Source of the DNA: a plasmid
Direction: 5' to 3' (one strand)
Sequence record: CP121101.1
DNA length: 64,000 nt
Part shown: in pieces, positions 1-64,000 of the stretch
Numbering within the stretch: the first letter of the stretch is position 1
Layout: the number at the start of each line of letters is the position of its first letter
Position numbers and translations under genes: made by a program
The notes under the pieces: model-generated
Told to the model about the DNA's origin: nothing
Seen by the model: only the letters and a program-made list of their open reading frames with translations
The model's database searches: none

Positions 1-2999
<2,999 letters not shown>

Positions 3000-3003
3000 A
3001 ATG

Positions 3004-3843
3004 CTAGGCATGATCTAACCCTCGGTCTCTGGCGTCGCGACTGCGAAATTTCGCGAGGGTTTCCGAGAAGGTGATTGCGCTTCGCAGATCTCCAGGCGCG
3101 TGGGTGCGGACGTAGTCAGCGCCATTGCCGATCGCGTGAAGTTCCGCCGCAAGGCTCGCTGGACCCAGATCCTTTACAGGAAGGCCAACGGTGGCGCCCA
3201 AGAAGGATTTCCGCGACACCGAGACCAATAGCGGAAGCCCCAACGCCGACTTCAGCTTTTGAAGGTTCGACAGCACGTGCAGCGATGTTTCCGGTGCGGG
3301 GCTCAAGAAAAATCCCATCCCCGGATCGAGGATGAGCCGGTCGGCAGCGAGCCCCCCGCTCCGTCGCAAGGCGGAAACCCGCGCCTCGAAGAACCGCACA
3401 ATCTCGTCGAGCGCGTCTTCGGGTCGAAGGTGACCGGTGCGGGTGGCGATGCCATCCCGCTGCGCTGAGTGCATAACCACCAGCCTGCAGTCCGCCTCAG
3501 CAATATCGGGATAGAGCGCAGGGTCAGGAAATCCTTGGATATCGTTCAGGTAGCCCACGCCGCGCTTGAGCGCATAGCGCTGGGTTTCCGGTTGGAAGCT
3601 GTCGATTGAAACACGGTGCATCTGATCGGACAGGGCGTCTAAGAGCGGCGCAATACGTCTGATCTCATCGGCCGGCGATACAGGCCTCGCGTCCGGATGG
3701 CTGGCGGCCGGTCCGACATCCACGACGTCTGATCCGACTCGCAGCATTTCGATCGCCGCGGTGACAGCGCCGGCGGGGTCTAGCCGCCGGCTCTCATCGA
3801 AGAAGGAGTCCTCGGTGAGATTCAGAATGCCGAACACCGTCAC
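3004..3843 (-). CDS. sul1: sulfonamide-resistant dihydropteroate synthase Sul1. The canonical ATG appears replaced (ctggtg), and the ORF is open in-frame to an upstream ATG at 3906.
   Basis: 279-aa core [27 protein letters not shown]...[13 protein letters not shown] identical in character to Sul1; part of the 3'-CS. Confidence 0.9.
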
Positions 3844-4189
3844 CAGGCGTCGTCGGCCTCCGCAGCGACTTCCACGATGGGGATCGGGCGAGCAAAAAGG
3901 CAGCAATTATGAGCCCCATACCTACAAAGCCCCACGCATCAAGCTTTTGCCCATGAAGCAACCAGGCAATGGCTGTAATTATGACGACGCCGAGTCCCGA
4001 CCAGACTGCATAAGCAACACCGACAGGGATGGATTTCAGAACCAGAGAAAGAAAATAAAATGCGATGCCATAACCGATTATGACAACGGCGGAAGGGGCA
4101 AGCTTAGTAAAGCCCTCGCTAGATTTTAATGCGGATGTTGCGATTACTTCGCCAACTATTGCGATAACAAGAAAAAGCCAGCCTTTCAT
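3794..4189 (-). CDS. qacEdelta1: QacEdelta1 SMR efflux protein. The reference gene is 348 bp (~3842-4189); here the C-terminus reads through because of a junction variant.
   Basis: [88 protein letters not shown]...; 3'-CS context upstream of sul1. Confidence 0.85.
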
Positions 4190-4261
4190 GATATATCTCC
4201 CAATTTGTGTAGGGCTTATTATGCACGCTTAAAAATAATAAAAGCAGACTTGACCTGATAG

Positions 4262-4405
4262 TTTGGCTGTGAGCAATTATGTGCTTAGTGCATCTAACGC
4301 CGCCATAAACGGCGACAGGGTGGCGCGCCTATTGCGCATAAAATGGCGAAGCCATGCGCAACAGGCGCGGAATCTCTGGCGTCCGGTTTGATGGCTTTGT
4401 TATGC
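4262..4405 (-). other. attC (59-be) recombination site of the arr-3 cassette
   Basis: imperfect inverted repeats gcgcctattgcgcataaaatggcgaagccatgcgcaacaggcgcg between arr-3 and the qacE-upstream sequence; boundaries approximate. Confidence 0.5.
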
Positions 4406-4411
4406 AAAGGA

Positions 4412-4864
4412 CTAGTCTTCAATGACGTGTAAACCACGGCGCTTTAAGTCCTCCAACGAATCCAACATTCCCCTTATTAATTCAACAGGATGCCCCTCCC
4501 AGTCTTCAACAACGCCAACAATTCTCAAGGGTTCGCAGGTTCTATAGGACTGTGTTGGATTACCGGGAAATCTTTTGTTCGTAAGATTCGGATCGTCTTC
4601 GAACGGTCCTGTTGGCTCAACTATGTATATGTAGCCGCGACCCTCGAGGCCAGACAGTGACATAGCAAGTTCAGCTCCCCAAACTGCTGGCTCCATCAAG
4701 GCTGAAAAGTAGATGTGCTTAAGAATACGACCGTCCTCGAAATGAGAGATGAACCCTGTGGTTAGCAAGTCACCAATCGCCAAATTGGCTTTGGTTCCAT
4801 GATAGAACGGTCCTTGCACCTGCTTGTAATTATCATGAGAGATGGGAATCCAATCTTTTACCAT
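4412..4864 (-). CDS. arr-3: rifampin ADP-ribosyltransferase Arr-3 (gene cassette)
   Basis: 150-aa ORF MVKDWIPISHDNYKQVQGPFYHGTKANLAIGDLLTTGFISHFEDGRILKH... recognised as Arr-3. Confidence 0.9.
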   Translation of the reverse strand: MVKDWIPISHDNYKQVQGPFYHGTKANLAIGDLLTTGFISHFEDGRILKHIYFSALMEPAVWGAELAMSLSGLEGRGYIYIVEPTGPFEDDPNLTNKRFPGNPTQSYRTCEPLRIVGVVEDWEGHPVELIRGMLDSLEDLKRRGLHVIED

Positions 4865-4948
4865 TTTAAGACCCTTAATTGTTGGGATTTGGCTGCATAA
4901 CGCCTGAAATAAGCCGTGCCGCGAAGCGGCATCGGCTTGATTGAATTG

Positions 4949-5582
4949 TTAGACGGCAAACTCGAGCCAATACTTGTGCAGGCCAACAATATTAGACGAG
5001 CACAGCATGGGCATTGCCGCTTTGATCTTCTCCAGTGACCAATTCCACCACTCCATCTCCAGAAGCAATGAAATTTCCTCATCGGTGAAGCGTTTCTTAA
5101 TCTTCTTAGCGGGATTGCCGCCAACGATAGCGTAAGGCTCCACATCTTTTGTCACCAACGAGCGGCTGCCTATCACCGCACCGTGCCCGATCTTGATTCC
5201 GGGCATGACCATTGCCTCAGAGCCGATCCAAACGTCATTGCCAATGACAGTATTACCTGCTTTTTGGAAGGCATCGAGTGCGCTTGAGAATGCAGGTTCT
5301 TCCTGCATATAAAAGAACGGGAAAGATGATGCCCAGTCGTACGTGATGCCCCTGATTGCCAGCCATGATAAAGGAAGCCCCACTCCCGATAGAGCAGAAA
5401 CTACCGATGATCAACTTATCAACGTCATCACGGTCCGGAAACAGATACCGTGCGCAGTCATCGAATGAGTGCCCATGATAGTAGCCAGAGTAATAGCTGT
5501 ACCGCCCAACTTTGATATTGGGGTTCTTCACTTGCTCAGAAAGCAGCTTGCCTTTGAAGGGGCTATCAAAGTAGTTGGTCAT
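4949..5582 (-). CDS. catB3: chloramphenicol acetyltransferase CatB3 (gene cassette). It is split into two ORFs by an apparent 1-bp insertion near 5345-5352 (GGGCATCACGTACGACTGG).
   Basis: N-part [43 protein letters not shown]...IMAGNQGH and C-part ...[25 protein letters not shown]...[11 protein letters not shown] in different frames; hexapeptide-repeat acetyltransferase. Confidence 0.85.
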
Positions 5583-5719
5583 AAGAGATCCCGCGGTCTG
5601 TGACTTTGCCGTCTAACGTTTGAAATAAGGGGCGCCGAGCGCCAGCGAGGGGAGCCAAAAGCTTGCTTTTGGCCGTCCCGACTTGATTGAAGGGTTGGGC
5701 GATTTTGCCATTAGATTTT

Positions 5720-6550
5720 TTATAAATTTAGTGTGTTTAGAATGGTGATCGCATTTTTCTTGGCTTTTATGCTTGATGTTAAATTCGACCCCAAGTTTCC
5801 TGTAAGTGCGGACACAAAAACATATTTATGTCCTGATTTGCTTATAATAAACCCTTCAAACCATCCGTTTTGTAAGGTTCTATTTGCTGTGAATCCTGCA
5901 CCAGTTTTCCCATACAGTTTTGTACTATTATCCAGATCTTGTAGATACATGTTCTCTATGGTGTTTTCTATGGCTGAGTTTTTAACTGGGAGATTGTGAT
6001 TAATAATTTTACGCAGGAATTGAATTTGTTCTTCTGGTGAAATTTTTAAGCTACTTTCGAGCCATGCTTCTGTTAATCCGTTGTTTCTTTCTTTATCTCC
6101 AGAGAAGTCTTGATTTCCATAATCAAAATCTTTGAGATAATTCTTGATTTTATTTAATCCAATTTTTTGGGTTATTTCTTGCGAAACCCAAACAACAGAA
6201 AATTGCATCCACGTCTTTGGTGTATGATTGCTGTTCCAGATCTCCATTCCTTTGGGGGTTTTATCCCATTTGAATATGGTTTTCTGATCTATTATTTCCG
6301 CATCAAATGCCATAAGTGATAATGCGATCTTGAAAGTTGAATCTGGTGCCATTTGCGTTGCACACTTTGCTTTATTGAATTGAGCAATTTCAGCGTTTGT
6401 GGATGCATCGTAAAGTAAAAAACAACCTTCAGTTCCTTCAAATAATGGAGATGCAACAGTAGAGATATCTGTTGATGCACTGGCGCTGCTGTAGATAATA
6501 TTTGCAATTATTAAAAAAATAGCGAAGTTGATATGTATTGTGTTTTTCAT
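5720..6550 (-). CDS. blaOXA-1: class D beta-lactamase OXA-1 (gene cassette); the ORF is open upstream to 6595, with the canonical start at MKNTIHINF
   Basis: MKNTIHINFAIFLIIANIIYSSASASTDISTVASPLFEGTEGCFLLYDASTNAEIAQFNKAKCATQMAPDSTFKIALSLMAFD...ILNTLNL. Confidence 0.92.
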   Translation of the reverse strand: MKNTIHINFAIFLIIANIIYSSASASTDISTVASPLFEGTEGCFLLYDASTNAEIAQFNKAKCATQMAPDSTFKIALSLMAFDAEIIDQKTIFKWDKTPKGMEIWNSNHTPKTWMQFSVVWVSQEITQKIGLNKIKNYLKDFDYGNQDFSGDKERNNGLTEAWLESSLKISPEEQIQFLRKIINHNLPVKNSAIENTIENMYLQDLDNSTKLYGKTGAGFTANRTLQNGWFEGFIISKSGHKYVFVSALTGNLGSNLTSSIKAKKNAITILNTLNL

Positions 6551-6680
6551 AATAAGTATTGGTTTGGTAAAGGGCTTAATTTTAACGGCTAACAATTAAT
6601 GAGGCTCCGGGTTCGCCCAACGTTTGACATGAGGGGCGGCCAAGGGCGCCAGCCCTTGGACGTCCCCCTCGATGGAAGGG

Positions 6681-7319
6681 TTAGGCATCACTGCGTGTTC
6701 GCTCGAATGCCTGGCGTGTTTGAACCATGTACACGGCTGGACCATATGGGGTGGTTACGGTACCTTGCCTCTCAAACCCCGCTTTCTCGTAGCATCGGAT
6801 CGCTCGCAAGTTGCTCGGCGACGGGTCCGTTTGGATCTTGGTGACCTCGGGATCATTGAACAGCAACTCAACCAGAGCTCGAACCAGCTTGGTTCCCAAG
6901 CCTTTGCCCAGTTGTGATGCATTCGCCAGTAACTGGTCTATTCCGCGTACTCCTGGATCGGTTTCTTCTTCCCACCGTCCGTCCCCGCTTCCAAGAGCAA
7001 CGTACGACTGGGCATACCCAATCGGCTCTCCATTCAGCATTGCAATGTATGGAGTGACGGACTCTTGCGCTAAAACGCTTGGCAAGTACTGTTCCTGTAC
7101 GTCAGCAAGTGTCGGGCGTGCTTCTTCTCCGCCCCACCACTCGACGATATGAGATCGATTTAGCCACTCATAGAGCATCGCAAGGTCATGCTCAGTCATG
7201 AGGCGCAGTGTGACGGAATCGTTGCTGTTGGTCACGATGCTGTACTTTGTGATGCCTAACTTTGTTTTTGCGTTGCTCATGATGTCTAACTCCCAATTTG
7301 TGTAGGGCTTATTATGCAC
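6681..7319 (-). CDS. aac(6')-Ib-cr: aminoglycoside 6'-N-acetyltransferase AAC(6')-Ib-cr (the -cr variant that also acetylates fluoroquinolones)
   Basis: sequence contains GDGRWEEE (Trp to Arg) and TTPYGPAVY (Asp to Tyr), the two cr-defining substitutions, plus Leu in IDQLLANAS; first cassette after attI1. Confidence 0.88.
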
Positions 7320-7392
7320 GCTTAAAAATAATAAAAGCAGCTTGACCTGATAGTTTGGCTGTGAGCAATTATGTGCTTAGTGCATCTAACTT

Positions 7393-7460
7393 TGTTTTAG
7401 GGCGACTGCCCTGCTGCGTAACATCGTTGCTGCTCCATAACATCAAACATCGACCCACGG
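7393..7460 (-). other. attI1 integration site (crossover near cttagtgcatctaac|tttgttttagggcg)
   Basis: characteristic attI1 sequence ccctaaaacaaagttagat... (rc) between the first cassette and intI1. Confidence 0.6.
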
Positions 7461-7525
7461 CGTAACGCGCTTGCTGCTTGGATGCCCGAGGCATAGACTG
7501 TACAAAAAAACAGTCATAACAAGCC

Positions 7526-8541
7526 ATGAAAACCGCCACTGCGCCGTTACCACCGCTGCGTTCGGTCAAGGTTCTGGACCAGTTGCGTGAGCGCATACGC
7601 TACTTGCATTACAGTTTACGAACCGAACAGGCTTATGTCCACTGGGTTCGTGCCTTCATCCGTTTCCACGGTGTGCGTCACCCGGCAACCTTGGGCAGCA
7701 GCGAAGTCGAGGCATTTCTGTCCTGGCTGGCGAACGAGCGCAAGGTTTCGGTCTCCACGCATCGTCAGGCATTGGCGGCCTTGCTGTTCTTCTACGGCAA
7801 GGTGCTGTGCACGGATCTGCCCTGGCTTCAGGAGATCGGAAGAGACCTCGGCCGTCGCGGCGCTTGCCGGTGGTGCTGACCCCGGATGAAGTGGTTCGCA
7901 TCCTCGGTTTTCTGGAAGGCGAGCATCGTTTGTTCGCCCAGCTTCTGTATGGAACGGGCATGCGGATCAGTGAGGGTTTGCAACTGCGGGTCAAGGATCT
8001 GGATTTCGATCACGGCACGATCATCGTGCGGGAGGGCAAGGGCTCCAAGGATCGGGCCTTGATGTTACCCGAGAGCTTGGCACCCAGCCTGCGCGAGCAG
8101 CTGTCGCGTGCACGGGCATGGTGGCTGAAGGACCAGGCCGAGGGCCGCAGCGGCGTTGCGCTTCCCGACGCCCTTGAGCGGAAGTATCCGCGCGCCGGGC
8201 ATTCCTGGCCGTGGTTCTGGGTTTTTGCGCAGCACACGCATTCGACCGATCCACGGAGCGGTGTCGTGCGTCGCCATCACATGTATGACCAGACCTTTCA
8301 GCGCGCCTTCAAACGTGCCGTAGAACAAGCAGGCATCACGAAGCCCGCCACACCGCACACCCTCCGCCACTCGTTCGCGACGGCCTTGCTCCGCAGCGGT
8401 TACGACATTCGAACCGTGCAGGATCTGCTCGGCCATTCCGACGTCTCTACGACGATGATTTACACGCATGTGCTGAAAGTTGGCGGTGCCGGAGTGCGCT
8501 CACCGCTTGATGCGCTGCCGCCCCTCACTAGTGAGAGGTAG
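7526..8541 (+). CDS. intI1: class 1 integron integrase IntI1. It is split into two ORFs by an apparent 2-bp insertion (GGAAGAGACCTCGG versus reference GGAAGACCTCGG) near 7845-7850.
   Basis: [40 protein letters not shown]... then ...[58 protein letters not shown]...[24 protein letters not shown]. Confidence 0.9.
7613..7641 (-). promoter_or_regulatory. integron cassette promoter Pc, weak PcW-type (-35 TGGACA, 17-bp spacer, -10 TAAACT, no TGN)
   Basis: rc of 7636-7641 = TGGACA; rc of 7613-7618 = TAAACT; lies inside the intI1 coding region as in all class 1 integrons. Confidence 0.75.
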
Positions 8542-8718
8542 GGCAGCGCAAGTCAATCCTGGCGGATTCACTACCCCTGCGCGAAGGCCATCGGTGCCGC
8601 ATCGAACGGCCGGTTGCGGAAAGTCCTCCCTGCGTCCGCTGATGGCCGGCAGCAGCCCGTCGTTGCCTGATGGATCCAACCCCTCCGCTGCTATAGTGCA
8701 GTCGGCTTCTGACGTTCA

Positions 8719-8743
8719 GTGCAGCCGTCTTCTGAAAACGACA
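8719..8743. repeat. IRi, the 25-bp terminal inverted repeat of the class 1 integron 5'-CS
   Basis: gtgcagccgtcttctgaaaacgaca = rc of TGTCGTTTTCAGAAGACGGCTGCAC. Confidence 0.85.
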
Positions 8744-9136
8744 ACAGTGGTGGTGCACAGCATGGATCGGCTGGCCCGCAACCTCGATGACCTGCGTCGC
8801 TTGGTACAGAAGCTGACTCAGCGCGGCGTGCGCATCGAGTTCCTGAAGGAGGGCCTGGTGTTCACTGGCGAGGACTCGCCGATGGCCAACCTGATGCTGT
8901 CGGTGATGGGGGCCTTCGCTGAGTTCGAGCGCGCCCTGATCCGCGAGCGGCAGCGTGAGGGCATCGCCTTGGCCAAGCAGCGTGGCGCGTACCGGGGCCG
9001 CAAGAAAGCCCTGTCCGATGAGCAGGCTGCTACCCTGCGGCAGCGAGCGACGGCCGGCGAGCCCAAGGCGCAGCTTGCCCGCGAGTTCAACATCAGCCGG
9101 GAAACCCTCTACCAGTACCTCCGCACGGACGACTGA
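8744..9136 (+). pseudogene. tnpR: 3' two-thirds of Tn21-subgroup resolvase gene tnpR, truncated at its 5' end by the integron IRi insertion
   Basis: translation from the IRi boundary VVVHSMDRLARNLDDLRRLVQKLTQRGVRIEFLKEGLVFTGEDSPMANL...[19 protein letters not shown] is the C-terminal ~130 aa of a serine resolvase; no N-terminal catalytic Ser region. Confidence 0.8.
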
Positions 9137-9139
9137 CAC

Positions 9140-12113
9140 ATGCCGCGTCGCTTGATCCTCTCGGCCACGGAGCGGGACACACCCTGCTTGCGCTGCCGGA
9201 AAGCCAGGATGACCTGATCCGCTACTACACCTTCAACGACTCCGACCTGTCGCTGATCCGCCAGCGACGCGGCGACGCCAACCGCCTCGGCTTCGCCGTG
9301 CAGCTCTGCCTGCTGCGCTACCCCGGTTACGCGCTGGGAACCGACAGCGAGCTGCCCGAGCCGGTCATCCTGTGGGTGGCGAAGCAAGTCCAGGCCGAGC
9401 CGGCGAGCTGGGCAAAGTACGGCGAGCGCGACGTGACCCGTCGCGAGCATGCCCAGGAACTGCGCACCTACCTGCAACTGGCCCCGTTCGGCCTGTCCGA
9501 CTTCCGCGCCCTGGTGCGCGAGCTAACCGAGCTGGCCCAGCAGACCGACAAAGGCTTGCTGCTGGCCGGTCAGGCCCTGGAGAGCCTACGGCAGAAACGA
9601 CGCATCCTGCCGGCGCTGAGCGTGATTGACCGGGCCTGCTCGGAAGCCATTGCGCGAGCCAATCGGCGGGTCTACCGCGCCCTGGTCGAACCACTCACGG
9701 ACTCGCATCGGGCCAAGCTGGACGAGCTGTTGAAGCTCAAGGCCGGCAGCAGCATCACCTGGTTGACCTGGCTGCGCCAGGCACCGCTGAAACCCAACTC
9801 TCGGCACATGCTGGAACACATCGAGCGGCTGAAGACATTTCAGTTGGTGGACTTGCCCGAAGGCCTGGGCCGGCACATCCACCAGAACCGCCTGCTCAAG
9901 CTGGCCCGCGAGGGTGGGCAGATGACGCCCAAAGACCTCGGTAAGTTCGAGCCGCAGCGCCGCTACGCGACCCTGGCCGCCGTGGTGCTGGAGAGCACCG
10001 CGACCGTGATCGATGAGCTGGTCGATCTGCATGACCGCATCCTGGTCAAGCTGTTCAGCGGCGCGAAGCACAAGCATCAGCAGCAGTTCCAGAAGCAGGG
10101 CAAGGCGATCAACGACAAGGTGCGCCTGTACTCCAGGATCGGCCAGGCGCTGCTGGAAGCGAAGGAAAGCGGCAGCGACCCCTATGCCGCCATCGAGGCG
10201 GTGATTCCCTGGGACGAGTTCACCGAGAGCGTCAGCGAGGCCGAGCTGCTGGCCCGGCCGGAAGGCTTCGACCACCTGCACCTGGTCGGCGAGAACTTCG
10301 CCACCCTGCGCCGTTACACGCCGGCCTTGCTGGAGGTGCTGGAACTGCGCGCCGCGCCGGCCGCGCAAGGCGTGCTGGCAGCCGTGCAGACCCTGCGTGA
10401 GATGAACGCCGACAACCTGCGCAAGGTGCCGGCCGATGCACCCACGGCCTTCATCAAGCCGCGCTGGAAGCCGCTGGTGATCACCCCGGAAGGCCTCGAC
10501 CGGAAATTCTACGAAATCTGCGCCCTGTCCGAGCTGAAGAACGCCCTGCGCTCCGGCGACATCTGGGTCAAGGGCTCGCGGCAGTTCCGCGACTTCGACG
10601 ACTACCTGCTGCCGGCCGAGAAGTTCGCCGCACTCAAGCGCGAGCAGGCCCTGCCCCTGGCGATCAACCCGAACAGCGACCAGTACCTGGAAGAGCGTTT
10701 GCAGCTGCTGGACGAGCAGTTGGCCACCGTCACCCGCCTGGCCAAGGACAACGAGCTGCCCGATGCCATCCTCACCGAGTCAGGGCTGAAAATCACCCCG
10801 CTGGATGCGGCGGTGCCGGATCGGGCGCAGGCGCTGATCGACCAAACCACCAGTTACTGCCGCGCATCAAGATCACCGAACTGCTGATGGACGTGGACGA
10901 CTGGACGGGCTTCAGCCGCCACTTCACCCACTTGAAGGACGGGGCCGAGGCCAAAGACAGGACGTTGCTGCTGTCCGCAATCCTCGGTGATGCGATCAAC
11001 CTCGGGCTGACCAAGATGGCCGAGTCGAGCCCCGGCCTGACCTACGCCAAGCTGTCCTGGCTGCAAGCCTGGCACATCCGCGACGAAACCTATTCGGCGG
11101 CCTTGGCCGAGCTGGTCAACCACCAGTATCGCCACGCCTTTGCCGCCCACTGGGGCGACGGCACGACCTCATCCTCCGATGGCCAGCGCTTCCGCGCGGG
11201 TGGCCGGGGCGAGAGCACCGGGCACGTCAACCCGAAGTACGGTAGCGAGCCGGGACGGCTGTTCTATACCCATATCTCCGACCAGTACGCGCCGTTCAGC
11301 ACCCGCGTGGTGAATGTCGGCGTCCGCGATTCCACCTATGTGCTCGACGGCCTGCTGTACCACGAGTCCGACCTGCGGATCGAGGAGCACTACACCGACA
11401 CGGCCGGCTTCACCGATCACGTCTTTGCCCTGATGCACCTGCTAGGCTTCCGCTTCGCGCCGCGCATCCGCGACCTCGGCGAAACCAAGCTGTACGTGCC
11501 GCAGGGCGTGCAAGCCTACCCGACGTTGCGCCCGCTGATCGGCGGCACCCTGAACATCAAGCACGTGCGTGCCCACTGGGACGACATCCTGCGCCTGGCC
11601 AGCTCGATCAAGCAGGGCACCGTCACCGCCTCGCTGATGCTGCGCAAGCTCGGCAGCTACCCGCGCCAGAACGGACTGGCCGTGGCCCTGCGCGAGCTGG
11701 GCCGGATCGAGCGCACGCTGTTCATCCTGGACTGGCTGCAAAGTGTTGAACTGCGCCGCCGCGTGCATGCCGGCCTGAACAAAGGTGAGGCGCGCAACTC
11801 GCTGGCCAGGGCGGTGTTCTTCAACCGCCTTGGGGAAATCAGGGATCGGAGCTTCGAGCAGCAGCAGCAGCGCTACCGGGCCAGCGGCCTCAACCTGGTG
11901 ACGGCGGCTATCGTGCTGTGGAACACGGTGTACCTGGAACGCGCCACCCAGGGGTTGGTCGAGGCCGGCAAGCCGGTGGACGGCGAGCTGCTGCAATTCC
12001 TGTCGCCGCTGGGCTGGGAGCACATCAACCTAACCGGCGATTACGTCTGGCGGCAGAGCCGCAGACTGGAAGACGGGAAGTTTCGGCCCTTACGGATGCC
12101 CGGAAAACCTTAG
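9140..12113 (+). CDS. tnpA: Tn3-family (Tn21-subgroup) transposase TnpA, ~990 aa. It is broken by apparent indels at ~9183 (ACACACC) and ~10857 (1-bp deletion).
   Basis: [13 protein letters not shown]..., [31 protein letters not shown]..., ...[24 protein letters not shown]...[12 protein letters not shown]... conserved Tn3-family TnpA; stop lies inside the terminal IR. Confidence 0.88.
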
Positions 12114-12147
12114 CGTACGATTTTTTCCGAATTCTGCGGGCTCCCCC
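12109..12147. repeat. terminal inverted repeat (IRtnp, ~38-39 bp) of the Tn21-subgroup transposon; resembles Tn501/Tn1721 IR (GGGGGAxCCGCAGAATTCGGAAAAAATCGTACGCTAAG)
   Basis: rc of 12109-12147 = GGGGGAGCCCGCAGAATTCGGAAAAAATCGTACGCTAAG; overlaps tnpA stop. Confidence 0.8.
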
Positions 12148-13715
12148 ACACTGGCCAAAGAGTCCGCAGCGGCACGAGCCGTCAGCCCCCTCCACGCAGG
12201 CCAGCGCGAACGCTACCAGAGGCCAGGATCTCGAGATCGGCATGCACACCGAGTAAATCACGCCGCCACCAGGTCCAGCACACCTGCCGGCACCACCAGA
12301 CGCTGTGCCGGGTCCCCTGAACACCGATCCGACCGGCTGCCTAGGGCCACCTGCTGTACAGACCCGCCGGCCGCCGCACCGGAACCTGCCCAGCCTGACC
12401 ACCATGGGTGCCGAGCCAGCGACGCCCCGGGGCCACCGGCAGCCCCCCACCGAATGTAACTCCGATTCGGGAGACAGACCCCCACCACGGGAGCACCGGT
12501 AATCGAGCCACGCCTTGTCGGCGAAAACGGTCTTGGTGTGGTGCGTGGCCTGCTTTGCTTCGTGATAGCGCCCCTCAGATCGACCCCATCTCGTAGCTAG
12601 CCGGAGGGGTGGAGAGTGTCGCGGATCTCGATGTTGGCCCACTCAGTGACTCGGACGCAGGTCGAGTGAGTTAGCCAGAGCTGCATTGCATCACGGTCGA
12701 ATTAACGACCGGTGATCGAGGCGACACGAATCACATGCTTGAGTTGTCCAGGACGAAGGGCGGCAGCACGACGGGCGTCGGGTCTTGGGGAGTAGTACAT
12801 GGGACTCTCTCTATTTAATGCCGGTTCACAGCAGTGAACTGAGTGAGCAGGAAAAGGGTCTCCTGGTGATCATACCAGCAGGCCACAGGCGGGGTTCACG
12901 GATAGTTAGGCGAGTGTGTCAGGGCTGGGCACATCAGGAAGGTACACACACGGCGGTGTCGTGACGGCATGCTCTTTCGTGTAATGAGGTCGAGGCTCGG
13001 GCGCTAAGTAGATATGAAGCCCACCTTCGGGCTTCCACATTGGAGAACAGAGCATGAACAAGACTCGTATCAAACAAGGCGCCCGCTGGGCATTCACTGT
13101 CGCCCAGCAGGCGATCACCTAGGCCGCCGTCAGGCTGCTTGGCATGGCCATCCTGTCAGTGGTCGTCAAGACCTGGCCAGTGGTCGCTGTGGCGACTGGG
13201 GGGCTATGTTGAGCCCACGAATAGAAGCGGGGCCACAGGCCCCGCCGATTAGCACGGACTTTTAGAGTGAGACTTTGCTTTCATCTCACAAGGGCAGTCC
13301 AGGAGTCCGCCGAGCACCACACAAAATCACCGGCTCTAGCACAGGACCGTCAGATCCAATCCTCCACGGGGCCGACTGCGGCCCCCACTGCCAACTACTA
13401 GCCCCCGCCTGCGCTGGCCGCCTTGGGCAATGAATTTTCACGGATTCTCAATCTGGATAGTCTGCAAGTAGCCAAATGCCGATAGCCATGCAGCCGAACG
13501 TGGACCCTGTGATTGAATACCGAGCCTGCTGGCCACCGAGTAGTCCAGATCACAACTAAAGGAGGGGGAGGGGGTCGCAGTCGAGTAACTCGAAGTGAAA
13601 AGGCAGGATCCGGCTCATCTATCGATGGTGCTTCACTGACGTGGTTAATGCGGTAGATGCTACTCATGCAGTTCATTATCTCTACGACGTCTTCGAAATC
13701 ACAACATACATCAAC

Positions 13716-13743
13716 AAAAAGCCCCGCTAGGCGGGGCTATTTG
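13716..13743. terminator. bidirectional rho-independent terminator hairpin (gccccgc-tagg-cggggc flanked by A-run and T-rich tail)
   Basis: perfect 7-bp GC stem, 3' of minus-strand ORF 13759-14427. Confidence 0.6.
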
Positions 13744-13758
13744 CATCTTGCGCCTGGT

Positions 13759-14427
13759 CTATGCGCAGATCTTAACTGGGCGCGGCAACGGCTTACAGGC
13801 GATGATCGCGAGCTGCCATTCGTGGTGCTGGGGGCTACCCCATATCTTATCTGACAATGAAGCCAACTCAGCATCAGAACGGATCTGGTGCAGTTCGCCG
13901 GTCATCAGTTGATAGTGGTACACGTACAGCCGACGATAAAGCGCCTCGGACATTCTGGCCTTCCAGAAGTGCATACCTTCCCCAGTCTGCATGTTATCAC
14001 TCAGGATCACATCATAACGGGCCAGTATATAGCCGAAGAATACCGCAGACGGCAGATCTCGAAGTACAGCCTTGTGGTGCTGATTGAACGAACGCCAAAC
14101 CCGTTGCTGGGTGGCCGGGCGACATTTCAGATCTTCATAGTGAACGATGATCACCTGGTTGTAATAGGCGACCTCAGCCGTATGGTCATTGACCAAGGCG
14201 ATCTCGAATTTGTCGCCACCGAGTCGAGTAGTCACACAGACGAGGCGGTAGCCGGGCGGTAGAGCGATTCCCAACTCCGGCGCAATCTCCTGGATGTGCT
14301 CATGCCCCACCAGAGCTTGATACATCGCCCCGTTGGTTGCGGTCACTTCCAGGTCACGGAATGTTTCTGTGACCTTGTTTGCATCGATAATGAGTTGCGG
14401 CATAGCGTCTCGTAGTTGATTGCTCAT
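13759..14427 (-). CDS. hypothetical protein, 222 aa
   Basis: clean ORF bounded by two similar GC hairpins; no family recognised. Confidence 0.55.
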   Translation of the reverse strand: MSNQLRDAMPQLIIDANKVTETFRDLEVTATNGAMYQALVGHEHIQEIAPELGIALPPGYRLVCVTTRLGGDKFEIALVNDHTAEVAYYNQVIIVHYEDLKCRPATQQRVWRSFNQHHKAVLRDLPSAVFFGYILARYDVILSDNMQTGEGMHFWKARMSEALYRRLYVYHYQLMTGELHQIRSDAELASLSDKIWGSPQHHEWQLAIIACKPLPRPVKICA

Positions 14428-14484
14428 ATTTGATTCATGCCTACTCTAACACTCTGGGGCGGGTGACTTCCATAATAATAGACA

Positions 14485-14504
14485 AAGCCCCGCAACGCGG
14501 GGCA
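14485..14504 (-). terminator. terminator-like hairpin (gccccgc-aac-gcggggc) 3' of ORF 14535-14927
   Basis: same stem sequence as the hairpins at 13721 and 61630. Confidence 0.45.
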
Positions 14505-14534
14505 GGACAACCAAAACGAACTGTGTCAGGCAAA

Positions 14535-14927
14535 TCACCGACTGATTTTATCCCGAGGCCTCATGCATTTGAGCCAAAGGCAATAGCAAGCGACTAGGGA
14601 ACCCAGGCAGTAGAGAATGAACGGCAGCACCATCCGATATGAGAAGGGGCTAGGAACCATGCTCGTCGGCGGAATTGACATTATCTTGAAGCTCTTGAAT
14701 TTCGTAGATTTTCCGTCTGCATCAGTCAGATTATAAGTCCCTTCCCAATCAATAGAGAGGTCACCTGCAAGAGTTCTATCATTCGGAAGCACGACTTCCA
14801 CATTGTGGCGAACAAAGCCAACCGATTGCCATTTCATCCCTAAGTGGATGACCCCTATCGCCATCCATAGCCAACACCCACCGGCCAACAAAATCACTGG
14901 CACATACCGAACTTGACTCAATTGCAT
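14535..14927 (-). CDS. hypothetical membrane protein, 130 aa (N- and C-terminal hydrophobic segments)
   Basis: ORF with TM-like segments VPVILLAGGCWLWMAIGVIHL and VLPFILYCLGSLVACYCLWL. Confidence 0.5.
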   Translation of the reverse strand: MQLSQVRYVPVILLAGGCWLWMAIGVIHLGMKWQSVGFVRHNVEVVLPNDRTLAGDLSIDWEGTYNLTDADGKSTKFKSFKIMSIPPTSMVPSPFSYRMVLPFILYCLGSLVACYCLWLKCMRPRDKISR

Positions 14928-14998
14928 CTCTCCTAGAACACTAGAAATGTAACGTGGTAGCGATTGACTAGCAAACCACTGAAAATGTTTTTTTGGCT

Positions 14999-16401
14999 CT
15001 AAAGCTTCATTACCTTTTTCCTACGGCTTCCCGCCGCCGCCCGGTTCCAGTCATCCCGCTTATTGCTCTCAATTGATTCCCTTCCTGCTTCCCACGTTCC
15101 GCTGAAAAAATTGGCATCATCTGTTCTACCAACAGCGATTAAGGGGGTTACCAATCGTGAGAAATACACCCTCTTGTGAATCTGAGCCGCAACTTCAAGC
15201 GGCGATCGAGAAGAAGAGAGCATTTTTTTCAATCTGGCGATAGTGTCTGCGTTATCCCTATACCAGAAAGTGACACGAAGATGAGCCGGTTTAAGCGGTA
15301 TAGAGCGGAGAATCGTTTCAAATTCTGACTGTTTGCTTTTGCGTGGGTCATGGCTCGCGATTTGACGCAGCAGTGCGGCATCGGCATCACGCGCCACGAT
15401 TCAAACACCTTAGCTAGGCTGGTCAATTTGCGATCATCGCCCCCCTTGAGCAGGAGGCGAGCGCCGGCCGGTGACTTCTTGGCAGCCTTACGCAATCCTG
15501 ACATTATCCGCTCAACAGCATCCAGGTTGGCTGATAGCCACTCTTTAGGCTTGGTTCTGGCGGATGGACTCGTACTTGATGCCGTAAAACTGAGCCCTTG
15601 CAGTTCCTCCGCCACCTCAGTGCTATACGCCTTACCGCGACCCCGCTTTCTGGGCACATCGATTACTGGAAGTGTAAGGTCCGAATTTGCTACAGACCGA
15701 GCATCCCCGATTGAATGCGATTTAAAGTGAATTTCCGTTGAAAGTGTGAGTCGTTCATCACTTTCCTTTGACTTCACATTTCGATATTTAATATCGACAT
15801 CGATCAGTCCCGCACTCAGAAGTTCGTTAAGGGCCAATGAGAGTTGCCGGCGATCATTGTGGTTGTGCCGACCAGTCTCGCGTGGATGGATTTCACGCAG
15901 GAGCTCAAGAACCGTCATGGGCCGCAGATTCAGAAACACCCTGCGCCCCATTAGCTTGCCTGGCCTAGCTGCGATCCATAGAGCTAGCAGGCGAGCCATC
16001 TGAGAGTTCAACTGAATGACTGCACTTCGATTTATTGGGACGAGCTTTTTAGTGCTCAGATACAAGGTTCGCAGCTCTGGGGTCGGAGATATTTCGATGG
16101 TCCCATCAGGTTCCAACCTCAGAGTACCAACGATATTCGCAATCATGACCGATCTCTTTCGGCTAGTCTCATCCGCATCATCGAGCGTTGGGTAAAATAG
16201 AAGAGCAACGCTCTTTAGCCTTGCAAGCGAATCGACGATTTTTTTGTCCAACAGGTAATCTGACGGCCGCATATCCTCAGGAATCGGTGAGAAAAATCGC
16301 TCTATGGTCATACGAATTGGCTTGATGATGGCTTGCTCAAACCTCTCCTTTGACAGGCGCCCTAACCAATGAGTGATGCAGATATAAGAGACAAAATCCA
16401 T
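14999..16401 (-). CDS. putative plasmid replication initiator (Rep), ~465 aa, reconstructed across an apparent frameshift near 15380-15397
   Basis: two overlapping ORFs (15229-16401 and 14999-15397) in adjacent frames; basic, winged-helix-like protein immediately adjacent to an iteron array; exact family not recognised. Confidence 0.55.
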
Positions 16402-16972
16402 TTTGAGTGTTGAGGGTTGGCCCCCTCAGTGACATATAAGCGTGACCACTGCTAAGCGGAGTGGTCAGGTGGTAAATTCTATGCTCATCCAGTGCTGGTG
16501 GCGTCTTCCCGCTCGCAAGCACGCGGAACATCCCCGTTTTCAGGGTCATATCCAGGTGCAAATCAATGTTCTCAGGGGGAGGGCTGCGATCTGGGTACAA
16601 GGAGCGGGTTTGAACCCTATCGTACTCAACCAAGTAGTCCGTATCTTGTTCTATCACCACGGGAGCTCTTGTGTTAGCCACAGCAGTAGGTTCTGGGTGA
16701 TCCTTTTCTTCAGCTCCCCCTACATTGTGTTCATTGGCTTCATCCACCAGCAACGTCATTTTTTCCATTGCCGGCCAAATGATCTCTAGGGCTCGCTCTA
16801 CTGACAGCTCCGGTGCCGTCGACACAAAATTCAGCAGCATTGACACAGCCGACTTGTTAATTTTCGGTAAAAGTGGGGGCGCCATCACTTTGATGACGTC
16901 AGCACGAAATCCCTGTTTGGTTAAATACGCCTCTAAAATCGCATTCGCGCAGCTAATTTTATCAACGATCAT
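16337..16972 (-). CDS. 211-aa ORF upstream of rep; either the N-terminal portion of the same Rep gene (64-bp frame overlap at 16337-16401) or a separate replication-associated protein
   Basis: ORF ends where the rep ORF begins in another frame; its start faces the iterons. Confidence 0.45.
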   Translation of the reverse strand: MIVDKISCANAILEAYLTKQGFRADVIKVMAPPLLPKINKSAVSMLLNFVSTAPELSVERALEIIWPAMEKMTLLVDEANEHNVGGAEEKDHPEPTAVANTRAPVVIEQDTDYLVEYDRVQTRSLYPDRSPPPENIDLHLDMTLKTGMFRVLASGKTPPALDEHRIYHLTTPLSSGHAYMSLRGPTLNTQNGFCLLYLHHSLVRAPVKGEV

Positions 16973-17068
16973 GCGTCACCCCCCAACCTGTGCATATGCT
17001 GAATATAACCTGTTCAAAAGCTGTTTATAACCTGTTATCACCTGACAAAATAGTCTCGATAGAGACTC

Positions 17069-17222
17069 CGCGGCATAGTAGATAAGAGACCACGGCATAG
17101 TAGATAGCATATCACGGCATATAACATAGAGCATCACGGCATAGCATATAGAGCATCACGGCATAGTACATAGAGGAACGCGGCATATAACATAGCAGTG
17201 CACGGCATATTACATAAAACAG
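17069..17222. repeat. iteron array: 7 direct repeats with 22-bp periodicity, core CACGGCATA-N2-ACATAG
   Basis: copies at ~17070, 17091, 17113, 17135, 17157, 17179 and 17201. Confidence 0.8.
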
Positions 17223-17600
17223 AAAAAAGCCATATACATCACTAAGTTACAACCACCCCATCTTTAAAGATCTTTAACAGATCAAAGATATTAAAAGATC
17301 AGTAGATCAAGAGATCAAAAAAAAGAGATCAATGATCTATAATAAGTTGCAGTCGATCTCTTCTCGTTAGGATCCATTTTCGGATTCACAATCCGTTCGC
17401 AGCCCCTGAGCAAGCCTGATTTGAGCCCTAGACAGCTCTCAGATGGAAAGTAGACCCCGTGGCAATACGTTGGTATACCCCGGTGATGAGCGCCCTATAA
17501 ACCGCAATTCCAGCGATTTTATGACTGGGTGAATAACCGCTTAAAAACCGTCCCATCCTATCGGATCCAGACCATAGATCTACTGGATCCAACGTGGATC
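17223..17600. promoter_or_regulatory. putative oriV: AT-rich stretch with a cluster of GATC (Dam) sites (17260-17345) and four GGATCCA/TGGATCCA DnaA-box-like repeats (17368-17600)
   Basis: aagatctttaacagatcaaagatattaaaagatcagtagatcaagagatcaaaaaaaagagatcaatgatctat; ggatccattttc, tcggatccag, ctggatccaacgtggatccatttttt. Confidence 0.55.
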
Positions 17601-17850
17601 CATTTTTTAACAGGACCTCGTTTACCTCACACCATCAATAACCTACAGCTAATCGTTCAGTTCAAGCTTTTCGCTGTAGATCCAAGACACGTTGACCCCA
17701 TACTCTGAACTAGATCCTTAGCAGGGTATGCAAGGATCGATGATCTGAAGATAAAGCGACACAAACAGACGTCCTGAGTTTAAAACACGGTCTCATTCAG
17801 CATCTTCAAGATCCGATTGGGGTAACATATGCCTTTCGATTCGGAGGTAT

Positions 17851-19448
17851 TTGATGAGGACCTTAGCAAGGAAAGGCGATCCCACCAGCACTGGCGGTGC
17901 GATCCAAGACGGGGACAGCAGCTGGCTCAGCGAAGGCTCCCCAACCACCTATATCGGGATGATAGCGACCTGCCCAGCTTGCAAAGTCGGACAGGGCCCT
18001 ATCGTCGCCGTGGGCCCCCGCTCCATCATCGGCCCGGGCGGGCCGGTAGCACTGCAGGGCGATTATGTCGCTTGCGGCTGCCCGCCTATGAGCAACACCA
18101 TACTCCCCGCCCAGGGGACGACAGTCGGCGACAACAAAGGGCCTCGAGCGAAAGCAGCCAGCGCCCCAGCAGAACCACCAGCGCCAGCACCGGCCAGTTC
18201 GCCGGCGACCCCTCTTGTCCCGTTGGTTGACCCCGAGGAACACCGGATCGGCATCTTCTTCGATGGCACCCAGAACAACAGGCACAACAGCGAGCTCAGG
18301 GAGCAATGTGAAGAGGCAAGCGAGGCGGCCTGCAAATCCATAGAGAAGCTGATAGGCACTGAATCCTCATACGACGGCGGCCCAACCAACATGCCCCCGG
18401 CTGCATCAAGCCTATACCGGCCCAGCAATCTACATCGAGGGGATCGGCACTGCTGCCGGCAAGGCTGACACAAAGATCGACATGGCTTTCGGTACCGGTG
18501 CAACTGGCGTCATAGCCAGGTCAAAGGAAGGCCTGGCCAAGATCAGCACCATGATCGCCAGCCTACCCGCCGGCCCGGTAGCTGTGGATGTCTTCGGCTT
18601 TAGCCGGGGCGCTGCAGCTGCGCGACATTTCGTGAACATCCTTCTGGAATCGAACCTGGGGCGCCAGGTGCACGTCGCATTCGTTGGCCTCTTCGATACC
18701 GTAGCAGCCATAGGCCTGGACGCCAGCAATGACGAGAATGCGCCAGTTCGCCTCTACATTGCTCCCGGGGCCGCGGAGAAGGTTGTCCAGCTCGCCGCCA
18801 AGGACGAGTACCGGCTCAATTTTGCGCTTAACTCCGTACAGCCAGACCACACGGAACTCCCGCTATTCGGTACTCATAGCGACGTTGGCGGCGGGTATCT
18901 AGACCAAGTTGAGAAGACGCCAATCATGCGCCCCTATGATGCCATCCTGAAATTTGGTGATGACGCAGCCTATAAGAGATTCCAGGCTGCAGCCAACGCC
19001 AGGCTCCAGGAGGAAGCTATCCCTCTATACAAGGGATATGCGAAAGACAGCAGCCAAATAAAGCCGACCATCAGCTCTTTCTCCGTCGTATCCAAGAGCG
19101 ACGCGCCAATGGTGGGCTATGTGGCCAACGCGATCATGACGCGCACGGTCAAACCTGAACTGCAGCTGCTCGCCGGCCACCTTATGCAGACTATCGCGCA
19201 GGAAAGCGGAGCGCCGCTCACCCCCCTGTCTGAGCCGGTTCCCGGGGCGCTGGCCTTCTTGTTCGACAAGTACCTGGGCCTGTGGCATGGAAGCGGTGAC
19301 CTCAAACTGTCCAAGGAGCAAAACGAGATGCTGATGACGGAGTATGTTCACTGCTCCGATAACTGGACGCCGCTCGGCCCCCTCTACGTGAACGCCCCGC
19401 CCCTAGTAGGGTTCGTCGCGTCTACCAGCAAACACCAGGGAAGTGACC
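17851..19448 (+). CDS. T6SS specialised effector: N-terminal PAAR domain, Pro/Ala linker and DUF2235 (Tle1-family alpha/beta-hydrolase phospholipase) toxin domain. An apparent 1-bp insertion in a C5 run sits at ~18410. The 3' end is uncertain, as the reading frame continues into the downstream lipoprotein.
   Basis: ARKGDPTSTGGAIQDGD...ALQGDYVACGCPP (PAAR); GIFFDGTQNN, IYIEGIGTAAG, GFSRGAAAARHF (GxSxG) and GTHSDVGGGY are DUF2235 hallmarks. Confidence 0.75.
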
Positions 19449-19450
19449 TT

Positions 19451-19735
19451 ATGAAGCGAATAGTCAGTGTCCTAGCCCTCCCCCTCGCACTTGCAGCTTG
19501 TGGCGATACCCAGGAGAAGAAACAGCCCCGTAAGCCGCCAGAGGAGCGGGTGATCAGTGAGCCAGCTCATGGATTTGGCGTCCTTTTTGGCAAGCCAAAC
19601 CCCGATTACACACCGCCAGGGAGGCTAGTTGATAGCCCGGACTTTAAAGTGACTCTCCCAGAGGACCGCTGGGAAGAGGTCACTATCAGCAAAAAAGAGG
19701 GCAAGCCAAGCGCGGCGGCAGGTGTAGATAAGTGA
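19451..19735 (+). CDS. candidate immunity protein 1: small lipoprotein (MKRIVSVLALPLALAACGD lipobox), 94 aa, in-frame with the effector ORF as sequenced
   Basis: classic SPaseII signal peptide preceded by a GGGAAG Shine-Dalgarno sequence; HGFGVLFGKP motif shared with the next ORF. Confidence 0.5.
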   Translation: MKRIVSVLALPLALAACGDTQEKKQPRKPPEERVISEPAHGFGVLFGKPNPDYTPPGRLVDSPDFKVTLPEDRWEEVTISKKEGKPSAAAGVDK

Positions 19736-19974
19736 GAGCTCGCTGGGCTGTCACTCTCCTGGCGACAGTAGGGGTCTTGGCCATAGCCACCCTGTTTTAC
19801 ACTAGGTCAGATCTACCGAAGGCGGAAAGGCCAGGTATCACCTCCTCCAGTCATGGAGTGGGTGTCCTGTTAGGTTCGCCACAGTACCAGGTGAAAGGTG
19901 AGCTGGTGGAGGGGGGCTTTCTGGATAAGCAGCTGGACGAGAAGGGCAGTACGGAATTGGACGAATACCAGTGA
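19732..19974 (+). CDS. candidate immunity protein 2 (paralogue): 80-aa N-terminally membrane-anchored protein, GTG start overlapping the previous stop (GTGA)
   Basis: TM helix AVTLLATVGVLAIATLFY; motif SSHGVGVLLGSP parallels EPAHGFGVLFGKP in ORF 19451-19735. Confidence 0.5.
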   Translation: MRARWAVTLLATVGVLAIATLFYTRSDLPKAERPGITSSSHGVGVLLGSPQYQVKGELVEGGFLDKQLDEKGSTELDEYQ

Positions 19975-20003
19975 CACTAGGCCGGCCAGCTGCAATGATG
20001 AAC

Positions 20004-20022
20004 CAATCAATCAATCAATCAA
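20004..20022. repeat. tetranucleotide microsatellite (CAAT)4-5 immediately upstream of the RBS of ORF 20035-20409
   Basis: accaatcaatcaatcaatcaac. Confidence 0.8.
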
Positions 20023-20034
20023 CACGGAGGGCAA

Positions 20035-20409
20035 GTGATGTCCTTTACTGCGATCACCCTTGAGGCCGCCCTGGCCATTGAGCCGGCCAAGCTATCTGGC
20101 GTCATAGACGGGGTACCGGTCAACCCGGCCAAGCCACCAGCCAGAGACATCAAGCACGACGAGCGTGAGCCCGAAGAAATGATTCTGTGGTGGCGCCAAC
20201 CGTACCTGCAATGGAATAGCAATGGGCACTGGGATGTTAGATGCCTCGATGGCGGCGCATGGGATCGCCCCACGTTCATAGGTAACCATGAAGAGCTGGC
20301 CGGTGCCATAGAGCTGGCCAAGAAGCCTACCCGCGCCTATGCCATAGGGGAGCGGCAGGCCCTGGAGAGCGGCGAAGCCCTAATGAGATCGCTGGGGCTT
20401 GATGAATGA
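20035..20409 (+). CDS. hypothetical protein, 124 aa (GTG 20035 or ATG 20038; SD GGAGGG at 20026)
   Basis: ORF with good RBS; no family recognised. Confidence 0.55.
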   Translation: MMSFTAITLEAALAIEPAKLSGVIDGVPVNPAKPPARDIKHDEREPEEMILWWRQPYLQWNSNGHWDVRCLDGGAWDRPTFIGNHEELAGAIELAKKPTRAYAIGERQALESGEALMRSLGLDE

Positions 20410-20479
20410 GCCAAGGGCGCCACATAGGCGCCCTTGTTCTGAGATGAAAACAAGCAGTAAGCTTAACTTTGGTAGGGCA

Positions 20480-20716
20480 CTATAAGCTCAGAGCCCTGAC
20501 AATCGCCCGTTTCGCATCTGTCCTAGTAAGGGCCTTAATAGTATGTGTGGCCCTGCTCAGTCTTGGGGCTAGAGTGACGTGACAAAATGGAATGACGCCG
20601 GCTAGATCACTGGTCACCACATGGGATCCCGGAGTCCAGTAAAACTCGTCGCCCCTACACACCCAACAATGCCTCCCATCAAGCTCGCCGGTGTACTCTA
20701 AATCGGATTGCCTCAT
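20480..20716 (-). CDS. hypothetical small Cys-containing protein, 78 aa (weak call)
   Basis: ORF only. Confidence 0.25.
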   Translation of the reverse strand: MRQSDLEYTGELDGRHCWVCRGDEFYWTPGSHVVTSDLAGVIPFCHVTLAPRLSRATHTIKALTRTDAKRAIVRALSL

Positions 20717-20846
20717 AGTTACTCCAAACTCGCCTTTGGTTCCTGGTGGTTACCACTCCAGGATCAGAATATGGCCATGGATTCTCCATATGGCCGTGCT
20801 TGACGCCTGAGTTACCAATTAGCTCTGATTTTCATCATCCAACCCT

Positions 20847-21065
20847 TCAGCGGTATACCCAACCATGGAGTTTTGGTACCGAACCGCAGCTGTATGGATG
20901 GATACGGATTGAAGAGAATAGCCCCGCCGCAGCAACGACTGCAGACAGCCATGGGTCAGACCCCGTGTTAGCTAGACCAAGTACCAGAAGCATGATGCCA
21001 ATGCCGATCATGTGGCTGGCAGTTACAATGCCATGGGTTCGCAGTCTAGCAATCATTCTGTTCAT
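20847..21065 (-). CDS. small hydrophobic membrane protein, 72 aa
   Basis: two predicted TM segments (IGIGIMLLVLGLA, LSAVVAAAGLFSSI). Confidence 0.35.
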   Translation of the reverse strand: MNRMIARLRTHGIVTASHMIGIGIMLLVLGLANTGSDPWLSAVVAAAGLFSSIRIHPYSCGSVPKLHGWVYR

Positions 21066-21090
21066 TTGTGGCGTTCATTCCTCGTCGCAA

Positions 21091-21648
21091 TCAAGCGTTG
21101 AAGTGGTTCAGAAGCTGAAGGCGATCCATTAATCTCTGGGCATTTTTATCCTTGCTCCGAGAGGAATCATCCCGTGTTCGGTCGTTCTTATCAAAAAGCG
21201 CTCTCAAGCTAGCTATGCCTCTCAGGGAGGCTTCATATCGAGACCGGCTCATGATTTCCCTTACTTCTCGAATAACAACCTTACACTCGTGCTCATCCAG
21301 CCAGCCTATGCCCCGGCGAGTATATGGCAGGCTCAGAAGGTGCTGCATCCATGCATAGGCTTCGTGCTTATTCATTCTGCCGGAATCGATCAGGGTGTTG
21401 ATGCTGGTATGTGCCTCGCGCCTCGCCAATCGGGTTTCCCTGTTGGCAACAGAACCGATCGCGATGTCAGTTCCTTCTCGGCAGCTAACGTAGCTATCGC
21501 AGGCATCACGGTTGCAACGGTAGATCATCGCTTTAGCCGGCGCGGCAGGATACACCACCTGTTTTCTGACGAGCTCCAGAGGAGCGCCACAATAGCGGCA
21601 GTCCTTTGGATGAAAATGACTATTTGCTGTGTTGCGAGCCATATGCAC
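21091..21648 (-). CDS. zinc-ribbon domain protein, 185 aa (CxxC...CxxxC motifs), plasmid/ICE-associated hypothetical
   Basis: CRYCGAPL...YRCNRDACDSYVSCREGT cysteine pattern. Confidence 0.5.
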   Translation of the reverse strand: MHMARNTANSHFHPKDCRYCGAPLELVRKQVVYPAAPAKAMIYRCNRDACDSYVSCREGTDIAIGSVANRETRLARREAHTSINTLIDSGRMNKHEAYAWMQHLLSLPYTRRGIGWLDEHECKVVIREVREIMSRSRYEASLRGIASLRALFDKNDRTRDDSSRSKDKNAQRLMDRLQLLNHFNA

Positions 21649-21755
21649 AATCCTGATGAGAGGGTTGTAGCCATTGTCTCGTGGTACTCAGGAATGCAAG
21701 TTTGAGTTGCAGCCATGCCGGCTGTGAAAACCCTGCTAGGCCCGGGTAAGGGGTT

Positions 21756-22417
21756 CTACACCCGGGTGTGTAGTTGGGAGTGCAAAACGATCTCGGGTTT
21801 AGCCCAAAAATAACCTTGCTGCAGATTGAAGCCGAGCATTTGAGATGAGACAGCTTGGTTGTAGGTTTCGATGCGTTCAGCGATGATGGGGATCCCCCCT
21901 TCCTCATACAAGTATCAATCCCTTCCAGCATGCAGGAGGTGTAGCCGTTCGTCTGGCCACACTCAAACTTCACTATGTCCCATTCAAAATCATGCAGCCG
22001 TGTAAGCGTGGAGTATTTCGTGCCGAAATCATCCATGACAAGTTCGACACCCATCGATCTTAGGCTATCCCATCGTTTTTGGAGCGTAGAGGGGGTGACC
22101 TGCTCGGTGACTTCAACCAAGATGTTGTGCTTGCGGGCCAGCTTGAGGATCAGAGTGCGCCATTGATGGAATCGGCGCTCAACTGCCAAGGTATGCTCAC
22201 TCACATTGACCAGTAGGTTCAATTCCCCCTTAAGGAGCTGGTCCGCGAGATCGAGAACGGCCTTATCAATGTCGAACCAGGAGTGGTAATCGGAGGTTGG
22301 AGGGGAGAACCTTGATAGGCCACTATTTCTCGCAAGCAACTCATAGGCATGAATCACCTGTTTCTCTGTGTCGAACACTGGCTGCCTAGCAATGAGCATT
22401 AACTTTGGTCCCCTCAA
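21756..22417 (-). CDS. stand-alone EAL-domain protein (putative c-di-GMP phosphodiesterase), ~220 aa, reconstructed across a 1-bp indel in a G/C7 run at ~21902
   Basis: QPVFDTEKQVIHAYELLARN, LLVNVSEHTL, ELVMDDFGTKYSTL, DIVKFE, then in the other frame GGIPIIAERIETYNQAVSSQMLGFNLQQGYFWAKPEIV (EAL C-terminal motifs). Confidence 0.7.
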
Positions 22418-22605
22418 AAATTACCGCGAGAGAGTCTACCCCTCTGACGCCGAGTAAATCCTATGGTGAAATCGTGAGCTATTTCTGATGTGAGTTATCC
22501 ACAGAATTGCTGGATAAGTAGCCTGTGAACGTGTGGACAGTTCGCTGCAGCCATTGCTAGGACTGTGTTATTGGCAGCCCTTGGCTGCAGCGCATTTGAT
22601 TTGGG

Positions 22606-23405
22606 CTATCTAGCACCAGGGAAGCCGATCAGAGGCCAGGTCATGACATCAGCAAGCAGATCTTCGTATTCAGACAGTGCCGCCCGGCCGAGAGCTATCT
22701 GCAGCTTGATTAGGTTGGTAGCCAAAGCCGTGAAACCGACCGCCTCGGTACAACTGCTTTCGCCATTACGCGCCGCGGATAAAATGTCAAAGGAGTGATT
22801 AAACTCGGGCTGCCGGGCAGCGGCATGGATGGCATCGTAGATCAAAGCAAGCCGCGATATGGACTCAAAGGCCAGTTCCGGGAATGTATCCGGAGCTGAG
22901 CCCCCATCGTGTGGCCAAAAAATGGTGCAATGACGGATCCTGCCTGGCAGGACAAGTCACTCGAGATTTTCTCGATGCTTTCCAGCATTGAATTCAGAAA
23001 TTCCTGAGAATACCCGGCCCCCTGATCACCCAATTGCAGCAACACGTCGTTCTTAATTTGCTCCTCAATGGACATCAGGATCAGTTGATACGAGGCATGC
23101 ACTGCTCGTACACAAGCCGTCAATGGCTGGTGAGGAATGAGCTCCTTATGCCAGGTGGCCAGGGGATGGGACTTCAGTTCCGCATTGTCTGCGTCGGAGT
23201 AGGAGTAAGTTACGAGCGAACGGCCATCGAGGTATATGATGTTGTGCACCATGACTATAAAGCCGTTCTTCGTGAGCCACAGTGAACCGGCTCTGACCCT
23301 CGAGTCACCCTGGTCTGCGGTGTTGGGTCGTGTGTCTATTGCGGTCATTTTATTCCTCTCAACATTAGTGAATTGTAAGGCTGCGATGGTGCAGTTCGCG
23401 GGCAT
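22606..23405 (-). CDS. hypothetical protein, ~266 aa, reconstructed across an apparent frameshift near 22955 (T6/G5 runs)
   Basis: ORFs 22842-23405 and 22606-22845 join as ...AGSVIAPFF|WPHDGGSAPDTFPELAFESISRLALIYDAIHAAARQPEF... Confidence 0.45.
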
Positions 23406-23670
23406 CGATCAAGTATCGGTACCGGTATAGCTCGCTGGCTTGTTGGTTCAACGGCACCAATACCCACTCCACGTCGGAATGACAGATGATGGAGAAGCAG
23501 TGATCGTTGATGATGAAAATATCACCGGGGAAGTGCCGGCATTTAGATAGGAAATCATCACGCTGAGCCAACGTCAGTGGCTTGCACTCTGCGTAGTTGA
23601 GGATTTTTTCCCGTTCGCAAACCTGCACCGGCAGGTCTATGGTGGTGGCGATTGCTTTACTGAAGTCCAT
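23365..23670 (-). CDS. hypothetical protein, 101 aa, overlapping the start of the downstream gene (operon)
   Basis: ORF; 41-bp overlap with 22606-23405. Confidence 0.4.
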   Translation of the reverse strand: MDFSKAIATTIDLPVQVCEREKILNYAECKPLTLAQRDDFLSKCRHFPGDIFIINDHCFSIICHSDVEWVLVPLNQQASELYRYRYLIDARELHHRSLTIH

Positions 23671-23907
23671 AGGGTCCCCCCATTTTTATTGATAAGTTGG
23701 TGACAGGATAAATTGCTTTTTTGCAATGCAAGGGGGGCCCATCCTGGGCGGCAAGTACCTGAACAGCTTCAAAACGAGAGGGCGAGTGCACCGGAACTAT
23801 GTGGCCGGTGCCTGGGAGTTTGTGATTGATTGGAGGGAAGGGGGGGTAATCAAATTCATCCTGCCGGTGGTTCTAGATCTAGGCAGGCAGGGGATGCAAT
23901 CCTCGGG

Positions 23908-24183
23908 CTATAGGGACTTCAGTAACAGTGCGCGGAGAAAGTCCTGCTGTGAAATTGAGCAAGCTTTGAACCCGCGAAACACACCATTATCGACCAGGAT
24001 TTCGTCATACCGGCCAATGGTATCTCGATAAACAAGACGTCGCTTTCCAATACCGCCGACCAACTCATCAACCGTGCGCACAACCTGTTCGGCTGAATTC
24101 GTGATTGTGGCGCAGAGGTCTAGATCCAGAAGGAGCAGCATGGTCTCGTCCTGGTACACGATTTCAAAAACGGGTGTTGGCAA
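23908..24183 (-). CDS. hypothetical protein, 91 aa
   Basis: ORF only. Confidence 0.35.
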   Translation of the reverse strand: MPTPVFEIVYQDETMLLLLDLDLCATITNSAEQVVRTVDELVGGIGKRRLVYRDTIGRYDEILVDNGVFRGFKACSISQQDFLRALLLKSL

Positions 24184-24271
24184 TTGTCTGCTCCCTATAC
24201 CTCTGTTGAGCCAACCCAGGTATCACCAAGGTAAGCATCCGCACCCCGGAGGCGCTCCAGAGGGATATCTA

Positions 24272-24580
24272 GGGAAGGTGCGAATAAGTGGTTAGCACCT
24301 TCGTCTTTGATAGTTAGGTCGATTTTTGACTCGTCCCATTTCTAACATTGCCCTATTTTCTTCAAAAATCAGGATTTATAACCATTTTCACCTCTTATCT
24401 GTGGGTATTCCTCGATTTTAGGTAGATCTTTTCTGTGCTCTTATCAATTGGTCTACTCGAAACAGGTTCGCTAGCGTAAACAACATCGCCAGTTGAATGT
24501 CGTTCTTCATCAGCCCCTTGTACCGCGCTTTGACGAAGCTGAGTCGCCCCCAGTTCCCTAGACACCTTACAGCCTTAAAA
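24272..24580 (-). mobile_element. remnant (~300 bp) of an IS5-family element: terminal IR GGAAGGTGCGAATAAGTGG plus the 3' end of the transposase gene, truncated by the adjacent IS3-family element
   Basis: IR matches IS5-type IR; 24460-24560 is homologous to the IS5 right-end region (AACAGGTT.GC.AGCGT.AA.AACATCGCCAGTTG...). Confidence 0.6.
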
Positions 24581-25560
24581 TGAGGCAATTATTGGGGGTG
24601 TTATGACCAGTCAGCGTTGTCCAGAAACATTCAAAATCGAAGCTGTGAAACAAGTCACCGAGCGCGAGCGGCCTGTGGCTTATGTTGCACGAGCCCTCGG
24701 GGTATCCAGCCACTGCCTGTATGTTTGGCTCAAGCAGTACGGTAAGCCTGCTGACCAACAGCATGGAGAGTCTGCCTTGCAGGCGGAGATACGCCGCCTA
24801 AAAAACCGAACTTCGCCAAGTCATAGAGAAGCGCAATATTCTAAAGGGAGCAGCGTACTTTGCCAGCGAGTCAAGGAAAGGTACGCGTTCATAACCTCCT
24901 GACTCGACCAGTACAATGTCGTTACCCTGTGCCAGACCCTGGGGATTCACCGAAGTGGCTTCTACGCGTGGCTGAAACAACCCGCATCGTTACGCCAGCA
25001 GGAGGACGAACGGCTGACAGGATTGGTCAAACAATCCTGGCTGGAAAATGGTGCTGTCTATGGTTACCGCAAGATCTATCGCGATCTCCGTGACATGGAG
25101 GAAGCCTGTGGGAAGCACCGTGTGGCCAAATTAATGAAGCGGGAGGGTTACGTTCGCAAACTGGTTATCAGCGTTGTAAGGAGCATTATGGTGGCAAGAG
25201 CCCGCTGGCGGCCCCGAACACGCTGGCACGTCAGTTTAAGGTTCCAGACCCTAACATCTCCTGGGTAACTGACATTACCTACATCCGCACTCAAGAAAGG
25301 TGGCTGTAGTGCTCTCGCCAGATCGTCTGGCTGGACGATGAAGCCACGCAGCCGGCGGACCTAGCGGTTGGCGCGCTCTTGATGGCTATCTGGCGCCGCA
25401 AGCCAAAGCAGCCGGTACTGGTGCATTCGGATCAGGGCAGCCAGTTTACTCGCTCACTGATCTTGCTGTCGCTGCCGTGGATATTACCGAGGAAATCAAT
25501 GCGCCAGATGATACCGGTGTCCGAGTCTTTGATATTGCCAAGTGAATTCTCAAATAGCCC
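24581..25560 (+). mobile_element. degenerate IS3-family element (orfA 24603-24902 with HTH; orfB fragments with YGYRKI and DDE region HSDQGSQFT), multiple frameshifts and a 3' truncation
   Basis: MTSQRCPETFKIEAVKQVTERERPVAYVARALGVSSHCLYVWLKQY...; LVHSDQGSQFT; ends approximate. Confidence 0.6.
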
Positions 25561-25683
25561 TGATTCTGGATCATTGGGTATCGTGTCTTGCTACATCATT
25601 GGTTTACCATAACAGCCAATCGAATCTGAATCCTACCCTCCCTACCGTGGGTGTGACATTGCAGTAGAACACCAAGGATCATC

Positions 25684-28371
25684 ATGGCCGTCAATCAGAC
25701 CAAAATCTCCGATGACTTGAAAGCGTTGGTCAACGCACCTGACAAATCCGAATTTATCTTTGGCTTTATGGCCGCCTATGGGCTGCCCAAGGCCACGATC
25801 ACGCATATCAAGCAAGGGGGAAATCGCAACCTGGCCAAAGAAGCGGGCCACGTTGGCATCAACTCAAAGTTCTACTTTCAGCCGGTGAATGAAGGGACCG
25901 ACATCGAGCTCCTTTTTGAACAGCGGATTGCAGCGTGTGCCAGCACCAAGCACAAATACCGCTTCGTCATCCTCACCGATTTTGTTCGCTTCCTCGCGTG
26001 GGACGTTCTGACTGAGGAGAGACTCGATACTGAGCTCGGCGAACTGTTCCGCGAATATGGTTTCTTCCTACCCTTAGCAGGCCTTGAGAAGGCGATTCTG
26101 GGTGCCGAGAACCCAGCCGATGTGAAAGCTGCCGAGAAGATGGGCAAGCTCTTCGATCTCATCAAGAGCCTCAACGAATTGAGTAGACCTGAGGATATTC
26201 ATGCCCTCAACGTATTTCTGACGAGGCTGTTATTTTGCCTGTTTGCCGAAGATACGGGGATTTTCGAAAAGGGTCAGTTTACCTCTGCCATCAAGGGCTA
26301 CACAGAAGACGATGGCAACAACCTCGATCAGTTCCTGAGTGACTTATTCGCTGTCATGAATAGCGAACCCAATAGTGACTTGCGCAAAAATCTGCCGTCT
26401 CATCTGGCAGCCTTCCCCTATGTAAACGGTGGGCTGTTCGCGGTGGATGAACCCATCCCGTCGCTTGGCAAGCAGGGCCGCAAGATCCTGCTGGAATGCT
26501 GCATGATGAACTGGGGGGAGATCAACCCGGATATCTTCGGTTCAATGTTCCAGGCGGTGATTGATGTCGAGCAGCGCGGGAATTTGGGCCAGCACTACAC
26601 CTCGTATAGCAACATCATGAAGGTGATCCAGCCACTGTTTCTGGATTCACTGCGGGCCGAGTTGGAAAAGAATCGAAAAAGTACCAATGGCCTCAAGAAA
26701 CTGCTGGTGCGGTTGGGTAACATCAAAGTTTTCGATCCCGCCTGTGGTTCGGGTAACTTTCTGATCGTCGCTTATAAAGAGTTGCACACACTTGAGCGGA
26801 TGATCATTCAAGCCCTACAACAGCTTGAACCACAGCAGGGCTTCTCCATGAGCAGCCTGCACCTTGATCAGTTCTATGGTATTGAGATAGACGACTTCGC
26901 CTGTGAAATCGCCCGCCTTGCACTCTGGCTGGCCGAACATCAGCTTAACAAGCAGTGGGAGCAAACCTTTGGTTATGCACGCCCAGCGCTACCGCTGAGA
27001 TCATCCGGCAATATCGTGAGCGGTAACAGCCTAGTGCTGGATTGGCATAACGTTTGTCCCAAAGGCATTGAGGATGAAGTCTATGTGATCGGCAATCCAC
27101 CTTTCTTGGGAACATTGGGACGCAGCGATGAACAGCGATCCAATATGCAGGCAGTATTTGGTGATGTCGTTTTGGGTACTATGGATTTTGTCGCCTGTTG
27201 GTTCTGGAAGGGAGCTAAGTACATCCAGAACTCCTTCGCTGAGCTGGCATTGGTCTCAACGAACTCTATCTGCCAAGGTGAGCAGGTGGCTGCACTCTGG
27301 CCTCCAATTTTTAACTTGGGGCTGAATATTCACTTCGCTTATCCGACCTTCCCGTGGGCTAACAATGCACGTGACAAGGCAGCAGTCCATGTCGTTATTG
27401 TAGGTCTTTCCGCAAGGGACAAATCGAGACGGTTATTTCAATTTGTTAATGGTGAATGGCATAGCTACAACGTCAGCAATATCAGTCCCTACCTGGTGAA
27501 AGGCAGCAATATCGCTATAGCACCACGAAACAAGCCACTTACAGAGGGCATTCCACCACTAAGTAACGGTAGTAAACCTACGGATAACGGTCATCTGTTT
27601 CTAAATAGGGAAGAATATGATGAACTGCTAAAGATTGAACCTCAGGCTAAACGCTGGATCAAAAAATTCTTGGGTGCAGACGAGTTTTTGAACGCTAAAG
27701 AGCGCTGGTGCTTGTGGCTAGCTGGCGCTACCGAAGAAGACTTACGGGGTATGCCTATAGTTCAAAAGCGGGTGGAAGCGGTACGAGTCTTTCGTCTTGC
27801 AAGTACAAAAGAAAATACGGTTAAACGAGCAGAGATTCCCCATCTATTCGATCAGGACAGGCAACCAACCTCAGGAAGTTATATTCTGATGCCTCGCGTT
27901 TCATCATCAGAGCGTCGTACCTATGTTCCATTAGGGTTTTACAGCGTTGATGTCATTTCATCTGATCGCAACTTCATCCTTCCCAATGGTTCGCTCTATG
28001 AGTTTGGAGTTCTTTCATCTCTGATTCATAACGATTGGATGCGACTGGTAGCCATGCGTCTTAAAAGCGATTACAGCTACGGAAATAAGGTTGTATATAA
28101 CACATTCCCTTGGCCAACAGCGTCTATTGCTCAACAGACAGAAATAGAACGGATAGCGGAAGAATTGCTTCTTACACGGGAAGATTACCCTGGCAAGACT
28201 TTGGCCGAACTCTATGACCCCGACAAAATGCCTGCTGGGCTGCTTGAAGCACACCGGGCACTGGATAGCGCTGTCGATAAGCTATATCGGGATCGCCCCT
28301 TTAAGGATGCTGCGGAGCGGGTAAGCCATCTGCTCGGGCTCTATGAAAAGCTAACCGCTGCTACCCTCTAG
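25684..28371 (+). CDS. MmeI-family Type IIL (IIG) restriction-modification enzyme: single polypeptide with N-terminal PD-ExK-like nuclease region, gamma-class N6-adenine methyltransferase (motif I DPACGSGNF, motif IV NPPF) and C-terminal TRD; 895 aa
   Basis: collinear conservation with MmeI: KAAEKMGKLFD, LTRLLFCLFAEDTGIFEK, LAAFPYVNGGLF, RGNLGQHYTS, VFDPACGSGNFL, DQFYGIEID, VIGNPPFLG, WCLWLAGA, YNTFPWP, LAELYDPDKMPAGLLEAHRALDSAVDKLY. Confidence 0.85.
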   Translation: MAVNQTKISDDLKALVNAPDKSEFIFGFMAAYGLPKATITHIKQGGNRNLAKEAGHVGINSKFYFQPVNEGTDIELLFEQRIAACASTKHKYRFVILTDFVRFLAWDVLTEERLDTELGELFREYGFFLPLAGLEKAILGAENPADVKAAEKMGKLFDLIKSLNELSRPEDIHALNVFLTRLLFCLFAEDTGIFEKGQFTSAIKGYTEDDGNNLDQFLSDLFAVMNSEPNSDLRKNLPSHLAAFPYVNGGLFAVDEPIPSLGKQGRKILLECCMMNWGEINPDIFGSMFQAVIDVEQRGNLGQHYTSYSNIMKVIQPLFLDSLRAELEKNRKSTNGLKKLLVRLGNIKVFDPACGSGNFLIVAYKELHTLERMIIQALQQLEPQQGFSMSSLHLDQFYGIEIDDFACEIARLALWLAEHQLNKQWEQTFGYARPALPLRSSGNIVSGNSLVLDWHNVCPKGIEDEVYVIGNPPFLGTLGRSDEQRSNMQAVFGDVVLGTMDFVACWFWKGAKYIQNSFAELALVSTNSICQGEQVAALWPPIFNLGLNIHFAYPTFPWANNARDKAAVHVVIVGLSARDKSRRLFQFVNGEWHSYNVSNISPYLVKGSNIAIAPRNKPLTEGIPPLSNGSKPTDNGHLFLNREEYDELLKIEPQAKRWIKKFLGADEFLNAKERWCLWLAGATEEDLRGMPIVQKRVEAVRVFRLASTKENTVKRAEIPHLFDQDRQPTSGSYILMPRVSSSERRTYVPLGFYSVDVISSDRNFILPNGSLYEFGVLSSLIHNDWMRLVAMRLKSDYSYGNKVVYNTFPWPTASIAQQTEIERIAEELLLTREDYPGKTLAELYDPDKMPAGLLEAHRALDSAVDKLYRDRPFKDAAERVSHLLGLYEKLTAATL

Positions 28372-28377
28372 CCAATT

Positions 28378-30430
28378 TTGACAAGGATTCAAGCATGGAA
28401 ATTCATCTTGCAAGTGACCTATGCCCAGAACGGGCAGAGCTCGGCGCTTAACGGCATGGGAATGCGGGAGATGCAGGCCCGCGCCTTCGCTCAACGCAAC
28501 AGCCCCTATCTGCTTATCAAAGCGCCACCCGCCTGCGGTAAATCCCGTGCACTGATGTTTTTGGGGCTGGACAAGCTGCTCAATCAAGGTCTGCGCAAAG
28601 TCATCGTCGCGGTGCCTGAGATGTCTATCGGCGCATCGTTTAAAGACACTGCGTTGACCGAATACGGATTCTTTGCGAACTGGCAGGTTAAACCTGAAAA
28701 CAATCTCTGCATTCATGGCGGTGAAAAGAGCAAGGTGGCCGCATTTAAGCGTTTTATGGAGAGTGATGACCAGATCCTTGTCTGCACCCACGCCACTCTG
28801 CGTTTCGCTTTTGACGAGGTAGATATCGCCTCGTTTAACGATTGCCTGATTGCCATCGACGAGTTTCACCATGTTTCCGCCAGTGAAGATAGCCGCCTCG
28901 GAGCGCGCTACTCGACGGCTTAATCCAGCAGTCCAATGCACATATCGTTGCCATGACGGGATCTTATTTCCGTGGCGATACTGTGCCTATCCTGACACCA
29001 GAGGATGAAGCCAAGTTTACCAAGGTCACCTACACCTATTACGAACAACTGAATGGCTATGAGCACCTGAAATCCCTCGGCATTGGTTACCATTTTTATC
29101 AGGGTAAATACATCGGTGCTCTGCCTTCGGTGTTAAACGCTTTCCTGAAAACCATTATTTACATCCCGAACGTGAATTCTAGTGAGTCCACCAAGGACAA
29201 ATATACCGAGGTCGATGCGATCTTGGATGTGCTGGGCGAGGTGCAGTCGAAAGATCCCGACACTGGCATCTACTTGGTGAAACGACATGAAGATGGCAAG
29301 CTGCTCAAAGTAGCCAATCTGGTGGATGACGATAATGAACGCCCCAAGGTGCAGGCTTATTTGCGCACCATTCAATCGGCTGATGATATGGACATCATCA
29401 TTGCTGGCTTGGCATGGCAAAAGAAGGCTTTGACTGGCCCTATTGCGAGCATGTGCTGACCATTGGCTATCGCAGTTCGCTGACCGAAGTCGTGCAGATC
29501 ATCGGTCGTGCGACCCGTGATTGTCCTGGTAAGACCCACGCTCAGTTCACGAACCTGATTGCCCAGCCCGATGCCCAGGATGACGATGTGAAGGTGTCGG
29601 TCAACAACATGCTCAAGGCGATCACGACATCCCTGCTGATGGAGCAGATCCTAGCCCCCAGTATTCAGTTTAAGCCTCGCTCGCAGTGGACTGGGGAGGC
29701 ATTGCCACCCAATACCGTGCTCGTTGGTGATGCGACCGTGCCGGTCTCGCAAACAGTGTTAGATATTCTCAATGGTGGCAAAGAGGAGATCCTGGCTGCA
29801 CTGATGGCCAAGGAGAAGGTGGTCAAAGAGGCAATTACTGAAACAGCTCCGCCCGAGGTATTTACTCAGTTAGAACTGCCCTCGGTCATTCAGGAGCTCT
29901 ACCCCGATCTATTGCCCCATGAGATAGAGCAAGTTCGTTCCGGCCTGCTACAAAGCATGTATATCAATCAACAGGGAGGGCTGATCAATGAGAGTGACTT
30001 GCCTCCCGATGCCGAGATTGTAGGAAGCCCGAACCCCACCTCTATCGGAGGGGCAAGCCCCGATGCCGCCAAGGATCAAGCAACCGCCAGTAAGCAGTTC
30101 TTAAAAATCGGCGAGAAGTTTATCAACATCGACAACCTGAGCATCGACCTGATCGAATCGGTTAACCCGTTCCACGGGGCCTATGAAATCCTCTCCAAAT
30201 CCGTGACGGCCACCATGCTCAAGACCATTCAGGAAGCGGTCAGCGCCAGCAAGTCACAACTCTCCGAGGAGGAGGCCGTCATGCTATGGCCGAGGATCAA
30301 GGAGTTTACTCAGCAAAACCAGCGTGCGCCTTCGTTGCATGCACCTGATCCCATCGAGGTACGACTGGCAGAAGCGCTGGCCTACATCAAACAGAAGAAA
30401 CAACAATCTGCGGCTAAACAGGAGGACTAA
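28378..30430 (+). CDS. SF2 helicase with ResIII-type N-terminal ATPase domain (~680 aa), reconstructed across two apparent frameshifts (~28920-28955 and ~29415-29460); ~270-aa C-terminal extension of unknown function
   Basis: Q-motif/Walker A QARAFAQRNSPYLLIKAPPACGKS, motif II AIDEFHHV, motif III SAS, helicase-C motifs IIAGL.KEGFDWP and motif VI QIIGRATR; 6-nt gap to the upstream MmeI-like gene. Confidence 0.7.
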
Positions 30431-30433
30431 GTA

Positions 30434-31716
30434 ATGATCCTGTTGCGATCGCATCAGCTCAAACCCAAAGCGTCTCTTGAAGATATCTTTGCCGAAGACG
30501 ATGTATTGGGTCTGCTCGATGTAGAGCCCCTAAAACCGAAAAGCGCGCCAGTTGACCTAGTGAGCAACCAGTTTGGGGATATCGTGGCGTTTTTTGAACA
30601 ACACGGTAGAGCCCCCCAAAACTCGACCTGTGCCGATATGCCCGAGAAGCGTCTTGCAAGGCGCTTGCAGGCGATACGCACGGATCCAAAGCAATGCAGT
30701 GCCCTTTCAGGTCAGGATATCCATGGTCTGCTGGCAGACATAGAAGTAGTGGGGATGGTTGCCGAGGAGCATGAGCAATATCCTGCCAGGGGAGTAGGTG
30801 TTGAGACTGTTAATGCACCCACCGTTGATACGTCGGAGCTGGTGACCTCGCTTGACGATATTTTTGCCGATGATGACCTCGGGTTATTGGATTTTGATAC
30901 CCCTGATATTTCAGCATGCAGCATGTGCCTAGAGAGAAAAAGGAGTTACCCGACGAGATAGCCCAGCGTCAGCCCTGTCCGGATTTTTCCCGCTTTGCAC
31001 CGCTGTTTGAGACCGTGAAAGCAGGTCTGCAAGGCCAAGAGTTCTCCCTCGCGCGCTATCGAAACGAACACGGTTTTCAGGTGGGTGATTTTTTCATATT
31101 GAATGGGGTTATGGGCTATGTGCATAGTGCCGGGGAGCGGCTAGAGCAGTACGAGCGATACAACGCACGACTTCACCTGGTTTTCGATAATGGAACAGAG
31201 CTGTACATGCTCTACCAGTCACTGACCCAGGGGCTTATTCGTGACAAGGAAGGTCGTAAGGTCATGCTAGGTGACAAACTCCTCTTGCCAAATGATGCAC
31301 CTATTCCAAGCGGTTTTGTATATGTACTCGCGACAAAGAGCACTGACCCGGTATTGATGCCCTTCAAGCAAAATCTCTACAAAATAGGTTTCACCGAAAG
31401 CTCTGTTGATGAGAGGATAAAGAATGCCGAGAAGGATAGAACTTTTCTGCAAGCACCAGTCCGTATTGTGACGACTTTCCAATGCTTCAACATGAACACG
31501 CACAAGTTGGAGACCTTGGTGCACGGCTTTCTCGCCAAGCAGCGCCTCGATATAACCTTAAAAGGGCAGGATGGCACCAGCTACACCCCGAGAGAGTGGT
31601 TTTACACTCCATTGGCAACAGTTCTTGAAGTTATTCAACACATTTTGGATGGGACTATTTCGCAGTACCGAATGGACAACACCACGGGGAAGATTGTTGC
31701 CAAAAAACTTCCATAG
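30434..31716 (+). CDS. protein with N-terminal acidic repeat motif (DIFAEDDVLGLLD ... DIFADDDLGLLD) and C-terminal T5orf172 (GIY-YIG-like, PF10544) domain. It is probably one ~425-aa gene with a frameshift in an A5 run at ~30940 (ORFs 30434-30961 and 30916-31716).
   Basis: GFVYVLATKST...YKIGFTESSVDERIKNAEKDRTFLQAPVRIVTTF...THKLETLVHGFLAKQRL...PREWFYTPL matches the T5orf172 pattern; 3-nt gap after the helicase gene. Confidence 0.6.
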
Positions 31717-31873
31717 TTTTACGTTTTGACCCTTTGGAAAGTCGAGGAAGATACTCAGAACATGCTGAAATTCTTATCTACCCTAATCGCACTGGCCGCA
31801 CCGCTGGTGGTGTGGATAACGATGTCGCTGGTCATGATTGTTTGACTGATTTATCATCAAAAAAGGAGTGATT

Positions 31874-32163
31874 ATGTTCAAAATTACTGGACTAGACACA
31901 CTGAAAAAAAAGAACTGGCTGAAACCCAACGTGCTTTAGCCGAATTGGATGGTGAACTGGGAACTGTCAGTTTCAACCCTCACAATCCGGCCAGTATCGA
32001 AGCGGCAATTCAGTCTGTTTATCGCATGGTTGATGAGCGCGCAGGACAATACACATCCAATCCACTCGTAGAACAGCTACTCGAGCAGATGAAAGAAGCA
32101 TATCGCGAAAATATTCTTCAAAACGCCGCCGAAGCTAGGTTCAAGACTGACGAGAATGAATGA
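31874..32163 (+). CDS. hypothetical small protein (~96 aa), start reconstructed through an A8 run at ~31910
   Basis: MFKITGLDTLKKK|ELAETQRALAELDGELGTVSFNPHNPASIEAAIQSV... Confidence 0.35.
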
Positions 32164-32417
32164 TGGCCCAAGACATTTTTTTAGAACTTAATAATGCCGT
32201 TTTGGACTTACAAGCTTCACAGCTACAAACCTACGAGCGACCTCTAAAGAGACTTGCCCAGTTACTGAAACACCCAGAGCTCAACACCTACAACGCAGAA
32301 TTAACTTGTGGGCTGGATCTAGAGGCCTTTATCAATAAAAGTGAGCAAACCGGCGGAAGTATGGTGGGTAGTGCGCAACTTGCTTGGCCGGAAGATCCTA
32401 GGCAAGTGCTGGGCTGA
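32160..32417 (+). CDS. hypothetical small protein, 85 aa; start overlaps the previous stop (ATGA)
   Basis: ORF, translationally coupled. Confidence 0.35.
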   Translation: MMAQDIFLELNNAVLDLQASQLQTYERPLKRLAQLLKHPELNTYNAELTCGLDLEAFINKSEQTGGSMVGSAQLAWPEDPRQVLG

Positions 32418-32419
32418 CA

Positions 32420-33056
32420 TTGCTTCTTATCGAGAAATTGGGGGATGACCCGCGCTATGCAACCAACTTTAGCCATCACTTCTTCTACTCCGGTAAAAAG
32501 ATCATAGCTGGTATCCACTCTCTCACTGGGCAGCTAATTGTTCCCTTTGTCCGAGATTACAGAAATTATGTTCAGTCCAAAGGAAACACCCAAACCGTGT
32601 TTAAACCCCGCCTCTCCCGCAAAGTCTTTATAGTTCACGGCCATGACGAAGGTGCGCGCGAGACTGTAGCCCGTTTCCTAGAGCGTATCGATTTAGAGAC
32701 CCCGTCATCCTGCATGAGCAGGCCAACCAAGGACGAACCGTCATAGAGAAAGTCATCGCGCATAGTGATGTCGGTTTTGCCGTTGTTTTGCTCACACCCG
32801 ATGATGAAGGGTGTGTTAAAGGCGGGACCCTAGAACCTCGAGCGAGGCAAAACGTGCTGTTAGAGCTGGGCTACTTCATTGGCAGCCTGGGCCGAGATAA
32901 GGTGTGTGCTTCAAGAGGGGCATGCTGGAAATCCCGAGTGACTTTGCGGGTGTAGTCTGGGAGACAATGGATAGTAGTGGTGGCTGGAAGCAGGCTCTTG
33001 CCCGTGAACTAGCCGCGGCAGGCTACGATATTGATTGGAATAAAGTGATGCGCTGA
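32420..33056 (+). CDS. TIR-like nucleotide-binding domain protein (PF10137/CAP12-like family), ~210 aa, reconstructed across two apparent frameshifts (C4 run ~32712, G4 run ~32925)
   Basis: KVFIVHGHDEGARETVARFLERIDLE|PVILHEQANQGRTVIEKVIAHSDVGFAVVLLTPDDEG...NVLLELGYFIGSLGRDKVCA|LKRGMLEIPSDFAGVVWETMDSSGGWKQALARELAAAGYDIDWNKVMR. Confidence 0.6.
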
Positions 33057-33103
33057 TAAGTATTGAGATAGTGATGCCTCCTATCAGTTGAATATCGCTT
33101 ATC

Positions 33104-33517
33104 ATGGATCCCATTGAGATCCACCCCATCAAACCAAACGCAAGTTTAATTGCATCAATTGGTCACAACCCACACTTATCTAACGCAGAACATATGACAC
33201 ATAAAATCATCGATACCGCACTTTTCTTTAGTTATGAAAACATGCTCACTCGCTTCAAGCGGGCGAAGAGTGAAGACACCTTGGACACGATGTATCGGGG
33301 GGCCGTCTACAAAGCCAATTCAAATCTACAGGGTAGCGACCTATTTCTGGCGCAAATCGCTATCGAGAGAGCACTGAACCAGTGTCAGCAAGATTTCGAC
33401 ACATCTCACACAGGTATGACCCGCAAAGTTAACCACGCCATCAAGCAAGCAGAAGAACCTTGCAAGCAGTACAACCCAGAAGAGGAGATGCGGCGACTCC
33501 TCTCCAGCATGAGCTAA
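33104..33517 (+). CDS. hypothetical protein, 137 aa
   Basis: ORF only. Confidence 0.4.
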   Translation: MDPIEIHPIKPNASLIASIGHNPHLSNAEHMTHKIIDTALFFSYENMLTRFKRAKSEDTLDTMYRGAVYKANSNLQGSDLFLAQIAIERALNQCQQDFDTSHTGMTRKVNHAIKQAEEPCKQYNPEEEMRRLLSSMS

Positions 33518-34771
33518 ACGAACCCATCCGAGCATCGATATTGTTATTACCTGACTAAATAACTCAAGATGAGCACCTTGCGATGACTGACTCGCAGTCG
33601 ATTTTGGTTAAATGGTTAAGTAGTTTTTATATAAATACAGGTAATTGGTATACATGGGAGAGCGTTTCAAGATATTCGCTCCTCAACAGATATAATCGTT
33701 TTATAGCAATAATTTTTAACCGCCTAACCATGAGCACCTCAAACTCACTAATGGCGTGGGTTAGAGACTGATTAAGTGGCACAGAGCCAGTTTAACCAGT
33801 GTCTACTCACAATAAACCAAGATGTTTTTTAATTGCCGTTGGTAACGGCAAGTTATCCACTTCATTGAACGACCTACTAGGCCTAGAGATGCCTGTGTGG
33901 ATTATCAGTCGATGATAGGCTTTGGTATCGTAAGCACCGCCTGCAAAATTTGTACCCAGCGTACAACGCAATAACTAGCATGGTGCTTTTTTCCTAGCAA
34001 AATTGGCAATCACGGGTAATTTGGCCGAGGTAATTAAGTGCCCTCTTGAAAGTTTAAAAGCTTTCTCCCACACAGGCGTTGGTATTCGCACCTTTCTTAG
34101 CCTGCTCAAGCGTCAGCGGCAAGCCGGCAGGTGGTGTTGTGGGTTTGTTCATGGCCTGATGATGCCGGACAGGTGGGATCAGGCAAGGAGCAACAGAGGA
34201 TCAAGGGACGATCGTCTCACTTTTCCCTATCAATACCCTCTGGGTGAACAGTTACGCCCAAACTCCATACCCAGAACGCTCAGCATAGTCCCTAGAATCG
34301 CGTAGGTGAGCATTTACTGGCTGGTGAGTGGCAATATATGCCTCCGCACCTCAATTCAATACAGAGCCTCTGGTGGCTGGTCTGTCGATGCAATATAAAA
34401 CACCACAAGGGACTCATATGAACTTTTTTGAAATATTTTCAACTTTACCACTTGAAAATTTTCGAAATATGTCCACGTATTATAATTGAGAGCAATGAAA
34501 TTCTTATCTCTATTTCCCTATGCTTTCTCCTCTGAGAATCCTCTGTAATACCTCATATTTTAGCCACTATCAATACTCAAAGATGAGAATCAATGTCAAA
34601 CAAGATGAATGAGGGTGCGTTCTCTAGTATGGCTGACTGCATCGCTCGTCGATGCAATATAAAAACGTCGGAATGAATTTTTTCACGAAAGAAAATTTTC
34701 ACGCTAGTGATCTTGTTTTTTTGTGAACAAAAATACCAATACCACTTTTTAAAAAAATTAGATTATGAATT

Positions 34772-36042
34772 AACCCTTACCCATCCCCTCATATGAGCGA
34801 GGCGTGGCGCGGCTTCTGCGCTATCATCCTGCTCTTTGACCGGCAAATACCTGACTACTGACCTCCATGCTCGACCACCACACTATTCTCCAGCACATCG
34901 ATGACATATTGGCCAGGACAGGACATGCATGCCAAGCGCGTCCTCTCTCTGGCAAATGCAACCCAGGGCGTGCTCAGCTCCGGCTCTCTCGCCATCCATG
35001 CCATTGGCAATGGCCTCTCCGTTGCCCGCAGCATTGACCGCAAGCATGCCGTCAAACAGGTCGACCGCCTGCTGACCAACACCAAGCTCAACGTCTGGCT
35101 CCTGTTTCAGGATTGGGTGCCCTATGTCGTTGCCGAGCGCAAAGAGATTGTCGTCTCCATGGACTGGACCGAGTTTGACCAGGATGACCACTGCACCCTG
35201 GTCATCAGCCTGCAAACCAGCCACAGCCGTAACACGCCCCTGCTCTGGCAAACCCACCAGAAGTCGCTACTCAAGGGCAAGCGCAATGAGCATGAGCGCA
35301 CCTTGCTGGCCAAACTCAAGGCGTGCCTGCCAGCCGGCATCTTCACCACGGTGGTCGCCGACCGTGGCTTTGGCTACCGGGAGATGTTCGAACTGTTGGA
35401 AACCGAGTTCGATTTTGCCTATCTCATTCGTTTTAAAGGCAATATCCTGGTCGGTCATGCCGATGCAGAGCAGGTTCCTGCCCGTCAATGGCTCACCCCG
35501 ACCGGGCGAACGCGCACCCTCAAAGAGGTCGAGATGACCTGGACCCGTCATCCGGTCGCCCGCGTCTATTGCTGCCAGAAGAGTGGTATGAAGGAGCCCT
35601 GGTTTTTAGCCAGCAACCGCACCGACCTGAGCGCGGCCAGGGCACTGGGCCTGTACGGCAAGCGTTGGGGCATTGAAACCAGCTTCCGTGACATCAAGGA
35701 CTACCGTTTTGGCATGGGGATGGGGCAGGTACGGCTGAGCAGTCCGGCACGCCGTGACCGGCTGTTCCTGTTCAGCGCGCTGGCGATAGTGTTGCTGACG
35801 CTGCTGGGTAAGGCGGGTGACAGTATAGGGCTGGAGCGGACCATCAAGGTCAACACCAGCAAGAGCCGGAACTATTCGTTCTTCCGTCAAGGGTGCATTT
35901 ATTACGAATTATTACGACGATGAAGGAGGCGAATGCCCGACCGCTGATGGAGAAATTTGTTTATTACTTGAAACAGCACCGTTTATACACCAGCACGCTT
36001 GGCATTATTTGAGTCTTAAAAAATGAGGGGATCCCTAAGGGT
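34772..36042 (+). mobile_element. IS4-family (IS10-group-like) insertion sequence, ~1.27 kb, imperfect 21-bp terminal IRs (AACCCTTACCCATCCCCTCAT / rc ACCCTTAGGGATCCCCTCAT)
   Basis: IRs at 34772-34793 and 36023-36042 flanking a DDE transposase gene. Confidence 0.65.
34866..35923 (+). CDS. IS4-family transposase (IS10-like); N-terminus MLDHHTILQHIDDILA joined to ORF 34901-35923 across a frameshift at ~34920
   Basis: collinear with IS10 Tnp: AKRVLSLANATQGVL, VSMDWTEF, VVADRGFG, YGKRWGIETSFRDIKD. Confidence 0.7.
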
Positions 36043-36935
36043 ATAGTGGGGGCTGAGTTGTTCGCGTTTCATCATCCATGCTCTGGTGTCTCGACCTCGG
36101 GATGCGAAGTAGACCTTTCCCAACCGCCCCCTGATTAATCCTATCGATCACCTGCATATGTGCATCGCTACGGGGGTCGTGCTGCTAGTTTCTGAATGGA
36201 TCTCATTGCTGTATGCCTTTGGGAGAGAAGTCCGCCAGCATGACTCCACCCTTCATATAGCGGACATCATCCCGCCAGATCCGATGTAGCAGGAATTCGA
36301 TCTGGGCAAGCAACTCACGGGTATCAGCAGTGGGTATCGGCAACCGTGTGGATATTTGGTTGGCGTAGTGTGTTTCCCACTCCGCAAATGGGCTCGAACG
36401 TATGAATACTGTGACATGGCAGCAGTACATGCCCTCTGCCCTGAGTTTCTCAGCAGACCGTTCCATGTAGCCAGCGAGAGCCTCCCGCATGGGGCCAAAT
36501 TCGGTGATCCGCTTCCCGAAAGAGCGGGAGCAGATGATCTGCTGCTTGGCCTGGGCCATCGGCTCCAGTTCGGCGCAGGGAATCCCCCGCAGTTCCTGTA
36601 CTGTGCGTTCGACGACGCCATACCGGCGCCGCAGGCTCTTGGCATCAGGCGCTACTAGGCCAGCTACGGTGTTGATGTCTTGGGCTGTCATCCGTTGTTG
36701 AGCCGAATGCACAAACCTGGAGATGAGAAGCGGAGTTTGGTTATTGTCCCAACGTAGGATTACGACGGCTGGCTGGGTTGTCGTGACCCAGAGTTGGTAC
36801 GAACCTACCTTGTTCAGCAGGAAGCAGAAGTGTTGATGGGCTCGCCAACAAGCATAAAAAAGCTTTTGATAACAGTCGCTTCACTCACTCGATAAAATAT
36901 ATGGTGATTTTTATATACTCCCAAGGAAGTTATTT
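36017..36935 (-). pseudogene. umuC/rulB/mucB-like Y-family DNA polymerase gene remnant. The N-terminal ~125 codons are missing, there are internal frameshifts, and the last codons plus stop are supplied by the IS10-like IR.
   Basis: ...RRRYGVVERTVQELRGIPC...ICSRSFGKRIT...AEKLRAEGMYC...GGVMLADF... and, in another frame, KVYFASRG.DTRAWMMKREQLSPHYTLR matching the UmuC C-terminus (LYFAGQGIQQQWQMKRAMLSPRYTTR). Confidence 0.65.
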
Positions 36936-37747
36936 TTAGATGTCTGGTGCTAAGTTGAGTTTAAATTCCTTAAGCATCTCAAATGCTGCGGGATCCTTCG
37001 GTACAGGTAGTTGGTTGGCTTTCAGAACAGCTGCCCTACCGGACCTACAGACAGATGGGTCACCCTGGCCGTTATCCACTGAGTGGACAAAGCCACTGCT
37101 GGTAAGCTTCACACCGATAGTACAAGTTTTACCCCGCATTGTAGGATCTAATATCATATATCGATTAATCGTTGCGCTGATGAGGGCTGCATATTTGTCT
37201 ACGTCGCTTCTGGTTGTCACCGATGCGGTCTGGCTAAGGGAATAGGCTGCCATCTCTTTTTGCAGCCTTGCTTCTTCTGCCATCTGGGCTGTGGTTTTTG
37301 ACTTAGCTGGAGCTTGCATACTCGCAAGCGCCGCCATACAGCCAACCTTCCATTCATTTAAGCGTACCTGCCTACTCTCAATTACCTCTTTGAGATCGCC
37401 AGCAGCCAAGACAGATTAGTATATTTTAATGTTTCCATTGGATCTCTTTCGAGTTTCCCCTCAACCAAAGCCATCGCTCTGCGCTCTTTTATTGCATACT
37501 GCTCAGTATTAATTTCATTGAGCTTATTTACCATTTGCTCTGTTTTATCTGCTTCGGTCCTTACGCTATCAAACCCTTTACATGTCTTGAATCCTGACCA
37601 AGAGTTGGCATCAGCTGACTGTGCAGCTTCAACTTTGATGCCAATGATCGCCATAACAGCTACCAACGTTAATCCTTGTACTTGGCGTGCGTTAACTTTA
37701 AAAACACCCCCTCCCAAAAAACAGTATGTCTGAGCATGTGATTTCAT
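36936..37747 (-). CDS. secreted protein with signal peptide, coiled-coil region and C-terminal TolA domain-III-like fold (~270 aa; ORFs 37382-37747 and 36936-37409 joined across a frameshift)
   Basis: C-terminus RGKTCTIGVKLTSSGFVHSVDNGQGDPSVCRSGRAAVLKANQLPVPKDPAAFEMLKEFKLNL aligns with TolA-III GKTCTLRIKLAPDG...GDPALCQAAL.AAK.A.IP.PP...YE.FKN..L.F. Confidence 0.5.
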
Positions 37748-37883
37748 TTTTTTCCTATTTTTCTTTGTAGTAAAAAATTAGTAAACCCATCTCTAAAATG
37801 CATGTAACTAGCAAATATAAAAATAATTATCTGAGCAATACCTAGATACATATGTGGTTTCAATAAAACCGCAAAATATAGCA

Positions 37884-38186
37884 TCAATGAGACAACGACA
37901 CATAAAAATCGCTTGCAGCAGTATAGTAACTAAATTGACTTTCATTTGTTGATAATTTTATAGAACTTACAGATTTAGATATGTTGGCAGTTATTTGCCC
38001 AAATATTATGCATGCTGCTAACGACCAATCTGATGCTGTCAGTATATCTTGATAGTTTGAGCTGTATAATTTTACAAATACAAGTAAAATAAATGGGGTT
38101 ATTATGTAAATGTACGTAGCCTTGAGTTCCGCCATTATGGATTTTTTTTCGGAGTCAGAAATTTGATAACTCATGTTGATATCCAT
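37884..38186 (-). CDS. small membrane protein, 100 aa (two TM segments), in an AT-rich island
   Basis: ORF overlapping the 3' end of the upstream gene by 32 bp; TM helices YIYIITPFILLVFVKLY and LAACIIFGQITANI. Confidence 0.5.
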   Translation of the reverse strand: MDINMSYQISDSEKKSIMAELKATYIYIITPFILLVFVKLYSSNYQDILTASDWSLAACIIFGQITANISKSVSSIKLSTNESQFSYYTAASDFYVSLSH

Positions 38187-39018
38187 GGCTCCTTATTATA
38201 GAGTTAATCTTAATTATCTTTGCATTTCTTATTTCTGTTTGCCCTTTTCCTGACGGCGTTTTATATATGTCGTATGTTATATCAGCATCAATCATATCTT
38301 TAGGGCCTATGGGTAGTATTAGTCCCTGCTGATATCGTTCTAACCATTCATTGTTTACAATGCGCGCACTAAAACTCCGTTCCATAATAGGACTTTTAAA
38401 AGTCCACACTGAATGACCTTCACCTTCATTCACAGCAATCTTTACATATAGTTTGTCAGTTATGGCATAGCTTTCAGATGCACCTAAAAACATTGCTTTA
38501 GGATTTCCCGTGAAACGCCACCTACTATTCAATGTGGCAACATTACCATTGTTAAGTGCTGATGTGAATTCTACATGTTCATTTGGTAATAGTTTCGAGT
38601 TTGCTTCGGATAATTTTGACAATACTGTAGCCAAATTTTTTCTGTCTACATATGGATCTAATTGTGATTCTGAGTTTTCATATAATTTGCTCTCTAACTT
38701 TAATGCAAGTAATTCGATGTCGGATTCTGACTCCGTGTGTTCTACGAGGTCGTCAAATAGTCGAAAACTACTATCTATAACTGTGTTAGCAACTGCACCT
38801 AATAATTTTTCTTTCAGTATAGATAGCTTTCCTATTACAGAGCTAATTGCTATATCATCCAGAATCAGTTCAAAATCACACTCTTGGTCAAGAGCGTTAG
38901 TAATAAGCTGTCCTAGATCCTTGTACCCATTGATATATAAAGCCATAGCTTGAAATACTTCGGATGGGTTATTTCTGTTTTTTAGAAAATCTATCTTAAT
39001 TGACAAATCAGAGTTCAA
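38155..39018 (-). CDS. hypothetical protein, 287 aa, AT-rich codon usage (foreign island)
   Basis: long clean ORF in a visibly AT-rich segment (37.75-39.15 kb); no family recognised. Confidence 0.55.
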   Translation of the reverse strand: MNSDLSIKIDFLKNRNNPSEVFQAMALYINGYKDLGQLITNALDQECDFELILDDIAISSVIGKLSILKEKLLGAVANTVIDSSFRLFDDLVEHTESESDIELLALKLESKLYENSESQLDPYVDRKNLATVLSKLSEANSKLLPNEHVEFTSALNNGNVATLNSRWRFTGNPKAMFLGASESYAITDKLYVKIAVNEGEGHSVWTFKSPIMERSFSARIVNNEWLERYQQGLILPIGPKDMIDADITYDIYKTPSGKGQTEIRNAKIIKINSIIRSHGYQHELSNF

Positions 39019-39169
39019 TTATTTTCCCCTTTGAAACATTTTAATAATGCTCCTAGTACTGTAAGCCACAACCTGAAAAATATAATTTTAATGCCAATCT
39101 AACATACCCATTGTAATCTGTACCTGTTCACACATTCCTTAATCATGATTTCAAGTTCGTGCGGAACAA

Positions 39170-40344
39170 TCAAAGCCCCGCATTGTCATCTTTCTTAAGA
39201 TCCTTATCGCACATATCTTTGTTGGAGAAGGCGTATTCTACTGTCAAATAACCGGTGTCTCCGCTGGCTGCATTCGCCATCAGGTACACATCAGTCAAAT
39301 TCCACGGCAGGGCTTTTTTTTCCCCCTTCCAGGAGCTTATCAGATAGCGATCTTTCTTGTTGAGCGCCATCATCCAATACTTACCTTCTTTCCAAATTGA
39401 TCCCGCCGTCAGGGGAAATCTAGCTTCTTGGCCTTGCCGTATTTTTCCGACAATATCTTATCAAGTTCATCAAATTCGCTTTTGACATCAAAACCATAGC
39501 CATTGGTCACAATGTCTTTGCCAATACCCTTAACCCAGCACAGCCCCGCATTATCCGAGATTTTGACGGCATAGTTTTCAAACTGGCTGTTGGGTTTGGG
39601 TGGATTGTCGAACAAATAAATGCCATTACCTTGCGGTTTCAGCTGGCCGGCAAACATGTCTACGGTCATCCCCATCGCCAAGCCAAAAGGGCCATCCGAC
39701 GCGACGATTTTACTAGTTTCAGCGACTGACACTGGTGCCGGAGCAGGAGTCAGTGTTGGTGCGGGGGATGCCGCCTGTGAGGCTGGCGTTGCAGCCGTTG
39801 CAGCCACGGCAGTGTTGGCCGGTGTAGCGGCGGACTTGCCCACTATCAACAAGCCGTATTTGGCTGACAAGCGTTGTTGCTCAAGCTGCGCAAGCGTTTG
39901 CTCGATAGTCGCGACCGTAGTCTGACTGAGGGCTGCCAGCAGGCCGCCGCTGTATTGCGCCGCCGTGGCCTTGGCATTGTCAAGTTTCAACTTGGTTTGC
40001 ACGATGTCGCCTTCCAGCTGCTTGGCTCGCTCTGGATCCGCTTTACTGGTGGGCGTTACCACCGTCACCTTCGTGCCGGTCTCAATAGCCTGGATACGTT
40101 GATTGACCACATCCTGACTCAGTTTCAGGGTCTCTTCTCGCATTTGCATGATGGTCAAGATCAGGCCGCTGCCCATTTGCGACATCTCGCCCGTTACACT
40201 GATGATCTCCTGCCCCAGTGCATCCCGCTCTTGCTTGAGCTGACCGACAAGCTCTTTTTCTTCTGTTGTTAATGTCTTTTGCTGATCACAGGCCGACATC
40301 ATAAAAACTGAACACACCAACAGTGCAACGTGCGTCTTTTTCAT
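39170..40344 (-). CDS. lipoprotein with coiled-coil region and Ala/Pro-rich linker (~390 aa; ORFs 39409-40344 and 39170-39373 joined across a frameshift in a C4 run)
   Basis: signal/lipobox MKKTHVALLVCSVFMMSAC; ...KYGKAKKLDF|PLTAGSIWKEGKYWMMALNKKDRYLISSWKGEKKALPW. Confidence 0.5.
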
Positions 40345-40634
40345 TTTTATCCTCTGTTTCTATATTATTAATTCATGATTAATATATAAACGAATAATGT
40401 CATACGGATAAATCAACACTAACCAGTCTGTCAGAAATCGGAATTCTTTAAAAGATTTATAGTTAAATGCGGGATTTTGATAGTAAAAGATCTGCCTAGC
40501 TTCACACTTTTGTGCTGCGTAGGGGCAGCAGTAAACAGCCTGCTCTCACCATGCGACAGCTAGTTTTGTATGCCATCTCCGTCCCTTAAAATATTTCTGT
40601 ATAGAGCTTGGATACTGCTATCAACTAGGCTAAG

Positions 40635-41829
<1,195 letters not shown>

Positions 41830-41926
41830 TTAGCAGCATTCATTGCTGCTTCACGGGTCCGGTGGCTTTTAAATCACGGTCTTTGCCTGCTCGGAGGCTG
41901 TAAAACGGAGCGTTTTTGGTGGCCAT

Positions 41927-42202
41927 TCAGATGCCACCTTCTTCGATTGCCGGGCGCTTAGTCGGATCTAGCCACGCCAGAGCTTCCTTCTCGCATGCTT
42001 CGCGAGACGCGCTGAACCCGGCCTGCTCCATGACCCGGCCATACTCTGCTGCCAGGTATTCATAGGCGTCGGCTAGGTCACTCAGGAGCTGGGCTGCGTC
42101 GACATTTCCGGAATGGTACAGACCCTTTGCTTGCATTCTGACTTTGGGAATTCCTTTGATGCTCATGATGTTCTCTCTTTGGTCGAAATCGTTAATATTC
42201 AA
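41927..42202 (-). CDS. hypothetical protein, 91 aa
   Basis: ORF only. Confidence 0.4.
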   Translation of the reverse strand: MNINDFDQRENIMSIKGIPKVRMQAKGLYHSGNVDAAQLLSDLADAYEYLAAEYGRVMEQAGFSASREACEKEALAWLDPTKRPAIEEGGI

Positions 42203-42507
42203 TGAGTTGAATGTACTATAATAATGCCGAGTGACGCAACTTCAGGAGCGCTCCCGGCTTGGTTAATCTAGGAATGGCAGGTCGCACTCACGAATGCTGA
42301 TCTGCTGTCGTGATTATGCCGAGGGGAGTAGGGGGAGCCAATAATGGGTGGCTATCCTAGATGTCTCGGTGGCGAGGTATCCTACGATGGGGCAGAGTGC
42401 TTTGTTGGGACATGCCCGAGCTCACAGCGCCAGCCTATCTATCAATACCGAGCGGCGTTTCGGCTTCGGCAAATATCCCGGGCCAGCTCATTGATTTCTA
42501 CGTTGTG

Positions 42508-42831
42508 TCACAAGCTCACCAAGACCCCAACCACAGCTATTAGCCACGGGATAGACCAAAGAGAAATGAAACCAACTAAATCATCATGTTGCCAAACATA
42601 ATCCAAGCCACAGGCAAGGCGAACTATGGCAGCTGTCATACAGATAAAAATGGTGATGACCCACCCAGGAATCACATCTGCATGCGCTTTCGCGATGTCT
42701 TTTATCGTTGGTCCATGTCTCATGCTTTCCGGCTCCTTCTTGGTTGACTTCGATGGGATGAATCTACCATAGAGCTGGGCAGCACAACCTTGCTGGTGGA
42801 CCCTCCCTGGGTCTCTCGGTTGGTGGGTCAC
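42508..42831 (-). CDS. small membrane protein (probable start MRHGPTIKD..., ~71 aa; two TM segments)
   Basis: hydrophobic C-terminal half; immediately downstream of the Mrr-like gene. Confidence 0.4.
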   Translation of the reverse strand: MTHQPRDPGRVHQQGCAAQLYGRFIPSKSTKKEPESMRHGPTIKDIAKAHADVIPGWVITIFICMTAAIVRLACGLDYVWQHDDLVGFISLWSIPWLIAVVGVLVSL

Positions 42832-42837
42832 CGGCGG

Positions 42838-43461
42838 TTATGTTAGGAACTCGACGAGTTGTGGGCCGCTGATGATAGTGACAGGGGACCCTTTGATCGC
42901 GTGCCAAGCAGATTTCGGAGTACGTCCAGTATGAATGAATAGGCCTTTACATTCCTGCTGCCGGCATTGCTCGGTAAATGCTCTCACATGGTCTGTGCTG
43001 ATGAATTTCTTGTAGCGTTTTGCCTGGATGAGTACCAATTTACCGCCTATGACAGCCTTTCCATCAATTCCACCATCCCGGGAGTAGCTTTTGTTTCGAA
43101 TGATCGTCAATCCCTGCAGTTCCAATGCGCTGAGAATGAGCTCCTCAAATGTGTATGGGTCGATCTTGCGGAGGTAGGCTATCTGGGCCTGCCATGTCGG
43201 TATTCCCCGAATTTTTGCCAGCACCGAACCCGATTGTTCTATCCGAGCCTCATGCCTTCCTTTTCTCCCCCTTGACCTGCGGACCGGGTTAAAAAAGGCG
43301 AGCATTGCGAGCAACACAAATAGAACCAGAATCGGCCAGGTCTGCAGGTGAAGAAGAAGAGATGAAAGCGGCTCAGTGAATGAGGTTAGAGAAGGAAGAA
43401 CAATCATGGAAACGCCCTTGGTGGGTGGGTGGTGAATGGCTGGAGAGGCCCCCCCTGACAA
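42838..43461 (-). CDS. membrane-anchored restriction-endonuclease-like protein (N-terminal TM helix plus Mrr_cat/PD-(D/E)xK domain)
   Basis: TM WPILVLFVLLAMLAFF; nuclease core YSRDGGIDGKAVIGGKLVLIQAKRYKKFISTDHVRAF (D...D/E.K pattern of Mrr_cat). Confidence 0.55.
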   Translation of the reverse strand: MSGGASPAIHHPPTKGVSMIVLPSLTSFTEPLSSLLLHLQTWPILVLFVLLAMLAFFNPVRRSRGRKGRHEARIEQSGSVLAKIRGIPTWQAQIAYLRKIDPYTFEELILSALELQGLTIIRNKSYSRDGGIDGKAVIGGKLVLIQAKRYKKFISTDHVRAFTEQCRQQECKGLFIHTGRTPKSAWHAIKGSPVTIISGPQLVEFLT

Positions 43462-43518
43462 GCACCGAATGTGAGAAGAAGGCGGGGCCTTTGGCCCCGC
43501 TGTTAGTTTCGGATCGCG

Positions 43519-43776
43519 CTATTCGCCGGCGTCTAGGACTTGGTAGGTACCGATGGCGGCCAACTCTTGCTCTAATTGCAGAAGGGCATCCGAGTTGTCC
43601 CCTGCATGTTGATGATCAAGGCATGTGGAAATGCGATCCCAGACAAACAACAGCTCTTTCATGCTGAGAGATGATTCGTGGCTGTCAGCAAGCAACTCCA
43701 ATGCTTGCGATGTCTCCAGACTGCTTACCCTGGATAGGATCGCAACGACGTGGGGTCTGGTCATGGGCTCCTCCAT
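43519..43776 (-). CDS. hypothetical protein (~85 aa, start MEEPMTRPHVV)
   Basis: ORF; upstream part of the 130-aa ORF overlaps the preceding gene. Confidence 0.35.
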   Translation of the reverse strand: MEEPMTRPHVVAILSRVSSLETSQALELLADSHESSLSMKELLFVWDRISTCLDHQHAGDNSDALLQLEQELAAIGTYQVLDAGE

Positions 43777-44447
43777 TACAGATGCTTTTTGAAGAACCTT
43801 ACTGCCAACCAGAGGGATACAGAGGACAGCACTGCACTGGGCACCAAAATCCAGTTGGGGTGGATTGTGAATGGAATGGCCAAGTACAGCCCCCACCCAC
43901 ACCACATGCACGGTAAAATCATGCGCTTGGCGTAGTGGTGTCTTAACCCAGACTCCCGAGCCCCTCCGTACTTGCGTAGATCCCGGAGCATCAACCCATC
44001 AAAGAAGGCCACAAACATGAATAGCCCATACAGTGGCAACGTAAACAGCAAGATCACCGCTCGGATTAGGCAGACGATAGTGATGTAGATGGCCGCGAGC
44101 AGGTACTGTTCGAAAACCGCCATCGAAGCAGACCAAGAGGTGATCCATCGATACCTCGCGGGGTCTAAAACGTCGGGCCCCATAGGGGAACCCGTTACGG
44201 CCTGTGTGATGTAATGGATATCCTCAGTCGGTGTCCAACCAAACAGCGCTGCATTAACGAAGTCTTCATTCAGATAACCAGCCTCTTCGATCACCATTTT
44301 GAGGGCGTGCTGGGCTCCTTGCTCAGGCCAGAACCATATCATGCCGCACCATTCAATCATGACGCCGGTGACGGTGGCCCCAACCACCATACCGATGGAG
44401 ACGATGACAAACGAGATGATGTCGATCCGTTCATTCGGTGTGGCCAT
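43776..44447 (-). CDS. ICE-type conjugative transfer membrane protein (4 TM; resembles the PFL_4697/TIGR03747 family of PFGI-1/pKLC102-type elements)
   Basis: 223-aa polytopic membrane protein immediately downstream of traD. Confidence 0.5.
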   Translation of the reverse strand: MATPNERIDIISFVIVSIGMVVGATVTGVMIEWCGMIWFWPEQGAQHALKMVIEEAGYLNEDFVNAALFGWTPTEDIHYITQAVTGSPMGPDVLDPARYRWITSWSASMAVFEQYLLAAIYITIVCLIRAVILLFTLPLYGLFMFVAFFDGLMLRDLRKYGGARESGLRHHYAKRMILPCMWCGWGLYLAIPFTIHPNWILVPSAVLSSVSLWLAVRFFKKHL

Positions 44448-46592
44448 CAGGCAACCCTCGCAGCCAGTTCATCGGGGAGGCCAGCTGCAGTCTGACCAAA
44501 GGGGTTATTGGCCGCGGTTGGCCTGTCTATGCTCTTCCAGGATCTCAAGTTGTTATACCAGCTATCCGAGGTCTGGTAGTTCGATTCCATCAGTGCGCAG
44601 ATCTCTTCCACGTCTTTCGGGATTGGTATGTTGTCTTTCCTGTCATCCATTAGCGGGAAACGCAGCTTGTAGAGCTTGGCGCCATCGAGCAGTGCGAAGG
44701 CCTGACCCTTGGGCAGGCGAATAATATATCGGAGGGTTGTAGTAGTGGGACCTGGCGTGTGCCGATGGTATCCGAGTTGTTCGACTCGAAGTGAATGGTA
44801 CTAGTCACGTCGGAGTTATCACGTGCAGAACTCAGTGCGCCCAACTCGCTAATAGTGACCTCTGGCAACTGGTTGGTAAGAAGCTCAGCTGTTTCTATGG
44901 TTTTGACGCGCAGCATGATGATCGCATTGAAGTTTGACAACATTTGCTGGGCTTTGGCTGCGTCTCCAAGCTTGGCCTCTAGGTCGAAAACTGACTGGGT
45001 GTAGGCTGTGAACCTCACCCCAGAGCCACCGGACTTGTTGAGGATCGGGATGGCGAAATCTGTCGCCAGCTCATTGAACTCATCGCAGTGGAGGTAAACC
45101 TTCGGTAAAACGCCATTTCTTGCGTCCACCAACCCTTTTTCCATCCCGTATTTATACAGATAGCCACAGGTAGAGAGCAGGTCAGACAGCATAGAACCGC
45201 CAATGGCCTCTGCTACTGTCTTATCTGTCATGGCGTCCAGACCGATATAGACCACTGCCTTTTGCCGCATGATGGTCATCCAGTCGATAATGGGTCGGGA
45301 GTCTTTGGCGTCGTATGTTGGGGCCACCAGCTCCACCAGCCGGCCGGATGTGACTTTCTCCACGAACGGCAGCAAGGATGCAGTCAGTTTGTCAAAGTAG
45401 GTCTTGTCGTACTGAATTGCGGATAGCAAGGCCAGCAGCACAGGATCAAAGATGCGCTTCCCCTTGATGTAGGCTTCCAGGGCCGCGGTTCGCTTGGTCC
45501 GGCTTTGCATGTGCCGGGGAGGAGCCTTCATGTTCAATTCGATAGTGCTCACGTCCTCTCGCCAGCGAGCAATCCGGTGCTTCTCGAAATAATACTCGCT
45601 GTAGTCGTTGAATAGCGGTTCCATGTCAGCAATGTCACCTTGGATCTGCACGTAACTAGGCCGACTACCCATTGCAACCCTAGCTTGTGCAACGATGTTC
45701 ACGAATCGCCAAGAGAACTCCGCAAAAGCAGCACTGTTTCCCTCACTGGCGAGTTGGCTGGTGGCCCGGGTGGCCACTTCCGAAATCCTGGCGAATGAGC
45801 CCACGGCGTTATAGCGGCAGCTGATGTCGGGGAATCCTAAGTGGAAGATGTAGAACGGGCGATTGTGCCTCTTGGCTTCCGTATAGAGGCGCTTGAGGAT
45901 GCCGGCGTCAGATTTGGGGTCCATGAAGACCGTGCAGCCGTCGCCGCGGGCAATATCGGACGCAACGTAAATCTCGGCGGCTCGGGTCTTCCCCACGCGC
46001 GTTGTGCCAATCACGATTTTGTGAGCAACTCGTTCTCCCAGGTCTTCGTAGACATCCCTTTCATGAGGTTCAACAGCATGCATGATCGGCGATCCCCCAA
46101 CGGGGGGGAGGGGGCGGACAGGGTTCCATGGGCTGTCCTTGCGAAGCGCTTTGGCGATGGACTCAGCCAGCATCCCTTTCCCCTCCAAGGTAATTTCCGC
46201 CCGGCGGGCCAGCTTACTTAGATTCTGGGCTCCAGGTACTTCATCGCCTTGATGGATTGCGCCTCAATCATCCGCTGTGTGTGAATGGGCTTCCACTCAA
46301 AACCTCGGCCGATCCAGTTGAGACGTTGCGAACATGGAACGTCCTGGGGCTTCATCTCGTAGTAACTGAGGCGCGTAAGGTTGCGATGGTACTTGCTGAC
46401 GGTCCATCCGTCGTGAAACCTGCTGAGGGCCCCGGCCGCCAATATACTGCCACAGGCATAGCTGACTGATGGAGTCATCATGAGAGTGTGAGGCGCCCAC
46501 ATGCACAGCGCTGCTCCCCCTGACATGATCGCAGAGCTGTAGAGCTCAACAGGCGGGCGTAGCAAGGACTCAATTTCAAATTTTGCAGTCAT
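44447..46592 (-). CDS. traD: type IV coupling protein TraD (ICE/PFGI-1 class), ~700 aa, reconstructed across two apparent frameshifts (~46190-46215 and ~44650-44700)
   Basis: N-terminal TM region (46218-46592), Walker A GTTRVGKT, ...YLHCDEFNELA... (DExx), C-terminal piece MDDRKDNIPIPKDVEEICALM. Confidence 0.7.
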
Positions 46593-46697
46593 GGATACAT
46601 TCCATATATGGGATATAAGGGGGGGGGAGAATCTCGCCGGGGAGCAAGGGGCACCGGCGTGGCTGCGGCAGATGGGAGGATGGCCATCTCGGACTAG

Positions 46698-47279
46698 CTA
46701 CTGAAAAAAACCAGATTTGGTGATCATGATCGGGTAGCCCGGGGCGCCTAGCTGATCGGCGAGGGCATCAGCATTCATTGGCCAGAGTTGCATGGGAGCC
46801 ACCAGCTTTTGCATGTACTCCCACTCGGTTTGGTTCCTTACCTTCGTCAACACCCCGGACGAACCATACTGCTCCAACACCTTTCGATTTGCCTGGAACC
46901 ATCGAATGCTGTACTCGTCGGTGCCGATGACGAACAGAGGCTGGGGGAGGTCCGGCAGCTCCTTGAGCATCTGGGTACCAGGAAGAACTACCGGCTTGAT
47001 GAGCTTTGGTTCAATAGGAAAGATCCTTGGCAGTGCTGCAGATGAGGGCTTGAAATTCTCCATAGCAGTTTTGAGGTTGGTCTTGATCTGATCCAGTGAA
47101 TCCGGTTTCTTCAGGTCGGAGTAAAACTGGTCATCAACCCAGTTCTTGATAGGGAAGGCCTTCTCATTCTGGTAGATGACAATCCCTGGCGATGGCACAT
47201 CTGCATGCGCACAGCCAGCGATCGCCGACAGCATGATCCCCAAAACGGTCATTGCATGGTTTGTTTTACATATTGCCAT
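46698..47279 (-). CDS. ICE-type transfer lipoprotein/periplasmic protein (PFL_4695-like), 193 aa
   Basis: signal peptide MTVLGIMLSAIAGCAHA; position in the transfer cluster. Confidence 0.45.
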   Translation of the reverse strand: MAICKTNHAMTVLGIMLSAIAGCAHADVPSPGIVIYQNEKAFPIKNWVDDQFYSDLKKPDSLDQIKTNLKTAMENFKPSSAALPRIFPIEPKLIKPVVLPGTQMLKELPDLPQPLFVIGTDEYSIRWFQANRKVLEQYGSSGVLTKVRNQTEWEYMQKLVAPMQLWPMNADALADQLGAPGYPIMITKSGFFQ

Positions 47280-47857
47280 TGTTTATACACCGACTTGCGA
47301 TAGGCTGCGGCTTTCGCTACATCCGTTGGGTTGTGATACTGGCCGGCTGCTTGCCACCAGTTTCGGGATTTCTGGTAATGCTCGGATAGGTAGTCAGCTG
47401 CCGCATTGAGGTTCGTCCATGGGTCAGTAGCCGCCCAGAGGTCTCCACCAAACCTCCCGGAGTGCCAACGCCAATTCACCTGGGCAATACCGATGTCTAC
47501 GGATCGGTGTCCCTGGTCAATTAGCCGCTTGCAAAACTGATACAGTGCAACGCGAGTTTTGAACCTATACCCTTTCCCTTTGAAGTTGGCCGTCCATGGC
47601 CACGGCACGATTCGCCCCTTGTTTGTCGGCAATTTACTTTCGGCCAACGAGATTGAATACAGAAGATCTGCCGGCACACGCTTAATCATGGCTACTTCAT
47701 AGTAGGCTGGTGGAATAGGTGCTACTTGGGGCTTTGCACCCTTAACCTGCTTAGTTGCATGGCGGCCTCGAGCATCGGTTGAGGCGCTTCCTTGTGAGGG
47801 GCTGGCAAAGGTGAGTATGGCCAGAATGACTGCAGCACTGATCGTCCCTATCCTCAT
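47249..47857 (-). CDS. lytic transglycosylase (SLT domain) of the conjugative apparatus
   Basis: signal peptide; SLT motifs ...SISLAESKL..., HRSVDIGIAQVNWRWH, ...DPWTNLNAAADYL. Confidence 0.65.
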   Translation of the reverse strand: MRIGTISAAVILAILTFASPSQGSASTDARGRHATKQVKGAKPQVAPIPPAYYEVAMIKRVPADLLYSISLAESKLPTNKGRIVPWPWTANFKGKGYRFKTRVALYQFCKRLIDQGHRSVDIGIAQVNWRWHSGRFGGDLWAATDPWTNLNAAADYLSEHYQKSRNWWQAAGQYHNPTDVAKAAAYRKSVYKQWQYVKQTMQ

Positions 47858-48723
47858 GGCTTCAACTCAACCGTGTTGTTTAGTTGGACCCGGTATGCAA
47901 CCGGCAACCCAGGGGTAGGTTTAAGGCGAGCATAGTATCCACTGTCATAGTTCACGGTCGCTTTGCCATCAGCAAGCATCTGAGTTGAGATCCCGACACT
48001 TCGAGAGAAAGACAACAGGTTTTCATCGGCGTTGGCATTGATGACGAACAGATCAAGGCGATTGAGTTTGCTTGAGCTGGTGGCGAGATTCTTGATGAAC
48101 CTGGTGCACCTGACATCGCAGTTTGCAGCGTCAGCATAGGCAACGGTTCGCGTGTCCTTGATCGGTACCGCTACACTGTTGCTGCTGAAGCCTGCGGCCT
48201 TAGAGCTGTCAACGCCAGATTCAGCGCTGCGCTTGGCCCAAGCTCTTCTCTCCGAATCTGACATCCAAACCGGGTGGTTCGGGATCAGCGTCTTGATGTA
48301 TTGATTAACGGCCTCGTCAAACTGAACTTCCCTTGCCAATCGGGCACGTTCCATTTCGACCGAAAGTTTGGCATATCGGGATCGATCAAAATCTGTCTTG
48401 GCGTTTATACCCATGACCATGAGTGGTGTGAGCTCTGGTTTATTCGAGTAGTAGGCGGCATTCGGTCCGGTGGACATCAACTCCTTGTACTCCATCCATT
48501 CTGATTGTTTCATCCCCCATGCCTTGGACTGTCGAAGATCCTCTTTCGTCCACTGCAGATACGACGGTACTTCGTTAACGGTCGGTAAAGTTTCACGTTG
48601 TGTTGCTGATTGGCCTATGGTGGTGAGATTGGTATTTACTCCTGACCGCAGTTCTACAGCTTGTGCTGATATGCCGAGCGTGCCAGCGACAATGGCGGAA
48701 ATAATTGCACGTTGAAATTTCAT
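47854..48723 (-). CDS. ICE-type transfer protein (PFL_4693-like), secreted, 289 aa
   Basis: signal peptide MKFQRAIISAIVAGTLGISAQA; operon position. Confidence 0.45.
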   Translation of the reverse strand: MKFQRAIISAIVAGTLGISAQAVELRSGVNTNLTTIGQSATQRETLPTVNEVPSYLQWTKEDLRQSKAWGMKQSEWMEYKELMSTGPNAAYYSNKPELTPLMVMGINAKTDFDRSRYAKLSVEMERARLAREVQFDEAVNQYIKTLIPNHPVWMSDSERRAWAKRSAESGVDSSKAAGFSSNSVAVPIKDTRTVAYADAANCDVRCTRFIKNLATSSSKLNRLDLFVINANADENLLSFSRSVGISTQMLADGKATVNYDSGYYARLKPTPGLPVAYRVQLNNTVELKP

Positions 48724-48992
48724 CGTAAGTACCTCAGTGGTAGAAGGCAGCGCGAGCCGTCCCGGCCGTAAATGAAGATTGAACCGCCAGAGTAGTAGGG
48801 CCTTGATGAGTCAATGTAAAGTGAACGGAGGCCGGTAATGTCTTGTTGTGAGCACGCGGGGACGGTAGCCACTTTCTTCGGCTCACTCTCTTTCTCTCCG
48901 AAGCTTTTGGCTAGCGAATTGGAAAGGTTCTGGATGGTGCTACACCCACTCAGTAACAAGACTGCCGCAGAAAGTAAAATCCATCTAGGCAT
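48720..48992 (-). CDS. small conjugal-transfer lipoprotein (start MPRWILLSAAVLLLSGCS)
   Basis: lipobox LLSGC. Confidence 0.45.
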   Translation of the reverse strand: MPRWILLSAAVLLLSGCSTIQNLSNSLAKSFGEKESEPKKVATVPACSQQDITGLRSLYIDSSRPYYSGGSIFIYGRDGSRCLLPLRYLR

Positions 48993-50362
48993 CAGTAGCC
49001 TCCGCTGGCCACAACAGTGAGAACCTTGTCCCCCTGGATGAATACAGCCTGTCTTGATTGACGGTCGGCACTCTCCAATCGCCACATTCCAATTTCATCG
49101 CCAACTTGAAGTCTCTTAACGTCGTCGCCATTGATCATGGTGACAAGCAGGATGCCCCCCCAATCATCAACATCGAAGAGTGTATGGCCATCGACGACTT
49201 TGGCCAACTGAGGTTTCCTGACTGGTAGAGTCTTCGTTGTGGAATAGTGTGACTCTGCAGTGCGTGTTGTTTGAGAGATGGCTTGGTGGCCGGTATTCTT
49301 TAGCTTATTGATAGCTGCCTGAGATGCCTCTTGACTAACCCTCAATGCATCAACAGACTCCTGAATGTTGTCGACTAGTTGGCGAGTTTGCCTAGCCCAA
49401 GTTAAACCAAGGTCTGTGTCCGTCGACAGTTTTTCGGTAGATGACTTTAGCGAGCTCAGCTCTGAGTTTAGAGCTGACAAATCTGCTGCCTGTTGCTGAA
49501 CATGCCGCGAAACTTCACCTACAGCAGCATCAATTTCAGAGGTCCTATTCACGGAGTTAGATTCGATTTTATCCATCCTAGCTACCATCTCAGTACGTAG
49601 GTCATCGAAAATCTGTTGAATGTTTTGATTCTTCGGGAGCGATAGAAATGTGTAGCTGGCTAAACCAAAGCTGAAAACACCAAGAGCAAAACTGACATAC
49701 GCCGCCGCAATGGTTCTTCCCCCTACAGGGTCAGTATCATACCGCTCATATCTGTCTCCTTGGTCATGATCCAGAGTCGACTCGCTCACAGGTTCATGTT
49801 CGGTGCTTGGATGAAGTGCCGGCTGCCTTGCTTTTTTCAATCGACGGAATATGCCGCTCGTTGATTTTTGTCTATCGCCAGACTCTGCATGAATTGATTC
49901 CAACGGAGGTTCGACAGGTACATCCCCATCATTTAGCTCTACGTCATTATTCGCGTGTGATGCATCCGGGGTTATCTCTGGAAGAAATTCGTCACCGTCG
50001 GTGACACTATCACTCCGCTGAAGTTGCATATCTTGAGGCTGTTCGGTAACTGAGCTTTGTTCTTCAGTGAATGTTTGCTCCGTTTTTTCTACCACTCCCC
50101 CTACAATCCAACCCGCACTTAAGTCTTCTCCCATGAGTTCTCTTGCAACATCCATCGGGTCGATTTCTGGGACTGCATCGATAGCTTTTGCCGTTTCTGC
50201 GCCTGCGTAATTTGGGGATGTGGCATCCCCACTCACCTGGTTTTTGCCAACTAATGAGTCATCATCCTGAATGACACCCTGGGCAGTTGAAACACCAAAT
50301 GAAGAAAGAAGGCTGTCTGTTTCACTGCTCTTTCGCTTGAGGAAATCGCTATCCGTTTTCAT
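48992..50362 (-). CDS. PilL-like transfer protein: acidic N-terminal region, one TM, coiled-coil, C-terminal domain; 456 aa
   Basis: architecture typical of pilL-type genes in PAPI-1/pKLC102-type clusters. Confidence 0.45.
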   Translation of the reverse strand: MKTDSDFLKRKSSETDSLLSSFGVSTAQGVIQDDDSLVGKNQVSGDATSPNYAGAETAKAIDAVPEIDPMDVARELMGEDLSAGWIVGGVVEKTEQTFTEEQSSVTEQPQDMQLQRSDSVTDGDEFLPEITPDASHANNDVELNDGDVPVEPPLESIHAESGDRQKSTSGIFRRLKKARQPALHPSTEHEPVSESTLDHDQGDRYERYDTDPVGGRTIAAAYVSFALGVFSFGLASYTFLSLPKNQNIQQIFDDLRTEMVARMDKIESNSVNRTSEIDAAVGEVSRHVQQQAADLSALNSELSSLKSSTEKLSTDTDLGLTWARQTRQLVDNIQESVDALRVSQEASQAAINKLKNTGHQAISQTTRTAESHYSTTKTLPVRKPQLAKVVDGHTLFDVDDWGGILLVTMINGDDVKRLQVGDEIGMWRLESADRQSRQAVFIQGDKVLTVVASGGY

Positions 50363-50922
50363 TGCTTTACACCGTTAATTTCAATAGATGTAGGGTCTTC
50401 ATCATGGAGTAATGGGACAAATGTGACGACGCGATGCACAGGGTCTACAAGCAGCAAGAATGCATCACCAGCAAGTGTCTTGAGAGCGGATTGGACAGTG
50501 ACGTATGAAAATTTTCTTTGCACGCTTGGCAAGGGGAGGGTGAGCATCACTTTCGTGCTTTCTGGCAGATTAGACATCTCGGCAAGCGTGTACCCGGTCT
50601 GCTGAATTGTGTAGTTGATCGCTTGCCCTACTGTCTCTACGGTGGGTGGAAATGAAAAGCTCACAACGGTAAGAAGCGGATTAGATTGGCGTACTTCCGG
50701 AGTGGTGTCGATTGTGGTGTAACGCGAAATTGCATACCGGTCTTCTGGTGTAGCTGCGGTGACACCCTGCGCAATCATCATCCAGATTGTCGCTACTGTC
50801 AGCGCACTTTTTACTGTCTGCATCTCAATGCGTCCATGGTTGATTTTAGTCGCTAATTTTACCATGACGTGATACCGGAAAATGGGTGCAGTTTTGGCAG
50901 TGATTTTTTCAGCGATATGCAT
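50359..50922 (-). CDS. PilL-like/ICE transfer protein, 187 aa, secreted
   Basis: signal peptide ...SALTVATIWMMIAQGVTAA; translationally coupled to the next gene. Confidence 0.4.
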   Translation of the reverse strand: MHIAEKITAKTAPIFRYHVMVKLATKINHGRIEMQTVKSALTVATIWMMIAQGVTAATPEDRYAISRYTTIDTTPEVRQSNPLLTVVSFSFPPTVETVGQAINYTIQQTGYTLAEMSNLPESTKVMLTLPLPSVQRKFSYVTVQSALKTLAGDAFLLLVDPVHRVVTFVPLLHDEDPTSIEINGVKQ

Positions 50923-51871
50923 TGAGCGATATGCTGAAGCCTAACAGCATTAACTTCGATATCTAGCAGAGTGGGCAATGGCGAAGGATGGGTTCTACGG
51001 AGAGGAAATTGTTAATGCAGGAAGGCGTGTGATACGACCGTATAGCAGATAAAGTTAAGGCGCCATCAGGCGCCCTAATATGATTCGTGTTTTTCTTGAA
51101 ATTAAAAGGCCGGTTTCTTTTCCTGGCTATTTGATTTGATGTTGGGGAGGAATTTTCATTCCGGCCTCTGGCAGCCCCTGGGCCTTTCGTCGGGCCAGAT
51201 TTACTCTGACTAACTGGCCGATCGTTTTTGCCGACGATCTGCGCGGCGTTGTTGAAGTCATGTTCACCATGACGGTTCCAATGCTATCGGATCACTCCGG
51301 GCTGATCAAGGGAACTAATCGACAGCCAAAGAGCAAGGGGAATGGCGAAGGGAAGGGGGCAGGCTGCGCTGCCCTTAACCATTAAAGGGGGTGTGGGGGA
51401 AAATAGAGGGCCCTTCACCATTGCGCTGGCGTAGGCCTGCATAACCCCAAGGCGGATTGGGTTTTGATAGCCGTCGGCACTTGAATGCGGACCAAGCAAA
51501 GCATGCCGCGTTGTCATATCATATTGTTTTTTAACGTTTTGACTGTTTATTGCCCTTAGGGGAGATCTACCTTTCCAGCAGCCCAGCGGGCAGTAATATG
51601 TCAAAAATTGGCTCCGTATGGGTGTGTGCGTGTTGCTTAGCTCAATCCGTGTAGACCCAATGGGCTCCGCTAGGTTGATCCAACACGTGCCTGAGGAGGA
51701 GTGCCGCCCCGTTCTTCATGGGCACTTCGGTGCAATTGGTCGCTTGTATTGTGGGAATTCTCCCCAACGGCTGGGATGGTGAGTGCAATGAATGTGATCT
51801 GAGTCACGTTTTGTTTTAGGTGCATGCCACCACAAGTGGCGTGGGCGGCGTGCCGTTACTGTGCCGCCTAT

Positions 51872-51903
51872 AAAAAACGACCCGCAATAATCGCGGGTCT
51901 TTC
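51872..51903. terminator. bidirectional rho-independent terminator (gacccgc-aataat-gcgggtc flanked by A6 and T-run)
   Basis: perfect 7-bp GC stem directly 3' of ORF 51904-52218. Confidence 0.65.
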
Positions 51904-52218
51904 CTATCTTCTCGTTCGCTTGGCGAACAGGCCGAGTTGAGAGTTTATATAGTCGAGCTGAGTTTGGGTTTTTATGGCCAGAGAGCTCTCTGTTTCATCT
52001 AGCTGGAGACCAAAACCACTGTAATTCGATATCCTTCTGTTACTACCATCGACAATCTTCCATCTGAGGTAAATCCTATTGTAACTCCGATGTGGGATTA
52101 TTATTAATGGAAGAGCATCGCGAATCTTCAAATTAAGCTCATGGACAATATTTGAAATCTCGGCCTCTATATAGTCATCGCTCATCTGTTTCAGAGAGTT
52201 TAGACAGAGGCCATCCAT
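51904..52218 (-). CDS. hypothetical protein, 104 aa
   Basis: ORF followed by terminator. Confidence 0.45.
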   Translation of the reverse strand: MDGLCLNSLKQMSDDYIEAEISNIVHELNLKIRDALPLIIIPHRSYNRIYLRWKIVDGSNRRISNYSGFGLQLDETESSLAIKTQTQLDYINSQLGLFAKRTRR

Positions 52219-52227
52219 CTCTCTTCA

Positions 52228-53070
52228 TCATGCCTCTTCGGCTGTCGTTTCCTTAACGATTTCAGGTTCGATGTAAGCGTCCGCTGGGTTGCTCTTTCTT
52301 TCCGCTACGTTATGAATTTCAGGTGCGAATTCATGCCGAGTTTCACCGCGCATGTGGCCAATCGATGGCAAGATCCCAATCGACTCATAACGCTCTGCAG
52401 CGATGCGAGCTTTCTCGTTATTGGCTAACACGTCATCTCGAGTGACAGGAGTATGTCGATAAGACGCTGCGCGTGAAATGAGTGCTCGGCAGCCCCGCAT
52501 AACATCGCGAATGTAAGTGGTTCTTGCACTCGGGCTAAGCAGAGCTACATGGCTTGCAAGCATGACAAGGCGAATGAAGGAGTCAATTTCCAGGACTGTA
52601 TACAGGAACTGATAGTAGAGCTGGCTACCACTACGAACCTGATAGACGATGGGTTTCACGGAGAAAGATTCAGAGGATGTGAAATTCTCTGGAACCCGGT
52701 CTTCCATGTAGCTAATCAGTGCCTGCTTTTTGGTTTTCAACTCTTCTCTGAACTCTGTAATTGCTGTCCAGATTGAATCAAACCAGAAGTCTGCATAGGG
52801 GTTGTCGAGTCGGATATCCCCTTCCAGGATCATCATGGATTGCGCCAACATGGTCAGATTGTGTGGGGTGAATTTTTTCTTCTGACCATTGTCATCAGTA
52901 CCGTCCTGATCCGATTCACGCTTGACGCCGGAAAACAGTGCGGCTCCTTCATAGGTATGGATCTCAATTTTGATGTGTGACCTGAGTCTGCCCAGTTCGG
53001 TTACTCGATTGCTCGGTGTGCTCGAGGTCTCTTCATTGCTGAGGGCTCCAAGAATCAGTTTGCTGCTCAT
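52228..53070 (-). CDS. ICE-associated hypothetical protein, 280 aa
   Basis: ORF in the transfer/maintenance gene block. Confidence 0.45.
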   Translation of the reverse strand: MSSKLILGALSNEETSSTPSNRVTELGRLRSHIKIEIHTYEGAALFSGVKRESDQDGTDDNGQKKKFTPHNLTMLAQSMMILEGDIRLDNPYADFWFDSIWTAITEFREELKTKKQALISYMEDRVPENFTSSESFSVKPIVYQVRSGSQLYYQFLYTVLEIDSFIRLVMLASHVALLSPSARTTYIRDVMRGCRALISRAASYRHTPVTRDDVLANNEKARIAAERYESIGILPSIGHMRGETRHEFAPEIHNVAERKSNPADAYIEPEIVKETTAEEA

Positions 53071-53179
53071 TTTTCCTTTTTCTCCGTTTGTTGATCAAAT
53101 GATGATGTCGACAGCGTGGTATACCTGTGTTGCCATTTTTTTTATGCTGGGTGTGATAGTGATGTTGAGACCCATGCCA

Positions 53180-53686
53180 CTACATGCATTCGTACATCTC
53201 CTGACATCGGCCTGATTCCACTTTGAAAATCCTCCCCATAAGTACGCCAAGATGCTGGCCTGCATGCTTCAGTGAAATTTCCTCCCGCTCATCGCCTTGG
53301 TAAAATTCGACTATGAATCTGACGATCTGCGTGTAGAGATCCAGAGGGTCCATTACATCAAAACTTGGTTGGAAGAGATTCAGCGTGTGAATCACAAGCC
53401 CCTCCAGACGGGGGTCGATTTTCGACGTTGGTCGGCCGGGAGTATTTTGCGTCCCCATCCACTGGATGGCTGAAATTGGCGAGCCCGTGATGATACCGAT
53501 TTTCTTCCTGTGAATTTTCAGCATGGACAGAAGCTGTTGAGTTCGTATCACTTCGTTAAGCTGTTCAGAGGTCTCCCCAATGATCATGGCGATGTCTGGC
53601 GATAACCTTATGTGCTCCGGTAGTATCAATGTAGCAAGAGAACCGAGCCTACTTGGATTCATCCTGCAGTATTGGACTACTGACAT
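53180..53686 (-). CDS. hypothetical protein, 168 aa
   Basis: ORF. Confidence 0.4.
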   Translation of the reverse strand: MSVVQYCRMNPSRLGSLATLILPEHIRLSPDIAMIIGETSEQLNEVIRTQQLLSMLKIHRKKIGIITGSPISAIQWMGTQNTPGRPTSKIDPRLEGLVIHTLNLFQPSFDVMDPLDLYTQIVRFIVEFYQGDEREEISLKHAGQHLGVLMGRIFKVESGRCQEMYECM

Positions 53687-53718
53687 AAGTTCATCCCTTT
53701 TCAGTAGACATACATCTG

Positions 53719-54078
53719 CTAGGAATCACAATTTGTGAAGCTACTACTGATCAAATGCAGTAGAAGTGCCCGAGGGAATTGAGCATCTGCGTCCTCGTCC
53801 CTTGCAGGCATACCGTTGGCGATGGCATTGAATACTGGTCGAAGATCGATAGTTCCAAAGCACCCGCTAGGGTCATCATGAATGTCATCCATCACTCGGC
53901 GTTTGAACTGAAGCGTCTTTATCCAAAATTCATTCTGGCAAAATTGCTCAAGCCCATACCCTGTTAGATTGTGAGAAAAGGGGGCCGCATATGAACGATG
54001 TAGGATGGCGTGCCTGATTATCTCTGCCAGGAGTGAGCCACAGCATGCGATCAATTTGTCCCGTTTATTCGACATCAC
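53719..54078 (-). CDS. hypothetical protein, 119 aa
   Basis: ORF, overlaps the start region of the downstream gene. Confidence 0.35.
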   Translation of the reverse strand: MMSNKRDKLIACCGSLLAEIIRHAILHRSYAAPFSHNLTGYGLEQFCQNEFWIKTLQFKRRVMDDIHDDPSGCFGTIDLRPVFNAIANGMPARDEDADAQFPRALLLHLISSSFTNCDS

Positions 54079-54904
54079 ACTCTCCGCTGTTTAGTGCCAC
54101 GCTGATCGACATGCGTCGTATCAATCGCATTAGTCTGCCACAAGCTGGGTGAATTGTGTTGTCGTTTGATTCGTCGATCATGGAGATGATTGTTGCGTTG
54201 GCCCAGGACGAACGAGATAGGTTGAATCGCAGATGAATTGACTCTGCCATCTCGTTTTCATCGCGATATCCATTTCTGAGAGCCAACTTATCGAGGCCGG
54301 CCGCCAGTGACTCGCTTCGTGATGATTGTGCGCCGAGCAGAAGTAAAGGGATTGCTCTGACCATTTGTACTCTGCTGGAGACGCTGCGCAGATCAACACA
54401 GAAACCGCCATGTATAAGCGTTGATAGTTTTATGCCATATGTTGAGGCAATAGATTCGGCGGTGAGATAGATTGCGTGATCAAGAAATGAGAGGTCTTGT
54501 TGTGCTTCAGAGATCTGCTCTGGTGCTGTGGAGATCTCGATGTCTGGTTTTGTGGCGACCAGAAATGAAATGGCATGGCCAACAGTGTAACCCTCGATGG
54601 GGCTTGTTGGATTGTTGTCCCACTTATCCTGACCGTCGCAAATCTGCGAGAGAAGGGCGGCCACGTTTTTGATTTCCATGGCCGACGCCGACCGGAGCTT
54701 CTCAGCACCAAATGTTACGATGCTGTTCCAGCTTGCTCGGTAGTCGCGAATAAACCGCTTCGATGAGGCCATCACCTCTTCGTAACTACTAGGTGTATCA
54801 ATTGGAATTTCAAGCTGCTCGTTGCCGTAGAGTGCTGCAATTGCTAACAGTCTCTCCCCGCCATCAAGCTTCCTAAGATCCAAATCTTCTTCTAGCCCGT
54901 TCAC
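54065..54904 (-). CDS. hypothetical protein, 279 aa
   Basis: ORF. Confidence 0.45.
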   Translation of the reverse strand: MNGLEEDLDLRKLDGGERLLAIAALYGNEQLEIPIDTPSSYEEVMASSKRFIRDYRASWNSIVTFGAEKLRSASAMEIKNVAALLSQICDGQDKWDNNPTSPIEGYTVGHAISFLVATKPDIEISTAPEQISEAQQDLSFLDHAIYLTAESIASTYGIKLSTLIHGGFCVDLRSVSSRVQMVRAIPLLLLGAQSSRSESLAAGLDKLALRNGYRDENEMAESIHLRFNLSRSSWANATIISMIDESNDNTIHPACGRLMRLIRRMSISVALNSGECDVE

Positions 54905-54957
54905 TATTTATCCTCCCGCAATCACCACAAAATTTGTGTCTTTTTTTTTTGCGATAT

Positions 54958-57100
54958 CTATCTGATATCGCCGAGTGTTATGAATCTATTTGCATTGTTG
55001 AAATCGAGGTCAAGCATCAGCTCTTCGGTACCCTGTGCTGTCAGCACCATCACGTGCAAGTCAGCTCGTTTTCGCATGCCAACAATTTCAGCTGTGATCA
55101 TTGTGCCACCCAGGATAGAACGCTCAAACGTCAATACCGATGCAATGGCGTGCTGAATTTTGGACACTGCATCGCGTCTCGCTTTGGGATCCATGTTCTT
55201 GTTCGCGCCATTTTGATCTAGAAGGTGTAGAAAAGCCCCGGGCTGACAAAACAGAGCCTGCGTTCTGAAACGATATGTACTGCGCCAGCTCTTGCATTGA
55301 CCTGGATGGTCCCGGTCATGATCTGTGCACGTAGCCACTCAATAAATTGGTGTGCTGTATCAGAACGGCCAGAATTTTTTTTTTTGATGGAGTGTGGCGC
55401 GGACTGTCGAGTCTCCTGACGTGTACTCGGCGCCTCATTTCCTTGAATGAAGTTTTTGAAGTCGTCGCTTGTAGTCTTCACCGTCAAAGGGTATTCAACG
55501 TTGCTCGCTACCACTTCGGCAGTAAGTTCAGTGAAGCTCTGATTATCGGTGCAGGTTGGTGGGACTTGCTCATTACGCTGTTGAGGTTGTGACTCCATGC
55601 TCTGATCGGGTGGGACCATTTTGGCTTCAGGAGCGGCGGTGTTTTTCGGTATCGTCTGAGTAGAGATAGCCTTCTGATCTGAATGAACTTGTGATTGAGC
55701 GGGCTTAGCAACCTGCTTCACATCGCTTGTTGATGAGCCTGCCTTGGCCGGCTGAGCTTCACCGGGGATCTGATGATGATATTGTTCATCTACAGATGGG
55801 CATAGAAGCCTGCCGGTGTAGACTGGAAGCTTTGCATCTGGGTCTAGGACCTGGCGTTTGATCAGCACCACTGCAAGTGGCTTTTGATTTGGAGTGAACA
55901 TGAGCGAGTGCATCGCCTTCCCATTCATGTTCAGTATCAACATGCCGTTGTCACCCATTGTGTCGTAAATCAAGCTGGTGTTATCCGGCAGGAACTGGTT
56001 TTCGGAGCCGAGGGCAGATCGGATGCATTCGACGAAACGCGGGGCGACACAAGCAATGAAGTGTTGGGATACCCAATAGGGTGAATTTTTCTTGTTAGGC
56101 TCAAAGTCACGCAGTGACAGCGTAATTCCCTTGATGGCCAGGGCATGAATTTGCGGCCTTTTTGCAAGAGAGCTATTCACAGTGGCTTGTGCAGCTATTG
56201 CTACAGGGGCATCTGCCATGGGTCGCCTGTTGATTGAGAGTCGCACTCAATCACGCACCGACCGATATTCCCCCCTAGCTCCATTGCTTTTCCACCAATC
56301 GTGGCAAGCCATTCATCGCGGATGATTGATTTTTTCCAGATCCAACTGAGTGCAGCCCTTGGCATGATTTGGAATATCAGTGGAAGACTCGCAACTTCGT
56401 GTACGCCGTGCTGGCGGCGGTCATTGTATCGATAGATGTACTTGGTACCCGGCGCCATGGGGCCAAGGTGTGGCAACCAGGGTGTCATGTTTGACCCCTT
56501 CACAACCACCACATCAACATCAGTGAGGAGCTTGCCAATATCGTGCAGTGCCCCCGCTGAAGTCATCGCGAAGATATATAAGGCCTGCCATTGAGAGATC
56601 TGTTCCTCTCCATCGGCTATGTATAAGAATCGACCTGCGATTCGGGCTGAGTACACCGCAACTTCGATACTGTGCTCTAACAGACCACCAAGGTGAGCGT
56701 GGTGATGTCGTTCACTCGCGGGCAGGTGCTGGCACCAAGCTGCAAGATTTCGAAAGAGCTCCATGTAAATTTGATTGAATCGGGTCTCATCGAGTTGCGT
56801 GAACGCACTCAAGTTCTGCAGCAGGGGTATATGGCGTTTTAACAAGGCATCAGGGCTCTCTGCGACGAGGGCACCACCGCTTAATGCATTTGCTTGTTGT
56901 GCTGGATCAGCGTGTGATTTGTTATCGATTTGTCCGACTTGTTGCCTTGTTGACCGCTTGAACCACCAATTACGCACGCCTGCTTCTCCTTCACTTCTTG
57001 TAGTATTTTCTTCCAAACACTGATCACTCTGGGGTCAGCCTCTGGCATCACTTTTCTCTGAACTTGTGTTGGGTACATTCGACCGATGAAAGAGTGAAGG
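54958..57100 (-). CDS. traI: MOBH-family conjugative relaxase TraI (N-terminal HD-hydrolase-type domain), fragmented into at least 3 ORFs by apparent frameshifts (56201-56246, 55218-55338, poly-T runs at 55370 and 54940); start approximate
   Basis: HLPASERHHHAHLGGLLEHSIEVA and ALHDIGK (HD motifs) parallel PFGI-1/pKLC102 TraI (HLLPASEAHHHRGAGGLFRHGLEVA...CHDLGK). Confidence 0.65.
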
Positions 57101-57507
57101 GCTTCATCTTCAGGGTTCCAGCTTTCCCCCTGGCAGTAGAAGTGCAGCCTCCCTAATGAACAGCTTGCTATCGCCATATGGGCGGCGGCTTCCGGAGTTT
57201 TCTCGGTTTGTGGCAATGGCTTGCCACAAGCAGCAACGGAAGTTCATTTTTGGGGGCCATTGAGCTGGGTGTTGCTGAGTCAAAAATTGCACAGTGGGCG
57301 GAAAAATCTCTGATCGCTGTATAAAGGACTCTCATCTCTGGCTCAAGAGCAAAGTTGAGCTTGTCCTTCCCGGTCAGAAATTCGTATAACTCACCCCAAG
57401 GGTTCACCGCTTTCTCTTTAACCAACACAACACCCCCCTTTAAGTTTTGTGGCATTATCTAGCAACTGAGGACTAATAAACGGCTGTCAATTTAGAGGGG
57501 GGTTTTT

Positions 57508-59076
57508 ATGGCGGGTGTTTGGGTTGTAAAGGGGGGGACGCTTCAACCGATTAGGCGTCTCGAGAAGTCTATAATCCTGCATCCAGACAACCGCGATAGC
57601 CTTGAGACGCAGGAGCTTCTTGCAACGTTGCACCACAATAAGTATTGGCTACTCTGTGGGTGTAAGAAGCCGGACGCGAGGATGTTTGTGCGCCAGGTTG
57701 CGGAAGATAGGTACCTGATAGTCAATCACCATGAGCATGGTCACCACGACCCACATTGCCCTCTGCGCACGTCTCTTGGGTTGGGAGGCGCATCGGAGGA
57801 CTCTGGCCCTGATGCTGGCGACAACACTACCGCGATGAAGCAGCCAGAGTATCGCCTGATCTCTCCATACCGCAAGATAGACCTGCTTTCGTTGGATGGT
57901 GATGTCATTGATGATGCGGAAGCACAACGGAGTGCTGCTCTTGATGAATTGGGCATATCACCTGTTGATAATTCGGATAAACCGAAACGAACTCAGGCTG
58001 AGAACCCCGCTCAGAAGGTAGATGTTCTCTACAAACTCCTCTGGCAACTGATGGACGATTCGTTCTGCACTTATCGTCACCACCGGCAGAAGATCTCGAT
58101 GAACTCTTTGCAGATGAAGATACGGGCGGCAGCGTATCCGCTCAATCTCAAAGGGTTTGGGTGCTTGCAGCAATTCACATTTGTTGGGGAACAGGGATTG
58201 GACATGCTGCTTGGCCAACTAAATCGTGCCCATAAACGCGACCCTAAGACCCGGCACCAATTCCTTTTTTTGTGTGTGATCGCCGACTACACCCTGTTTA
58301 ATGGTGCGGCTTCTTGCGTCTTGCTCAATGGTTCTGCACTAATGTTGGGGCAGGCTAAACGACCACCACTGTTGCTAAATGGGATGCAGTCAGGTGATGG
58401 TCCGTTCATGCTGGCTGTAACCTTTGCCTACGATAAGCCAACCGATGAGGGACCCTCAATCCTCCGTTGGGCGTTGCAACCGCTTGCCAGTGCAGAGACC
58501 CCGTTACCAGTTGCCAGTTGGCCAGAGCGCCTTATTGTGATTGAGATGGCCCGTTGCCTGGACAACATTGATCCCAACATCAGCACACGTTACCAGCTCT
58601 GGTTGCATAAGCCTGTTTTGCCAATGGTCGACCGAATGACTGGAGTCTGGATCCAGCCGGCGATCACGTTGATGGCCAAGGACTCTCGCGGTGAACGTTG
58701 CCGCGTTGCCTTCAGGCTCCAGGGGGAGGGTGACAATATCGAGGCCTACAAACGTACTTTTGAGCATGTCCATACCCTGGATCTGGATAGCCCCAGTACG
58801 TTGGCTAAGTCATGCCAAGAGATGTTTGTCATTGGGAAGGGGGTGATTGACGATCACTATCGGGCGCTTGACAAAGAGCGTGCTGAACTGGAAGCAATGG
58901 AAGAACAGAAAAAAATCGAGTATCGAATGCAGAATAGAGAGCTTGAAATCCGTGGAGAGCTATCCCTAGCTTCAGCTGGCCACCCAGATATTCCCCCGAT
59001 GCCGATGGACACTCCAGAGTATGAGATCCCTTACGATGAAGAGTGGGATCGCATGATAGAGGACCCGGACGACTGA
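57508..59076 (+). CDS. DUF1173-family protein (conserved ICE protein encoded near traI in pKLC102/PFGI-1-type elements), 522 aa
   Basis: size, WLLCGCKKP Cys motif and position diverging from traI. Confidence 0.5.
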   Translation: MAGVWVVKGGTLQPIRRLEKSIILHPDNRDSLETQELLATLHHNKYWLLCGCKKPDARMFVRQVAEDRYLIVNHHEHGHHDPHCPLRTSLGLGGASEDSGPDAGDNTTAMKQPEYRLISPYRKIDLLSLDGDVIDDAEAQRSAALDELGISPVDNSDKPKRTQAENPAQKVDVLYKLLWQLMDDSFCTYRHHRQKISMNSLQMKIRAAAYPLNLKGFGCLQQFTFVGEQGLDMLLGQLNRAHKRDPKTRHQFLFLCVIADYTLFNGAASCVLLNGSALMLGQAKRPPLLLNGMQSGDGPFMLAVTFAYDKPTDEGPSILRWALQPLASAETPLPVASWPERLIVIEMARCLDNIDPNISTRYQLWLHKPVLPMVDRMTGVWIQPAITLMAKDSRGERCRVAFRLQGEGDNIEAYKRTFEHVHTLDLDSPSTLAKSCQEMFVIGKGVIDDHYRALDKERAELEAMEEQKKIEYRMQNRELEIRGELSLASAGHPDIPPMPMDTPEYEIPYDEEWDRMIEDPDD

Positions 59077-59085
59077 ATTTCGGGC

Positions 59086-59125
59086 AAAAAAAAACCACGC
59101 CAATAGGCGTGGTTTTTTGTTTTTT
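59086..59125 (+). terminator. rho-independent terminator (A-run, ccacgcc-aatag-gcgtgg, T6)
   Basis: aaaaaaaaaccacgccaataggcgtggttttttgtttttt directly after the DUF1173 stop. Confidence 0.75.
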
Positions 59126-59571
59126 AACTTCGGGCCTTAATTCGCAGGAGGCGTGAACGTTCAAATGCGGCCGCATCCTCCCGGCACATAAACCAGAAAC
59201 GAATCGCAAAGGCTAAGCCGACGACTTCAAGTGCTAAAACAATGTTGATCCACATAATGAGATCCTTGGCCAGAAAGGCCTGGTTGAGGTGGCCCAGATG
59301 GGCGGGTTGGAGGTTGGCAGCCGCGGTTAGCGGTACAGGCTGGTTATGCCATCGCCTGTCAGCACACTCTCGGGAGAGAGTGGTTTGGGCTGTGCGCATA
59401 TGAGGGCGCTCAGGCCAAACATGACAGTCTGAGAACGACAAAACGCAGCCAGGGCTGCGTTTTGTGATTGGGGTGACTCCGATGCATTTCTGCGTGTGCT
59501 ATGCGGGTAAACCGAAGGAGAATGAGCACTTCGGTAAAATTATCCTATAAGCGGCCGTCATGCAACGGCTG

Positions 59572-60285
59572 TTATTTATTGCCCATGATGTTCGTGACCA
59601 ATTTCTTGAGCATCCCGGGTTCGTGTTGCCCTTCCTGGGAAATGGGATGGCCCTGTTCACTGTTTGGTGAGTGACGGCGGGAGCGTTCTTGCCTATCACG
59701 CTCTGCCCGCTCTAGCGCGACGCGATAAGTGATACTGCCGCGCATAAAACCAATCAAGGCGCTGAAGCTGAGGCAAAATGCCTGGCACAGTCTGCGGCTG
59801 GTTTCATGCTTGTCTTTGGGTGAGCGATTGTGGGTCAGCAGCTCCATAAACTGCAGATCACGGTCGCTGGGCCCATCTGGAATGACGATGCCTGTTGGAG
59901 GGGTGATGTCGAAAACCTCCAGGATCGCTTTCTCTGGTGAGTAACCCATATCGAAGACAAGCTGGCGTAGCCTTGTGATGTGCTGCCGTGCTCGTTCTGC
60001 TCTCCGGTCGGCCTCGATCATCTCCAATTTAGTGGCACTCATACCCGGGGTGCATAAGGTGGAGGCATTTATTGGTTTGATGTTGACTGCCAGAAAACCT
60101 TTTTGTACGGCGCGAGCGTTGAATTCTACAATCATGCCGACTTCAGGAGGAGCCTCACCTAGCCAGTTTTGAGGGGTGATGAAGTAATCGACGCCGGAGA
60201 TGTCTGCGATAGTGCCGATGGGGCCCGTATCATTGATCACTGTACCGACGACAAAGCCGCGTAGAGGGCCAAATGCGATGCTCAT
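59572..60285 (-). CDS. hypothetical protein, 237 aa (ICE-associated)
   Basis: ORF. Confidence 0.45.
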   Translation of the reverse strand: MSIAFGPLRGFVVGTVINDTGPIGTIADISGVDYFITPQNWLGEAPPEVGMIVEFNARAVQKGFLAVNIKPINASTLCTPGMSATKLEMIEADRRAERARQHITRLRQLVFDMGYSPEKAILEVFDITPPTGIVIPDGPSDRDLQFMELLTHNRSPKDKHETSRRLCQAFCLSFSALIGFMRGSITYRVALERAERDRQERSRRHSPNSEQGHPISQEGQHEPGMLKKLVTNIMGNK

Positions 60286-60291
60286 GATTTA

Positions 60292-60666
60292 CTACTGCTC
60301 CTGGTAAAGCCAGAGGCGCGAGATAAGCGGCTCATTGGCGGTTTTTTTTGTTTGCCGCGGTGGGCGTTTTTGGGTGACGTCGTAGTTCTTTAGAAGACCG
60401 ATCTTCACCTTCTGAGCTCCGAGAATGAGAACCGGGGTCGATGCTACTTGCATACGACGGCTATCTCCTTCCACCAGCCAGGCTTGCGGATGGACTGGAT
60501 TGGGGCGCCGGATGACAAGACGAGCATCATCGGAGAGTGCGGATAGCAGCACAATTTCATCCTCTAGCTGTGCGACCCAACCAGTTGGATCGATTACATG
60601 GCGAGGGGGGGAGTCCTGTGATGCTCTAAGCGTACCGATGATCTGTTGTTTGGTCATTCTCTGCAT
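60292..60666 (-). CDS. hypothetical protein, 124 aa
   Basis: ORF. Confidence 0.4.
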   Translation of the reverse strand: MQRMTKQQIIGTLRASQDSPPRHVIDPTGWVAQLEDEIVLLSALSDDARLVIRRPNPVHPQAWLVEGDSRRMQVASTPVLILGAQKVKIGLLKNYDVTQKRPPRQTKKTANEPLISRLWLYQEQ

Positions 60667-61202
60667 AGTGTTTTTATGAGCCCAACAGAACGAAATTGAT
60701 CGGGCTGTGTGTCGCAGGCGACGGTGATTTGTCGGTAAAACTGCAAAGTGATCAGCCCCTCGAACATGCCTTTGCTATGCAGAAACTCCCACCGAGTATT
60801 GGGTCCCCCAATTATTGTGCCTGAGTTTGTTACTAGGTCTCGGAAGGTTTTTCGGTCTGCATTAATGGCATCGATTATACCGGCGAGCTCCTCGTTGTGC
60901 CTGGAGTGAATCTGAATCGCTCCCGGCAAGCGGTACACCAGGCGAGTGTTTTCACCAGCGTCCGCGTACAGATGGCCCCAAGCATGGTGAGCAGCATACA
61001 GAGCTTCGAGTCCGTGAGCCGGAGTCACCGTTATAGAGGGAGTGTCGTGGCGGGTATCCTGCTTCGGGTCATGCGGGGGGAGGGCAAAGGTGCTTCCTTG
61101 GATGAACTCGCTGTCGTCAATGAAGTCGCGCAGCATGGCCAACAGCTGGTGTTGACGCTGCTCCAGAGTGCGGAGCTGTGCAGCTAGTTCGTACTTATTC
61201 AT
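60654..61202 (-). CDS. hypothetical protein (~182 aa from MNKYELAAQLRTLEQRQ..., N-terminal coiled coil)
   Basis: ORF; 13-bp overlap with the downstream gene. Confidence 0.4.
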   Translation of the reverse strand: MNKYELAAQLRTLEQRQHQLLAMLRDFIDDSEFIQGSTFALPPHDPKQDTRHDTPSITVTPAHGLEALYAAHHAWGHLYADAGENTRLVYRLPGAIQIHSRHNEELAGIIDAINADRKTFRDLVTNSGTIIGGPNTRWEFLHSKGMFEGLITLQFYRQITVACDTQPDQFRSVGLIKTLCRE

Positions 61203-61623
61203 GGGGCACTCCATCGAGGGGCTCAAACTGGTGCTATTATGACCAGTGGAGAGTGATTTCTCAACCAACATTCCTATAGGATGATCTTCAATCAGAACAC
61301 AGCCCTTCGGGCTGTGCTCAACTCCTGGGCTACTTTGCTCTAACGACGCCCCGAGTGCTCGGCTAGACCCGGTTCCGCTACTTCTGCGAGACCGCGCTCG
61401 CGCGAAGAGAAAGGGTGAGAGAGTGAAGAGAAAGAGAGAAAATAGAGATCATTACTTAGGCTTCGGAGTTTATGAGGATCGTATCGGTTCAGCAGCTAGG
61501 CGTCTTGTATCAGTTATCGAAATAGGAATGTTGGTTGAGATTTTAAATGTGACCACCTATCACAATAAGCTCTCCCCCGGAGATACCTCACACCTATGGC
61601 GCGATGGCCACAAAGCAGGGCAT

Positions 61624-61652
61624 AAAAAAGCCCCGCTGTGCGGGGCTATTTC
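61624..61652. terminator. bidirectional terminator hairpin (gccccgc-tgt-gcggggc, A6 upstream, tatttctt downstream)
   Basis: third member of the gccccgc...gcggggc hairpin family. Confidence 0.6.
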
Positions 61653-61684
61653 TTGAATGTCAGTCTATGTGCTGCATTCACTGT

Positions 61685-62065
61685 TCAACAGACCTCATCT
61701 AGTGAGAGGTAACCTTGCGCACTGAGCCAGTTCAGTACCGCTTCGTGAAGAAGCTGGTCCGACTCCATTTTCAGTACAGACTCGAGAATCACTCGAGCCA
61801 GGCAATCCCCATCTTTCTTGTCAGCATGATCGTAGTCGAAGATGCATGCAAGCCGGGAGTAATCAACTAGCTCAGCAATCCAGGCAGAGGTTTTGCCACA
61901 GGCGGTAACCAGAGCATCCATTACCCCATCGTGTTCGTCCGGAGAGGCCTTACGATCACGTAAGTGCATTTGCCAGGTGTTTGCCAGCAGATAACCCATG
62001 GTGCTATCGAACATCGGTTTAGTAGCTACGGTGGTAGTAGCGGTATCTTGCAATGAGTTGTGCAT
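61685..62065 (-). CDS. hypothetical protein, 126 aa
   Basis: ORF followed by terminator. Confidence 0.45.
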   Translation of the reverse strand: MHNSLQDTATTTVATKPMFDSTMGYLLANTWQMHLRDRKASPDEHDGVMDALVTACGKTSAWIAELVDYSRLACIFDYDHADKKDGDCLARVILESVLKMESDQLLHEAVLNWLSAQGYLSLDEVC

Positions 62066-62183
62066 TTGTATTCCAAAAGCCCAGAGGGCTGGTTAAACCT
62101 TCAACACGAATGTTGAGGCGAAAGGCCGTTGGCCTGGTTGAAGTGAATAGGGGTATAGCAGTCCAAAAAATCAGATTGACGAC

Positions 62184-62525
62184 CTATTCGTTATGGAAAA
62201 GAACATATCCAGCTCCGATTTTGCTGGCATCTCTGAACACCGGCCACAATCGTTCTGGGATTGCTCCTTCATCGAGGGCGTCGTAGTTCGCCATATTAAA
62301 AAGAAACTCATAAGTTGGGTTGTCATGGTGATGGTTGCCCTTATGAGAGAAGGAGGCGTGCTCACGCACCCATTCCCACTCCGGGACGTCATATGCGCAG
62401 TCATAATCTCCGACGGTTTCAGGCATGCTGATTTCCAGCACATGACAGACAGGGCCGGCAGTCACTGCCGGTATCTGAGACTTTCCGACTCTTAGATCAA
62501 TGACCTCGATTACTGCGCCCCGCAT
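62184..62525 (-). CDS. hypothetical protein (~113 aa from MRGAVIEV...); C-terminus ...KIGAGYVLFHNE is faintly SUKH/SMI1-KNR4-like
   Basis: ORF; the longer 160-aa ORF would overlap the transposon IR, so the internal start is preferred. Confidence 0.35.
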   Translation of the reverse strand: MRGAVIEVIDLRVGKSQIPAVTAGPVCHVLEISMPETVGDYDCAYDVPEWEWVREHASFSHKGNHHHDNPTYEFLFNMANYDALDEGAIPERLWPVFRDASKIGAGYVLFHNE

Positions 62526-62566
62526 GGACGATGCGATACTCTCAACGACCCTTAGAAGCTCTGGAA

Positions 62567-62604
62567 GGGGTCGTCTCAGAAAACGGAAAATAAAGCACGC
62601 TAAG
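62567..62604. repeat. 38-bp terminal IR of a second Tn3-family transposon (GGGGTCGTCTCAGAAAACGGAAAATAAAGCACGCTAAG; Tn5393-like from memory)
   Basis: canonical Tn3-family IR ending ...ACGCTAAG, overlapping the tnpA stop. Confidence 0.8.
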
Positions 62605-64000
62605 CCGGTTGCAGAGGCCGTAGCGGCCTGAACTTCCCCGCGCCGATCTTGGCGCTGCTGCGCCATAGGTAATCACCGGTCAGGTTGATGTGCTCCCAGC
62701 CGAGAGTGGCGACAGGTACTGCAATAGCGAGTCATCGACGGCATGACCATTGCCGCGCAACGCATGCGCCGCACGCTCCAGGTAGACCGTGTTCCACAGC
62801 ACGATGGCCGCCGTCACCAGGTTGAGGCCGCTGGCCCGGTAGCGCTGCTGCTCGAAACTGCGGTCACGGATTTCACCAAGGCGGTTGAAGAACACGGCAC
62901 GGGCCAGCGCATTGCGCGCCTCGCCCTTGTTCAGCCCGGCATGCACGCGGCGGCGTAGCTCGACGCTTTGCAGCCAGTCGAGGATGAACAGCGTGCGCTC
63001 GATGCGGCCCAACTCGCGCAGCGCGACGGCCAAGCCGTTCTGGCGCGGGTAGCTGCCGAGTTTCCTGAGCATCAGCGAGGCCGTCACCGTGCCCTGCTTG
63101 ATCGAGGTGGCCAGCCGCAGGATTTCGTCCCAATGGGCGCGGACGTGCTTGATGTTGAGCGTGCCGCCGATCATCGGCTTGAGCGCGTCATAGGCGGCAT
63201 CGCCCTTCGGGATGTAGAGCTTGGTGTCGCCCAGGTCGCGGATGCGCGGCGCGAAGCGGAAGCCCAAGAGGTGCATCAGGGCGAAGACGTGATCGGTGAA
63301 GCCCGCCGTGTCGGTGTAGTGCTCCTCGATCCGCAGGTCGGATTCGTGGTACAGCAGGCCGTCGAGCACGTAGGTTGAGTCGCGCAGGCCGACATTGACC
63401 ACCTTGGTGTGGAATGGCGCGTATTGGTCGGAGATGTGGGTGTAGAAAGTCCGTCCTGGGCTGCTGCCATATTTTGGGTTGATGTGCCCCGTGCTCTTTG
63501 CCTTGCTAGCGGTTCGGAAATTCTGTCCGTCCGATGATGATGTGGTGCCATCGCCCCAGTGCCCGGCAAAGGGATGCCGAAACTGAGCGTTGACCAGTTC
63601 AGCCAACGCTGTCGAGTACGTTTCGTCGCGGGTATGCCAGGCTTGCAGCCAAGCGAGCTTCGCGTAGGTCGTGCCGGGGCAGGACTCGGCCATCTTGGTC
63701 AGGCCCAGGTTGATGATCGCGTCGGCCAGGATCGTGGTCAACAACAGGTTCTTGTCCTTGGCCAGATCGCCCGATTTCAAGTGCGTGAAGTGCCGGGTGA
63801 AGCCCGTCCACTCATCGACTTCGAGCAGCAGTTCGGTGATCTTGACGTGCGGCAGGACCATGGCTGTCTGGTCTATCAGCGCCTGCGCGGTGTCGGGCAC
63901 CGCCGCATCCAGCGGCGTGATCTTCAAGCCCGACTCGGTGATGATGGCATCCGGCAGGTCGTTGGCTGCCGCCATGCGGTTGACGGTGGCAAGTTGTGCT
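62600..64000 (-). CDS. tnpA: Tn3-family transposase TnpA, C-terminal ~465 aa (gene continues beyond the window end); apparent frameshift near 62690. It is ~80% similar to, not identical with, the tnpA at 9140-12113.
   Basis: ...[27 protein letters not shown]...[12 protein letters not shown]...; alternative frame gives [34 protein letters not shown] ending in the IR. Confidence 0.85.

Follow-up and report, generated by a model that had tools for sequence, protein, structure and literature searches.

A probable mobile orphan T6SS effector-immunity cassette on an Aeromonas resistance plasmid, with a PAAR-Tle1 lipase and two small paralogous putative immunity proteins

The locus at positions 17851-19974 of an Aeromonas multidrug-resistance plasmid comprises a PAAR-Tle1 effector gene and two small genes, A and B, all on the plus strand, and is most likely a mobile orphan T6SS effector-immunity cassette; cassettes of this kind are already known, whereas the putative immunity family appears to be new. 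The window considered here is the whole analysed stretch of 64,000 nucleotides of sequence record CP121101.1; its replicon was recognised as a plasmid by 99.6-99.8% identity to pAER-f909 of Aeromonas sp. ASNIH4 across most of the window. The explanation taken as a whole (an orphan T6SS cassette in which gene A encodes the cognate immunity protein and gene B an orphan one, and in which the frameshifts of the effector gene are artefactual) was given a probability of about 0.7.

The effector gene was delimited at 17854-19446 and encodes 530 amino acids after correction of two 1-nt indels. Its likely start is the ATG at 17854 and not the TTG at 17851, in agreement with the annotated start of WP_103829037.1 (pAER-f909); a Shine-Dalgarno-like GGAGG (17843-17847), read from the sequence, lies 6 nt 5' of this ATG, and the stop codon is the TGA at 19444-19446. 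A scan of positions 17000-20600 detected no sigma-70-like promoter upstream of the effector, and promoter and terminator counts in the same region were within the expectation from shuffled sequences.

In the uncorrected window, the effector is split into two open reading frames (17851-18468 and 18482-19735). At the first frameshift site (18391-18396), the window reads ATGCCCCCGG and pAER-f909 reads ATTGCCCGG, a net gain of 1 nt at 18391-18395; at the second (19394-19398), a run of five C is read as four, and the loss of 1 nt at 19398 joins the lipase frame in-frame to the downstream lipoprotein gene, producing the second of these reading frames. The AlphaFold2 model of the lipase-lipoprotein fusion ORF (18401-19735) has a mean pLDDT of 38, too low to be interpreted. 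Comparison of the window with pAER-f909 revealed 31 indels spaced along a 500-bp grid. The grid runs unbroken in window coordinates and not in pAER-f909 coordinates (R=0.91 and Rayleigh p of about 2.5e-4 for the 12-23 kb segment), and it spans the whole window, breaking unrelated genes too. Both effector frameshifts lie on this grid (18395 and 19398, i.e. 395 and 398 modulo 500), so that assembly or consensus-polishing artefacts are very probable. The 99.6% identical pAER-f909 carries a single intact 530-aa CDS, to which the corrected translation is identical except at residues 180-181, and the two genes show zero differences outside the two indel sites. Judging from these sequence comparisons, the frameshifts are most likely consensus-polishing errors and not biology; a programmed frameshift or a real pseudogene was judged unlikely given the 500-bp grid.

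A true pseudogene would leave a locus that only supplies immunity, through A and B, against neighbours with intact cassettes. Such a reading can invoke the two frameshifts present in the gene as given, and also the decay of the effector beside intact immunity genes in relatives, since it is 5'-truncated on pK533-strA, where type A is kept, and truncated by AAC(3) on pS44-1. It is nevertheless considered unlikely, because the grid that carries both frameshifts also breaks unrelated window genes, because outside the indel sites the gene is identical to the intact pAER-f909 copy, and because the YURI 17 assembly also has frameshifts in the C-rich stretch around 19398, which suggests that this stretch is error-prone.

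The PAAR domain (17872-18084, residues 7-77) was recognised by PF05488 with 48.4-50.7 bits (cut-off 27) over profile positions 1-67 of 70, on the corrected protein and on the raw ORF 17851-18468 alike (E=2e-13 for the latter). A phmmer search of the PDB with the PAAR region alone gave no match at E<=1. In the AlphaFold2 model of the effector (pLDDT 88), residues 1-87 form a beta-rich, compact domain (pLDDT 81-95) set off from the toxin by a predicted disordered linker rich in Pro and Ala (18115-18222, residues 88-123, pLDDT below 50); the Pro/Ala-rich sequence itself, KGPRAKAASAPAEPPAPAPASSPATPLVPLV, is encoded at 18136-18228.

The remainder of the protein is a Tle1/DUF2235 alpha/beta-hydrolase lipase domain (18241-19443, residues 130-530), for which PF09994 (Pfam T6SS_Tle1-like_cat) exceeded its cut-off of 27 bits, scoring 46.9 with the raw ORF and 53.8 once the protein was corrected. 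By sequence, the top match in the PDB is EAEC Tle1 (6sjl, E=1.6e-32 over residues 132-505), in whose alignment GFSRG, FDTVAAIG and HSD.GGGY line up with the same motifs, and a Foldseek search of the PDB with the predicted structure returned 6sjl_E (1.2e-28), 4o5p (P. aeruginosa Tle1, 2e-10) and 9j3f (TleB, 5e-10). Ser250 (18602-18604, inside the GFSRG at 18596-18610), Asp281 (18695-18697, in the FDTV motif) and His341 (18875-18877, in the HSDVGGGY motif) were taken to be the Ser-Asp-His catalytic triad by correspondence with EAEC Tle1; all of 111 homologues have S250 and H341, and at least 90% of them have D281. By its sequence, its assigned catalytic residues and its predicted fold, the effector is a PAAR-Tle1-type protein. 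The initial annotation had described a complete PAAR domain fused through a Pro/Ala linker to a DUF2235 lipase with an intact GxSxG (GFSRG), and the domains, the linker and the motif were all recovered; the fusion holds for the corrected protein, whereas in the window as written the two 1-nt frameshifts split it.

Gene A (19451-19735) encodes a 94-aa predicted lipoprotein and starts 4 nt past the effector stop. Its lipobox is LAAC, with Cys17 encoded at 19499-19501, and C17, G18 and D19 are invariant in the type A alignment; its core, HGFGVLFGKP, is encoded at 19568-19597. Gene B (19732-19974) encodes 80 amino acids with an N-terminal hydrophobic signal or anchor helix and a core HGVGVLLGSP (19852-19881), and its GTG start codon shares bases with the TGA stop of gene A (GTGA). 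Two envelope-targeted candidates, A after its 4-nt gap and then B, are thus found directly 3' of the effector. BLASTP aligned A and B with 12 identities out of 27 (E=1e-5) over a common HG(F/V)GVL(F/L)G.P core, and profile-profile comparison (hhalign) gave a probability of 96% (E=3e-9); the lipobox of A and the core motif are invariant in the alignments. Both comparisons indicate that A and B are true paralogues, in line with the earlier view of two paralogous small proteins sharing this motif, one being a lipoprotein and the other TM-anchored with a GTG/TGA coupled start.

Neither A nor B matches Pfam DUF2931 (PF11153), even at E<=1, and NCBIfam offers no family for either: scanning the effector, A, B and a 123-aa ORF further downstream (20038-20409) against NCBIfam yielded only sub-threshold signal-peptide matches. 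This 123-aa ORF was itself considered as an immunity gene and rejected, since it has no export signal and is missing from the pAsa5 and IncA loci. The A/B family amounts to 13 plus 23 clusters in 5.8 billion proteins and to 21 matches in 1.84 billion representatives, and an exhaustive search with a combined A+B profile did not extend it to any broader family. From these searches the family is narrow, unannotated and separate from the canonical Tli1 (DUF2931), and it appears undescribed. The combined profile also gave weak matches to long cadherin/Ig-like repeat proteins, with a pattern PxHGxV...YTPxxGxxGxDSF, which were regarded as a lead on the fold and not as homology.

Effectors close to that of the window were divided into two toxin clades, whose members differ in the gene that follows them. 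In every locus examined, clade I effectors, that of the window included, have type A directly downstream, while for clade II effectors, which are carried by pAsa5, IncA plasmids and P1-like elements, type B is the only gene immediately downstream. No exception to this pairing was found in the loci examined, which come from 24 listed plasmids with clade II and more than 10 with clade I; many of these plasmids are close relatives, so that the count corresponds to perhaps 8-12 independent lineages and not to dozens. As clade I is always followed by A and clade II always by B, the immunity gene cognate to the window effector is probably gene A, and gene B probably an orphan immunity gene directed against the effectors of the rival clade II, as far as comparative genomics can tell.

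Immunity genes are also found away from their cognate toxin. Type B follows type A behind the clade I toxins of the window and of four other loci in the set (L001, L002, L007 and L012); type A is intact on pK533-strA beside the truncated effector, and is kept on pAsa4-type plasmids, in which the backbone position of the cassette is taken by a PAAR-VgrG-DUF4123-Tle1-DUF2931 module. Immunity arrays and B-A hybrids are present among the loci as well. Coupling to the effector, envelope signals, co-variation with the toxin clade, retention, and arrays and hybrids together support, at the level of sequence, the view that the small genes act like immunity genes.

The A and B products might instead be unrelated plasmid-backbone envelope proteins or spurious ORFs, the true immunity gene lying elsewhere or being absent. 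Their lack of any Pfam or NCBIfam family and of relationship to DUF2931, their very small size (about 60-80 residues in the mature form) and the tiny size of the family speak in this sense. We hold this to be quite improbable, as the two types accompany the effector over unrelated backbones and switch exactly with the toxin clade, the lipobox of A and the core motif are invariant, and distant chromosomal PAAR-Tle1 genes carry a DUF2931 gene at exactly the position taken here by A and B. The interpretation of A and B as immunity genes was accordingly kept; of the effector-immunity layout proposed in the initial annotation, the arrangement with immunity-like genes gains from the comparative genomics, but the two proteins are not of the Tli1/DUF2931 family and their jobs likely differ from one another.

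Between the clades, the PAAR domains are 87-97% identical, whereas identity drops to 33-49% in lipase segments 201-240 and 361-520. For some pairs of clade I and clade II effectors, dS is about 0.2 in the PAAR domain and saturated in the lipase, a discordance which points to module swapping or recombination behind a conserved delivery domain. The cassette thus has the organisation of polymorphic toxins, in which the delivery domain is conserved and the toxin region varies together with the type of immunity gene behind it. The dN/dS of the PAAR domain between clades is 0.02-0.05 at dS>1, from which the PAAR domain on these mobile elements is estimated to be under very strong purifying selection.

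The cassette was found on at least 5 plasmid backbones and on phage-plasmids (MOBH ICE-like, IncU, IncFII, IncA, pAsa5 and P1/P7-like phage-plasmids). In PLSDB, the effector family occurs on 129 plasmids when distant DUF2235 relatives are included, about 80 of them with the close clades (at least 58% identity), and the carriers include IncA plasmids with VIM-1 and Aeromonas plasmids with KPC-2 or NDM. All close relatives of the effector with an examined context are on plasmids or phage-plasmids, except for a 95% identical copy in A. rivuli (locus L012), which is on a 28-kb contig. Among species-representative genomes, only those of A. salmonicida and A. rivuli yielded close relatives; the remaining 77 loci encode distant DUF2235 proteins of Bacteroidota, caught through the FFDGTQNN pattern, and were set aside. 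The GenBank phage collection gave no close relative, and IMG/VR gave one viral contig of 92.8 kb with a 100%-identical clade II gene.

Homologues of VgrG, stand-alone PAAR, DUF4123 and DUF2931 were searched for in the window and in pAER-f909, and neither contains any of them. No further T6SS gene beyond the effector was found in these two sequences, so that the initial statement that the window has no other T6SS genes can be extended to the sister plasmid. PAAR effectors are often, though not necessarily, linked to vgrG or other T6SS genes; such linkage is absent at this locus, and delivery would depend on the host. In the mechanism we propose, the PAAR cone would cap the VgrG spike of a chromosomally encoded T6SS of the host, assuming that a compatible T6SS and VgrG are present, and the flexible Pro/Ala linker would tether the Tle1-family Ser-Asp-His phospholipase to the spike tip. 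After firing, the lipase would reach the periplasm of a neighbouring Gram-negative prey cell and break down membrane phospholipids from there, as expected from its homology to EAEC Tle1. The gene A lipoprotein, presumably coupled translationally to the effector, would bind and block the toxin in the periplasm of the producer. The gene B product, a membrane-anchored or secreted paralogue, would be the cognate partner of the sister toxin clade on other mobile elements, and would here shield the plasmid host from cells armed by rival elements (pAsa5, IncA, P1-like). Orphan mobile effectors are known to be used by resident T6SSs (PMC4549250), and chromosomal T6SS effector loci are present in strains D4 and AHNIH1, which harbour two related plasmids (PMC7245790, Table 2). 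An active T6SS may be missing from many of the Enterobacterales that carry the IncA relatives.

An effector acting independently of any T6SS, either as a cell-autonomous, toxin-antitoxin-like addiction module or as a virulence lipase reaching eukaryotic hosts by another route, was also considered, and would accord with a plasmid devoid of T6SS genes. One of the clade II carriers, pAsa5, is a virulence plasmid. One report describes Rhs elements as toxin-antitoxin-like modules (PMC7043789), and lipases of the Tle family can also attack eukaryotic membranes (PMC6730261). We give this possibility very little weight, as the PAAR dN/dS is hard to explain without VgrG docking, and as the hotspot is occupied on pAsa4 by a bona fide PAAR-VgrG-adaptor-Tle1-Tli1 module. 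Moreover, an effector without signal peptide combined with envelope-targeted partner proteins fits delivery in trans into the periplasm.

As a broader proposal, which we put forward tentatively and regard as possible rather than probable, large Aeromonas and Enterobacterales resistance plasmids and phage-plasmids would carry PAAR-Tle1 effectors that commandeer any host T6SS against plasmid-free segregants and cells with rival elements, a form of contact-dependent addiction or exclusion at the population level. There would be two or more specificity groups (I/A and II/B) and a private mini-immunity family of 60-80 residues, and rival elements would gather immunity genes from one another. A functional cassette would let the plasmid make its host kill plasmid-free neighbours without paying for the secretion machine, and could affect how clinically important resistance plasmids are maintained and compete; if the addiction or exclusion reading is true, T6SS conflict between plasmids would help to shape the persistence and spread of IncA-VIM and Aeromonas KPC/NDM plasmids. 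The candidate immunity proteins, of about 60-80 mature residues, would offer two specificities towards a lipase whose fold is well characterised, and would also be attractive for studies of Tle1 inhibition. None of this is surprising in principle, as earlier work has documented both orphan mobile effectors of the T6SS and T6SS islands on plasmids.

Among known systems, Tle1-Tli1 of the EAEC Sci-1 T6SS (6SJL/6SKI) resembles the lipase of the window in sequence, fold and GFSRG/Asp/His residues, and Tli1 is, like the gene A product, a lipoprotein encoded directly downstream (PMC6730261). Unlike the window effector, EAEC Tle1 has no PAAR domain, rides on a C-terminal extension of VgrG1 and is encoded inside a T6SS cluster. 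The A/B proteins (80-105 aa) have no detectable similarity to DUF2931, the immunity family found beside other Tle1 effectors (PMC7245790). The nearest chromosomal relatives found, PAAR-Tle1 proteins of Halopseudomonas and Pseudomonas, are 30-35% identical, 610-650 aa long and paired with DUF2931.

In A. hydrophila AH54, PAAR1/Tsi3 and PAAR2/Tsi4 are experimentally validated PAAR-DUF2235 pairs without cross-protection (PMC12396204). According to their description, PAAR1 and PAAR2 have the same PAAR-linker-DUF2235 organisation with GxSxG and an immunity gene directly downstream, and the lack of cross-protection parallels the two specificity types (A and B) proposed here; the AH54 genes differ from the window locus in belonging to vgrG-containing auxiliary clusters. 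The MIX V effectors of Vibrionaceae are likewise bicistronic, located away from T6SS clusters beside mobile elements, and usable by a resident T6SS (PMC4549250), but their delivery domain is MIX and not PAAR.

Plasmids have been recognised in a survey as a reservoir for orphan T6SS islands (PMC13098142); the islands of that survey are built around hcp and vgrG, and it makes no mention of Aeromonas, Tle1 or DUF2235. Compared with known orphan islands, cassettes of the type found in the window are distinguished by their presence on clinically relevant KPC, NDM and VIM plasmids and on phage-plasmids. Arrays of orphan immunity genes are known from the T6SS auxiliary clusters of Vibrio cholerae, and the loci described here resemble them in having extra, hybrid and degenerate immunity genes after the cognate one and in keeping immunity after effector replacement (pAsa4). 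They differ from the V. cholerae arrays in being plasmid-borne and in involving two toxin clades of competing mobile elements.

The PAAR-linker-DUF2235 fusion with a GFSRG motif described in the initial annotation is present as far as its domains are concerned (Pfam on the raw ORFs: PAAR_motif, E=2e-13; T6SS_Tle1-like_cat, E=3e-12), but it is written as two ORFs on the plus strand. By ORF reading, the first (17851-18468, HRIGIFFDGTQNN...) carries the PAAR domain and a linker rich in Pro and Ala and ends ~50 residues into DUF2235, and the second (18482-19735, MKRIVSVLALPLALAACGD...), in a different frame, carries the remainder of DUF2235 including GFSRG and then continues stop-free into lipoprotein-like sequence. 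The likely start of the effector gene is ATG 17854, with GGAGG 6 nt upstream, and its stop is TGA 19444-19446. The lipoprotein gene proper (gene A, 94 aa, plus strand) starts at ATG 19451, and its TGA is overlapped by the GTG start of gene B (80 aa; 19732-19974, plus strand).

The effector region is 99.6% identical to that of pAER-f909, a plasmid of Aeromonas sp. ASNIH4 (NZ_CP026221.1), in which the effector is a single CDS of 530 aa and the 94-aa gene starts 4 nt later. Only five differences were found over 2.4 kb, including ATGCCCCCGG in the window versus ATTGCCCGG in pAER-f909 at 18391-18395 (net +1), a C5 run reduced to C4 at 19398 (-1), one SNP at 19467 and one additional CAAT unit at ~20004-20022. 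Dropping one C at 18395 and inserting one at 19398 gave a 530-aa protein matching that of pAER-f909 except at residues 180-181. Alignment of the whole window to pAER-f909 (identity 99.5-99.8% in blocks) yielded 31 indel events, whose positions modulo 500 in window coordinates form tight clusters at 344-351 (3-11 kb), 395-405 (12.4-22.9 kb) and 211-229 (42-62 kb), e.g. at 3351, 7844, 10849, 12395, 13405, 15397, 16404, 18395, 19398, 20900, 21898 and 22904, and further along at 42217, 44728 and 52223...61712. For the ten events between 12 and 23 kb, R=0.91 (Rayleigh p ~2.5e-4), the sole outlier being the CAAT microsatellite. The phase of this grid drifts slowly along the window; it is continuous over rearrangement junctions in window coordinates and jumps in those of pAER-f909, so that the errors belong to the window's own assembly. 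Racon uses a default window of 500 bp, and the grid looks like an artefact of a consensus polisher working in 500-bp windows. Both effector frameshifts lie on it (395 and 398 modulo 500), and neighbouring genes are split likewise, e.g. a 657-aa hypothetical gene (15397, 16404); the effector gene was very probably broken by assembly and not by biology. Since grid indels fragment many genes, any pseudogene in the window is suspect. The microsatellite itself, (CAAT)4.8 at 20004-20022 between the gene B stop and the next ORF, is off the grid, so that its length is probably truly polymorphic; the sequence just upstream (19971-19999) weakly resembles a promoter. On the A. hydrophila YURI 17 plasmid (NZ_CP121796.1, 59839-61725), effector and lipoprotein are annotated as one 629-aa "DUF2235" protein because the C-rich stretch that holds the window's second frameshift is frameshifted there too, probably another sequencing error carried into RefSeq annotation.

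The corrected effector contains a PAAR domain (residues 7-77, 48 bits) and a Tle1 catalytic domain (53.8 bits), both against a cut-off of 27. Its nearest solved relative by sequence is the lipase effector Tle1 of EAEC (6SJL/6SKI; E=1.6e-32, residues 132-505), with which GFSRG, FDTVAAIG and HSD.GGGY align; across 111 aligned homologues, S250 and H341 never vary and D281 is conserved in 90% or more. An AlphaFold2 model built with this alignment for a relative 98% identical to the effector (mean pLDDT 88) has an N-terminal domain (1-87) rich in beta structure, joined through a disordered linker (88-123) to a confidently predicted lipase domain, and its Foldseek neighbours are EAEC Tle1 (1.2e-28), P. 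aeruginosa Tle1 (4O5P) and TleB (9J3F). [quoted passage not shown]

The two small genes directly downstream are of envelope type, as had been proposed. In protein A the lipobox (L14, A16, C17, G18, D19) is invariant; protein B has a basic N-terminus followed by a 19-residue hydrophobic stretch that may act as a signal-anchor or be cleaved off as a signal. Their suspected paralogy holds: the families are homologous over a core of ~40 residues (hhalign probability 96%, E=3e-9) with the invariant pattern H-G-x-G...G-x-P..Y...G. Among 5.8 billion proteins, family A comprises 13 clusters, all at least 68% identical, and family B 23 clusters; A occurs on 25 PLSDB plasmids (Aeromonas in 25/25) and B on 77 (24 Aeromonas, 53 Enterobacterales). 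Pfam gave no match for either protein, including no resemblance to DUF2931, the canonical Tli1 family. Searching 1.84 billion cluster representatives with a profile returned only 21 matches, those outside the A/B family being weak and to cadherin/Ig-like repeat proteins. The conserved core, xPxHGxGV(L/I)FGxP..Y(T/Q)..G..V(D/E) (19568-19660 in A, 19852-19930 in B), weakly resembles the start of such repeats (PxHGxV...YTPxxGxxGxDSF) in the giant surface proteins P0162 and P0171, which suggests that the fold may be a small beta-sandwich or a hairpin.

Including more distant DUF2235 relatives, the effector family was found on 129 PLSDB plasmids. Every readable context of the close relatives (at least 58% identical), leaving out an A. 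rivuli copy on a 28-kb contig, was a mobile element: MOBH ICE-like plasmids (including that of the window), IncU/MOBF, IncFII-RepA and MPF_F plasmids, pAsa5, the IncA plasmids pRAx, pGA_VIM and pRIVM0001_VIM-1 (hosts E. coli, Citrobacter, Klebsiella, Enterobacter, Salmonella and Serratia), and P1/P7-like phage-plasmids with DarA, DdrB, LydB, a tail-fibre assembly gene and a C1 repressor (L090, a Logan SRR10842868 contig; L103; L111, IMGVR_UViG_2847832212_000004, 92.8 kb). A temperate phage-plasmid is thus able to carry a putative T6SS effector-immunity pair.

The effectors form two clades, 62-68% identical to each other. The effector-immunity layout suggested from the window agrees with all loci read, in which clade I (including the window) is followed by type A at a 4-nt distance and clade II by type B. 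Coordinate lists repeat this pairing for more than 10 clade I and 24 clade II plasmids, many of them related, representing perhaps 8-12 independent lineages. In several clade I loci, further genes lie behind type A: type B (window, pAER-f909), a B-A hybrid (plasmid pA of strain RZ6S-1), or B and then another type A gene, a variant (pAh2111-2-KPC, A. rivuli). In pK533-strA, a strAB transposon took the 5' part of the effector and type A survives. On pS121-1b, whose backbone is sister to that of the window plasmid, clade II and B occupy the cassette site, followed by degenerate remnants of A and B. These comparisons support a presumptive immunity role for both proteins, separate for each paralogue. 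In pAsa4, the backbone position is filled by PAAR-VgrG-DUF4123-DUF2235-DUF2931 (NC_009349.1, 71533-77860), a complete T6SS auxiliary module on a conjugative plasmid, then an orphan type A gene; pAhD4-1 has the PAAR-Tle1 cassette at that position, apparently a hotspot of T6SS cargo on plasmids.

Between clades, the PAAR domain is 87-97% identical (dN/dS 0.02-0.05 at dS>1), and lipase segments 201-240 and 361-520 are 33-49% identical, compared with 70-90% within each clade. For some pairs of clade I and clade II, PAAR dS is only ~0.2 while lipase dS is saturated. Judged from sequence, the pattern is that of a polymorphic toxin, with a strongly constrained delivery domain behind which toxin-plus-immunity modules are swapped. 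PAAR constraint on elements without their own T6SS offers the strongest indirect evidence for use of a host T6SS.

The annotation of pAER-f909 (ICE-type T4SS conjugation, TraI, TraD, PRTRC, ParAB, UmuDC, a class 1 integron, mer genes) contains no T6SS genes, and tblastn with the pAsa4 PAAR, VgrG, DUF4123 and DUF2931 proteins found nothing besides the effector in the window or pAER-f909. With the genes of a window-specific insert (24.3-41.8 kb: MmeI-type methyltransferase/endonuclease, fragmented helicase, GIY-YIG nuclease, transposases), this bears out the earlier statement that the window lacks other T6SS genes. Within the insert, a defence-island-like block absent from pAER-f909 (25684-31716; ~90% identity to pAsa4-type plasmids) encodes the MmeI-family enzyme (895 aa), a helicase-related gene in four ORFs and a GIY-YIG/T5orf172 nuclease. 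The effector gene and the divergently oriented 657-aa hypothetical gene (minus strand; no Pfam match) are separated by an intergenic region with ~6.7 copies of a 22-bp unit (CGGCATAGTACATAGAGATCA; 17071-17216); these look like iterons and may serve as a replication origin, in partition or in binding a regulator. A 123-aa ORF (20038-20409, MSFTAITLEAALAIEP...; no Pfam or NCBIfam match, no export signal) lies after the cassette in many plasmids of Aeromonas (L001, L008, L009, L096, L099, L103, pAsa4); pAsa5 and the IncA plasmids lack it.

Taken together, the locus is supported as a mobile orphan PAAR-Tle1 cassette, with gene A as probable cognate immunity and gene B as probable orphan immunity against the sister toxin clade of rival elements. 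We infer that the effector would dock on VgrG and act as a lipase, and that the small proteins would protect against it. A search of the available literature library found no description of the plasmid PAAR-Tle1 family or its small partner proteins. Tle1 immunity proteins of A. hydrophila are reported as DUF2931 (PMC7245790). In Halopseudomonas and Pseudomonas, the chromosomal PAAR-Tle1 genes, which are more distant relatives, were likewise found to have a DUF2931 gene immediately after them. Chromosomal T6SS effector loci are listed for strains D4 and AHNIH1, hosts of two related plasmids (PMC7245790, Table 2), and in A. hydrophila AH54 the PAAR-DUF2235 effector-immunity pairs of chromosomal auxiliary clusters are functional and do not cross-protect (PMC12396204). 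Orphan mobile effector-immunity cassettes usable by a resident T6SS are known for MIX V (PMC4549250), and plasmids are reservoirs of orphan hcp/vgrG/PAAR islands in a survey that leaves Aeromonas, Tle1 and DUF2235 unmentioned (PMC13098142). The general concept is already established; the undescribed parts are the mini-immunity family and the spread of the cassette over resistance plasmids and phage-plasmids.

What the first reader, a model, noticed from the sequence alone, without database searches (positions are those of the whole stretch)
25684..31716. Three-gene operon: MmeI-family Type IIL RM enzyme tightly coupled to a ResIII helicase and an acidic-repeat/T5orf172 protein
MmeI-family enzymes are normally solitary single-polypeptide R-M-S systems. 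Here the 895-aa MmeI-like gene is followed after 6 nt by an SF2 (ResIII-type) helicase with a ~270-aa unknown C-terminal extension. After a further 3 nt comes a protein with a duplicated acidic motif and a GIY-YIG-like T5orf172 domain. The spacing implies translational coupling and co-function. This looks like a composite defence system in which methylation and recognition by the MmeI-like module are joined to a translocase and nuclease-like partner, analogous in logic to BREX, DISARM or Type ISP. I do not recognise this exact gene triad as a described system.
Basis: partly seen in the sequence, partly recalled or inferred. Interest (0 to 1): 0.8.

Follow-up and report, generated by a model that had tools for sequence, protein, structure and literature searches.

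The report
Known YeeA-YeeB-YeeC restriction-like gene triad
This is a plasmid-borne copy of a three-gene cassette first described in 2009 (a nuclease-less MmeI-like DNA methyltransferase, a helicase and a GIY-YIG nuclease), and the breaks in two of its genes are almost certainly assembly errors, so it is ordinary rather than new.

Summary
The three genes are at the stated coordinates, in the stated order, on one strand. Two points in the finding are wrong.

(1) As given, the helicase is split over three reading frames and its true start is cut. The T5orf172 gene is split over two frames. All these breaks sit on a 500-bp lattice of indels that runs through the whole window. Three independent contigs that are 99.8% identical carry intact genes. 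The breaks are therefore assembly artefacts.

(2) The "MmeI-family Type IIL enzyme" has Q-P-V where MmeI has its catalytic E-M-K. It is the nuclease-less YeeA/DnmA type, not an R-M-S enzyme.

The triad is not undescribed. Morgan et al. 2009 reported that MmeI homologues lacking PD-ExK are invariably flanked by a DEAD-type helicase and a GIY-YIG protein (B. subtilis yeeA-yeeB-yeeC), and they proposed a type I-like system. Later work found m6A methylation and no defence in B. subtilis, and yeeAB-dependent phage resistance in Vibrio crassostreae.

I confirmed the linkage in 80 loci from many phyla: 72 have the methyltransferase upstream and 76 the nuclease downstream, and the exceptions lack enough flanking sequence.

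The co-function inference is supported. The novelty claim is not.

The parts
25684..28371 (+). yeeA/dnmA-like gene: MmeI-family gamma-class N6-adenine methyltransferase with a target-recognition domain and a nuclease-dead N-terminal domain. It is 895 aa as given and 894 aa in relatives.
   Evidence: All five MmeI Pfam domains match. E = 3.7e-203 to MmeI 5HR4. It is identical to P0123 (Aeromonas) except for one extra Ser at aa 740, a 3-nt insertion at 27901.
25873..25896 (+). Place where MmeI has its PD-ExK catalytic E80-x-K82. Here the sequence is YFQPVNEG, so the motif is absent.
   Evidence: HMMER alignment to 5HR4 puts window 64-71 against MmeI 78-85, LIEMKSRG. The family consensus is YFKPVTEG in 56 sequences.
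26734..27105 (+). Methyltransferase catalytic core: SAM-binding motif DPACGSGNFL (26734-26763) and motif IV NPPF (27094-27105).
   Evidence: Both are at least 95% conserved across 56 family members.
28395..30430 (+). yeeB-like SF2 helicase/translocase gene, 676-677 aa when intact. It is interrupted in the window by indels at 28402 (+1), 28903 (+2) and 29405 (+2). The last roughly 280 aa are a conserved extension of unknown fold.
   Evidence: Motifs are at 28525-28548 (I), 28858-28872 (II), 28953-28979 (III) and 29495-29518 (VI), and are nearly invariant in 80 sequences.
30434..31716 (+). yeeC-like gene, 427 aa when intact. It is interrupted by a 1-nt deletion at 30909. The model shows two short motifs in disordered linkers, a helical domain, a small beta domain, then a GIY-YIG/T5orf172 nuclease domain.
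30473..30892 (+). Duplicated linear motif L(D/E)DIFxxDxLGLL: copy 1 at 30473-30520, copy 2 at 30848-30892.
   Evidence: Both copies are present in Clostridium, Bacteroidota, Ureibacillus and candidate-phyla-radiation homologues. They are modelled as short helices in low-confidence linkers.
31312..31602 (+). GIY-YIG-like catalytic core: GFVYVL, LYKIGFT, ERIKNAE, REWF.
   Evidence: Pfam T5orf172 2.2e-13 and MUG113 3.2e-16. The residues are conserved in 72 sequences and invariant in the 38-sequence alignment.
24273..25683 (+). Upstream part of the same mobile segment: a decayed IS3-family transposase remnant with no intact gene.
   Evidence: The 99.8% match to the chromosomal island L090 starts at window 24270. 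ORF fragments in L090 4920-5929 read like IS3 OrfA/OrfB (recognised from my own knowledge, not scored with an HMM).
31945..33517 (+). Three small genes that travel with the triad in Aeromonas: a YuaX-like gene, a TIR-domain protein (PADLOC candidate PDC-S35) and a 137-aa ORF. They are also broken in the window by lattice indels at 31904, 32411, 32695 and 32911.
24273..41825 (.). Accessory insert of 17.5 kb that is absent from the otherwise 99.7%-identical plasmid pAER-f909. It holds the triad, the TIR gene, two DDE transposases, a umuC-type fragment and a TolA-C protein.

Best explanation
The region is a plasmid-borne copy of the YeeA(DnmA)-YeeB-YeeC cassette. This is the 'second set' of MmeI homologues described by Morgan et al. 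2009.

Shown here:
- Gene 1 is an MmeI-type methyltransferase with a recognition domain. Its N-terminal domain has lost the PD-ExK nuclease residues.
- Gene 2 is an SF2 ATPase with all core motifs.
- Gene 3 carries a GIY-YIG/T5orf172 nuclease domain with its conserved residues.
- The three are inseparable across phyla.
- The frameshifts in genes 2 and 3 are artefacts of the assembly, so the real plasmid almost certainly encodes intact proteins of 894, 676 and 427 aa.

Inferred mechanism (about 0.45 likely):
1. YeeA binds an asymmetric 6-7 bp site and methylates one adenine on one strand. B. subtilis DnmA does this at GACGAG.
2. On an unmethylated site, YeeA's dead nuclease domain instead docks YeeB and YeeC.
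3. YeeB translocates DNA using ATP.
4. YeeC, tethered through its duplicated L(D/E)DIFxxDxLGLL motifs, cuts the DNA. This would be a three-subunit counterpart of Type I and Type ISP restriction.

The cassette moves on small integrase- or IS-associated islands. Here it sits in a 17.5-kb accessory insert of a MOBH Aeromonas plasmid, next to a TIR-domain defence candidate.
For: Identity:
- Pfam architecture.
- Loss of E-x-K against MmeI 5HR4 and across the family.
- Helicase homologues of 671-677 aa sit with the same neighbours in E. coli/Enterobacteriaceae integrase islands, in Aeromonas plasmids including pAsa4, and in 80 loci from Proteobacteria, Bacteroidota, Firmicutes, Verrucomicrobiota, Planctomycetota, Campylobacterota, Spirochaetota and the candidate phyla radiation. 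Of these, 72 have the methyltransferase upstream and 76 the nuclease downstream, all on the same strand.
- Gene overlaps or gaps of 12 nt or less are common.

Literature:
- Morgan 2009 describes exactly this triad and this model, and found no endonuclease activity for YeeA alone.
- DnmA makes m6A at GACGAG.
- yeeAB inactivation restores sensitivity to one phage group in V. crassostreae.

Artefact: lattice indels and three intact near-identical loci.
Against: - No biochemical or genetic test exists for this copy.
- In B. subtilis, deleting dnmA, yeeB or yeeC changed neither transformation nor infection by three phages, and the DnmA site is not avoided in phage genomes. Restriction activity is therefore not general, or it is conditional.
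- The Vibrio evidence covers yeeA and yeeB only. I could not compare those sequences with this family directly.
- The roles given to the N-terminal domain and to the duplicated motif are inference only.
- The helicase model was too poor (pLDDT 58) to say anything about its C-terminal extension.
- Attributing the lattice to a polishing program with 500-bp windows rests on my own knowledge, not on the assembly's methods record.
Confidence: 0.8

Rival explanations
1. Relic locus. In this plasmid the helicase and nuclease genes are truly frameshifted pseudogenes. Only the methyltransferase works, as an orphan epigenetic enzyme. This is what was proposed for B. subtilis DnmA.
For: The sequence as deposited has four frameshifts in genes 2 and 3, while gene 1 keeps its frame. 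Fernandez et al. 2023 argue that DnmA is an orphan from a defunct system.
Against: - All four frameshifts, and the in-frame insertion in gene 1, lie at coordinate mod 500 = 401-409. This is the same phase as the indels in unrelated backbone genes when compared with pAER-f909.
- Indels are about as frequent as substitutions: 9 indels against 5 mismatches in 10.1 kb. This is unlike natural divergence.
- Three independent assemblies with otherwise identical DNA have intact genes.
Confidence: 0.05
2. A solitary Type IIL (MmeI-type) restriction-modification enzyme that merely happens to lie next to an unrelated helicase and nuclease.
For: PADLOC's Type IIG model PDLC03598 matches the whole protein at 4.4e-298. 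PGAP labels some copies 'type IIL restriction-modification enzyme MmeI'.
Against: There is no E-x-K at the catalytic position. Morgan 2009 found no cleavage by YeeA or by a second member of this set. The neighbours are invariant across phyla.
Confidence: 0.02
3. A co-functional triad that is not a restriction system. For example, it could be a methylation-guided regulatory or repair module, or a defence that senses something other than unmethylated sites and acts by abortive infection.
For: - No restriction phenotype and no site avoidance in B. subtilis.
- DnmA methylation changes promoter activity.
Against: - yeeAB-dependent phage resistance in V. crassostreae.
- The cassette lies on mobile islands beside other defence genes (TIR PDC-S35). 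In other phyla it has Gabija-like, Fic and RhuM-like cargo inserted between yeeA and yeeB, as is seen in Type I loci.
Confidence: 0.13

Closest known systems
B. subtilis YeeA(DnmA)-YeeB-YeeC and its homologues (Morgan et al. 2009; Nye et al. 2020; Fernandez et al. 2023; V. crassostreae yeeAB in Piel et al. 2021)
   Same: The three domain architectures, the gene order, the strand and the tight spacing are the same. The methyltransferase lacks PD-ExK. Firmicutes members (Bacillus thermotolerans, Ureibacillus, Clostridium, Anaerovirgula) are in the same helicase family at 52-56% identity.
   Different: This copy is on a conjugative-type Aeromonas plasmid. According to Fernandez et al., B. subtilis YeeB and YeeC lack stretches of the C-terminal parts that the Vibrio proteins (and this family) retain. 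I could not align the B. subtilis or V. crassostreae proteins themselves.
MmeI-family Type IIL (Type IIG) restriction-modification enzymes
   Same: The helical spacer, gamma-class m6A methyltransferase, recognition domain and C-terminal domain are homologous over residues 64-892. One-strand methylation of an asymmetric site is likely shared.
   Different: No PD-ExK residues are present, and the published test found no cleavage. The gene is never solitary and is always followed by the helicase and the GIY-YIG gene.
Type ISP enzymes (LlaGI, LlaBIII) and Type I systems
   Same: They combine an N6-adenine methyltransferase with recognition, an SF2 motor and a nuclease. Type ISP uses one-strand methylation of asymmetric sites. 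The best, though insignificant, PDB sequence hits of the helicase are LlaGI and LlaBIII (E 0.04-0.07).
   Different: Here there are three separate polypeptides. The nuclease is GIY-YIG rather than PD-ExK/Mrr-like. There is no HsdS subunit. The similarity is one of logic, not demonstrable homology outside the methyltransferase.
BREX (PglX) and DISARM class 1 (DrmMI)
   Same: The methyltransferase domain is distantly related (DrmMI 1.5e-34, PglX 5e-08 in PADLOC).
   Different: NCBIfam BREX models score 22-31 bits against cut-offs of 400-900. No PglZ, BrxC, BrxL, DrmA, DrmB or DrmC genes are in the locus.

Membership tests
MmeI-family Type IIL restriction-modification enzyme | N-terminal PD-ExK endonuclease motif (MmeI D70...E80-x-K82) in the same polypeptide | tested here: not met
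   Window Q66-P-V68 align with MmeI E80-M-K82. The consensus of 56 relatives is YFKPVTEG. The D70 region did not align at all.
MmeI-family Type IIL restriction-modification enzyme | Gamma-class N6-adenine methyltransferase, MmeI-type recognition domain and C-terminal domain | tested here: met
   Pfam MmeI_Mtase 9e-99, MmeI_TRD 8e-69, MmeI_C 5e-26. Motifs DPACGSGNFL and NPPF are present.
MmeI-family Type IIL restriction-modification enzyme | Solitary gene with no conserved partner genes (Morgan 2009) | tested here: not met
   The helicase and T5orf172 genes follow in every locus with enough flank.
YeeA(DnmA)-YeeB-YeeC triad | MmeI homologue without a nuclease motif, followed on the same strand by a DEAD-superfamily helicase | tested here: met
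   The definition is in PMC2731913.
YeeA(DnmA)-YeeB-YeeC triad | Third gene with GIY-YIG/T5orf172 motifs directly after the helicase | tested here: met
   [not shown]
YeeA(DnmA)-YeeB-YeeC triad | Direct sequence relatedness to the named B. subtilis and V. crassostreae proteins | not tested
Membership rests on the shared definition, on Bacillaceae and Vibrio members of the same helicase family, and on the published alignment statement.
YeeA(DnmA)-YeeB-YeeC triad | m6A on one strand of an asymmetric site; phage or plasmid restriction | not testable with these tools
   This needs methylome and plaque assays. The published data are mixed: defence in Vibrio, none in B. subtilis.
Type I restriction-modification | Separate HsdS specificity subunit and an HsdR that carries both motor and PD-ExK nuclease | tested here: not met
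   No HsdS-like ORF lies between or beside the three genes. The recognition domain is fused to the methyltransferase. The nuclease is a separate GIY-YIG protein.
Type ISP restriction-modification | Nuclease, helicase, methyltransferase and recognition domain in one polypeptide | tested here: not met
   There are three ORFs with stop codons at 28371 and 30430. Intact relatives have three genes.
BREX / DISARM | PglZ with BrxC and BrxL, or DrmA, DrmB and DrmC, beside the methyltransferase | tested here: not met
   PADLOC and Pfam scans of all ORFs of the locus and its flanks found none. NCBIfam BREX scores are far below cut-off.

The most novel reading that the evidence does not exclude
The cassette may not be a plain restriction system. 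It could be an unclassified defence class. In that reading, a nuclease-dead MmeI module guides a separate motor, and a GIY-YIG nuclease is held by two copies of a short L(D/E)DIFxxDxLGLL docking peptide. Its activity might be conditional, for example coupled to transcription or replication through YeeC's Tudor/SH3-like domain. That would explain why B. subtilis shows no classical restriction and no site avoidance while Vibrio shows phage-specific protection. My evidence does not exclude this, but it supports it only through weak fold hits and motif conservation.
Probability: 0.15. Interest if true: 0.55.

Novelty: already known. Interest (0 to 1): 0.2.

Why it matters
It matters mainly as a correction.

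- Automated tools label the first gene as a complete Type IIG/IIL restriction enzyme (PADLOC model PDLC03598, PGAP 'MmeI'). They ignore the two obligate partners, so these loci are systematically misread.
- The cassette is highly conserved: the helicase is more than 50% identical from Aeromonas to candidate-phyla-radiation bacteria. It is common on mobile islands and plasmids, yet its mechanism has not been worked out since the 2009 proposal, and the two published genetic tests disagree.
- An intact Aeromonas or enterobacterial copy would be a good model for settling this.
- This particular record should not be used for that purpose. Its frameshifts are assembly artefacts. Any pseudogene count or 'orphan methyltransferase' call made from this contig would be wrong.

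Tried and rejected
- PADLOC gave no named multi-gene system. It found only the Type IIG model for gene 1, weak PbeA hits for the RecA2 part of the helicase, and PDC-S57 for the T5orf172 domain.
- NCBIfam gave only sub-threshold BREX PglX, Dnd-restriction and UvrB hits.
- PDB sequence searches found nothing significant for the helicase (best LlaGI, E 0.04) or for YeeC.
- The AlphaFold2 model of the helicase had mean pLDDT 58, because only relatives at least 72% identical could be aligned. I judged it too poor for a fold search, so the C-terminal extension remains unassigned.
- Rfam found nothing in 20000-36000. The 1.4 kb upstream of gene 1 is an IS3 remnant, not an RNA gene.
- Promoter and terminator scans gave fewer hits than shuffled sequence, so they say nothing about operon structure.
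- I first suspected a pseudogene-rich genome or a real relic. I rejected this once the 500-bp lattice appeared.
- I considered whether a 7-nt tandem repeat (cagcatg cagcatg) at 30911-30924 caused the gene 3 frameshift. The phase is wrong, and the intact relatives carry the same repeat.
- Literature searches for a newer system name (MmeI with T5orf172; T5orf172 with methyltransferase, helicase and anti-phage; MmeI-like with helicase; yeeA with yeeB and defense) found no paper after 2023 that renames or characterises the triad.


Full report
**What is in the sequence**

ORF listing and translation show one long intact ORF at 25684-28371 (895 aa). After it, the coding sequence is broken.
- The helicase lies in three frames: 28378-28923, 28953-29459 and 29414-30430.
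- The T5orf172 gene lies in two frames: 30434-30961 and 30916-31716.

Pfam results:
- The first protein matches all five MmeI domains: MmeI_N 1.3e-22, MmeI_hel 3.2e-26, MmeI_Mtase 9.2e-99, MmeI_TRD 8.3e-69 and MmeI_C 5.2e-26.
- The first helicase fragment gives weak ResIII and DEAD hits.
- The last fragment matches T5orf172 and MUG113.

It passes silently over four frameshifts.

**The frameshifts are assembly artefacts**

A search with the conceptually joined helicase found thousands of intact relatives of 671-677 aa. One is 96% identical. Alignment of its contig L001 located the window's extra or missing bases.

The window's own protein fragments are on record for a 211,418-bp NCBI contig of Aeromonas plasmid type. 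The breaks are therefore in the public record.

The flanks of the window are 99.7% identical to plasmid pAER-f909 of Aeromonas sp. ASNIH4. Listing the indels against that plasmid showed that they fall about every 500 or 1000 bases:
- at window coordinate mod 500 = 394-403 between 12395 and 22902;
- at 207-226 between 42219 and 61710.

The MmeI-like protein equals an Aeromonas protein (P0123) apart from one extra serine. Three independent contigs that encode P0123 carry intact genes of 894, 676 and 427 aa. They differ from window 24270-34377 by 5 mismatches and 9 indels. Eight of the nine indels sit at mod 500 = 401-411: 27901, 28402, 28903, 29405, 30909, 31904, 32411 and 32911. By my calculation, chance would give this with a probability of about 5e-13.

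A 500-base period is the default window of a widely used long-read consensus polisher. That is my own knowledge, and I could not check the assembly's methods. Whatever the cause, the breaks are not biology. The true helicase start is the ATG at 28395, 23 nt after the upstream stop. The TTG at 28378 is not the start.

**The first gene is not a restriction enzyme**

In the HMMER alignment to the MmeI crystal-structure sequence (5HR4), homology runs from residue 64 to 892. Window Y64-F-Q-P-V-N-E-G lies opposite MmeI L78-I-E-M-K-S-R-G. The catalytic E80 and K82 are therefore Q and V here. In an alignment of 56 homologues taken from loci of many phyla, the consensus at this place is YFKPVTEG. The methyltransferase motifs are at least 95% conserved in the same alignment.

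**The triad is obligate**

Neighbourhood look-ups found the same three genes in two settings:
- after an integrase in Enterobacteriaceae islands;
- in large Aeromonas plasmids, including pAsa4.

A scan of one genome per species with a helicase alignment found at least 569 relatives and returned the best 80 loci. These come from Gammaproteobacteria, Betaproteobacteria, Desulfobacterota, Campylobacterota, Bacteroidota, Firmicutes, Verrucomicrobiota, Planctomycetota, Spirochaetota, Melainabacteria and candidate-phyla-radiation lineages. Helicase identity is 51-97%.

tblastn of the window's other two proteins against these loci gave the following:
- An MmeI-like gene lies upstream on the same strand in 72 loci. 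The other 8 loci have at most 2.1 kb upstream.
- The T5orf172 gene lies downstream in 76 loci. The other 4 loci have at most 0.35 kb downstream.

In about 18 loci, 0.7-4.5 kb of unrelated cargo sits between the methyltransferase and the helicase. Judged by eye from the sequences, this cargo looks like RhuM-like, Fic-like, Schlafen/AlbA-like ATPase, and OLD-ATPase plus UvrD genes. By my recollection, this habit is also known for Type I loci.

**It is already described**

- Morgan et al. 2009 (PMC2731913) split MmeI homologues into two sets. One set has PD-ExK and no conserved neighbours. The other lacks it, "such as YeeA ... flanked by two conserved genes": a DEAD-type helicase (YeeB) and a GIY-YIG protein (YeeC).
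- They found no cleavage by YeeA or by a second member of this set. They proposed that the methyltransferase gives specificity and modification while its altered N-terminus recruits the helicase and nuclease, like Type I but with one-strand modification.
- Nye et al. 2020 showed that DnmA (YeeA) makes m6A at GACGAG and does not affect transformation.
- Fernandez et al. 2023 re-derived the conserved synteny and found no protection against three Bacillus phages.
- Piel et al. 2021 found that inactivating yeeAB in Vibrio crassostreae 7F1_18 restored sensitivity to one phage group.
- I found no later paper that renames or solves the system.
- PADLOC has no system model for it and scores the first gene as Type IIG at 4.4e-298.

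**What can be said about mechanism**

The helicase keeps motifs I, II, III and VI almost invariantly across 80 sequences. Its C-terminal 280 aa are also conserved, but no library matches them. Its model was too poor to use.

For YeeC, a model of the 91%-identical P0142 (pLDDT 76) shows, in order:
1. two short helices in disordered linkers, which are the two copies of L(D/E)DIFxxDxLGLL and are conserved even in Clostridium, Bacteroidota and candidate-phyla-radiation homologues;
2. a helical domain;
3. a small beta domain;
4. a C-terminal alpha/beta domain.

The most economical model is the published one: a three-subunit, ATP-dependent, methylation-sensitive nuclease. I give about 0.9 to membership of the triad, about 0.95 to the artefact reading of the frameshifts, and about 0.45 to the translocation-coupled restriction mechanism.

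**Context**

- The triad lies in a 17.5-kb insert (24273-41825) that is absent from pAER-f909.
- The first 10.1 kb of this insert are 99.8% identical to a chromosomal Aeromonas island. In that island the match begins just after a tyrosine recombinase gene.
- The shared segment comprises an IS3 remnant, the triad, a YuaX-like gene, a TIR-domain protein that matches PADLOC candidate PDC-S35 at 8e-71, and a 137-aa ORF.
- The remainder of the plasmid insert holds two DDE transposases, a umuC-type fragment and a TolA-C protein.
- Close DNA relatives are rare in complete E. coli genomes, at 4 of 5,426.

**Verdict**

The co-function inference is supported. The 'Type IIL enzyme' label and the novelty claim are not. 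This is a known kind of system in an error-laden record.

Noticed in passing
window 12146-62567 (for example 12395, 13403, 15396, 16401, 18395, 19394, 20897, 21895, 22902; 42219, 44725, 46224, 52223, 53226, 53723, 55221, 56221, 57211, 60707, 61710): Small indels relative to near-identical references recur on a 500-bp lattice through the whole window. They are about as frequent as substitutions and fragment many genes. This looks like a window-boundary artefact of long-read consensus polishing in the deposited contig.
   Followed up: yes
window 9298-12113: A TnAs1/Tn3-family transposase (988 aa when intact) is split into 529-aa and 408-aa ORFs at 10887. 10887 mod 500 = 387, close to the lattice phase, so this is probably the same artefact.
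   Followed up: partly
window 31945-33517; L090 12184-13825: In Aeromonas the triad travels with a YuaX-like gene, a 298-aa TIR-domain protein (PADLOC candidate PDC-S35, 8e-71; Pfam CAP12-PCTIR_TIR) and a 137-aa ORF. In the window these are broken by indels at 31904, 32411, 32695 and 32911.
   Followed up: partly
window 24273-25683; L090 4587-6000: The 1.4 kb upstream of the methyltransferase gene have no intact gene. They hold fragments that read like IS3-family OrfA/OrfB. In the chromosomal island the match to the plasmid starts just after a tyrosine recombinase gene.
   Followed up: partly
L036, L040, L052, L054, L057, L062, L067, L070, L073-L075, L080, L083, L084, L086-L089 (between the MmeI-like gene and the helicase gene): About 18 of the 72 loci that show the methyltransferase gene carry 0.7-4.5 kb of unrelated cargo inserted between yeeA and yeeB. 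By eye this includes an OLD-type ATPase plus a UvrD-like helicase (Gabija-like), RhuM-like, Fic-like and Schlafen/AlbA-like ATPase genes, and, in Psychrobacter, small lipoprotein-like genes.
   Followed up: partly
L010-L089: The helicase is 51-62% identical between Aeromonas and Bacteroidota, Firmicutes, Verrucomicrobiota, Planctomycetota and candidate-phyla-radiation bacteria. This is unusually high conservation for a mobile defence-type gene and points to wide horizontal spread.
   Followed up: no
L008 8070-9236 (K. pneumoniae plasmid NZ_CP072951.1) and about 30 other Klebsiella/Raoultella/Citrobacter plasmids: A lone T5orf172 gene, 89.7% identical to the window's over query 4993-6208, sits next to ISApu1 without the methyltransferase or the helicase. 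It is probably a stranded remnant of the cassette.
   Followed up: partly
[not shown]
   Followed up: no
window 24273-41825: This 17.5-kb accessory insert is absent from the 99.7%-identical plasmid pAER-f909. Besides the triad it holds two DDE transposases (34901-35923, 40730-41683), an ImpB/UmuC C-terminal fragment (36203-36712) and a TolA-C domain protein (36936-37409).
   Followed up: partly
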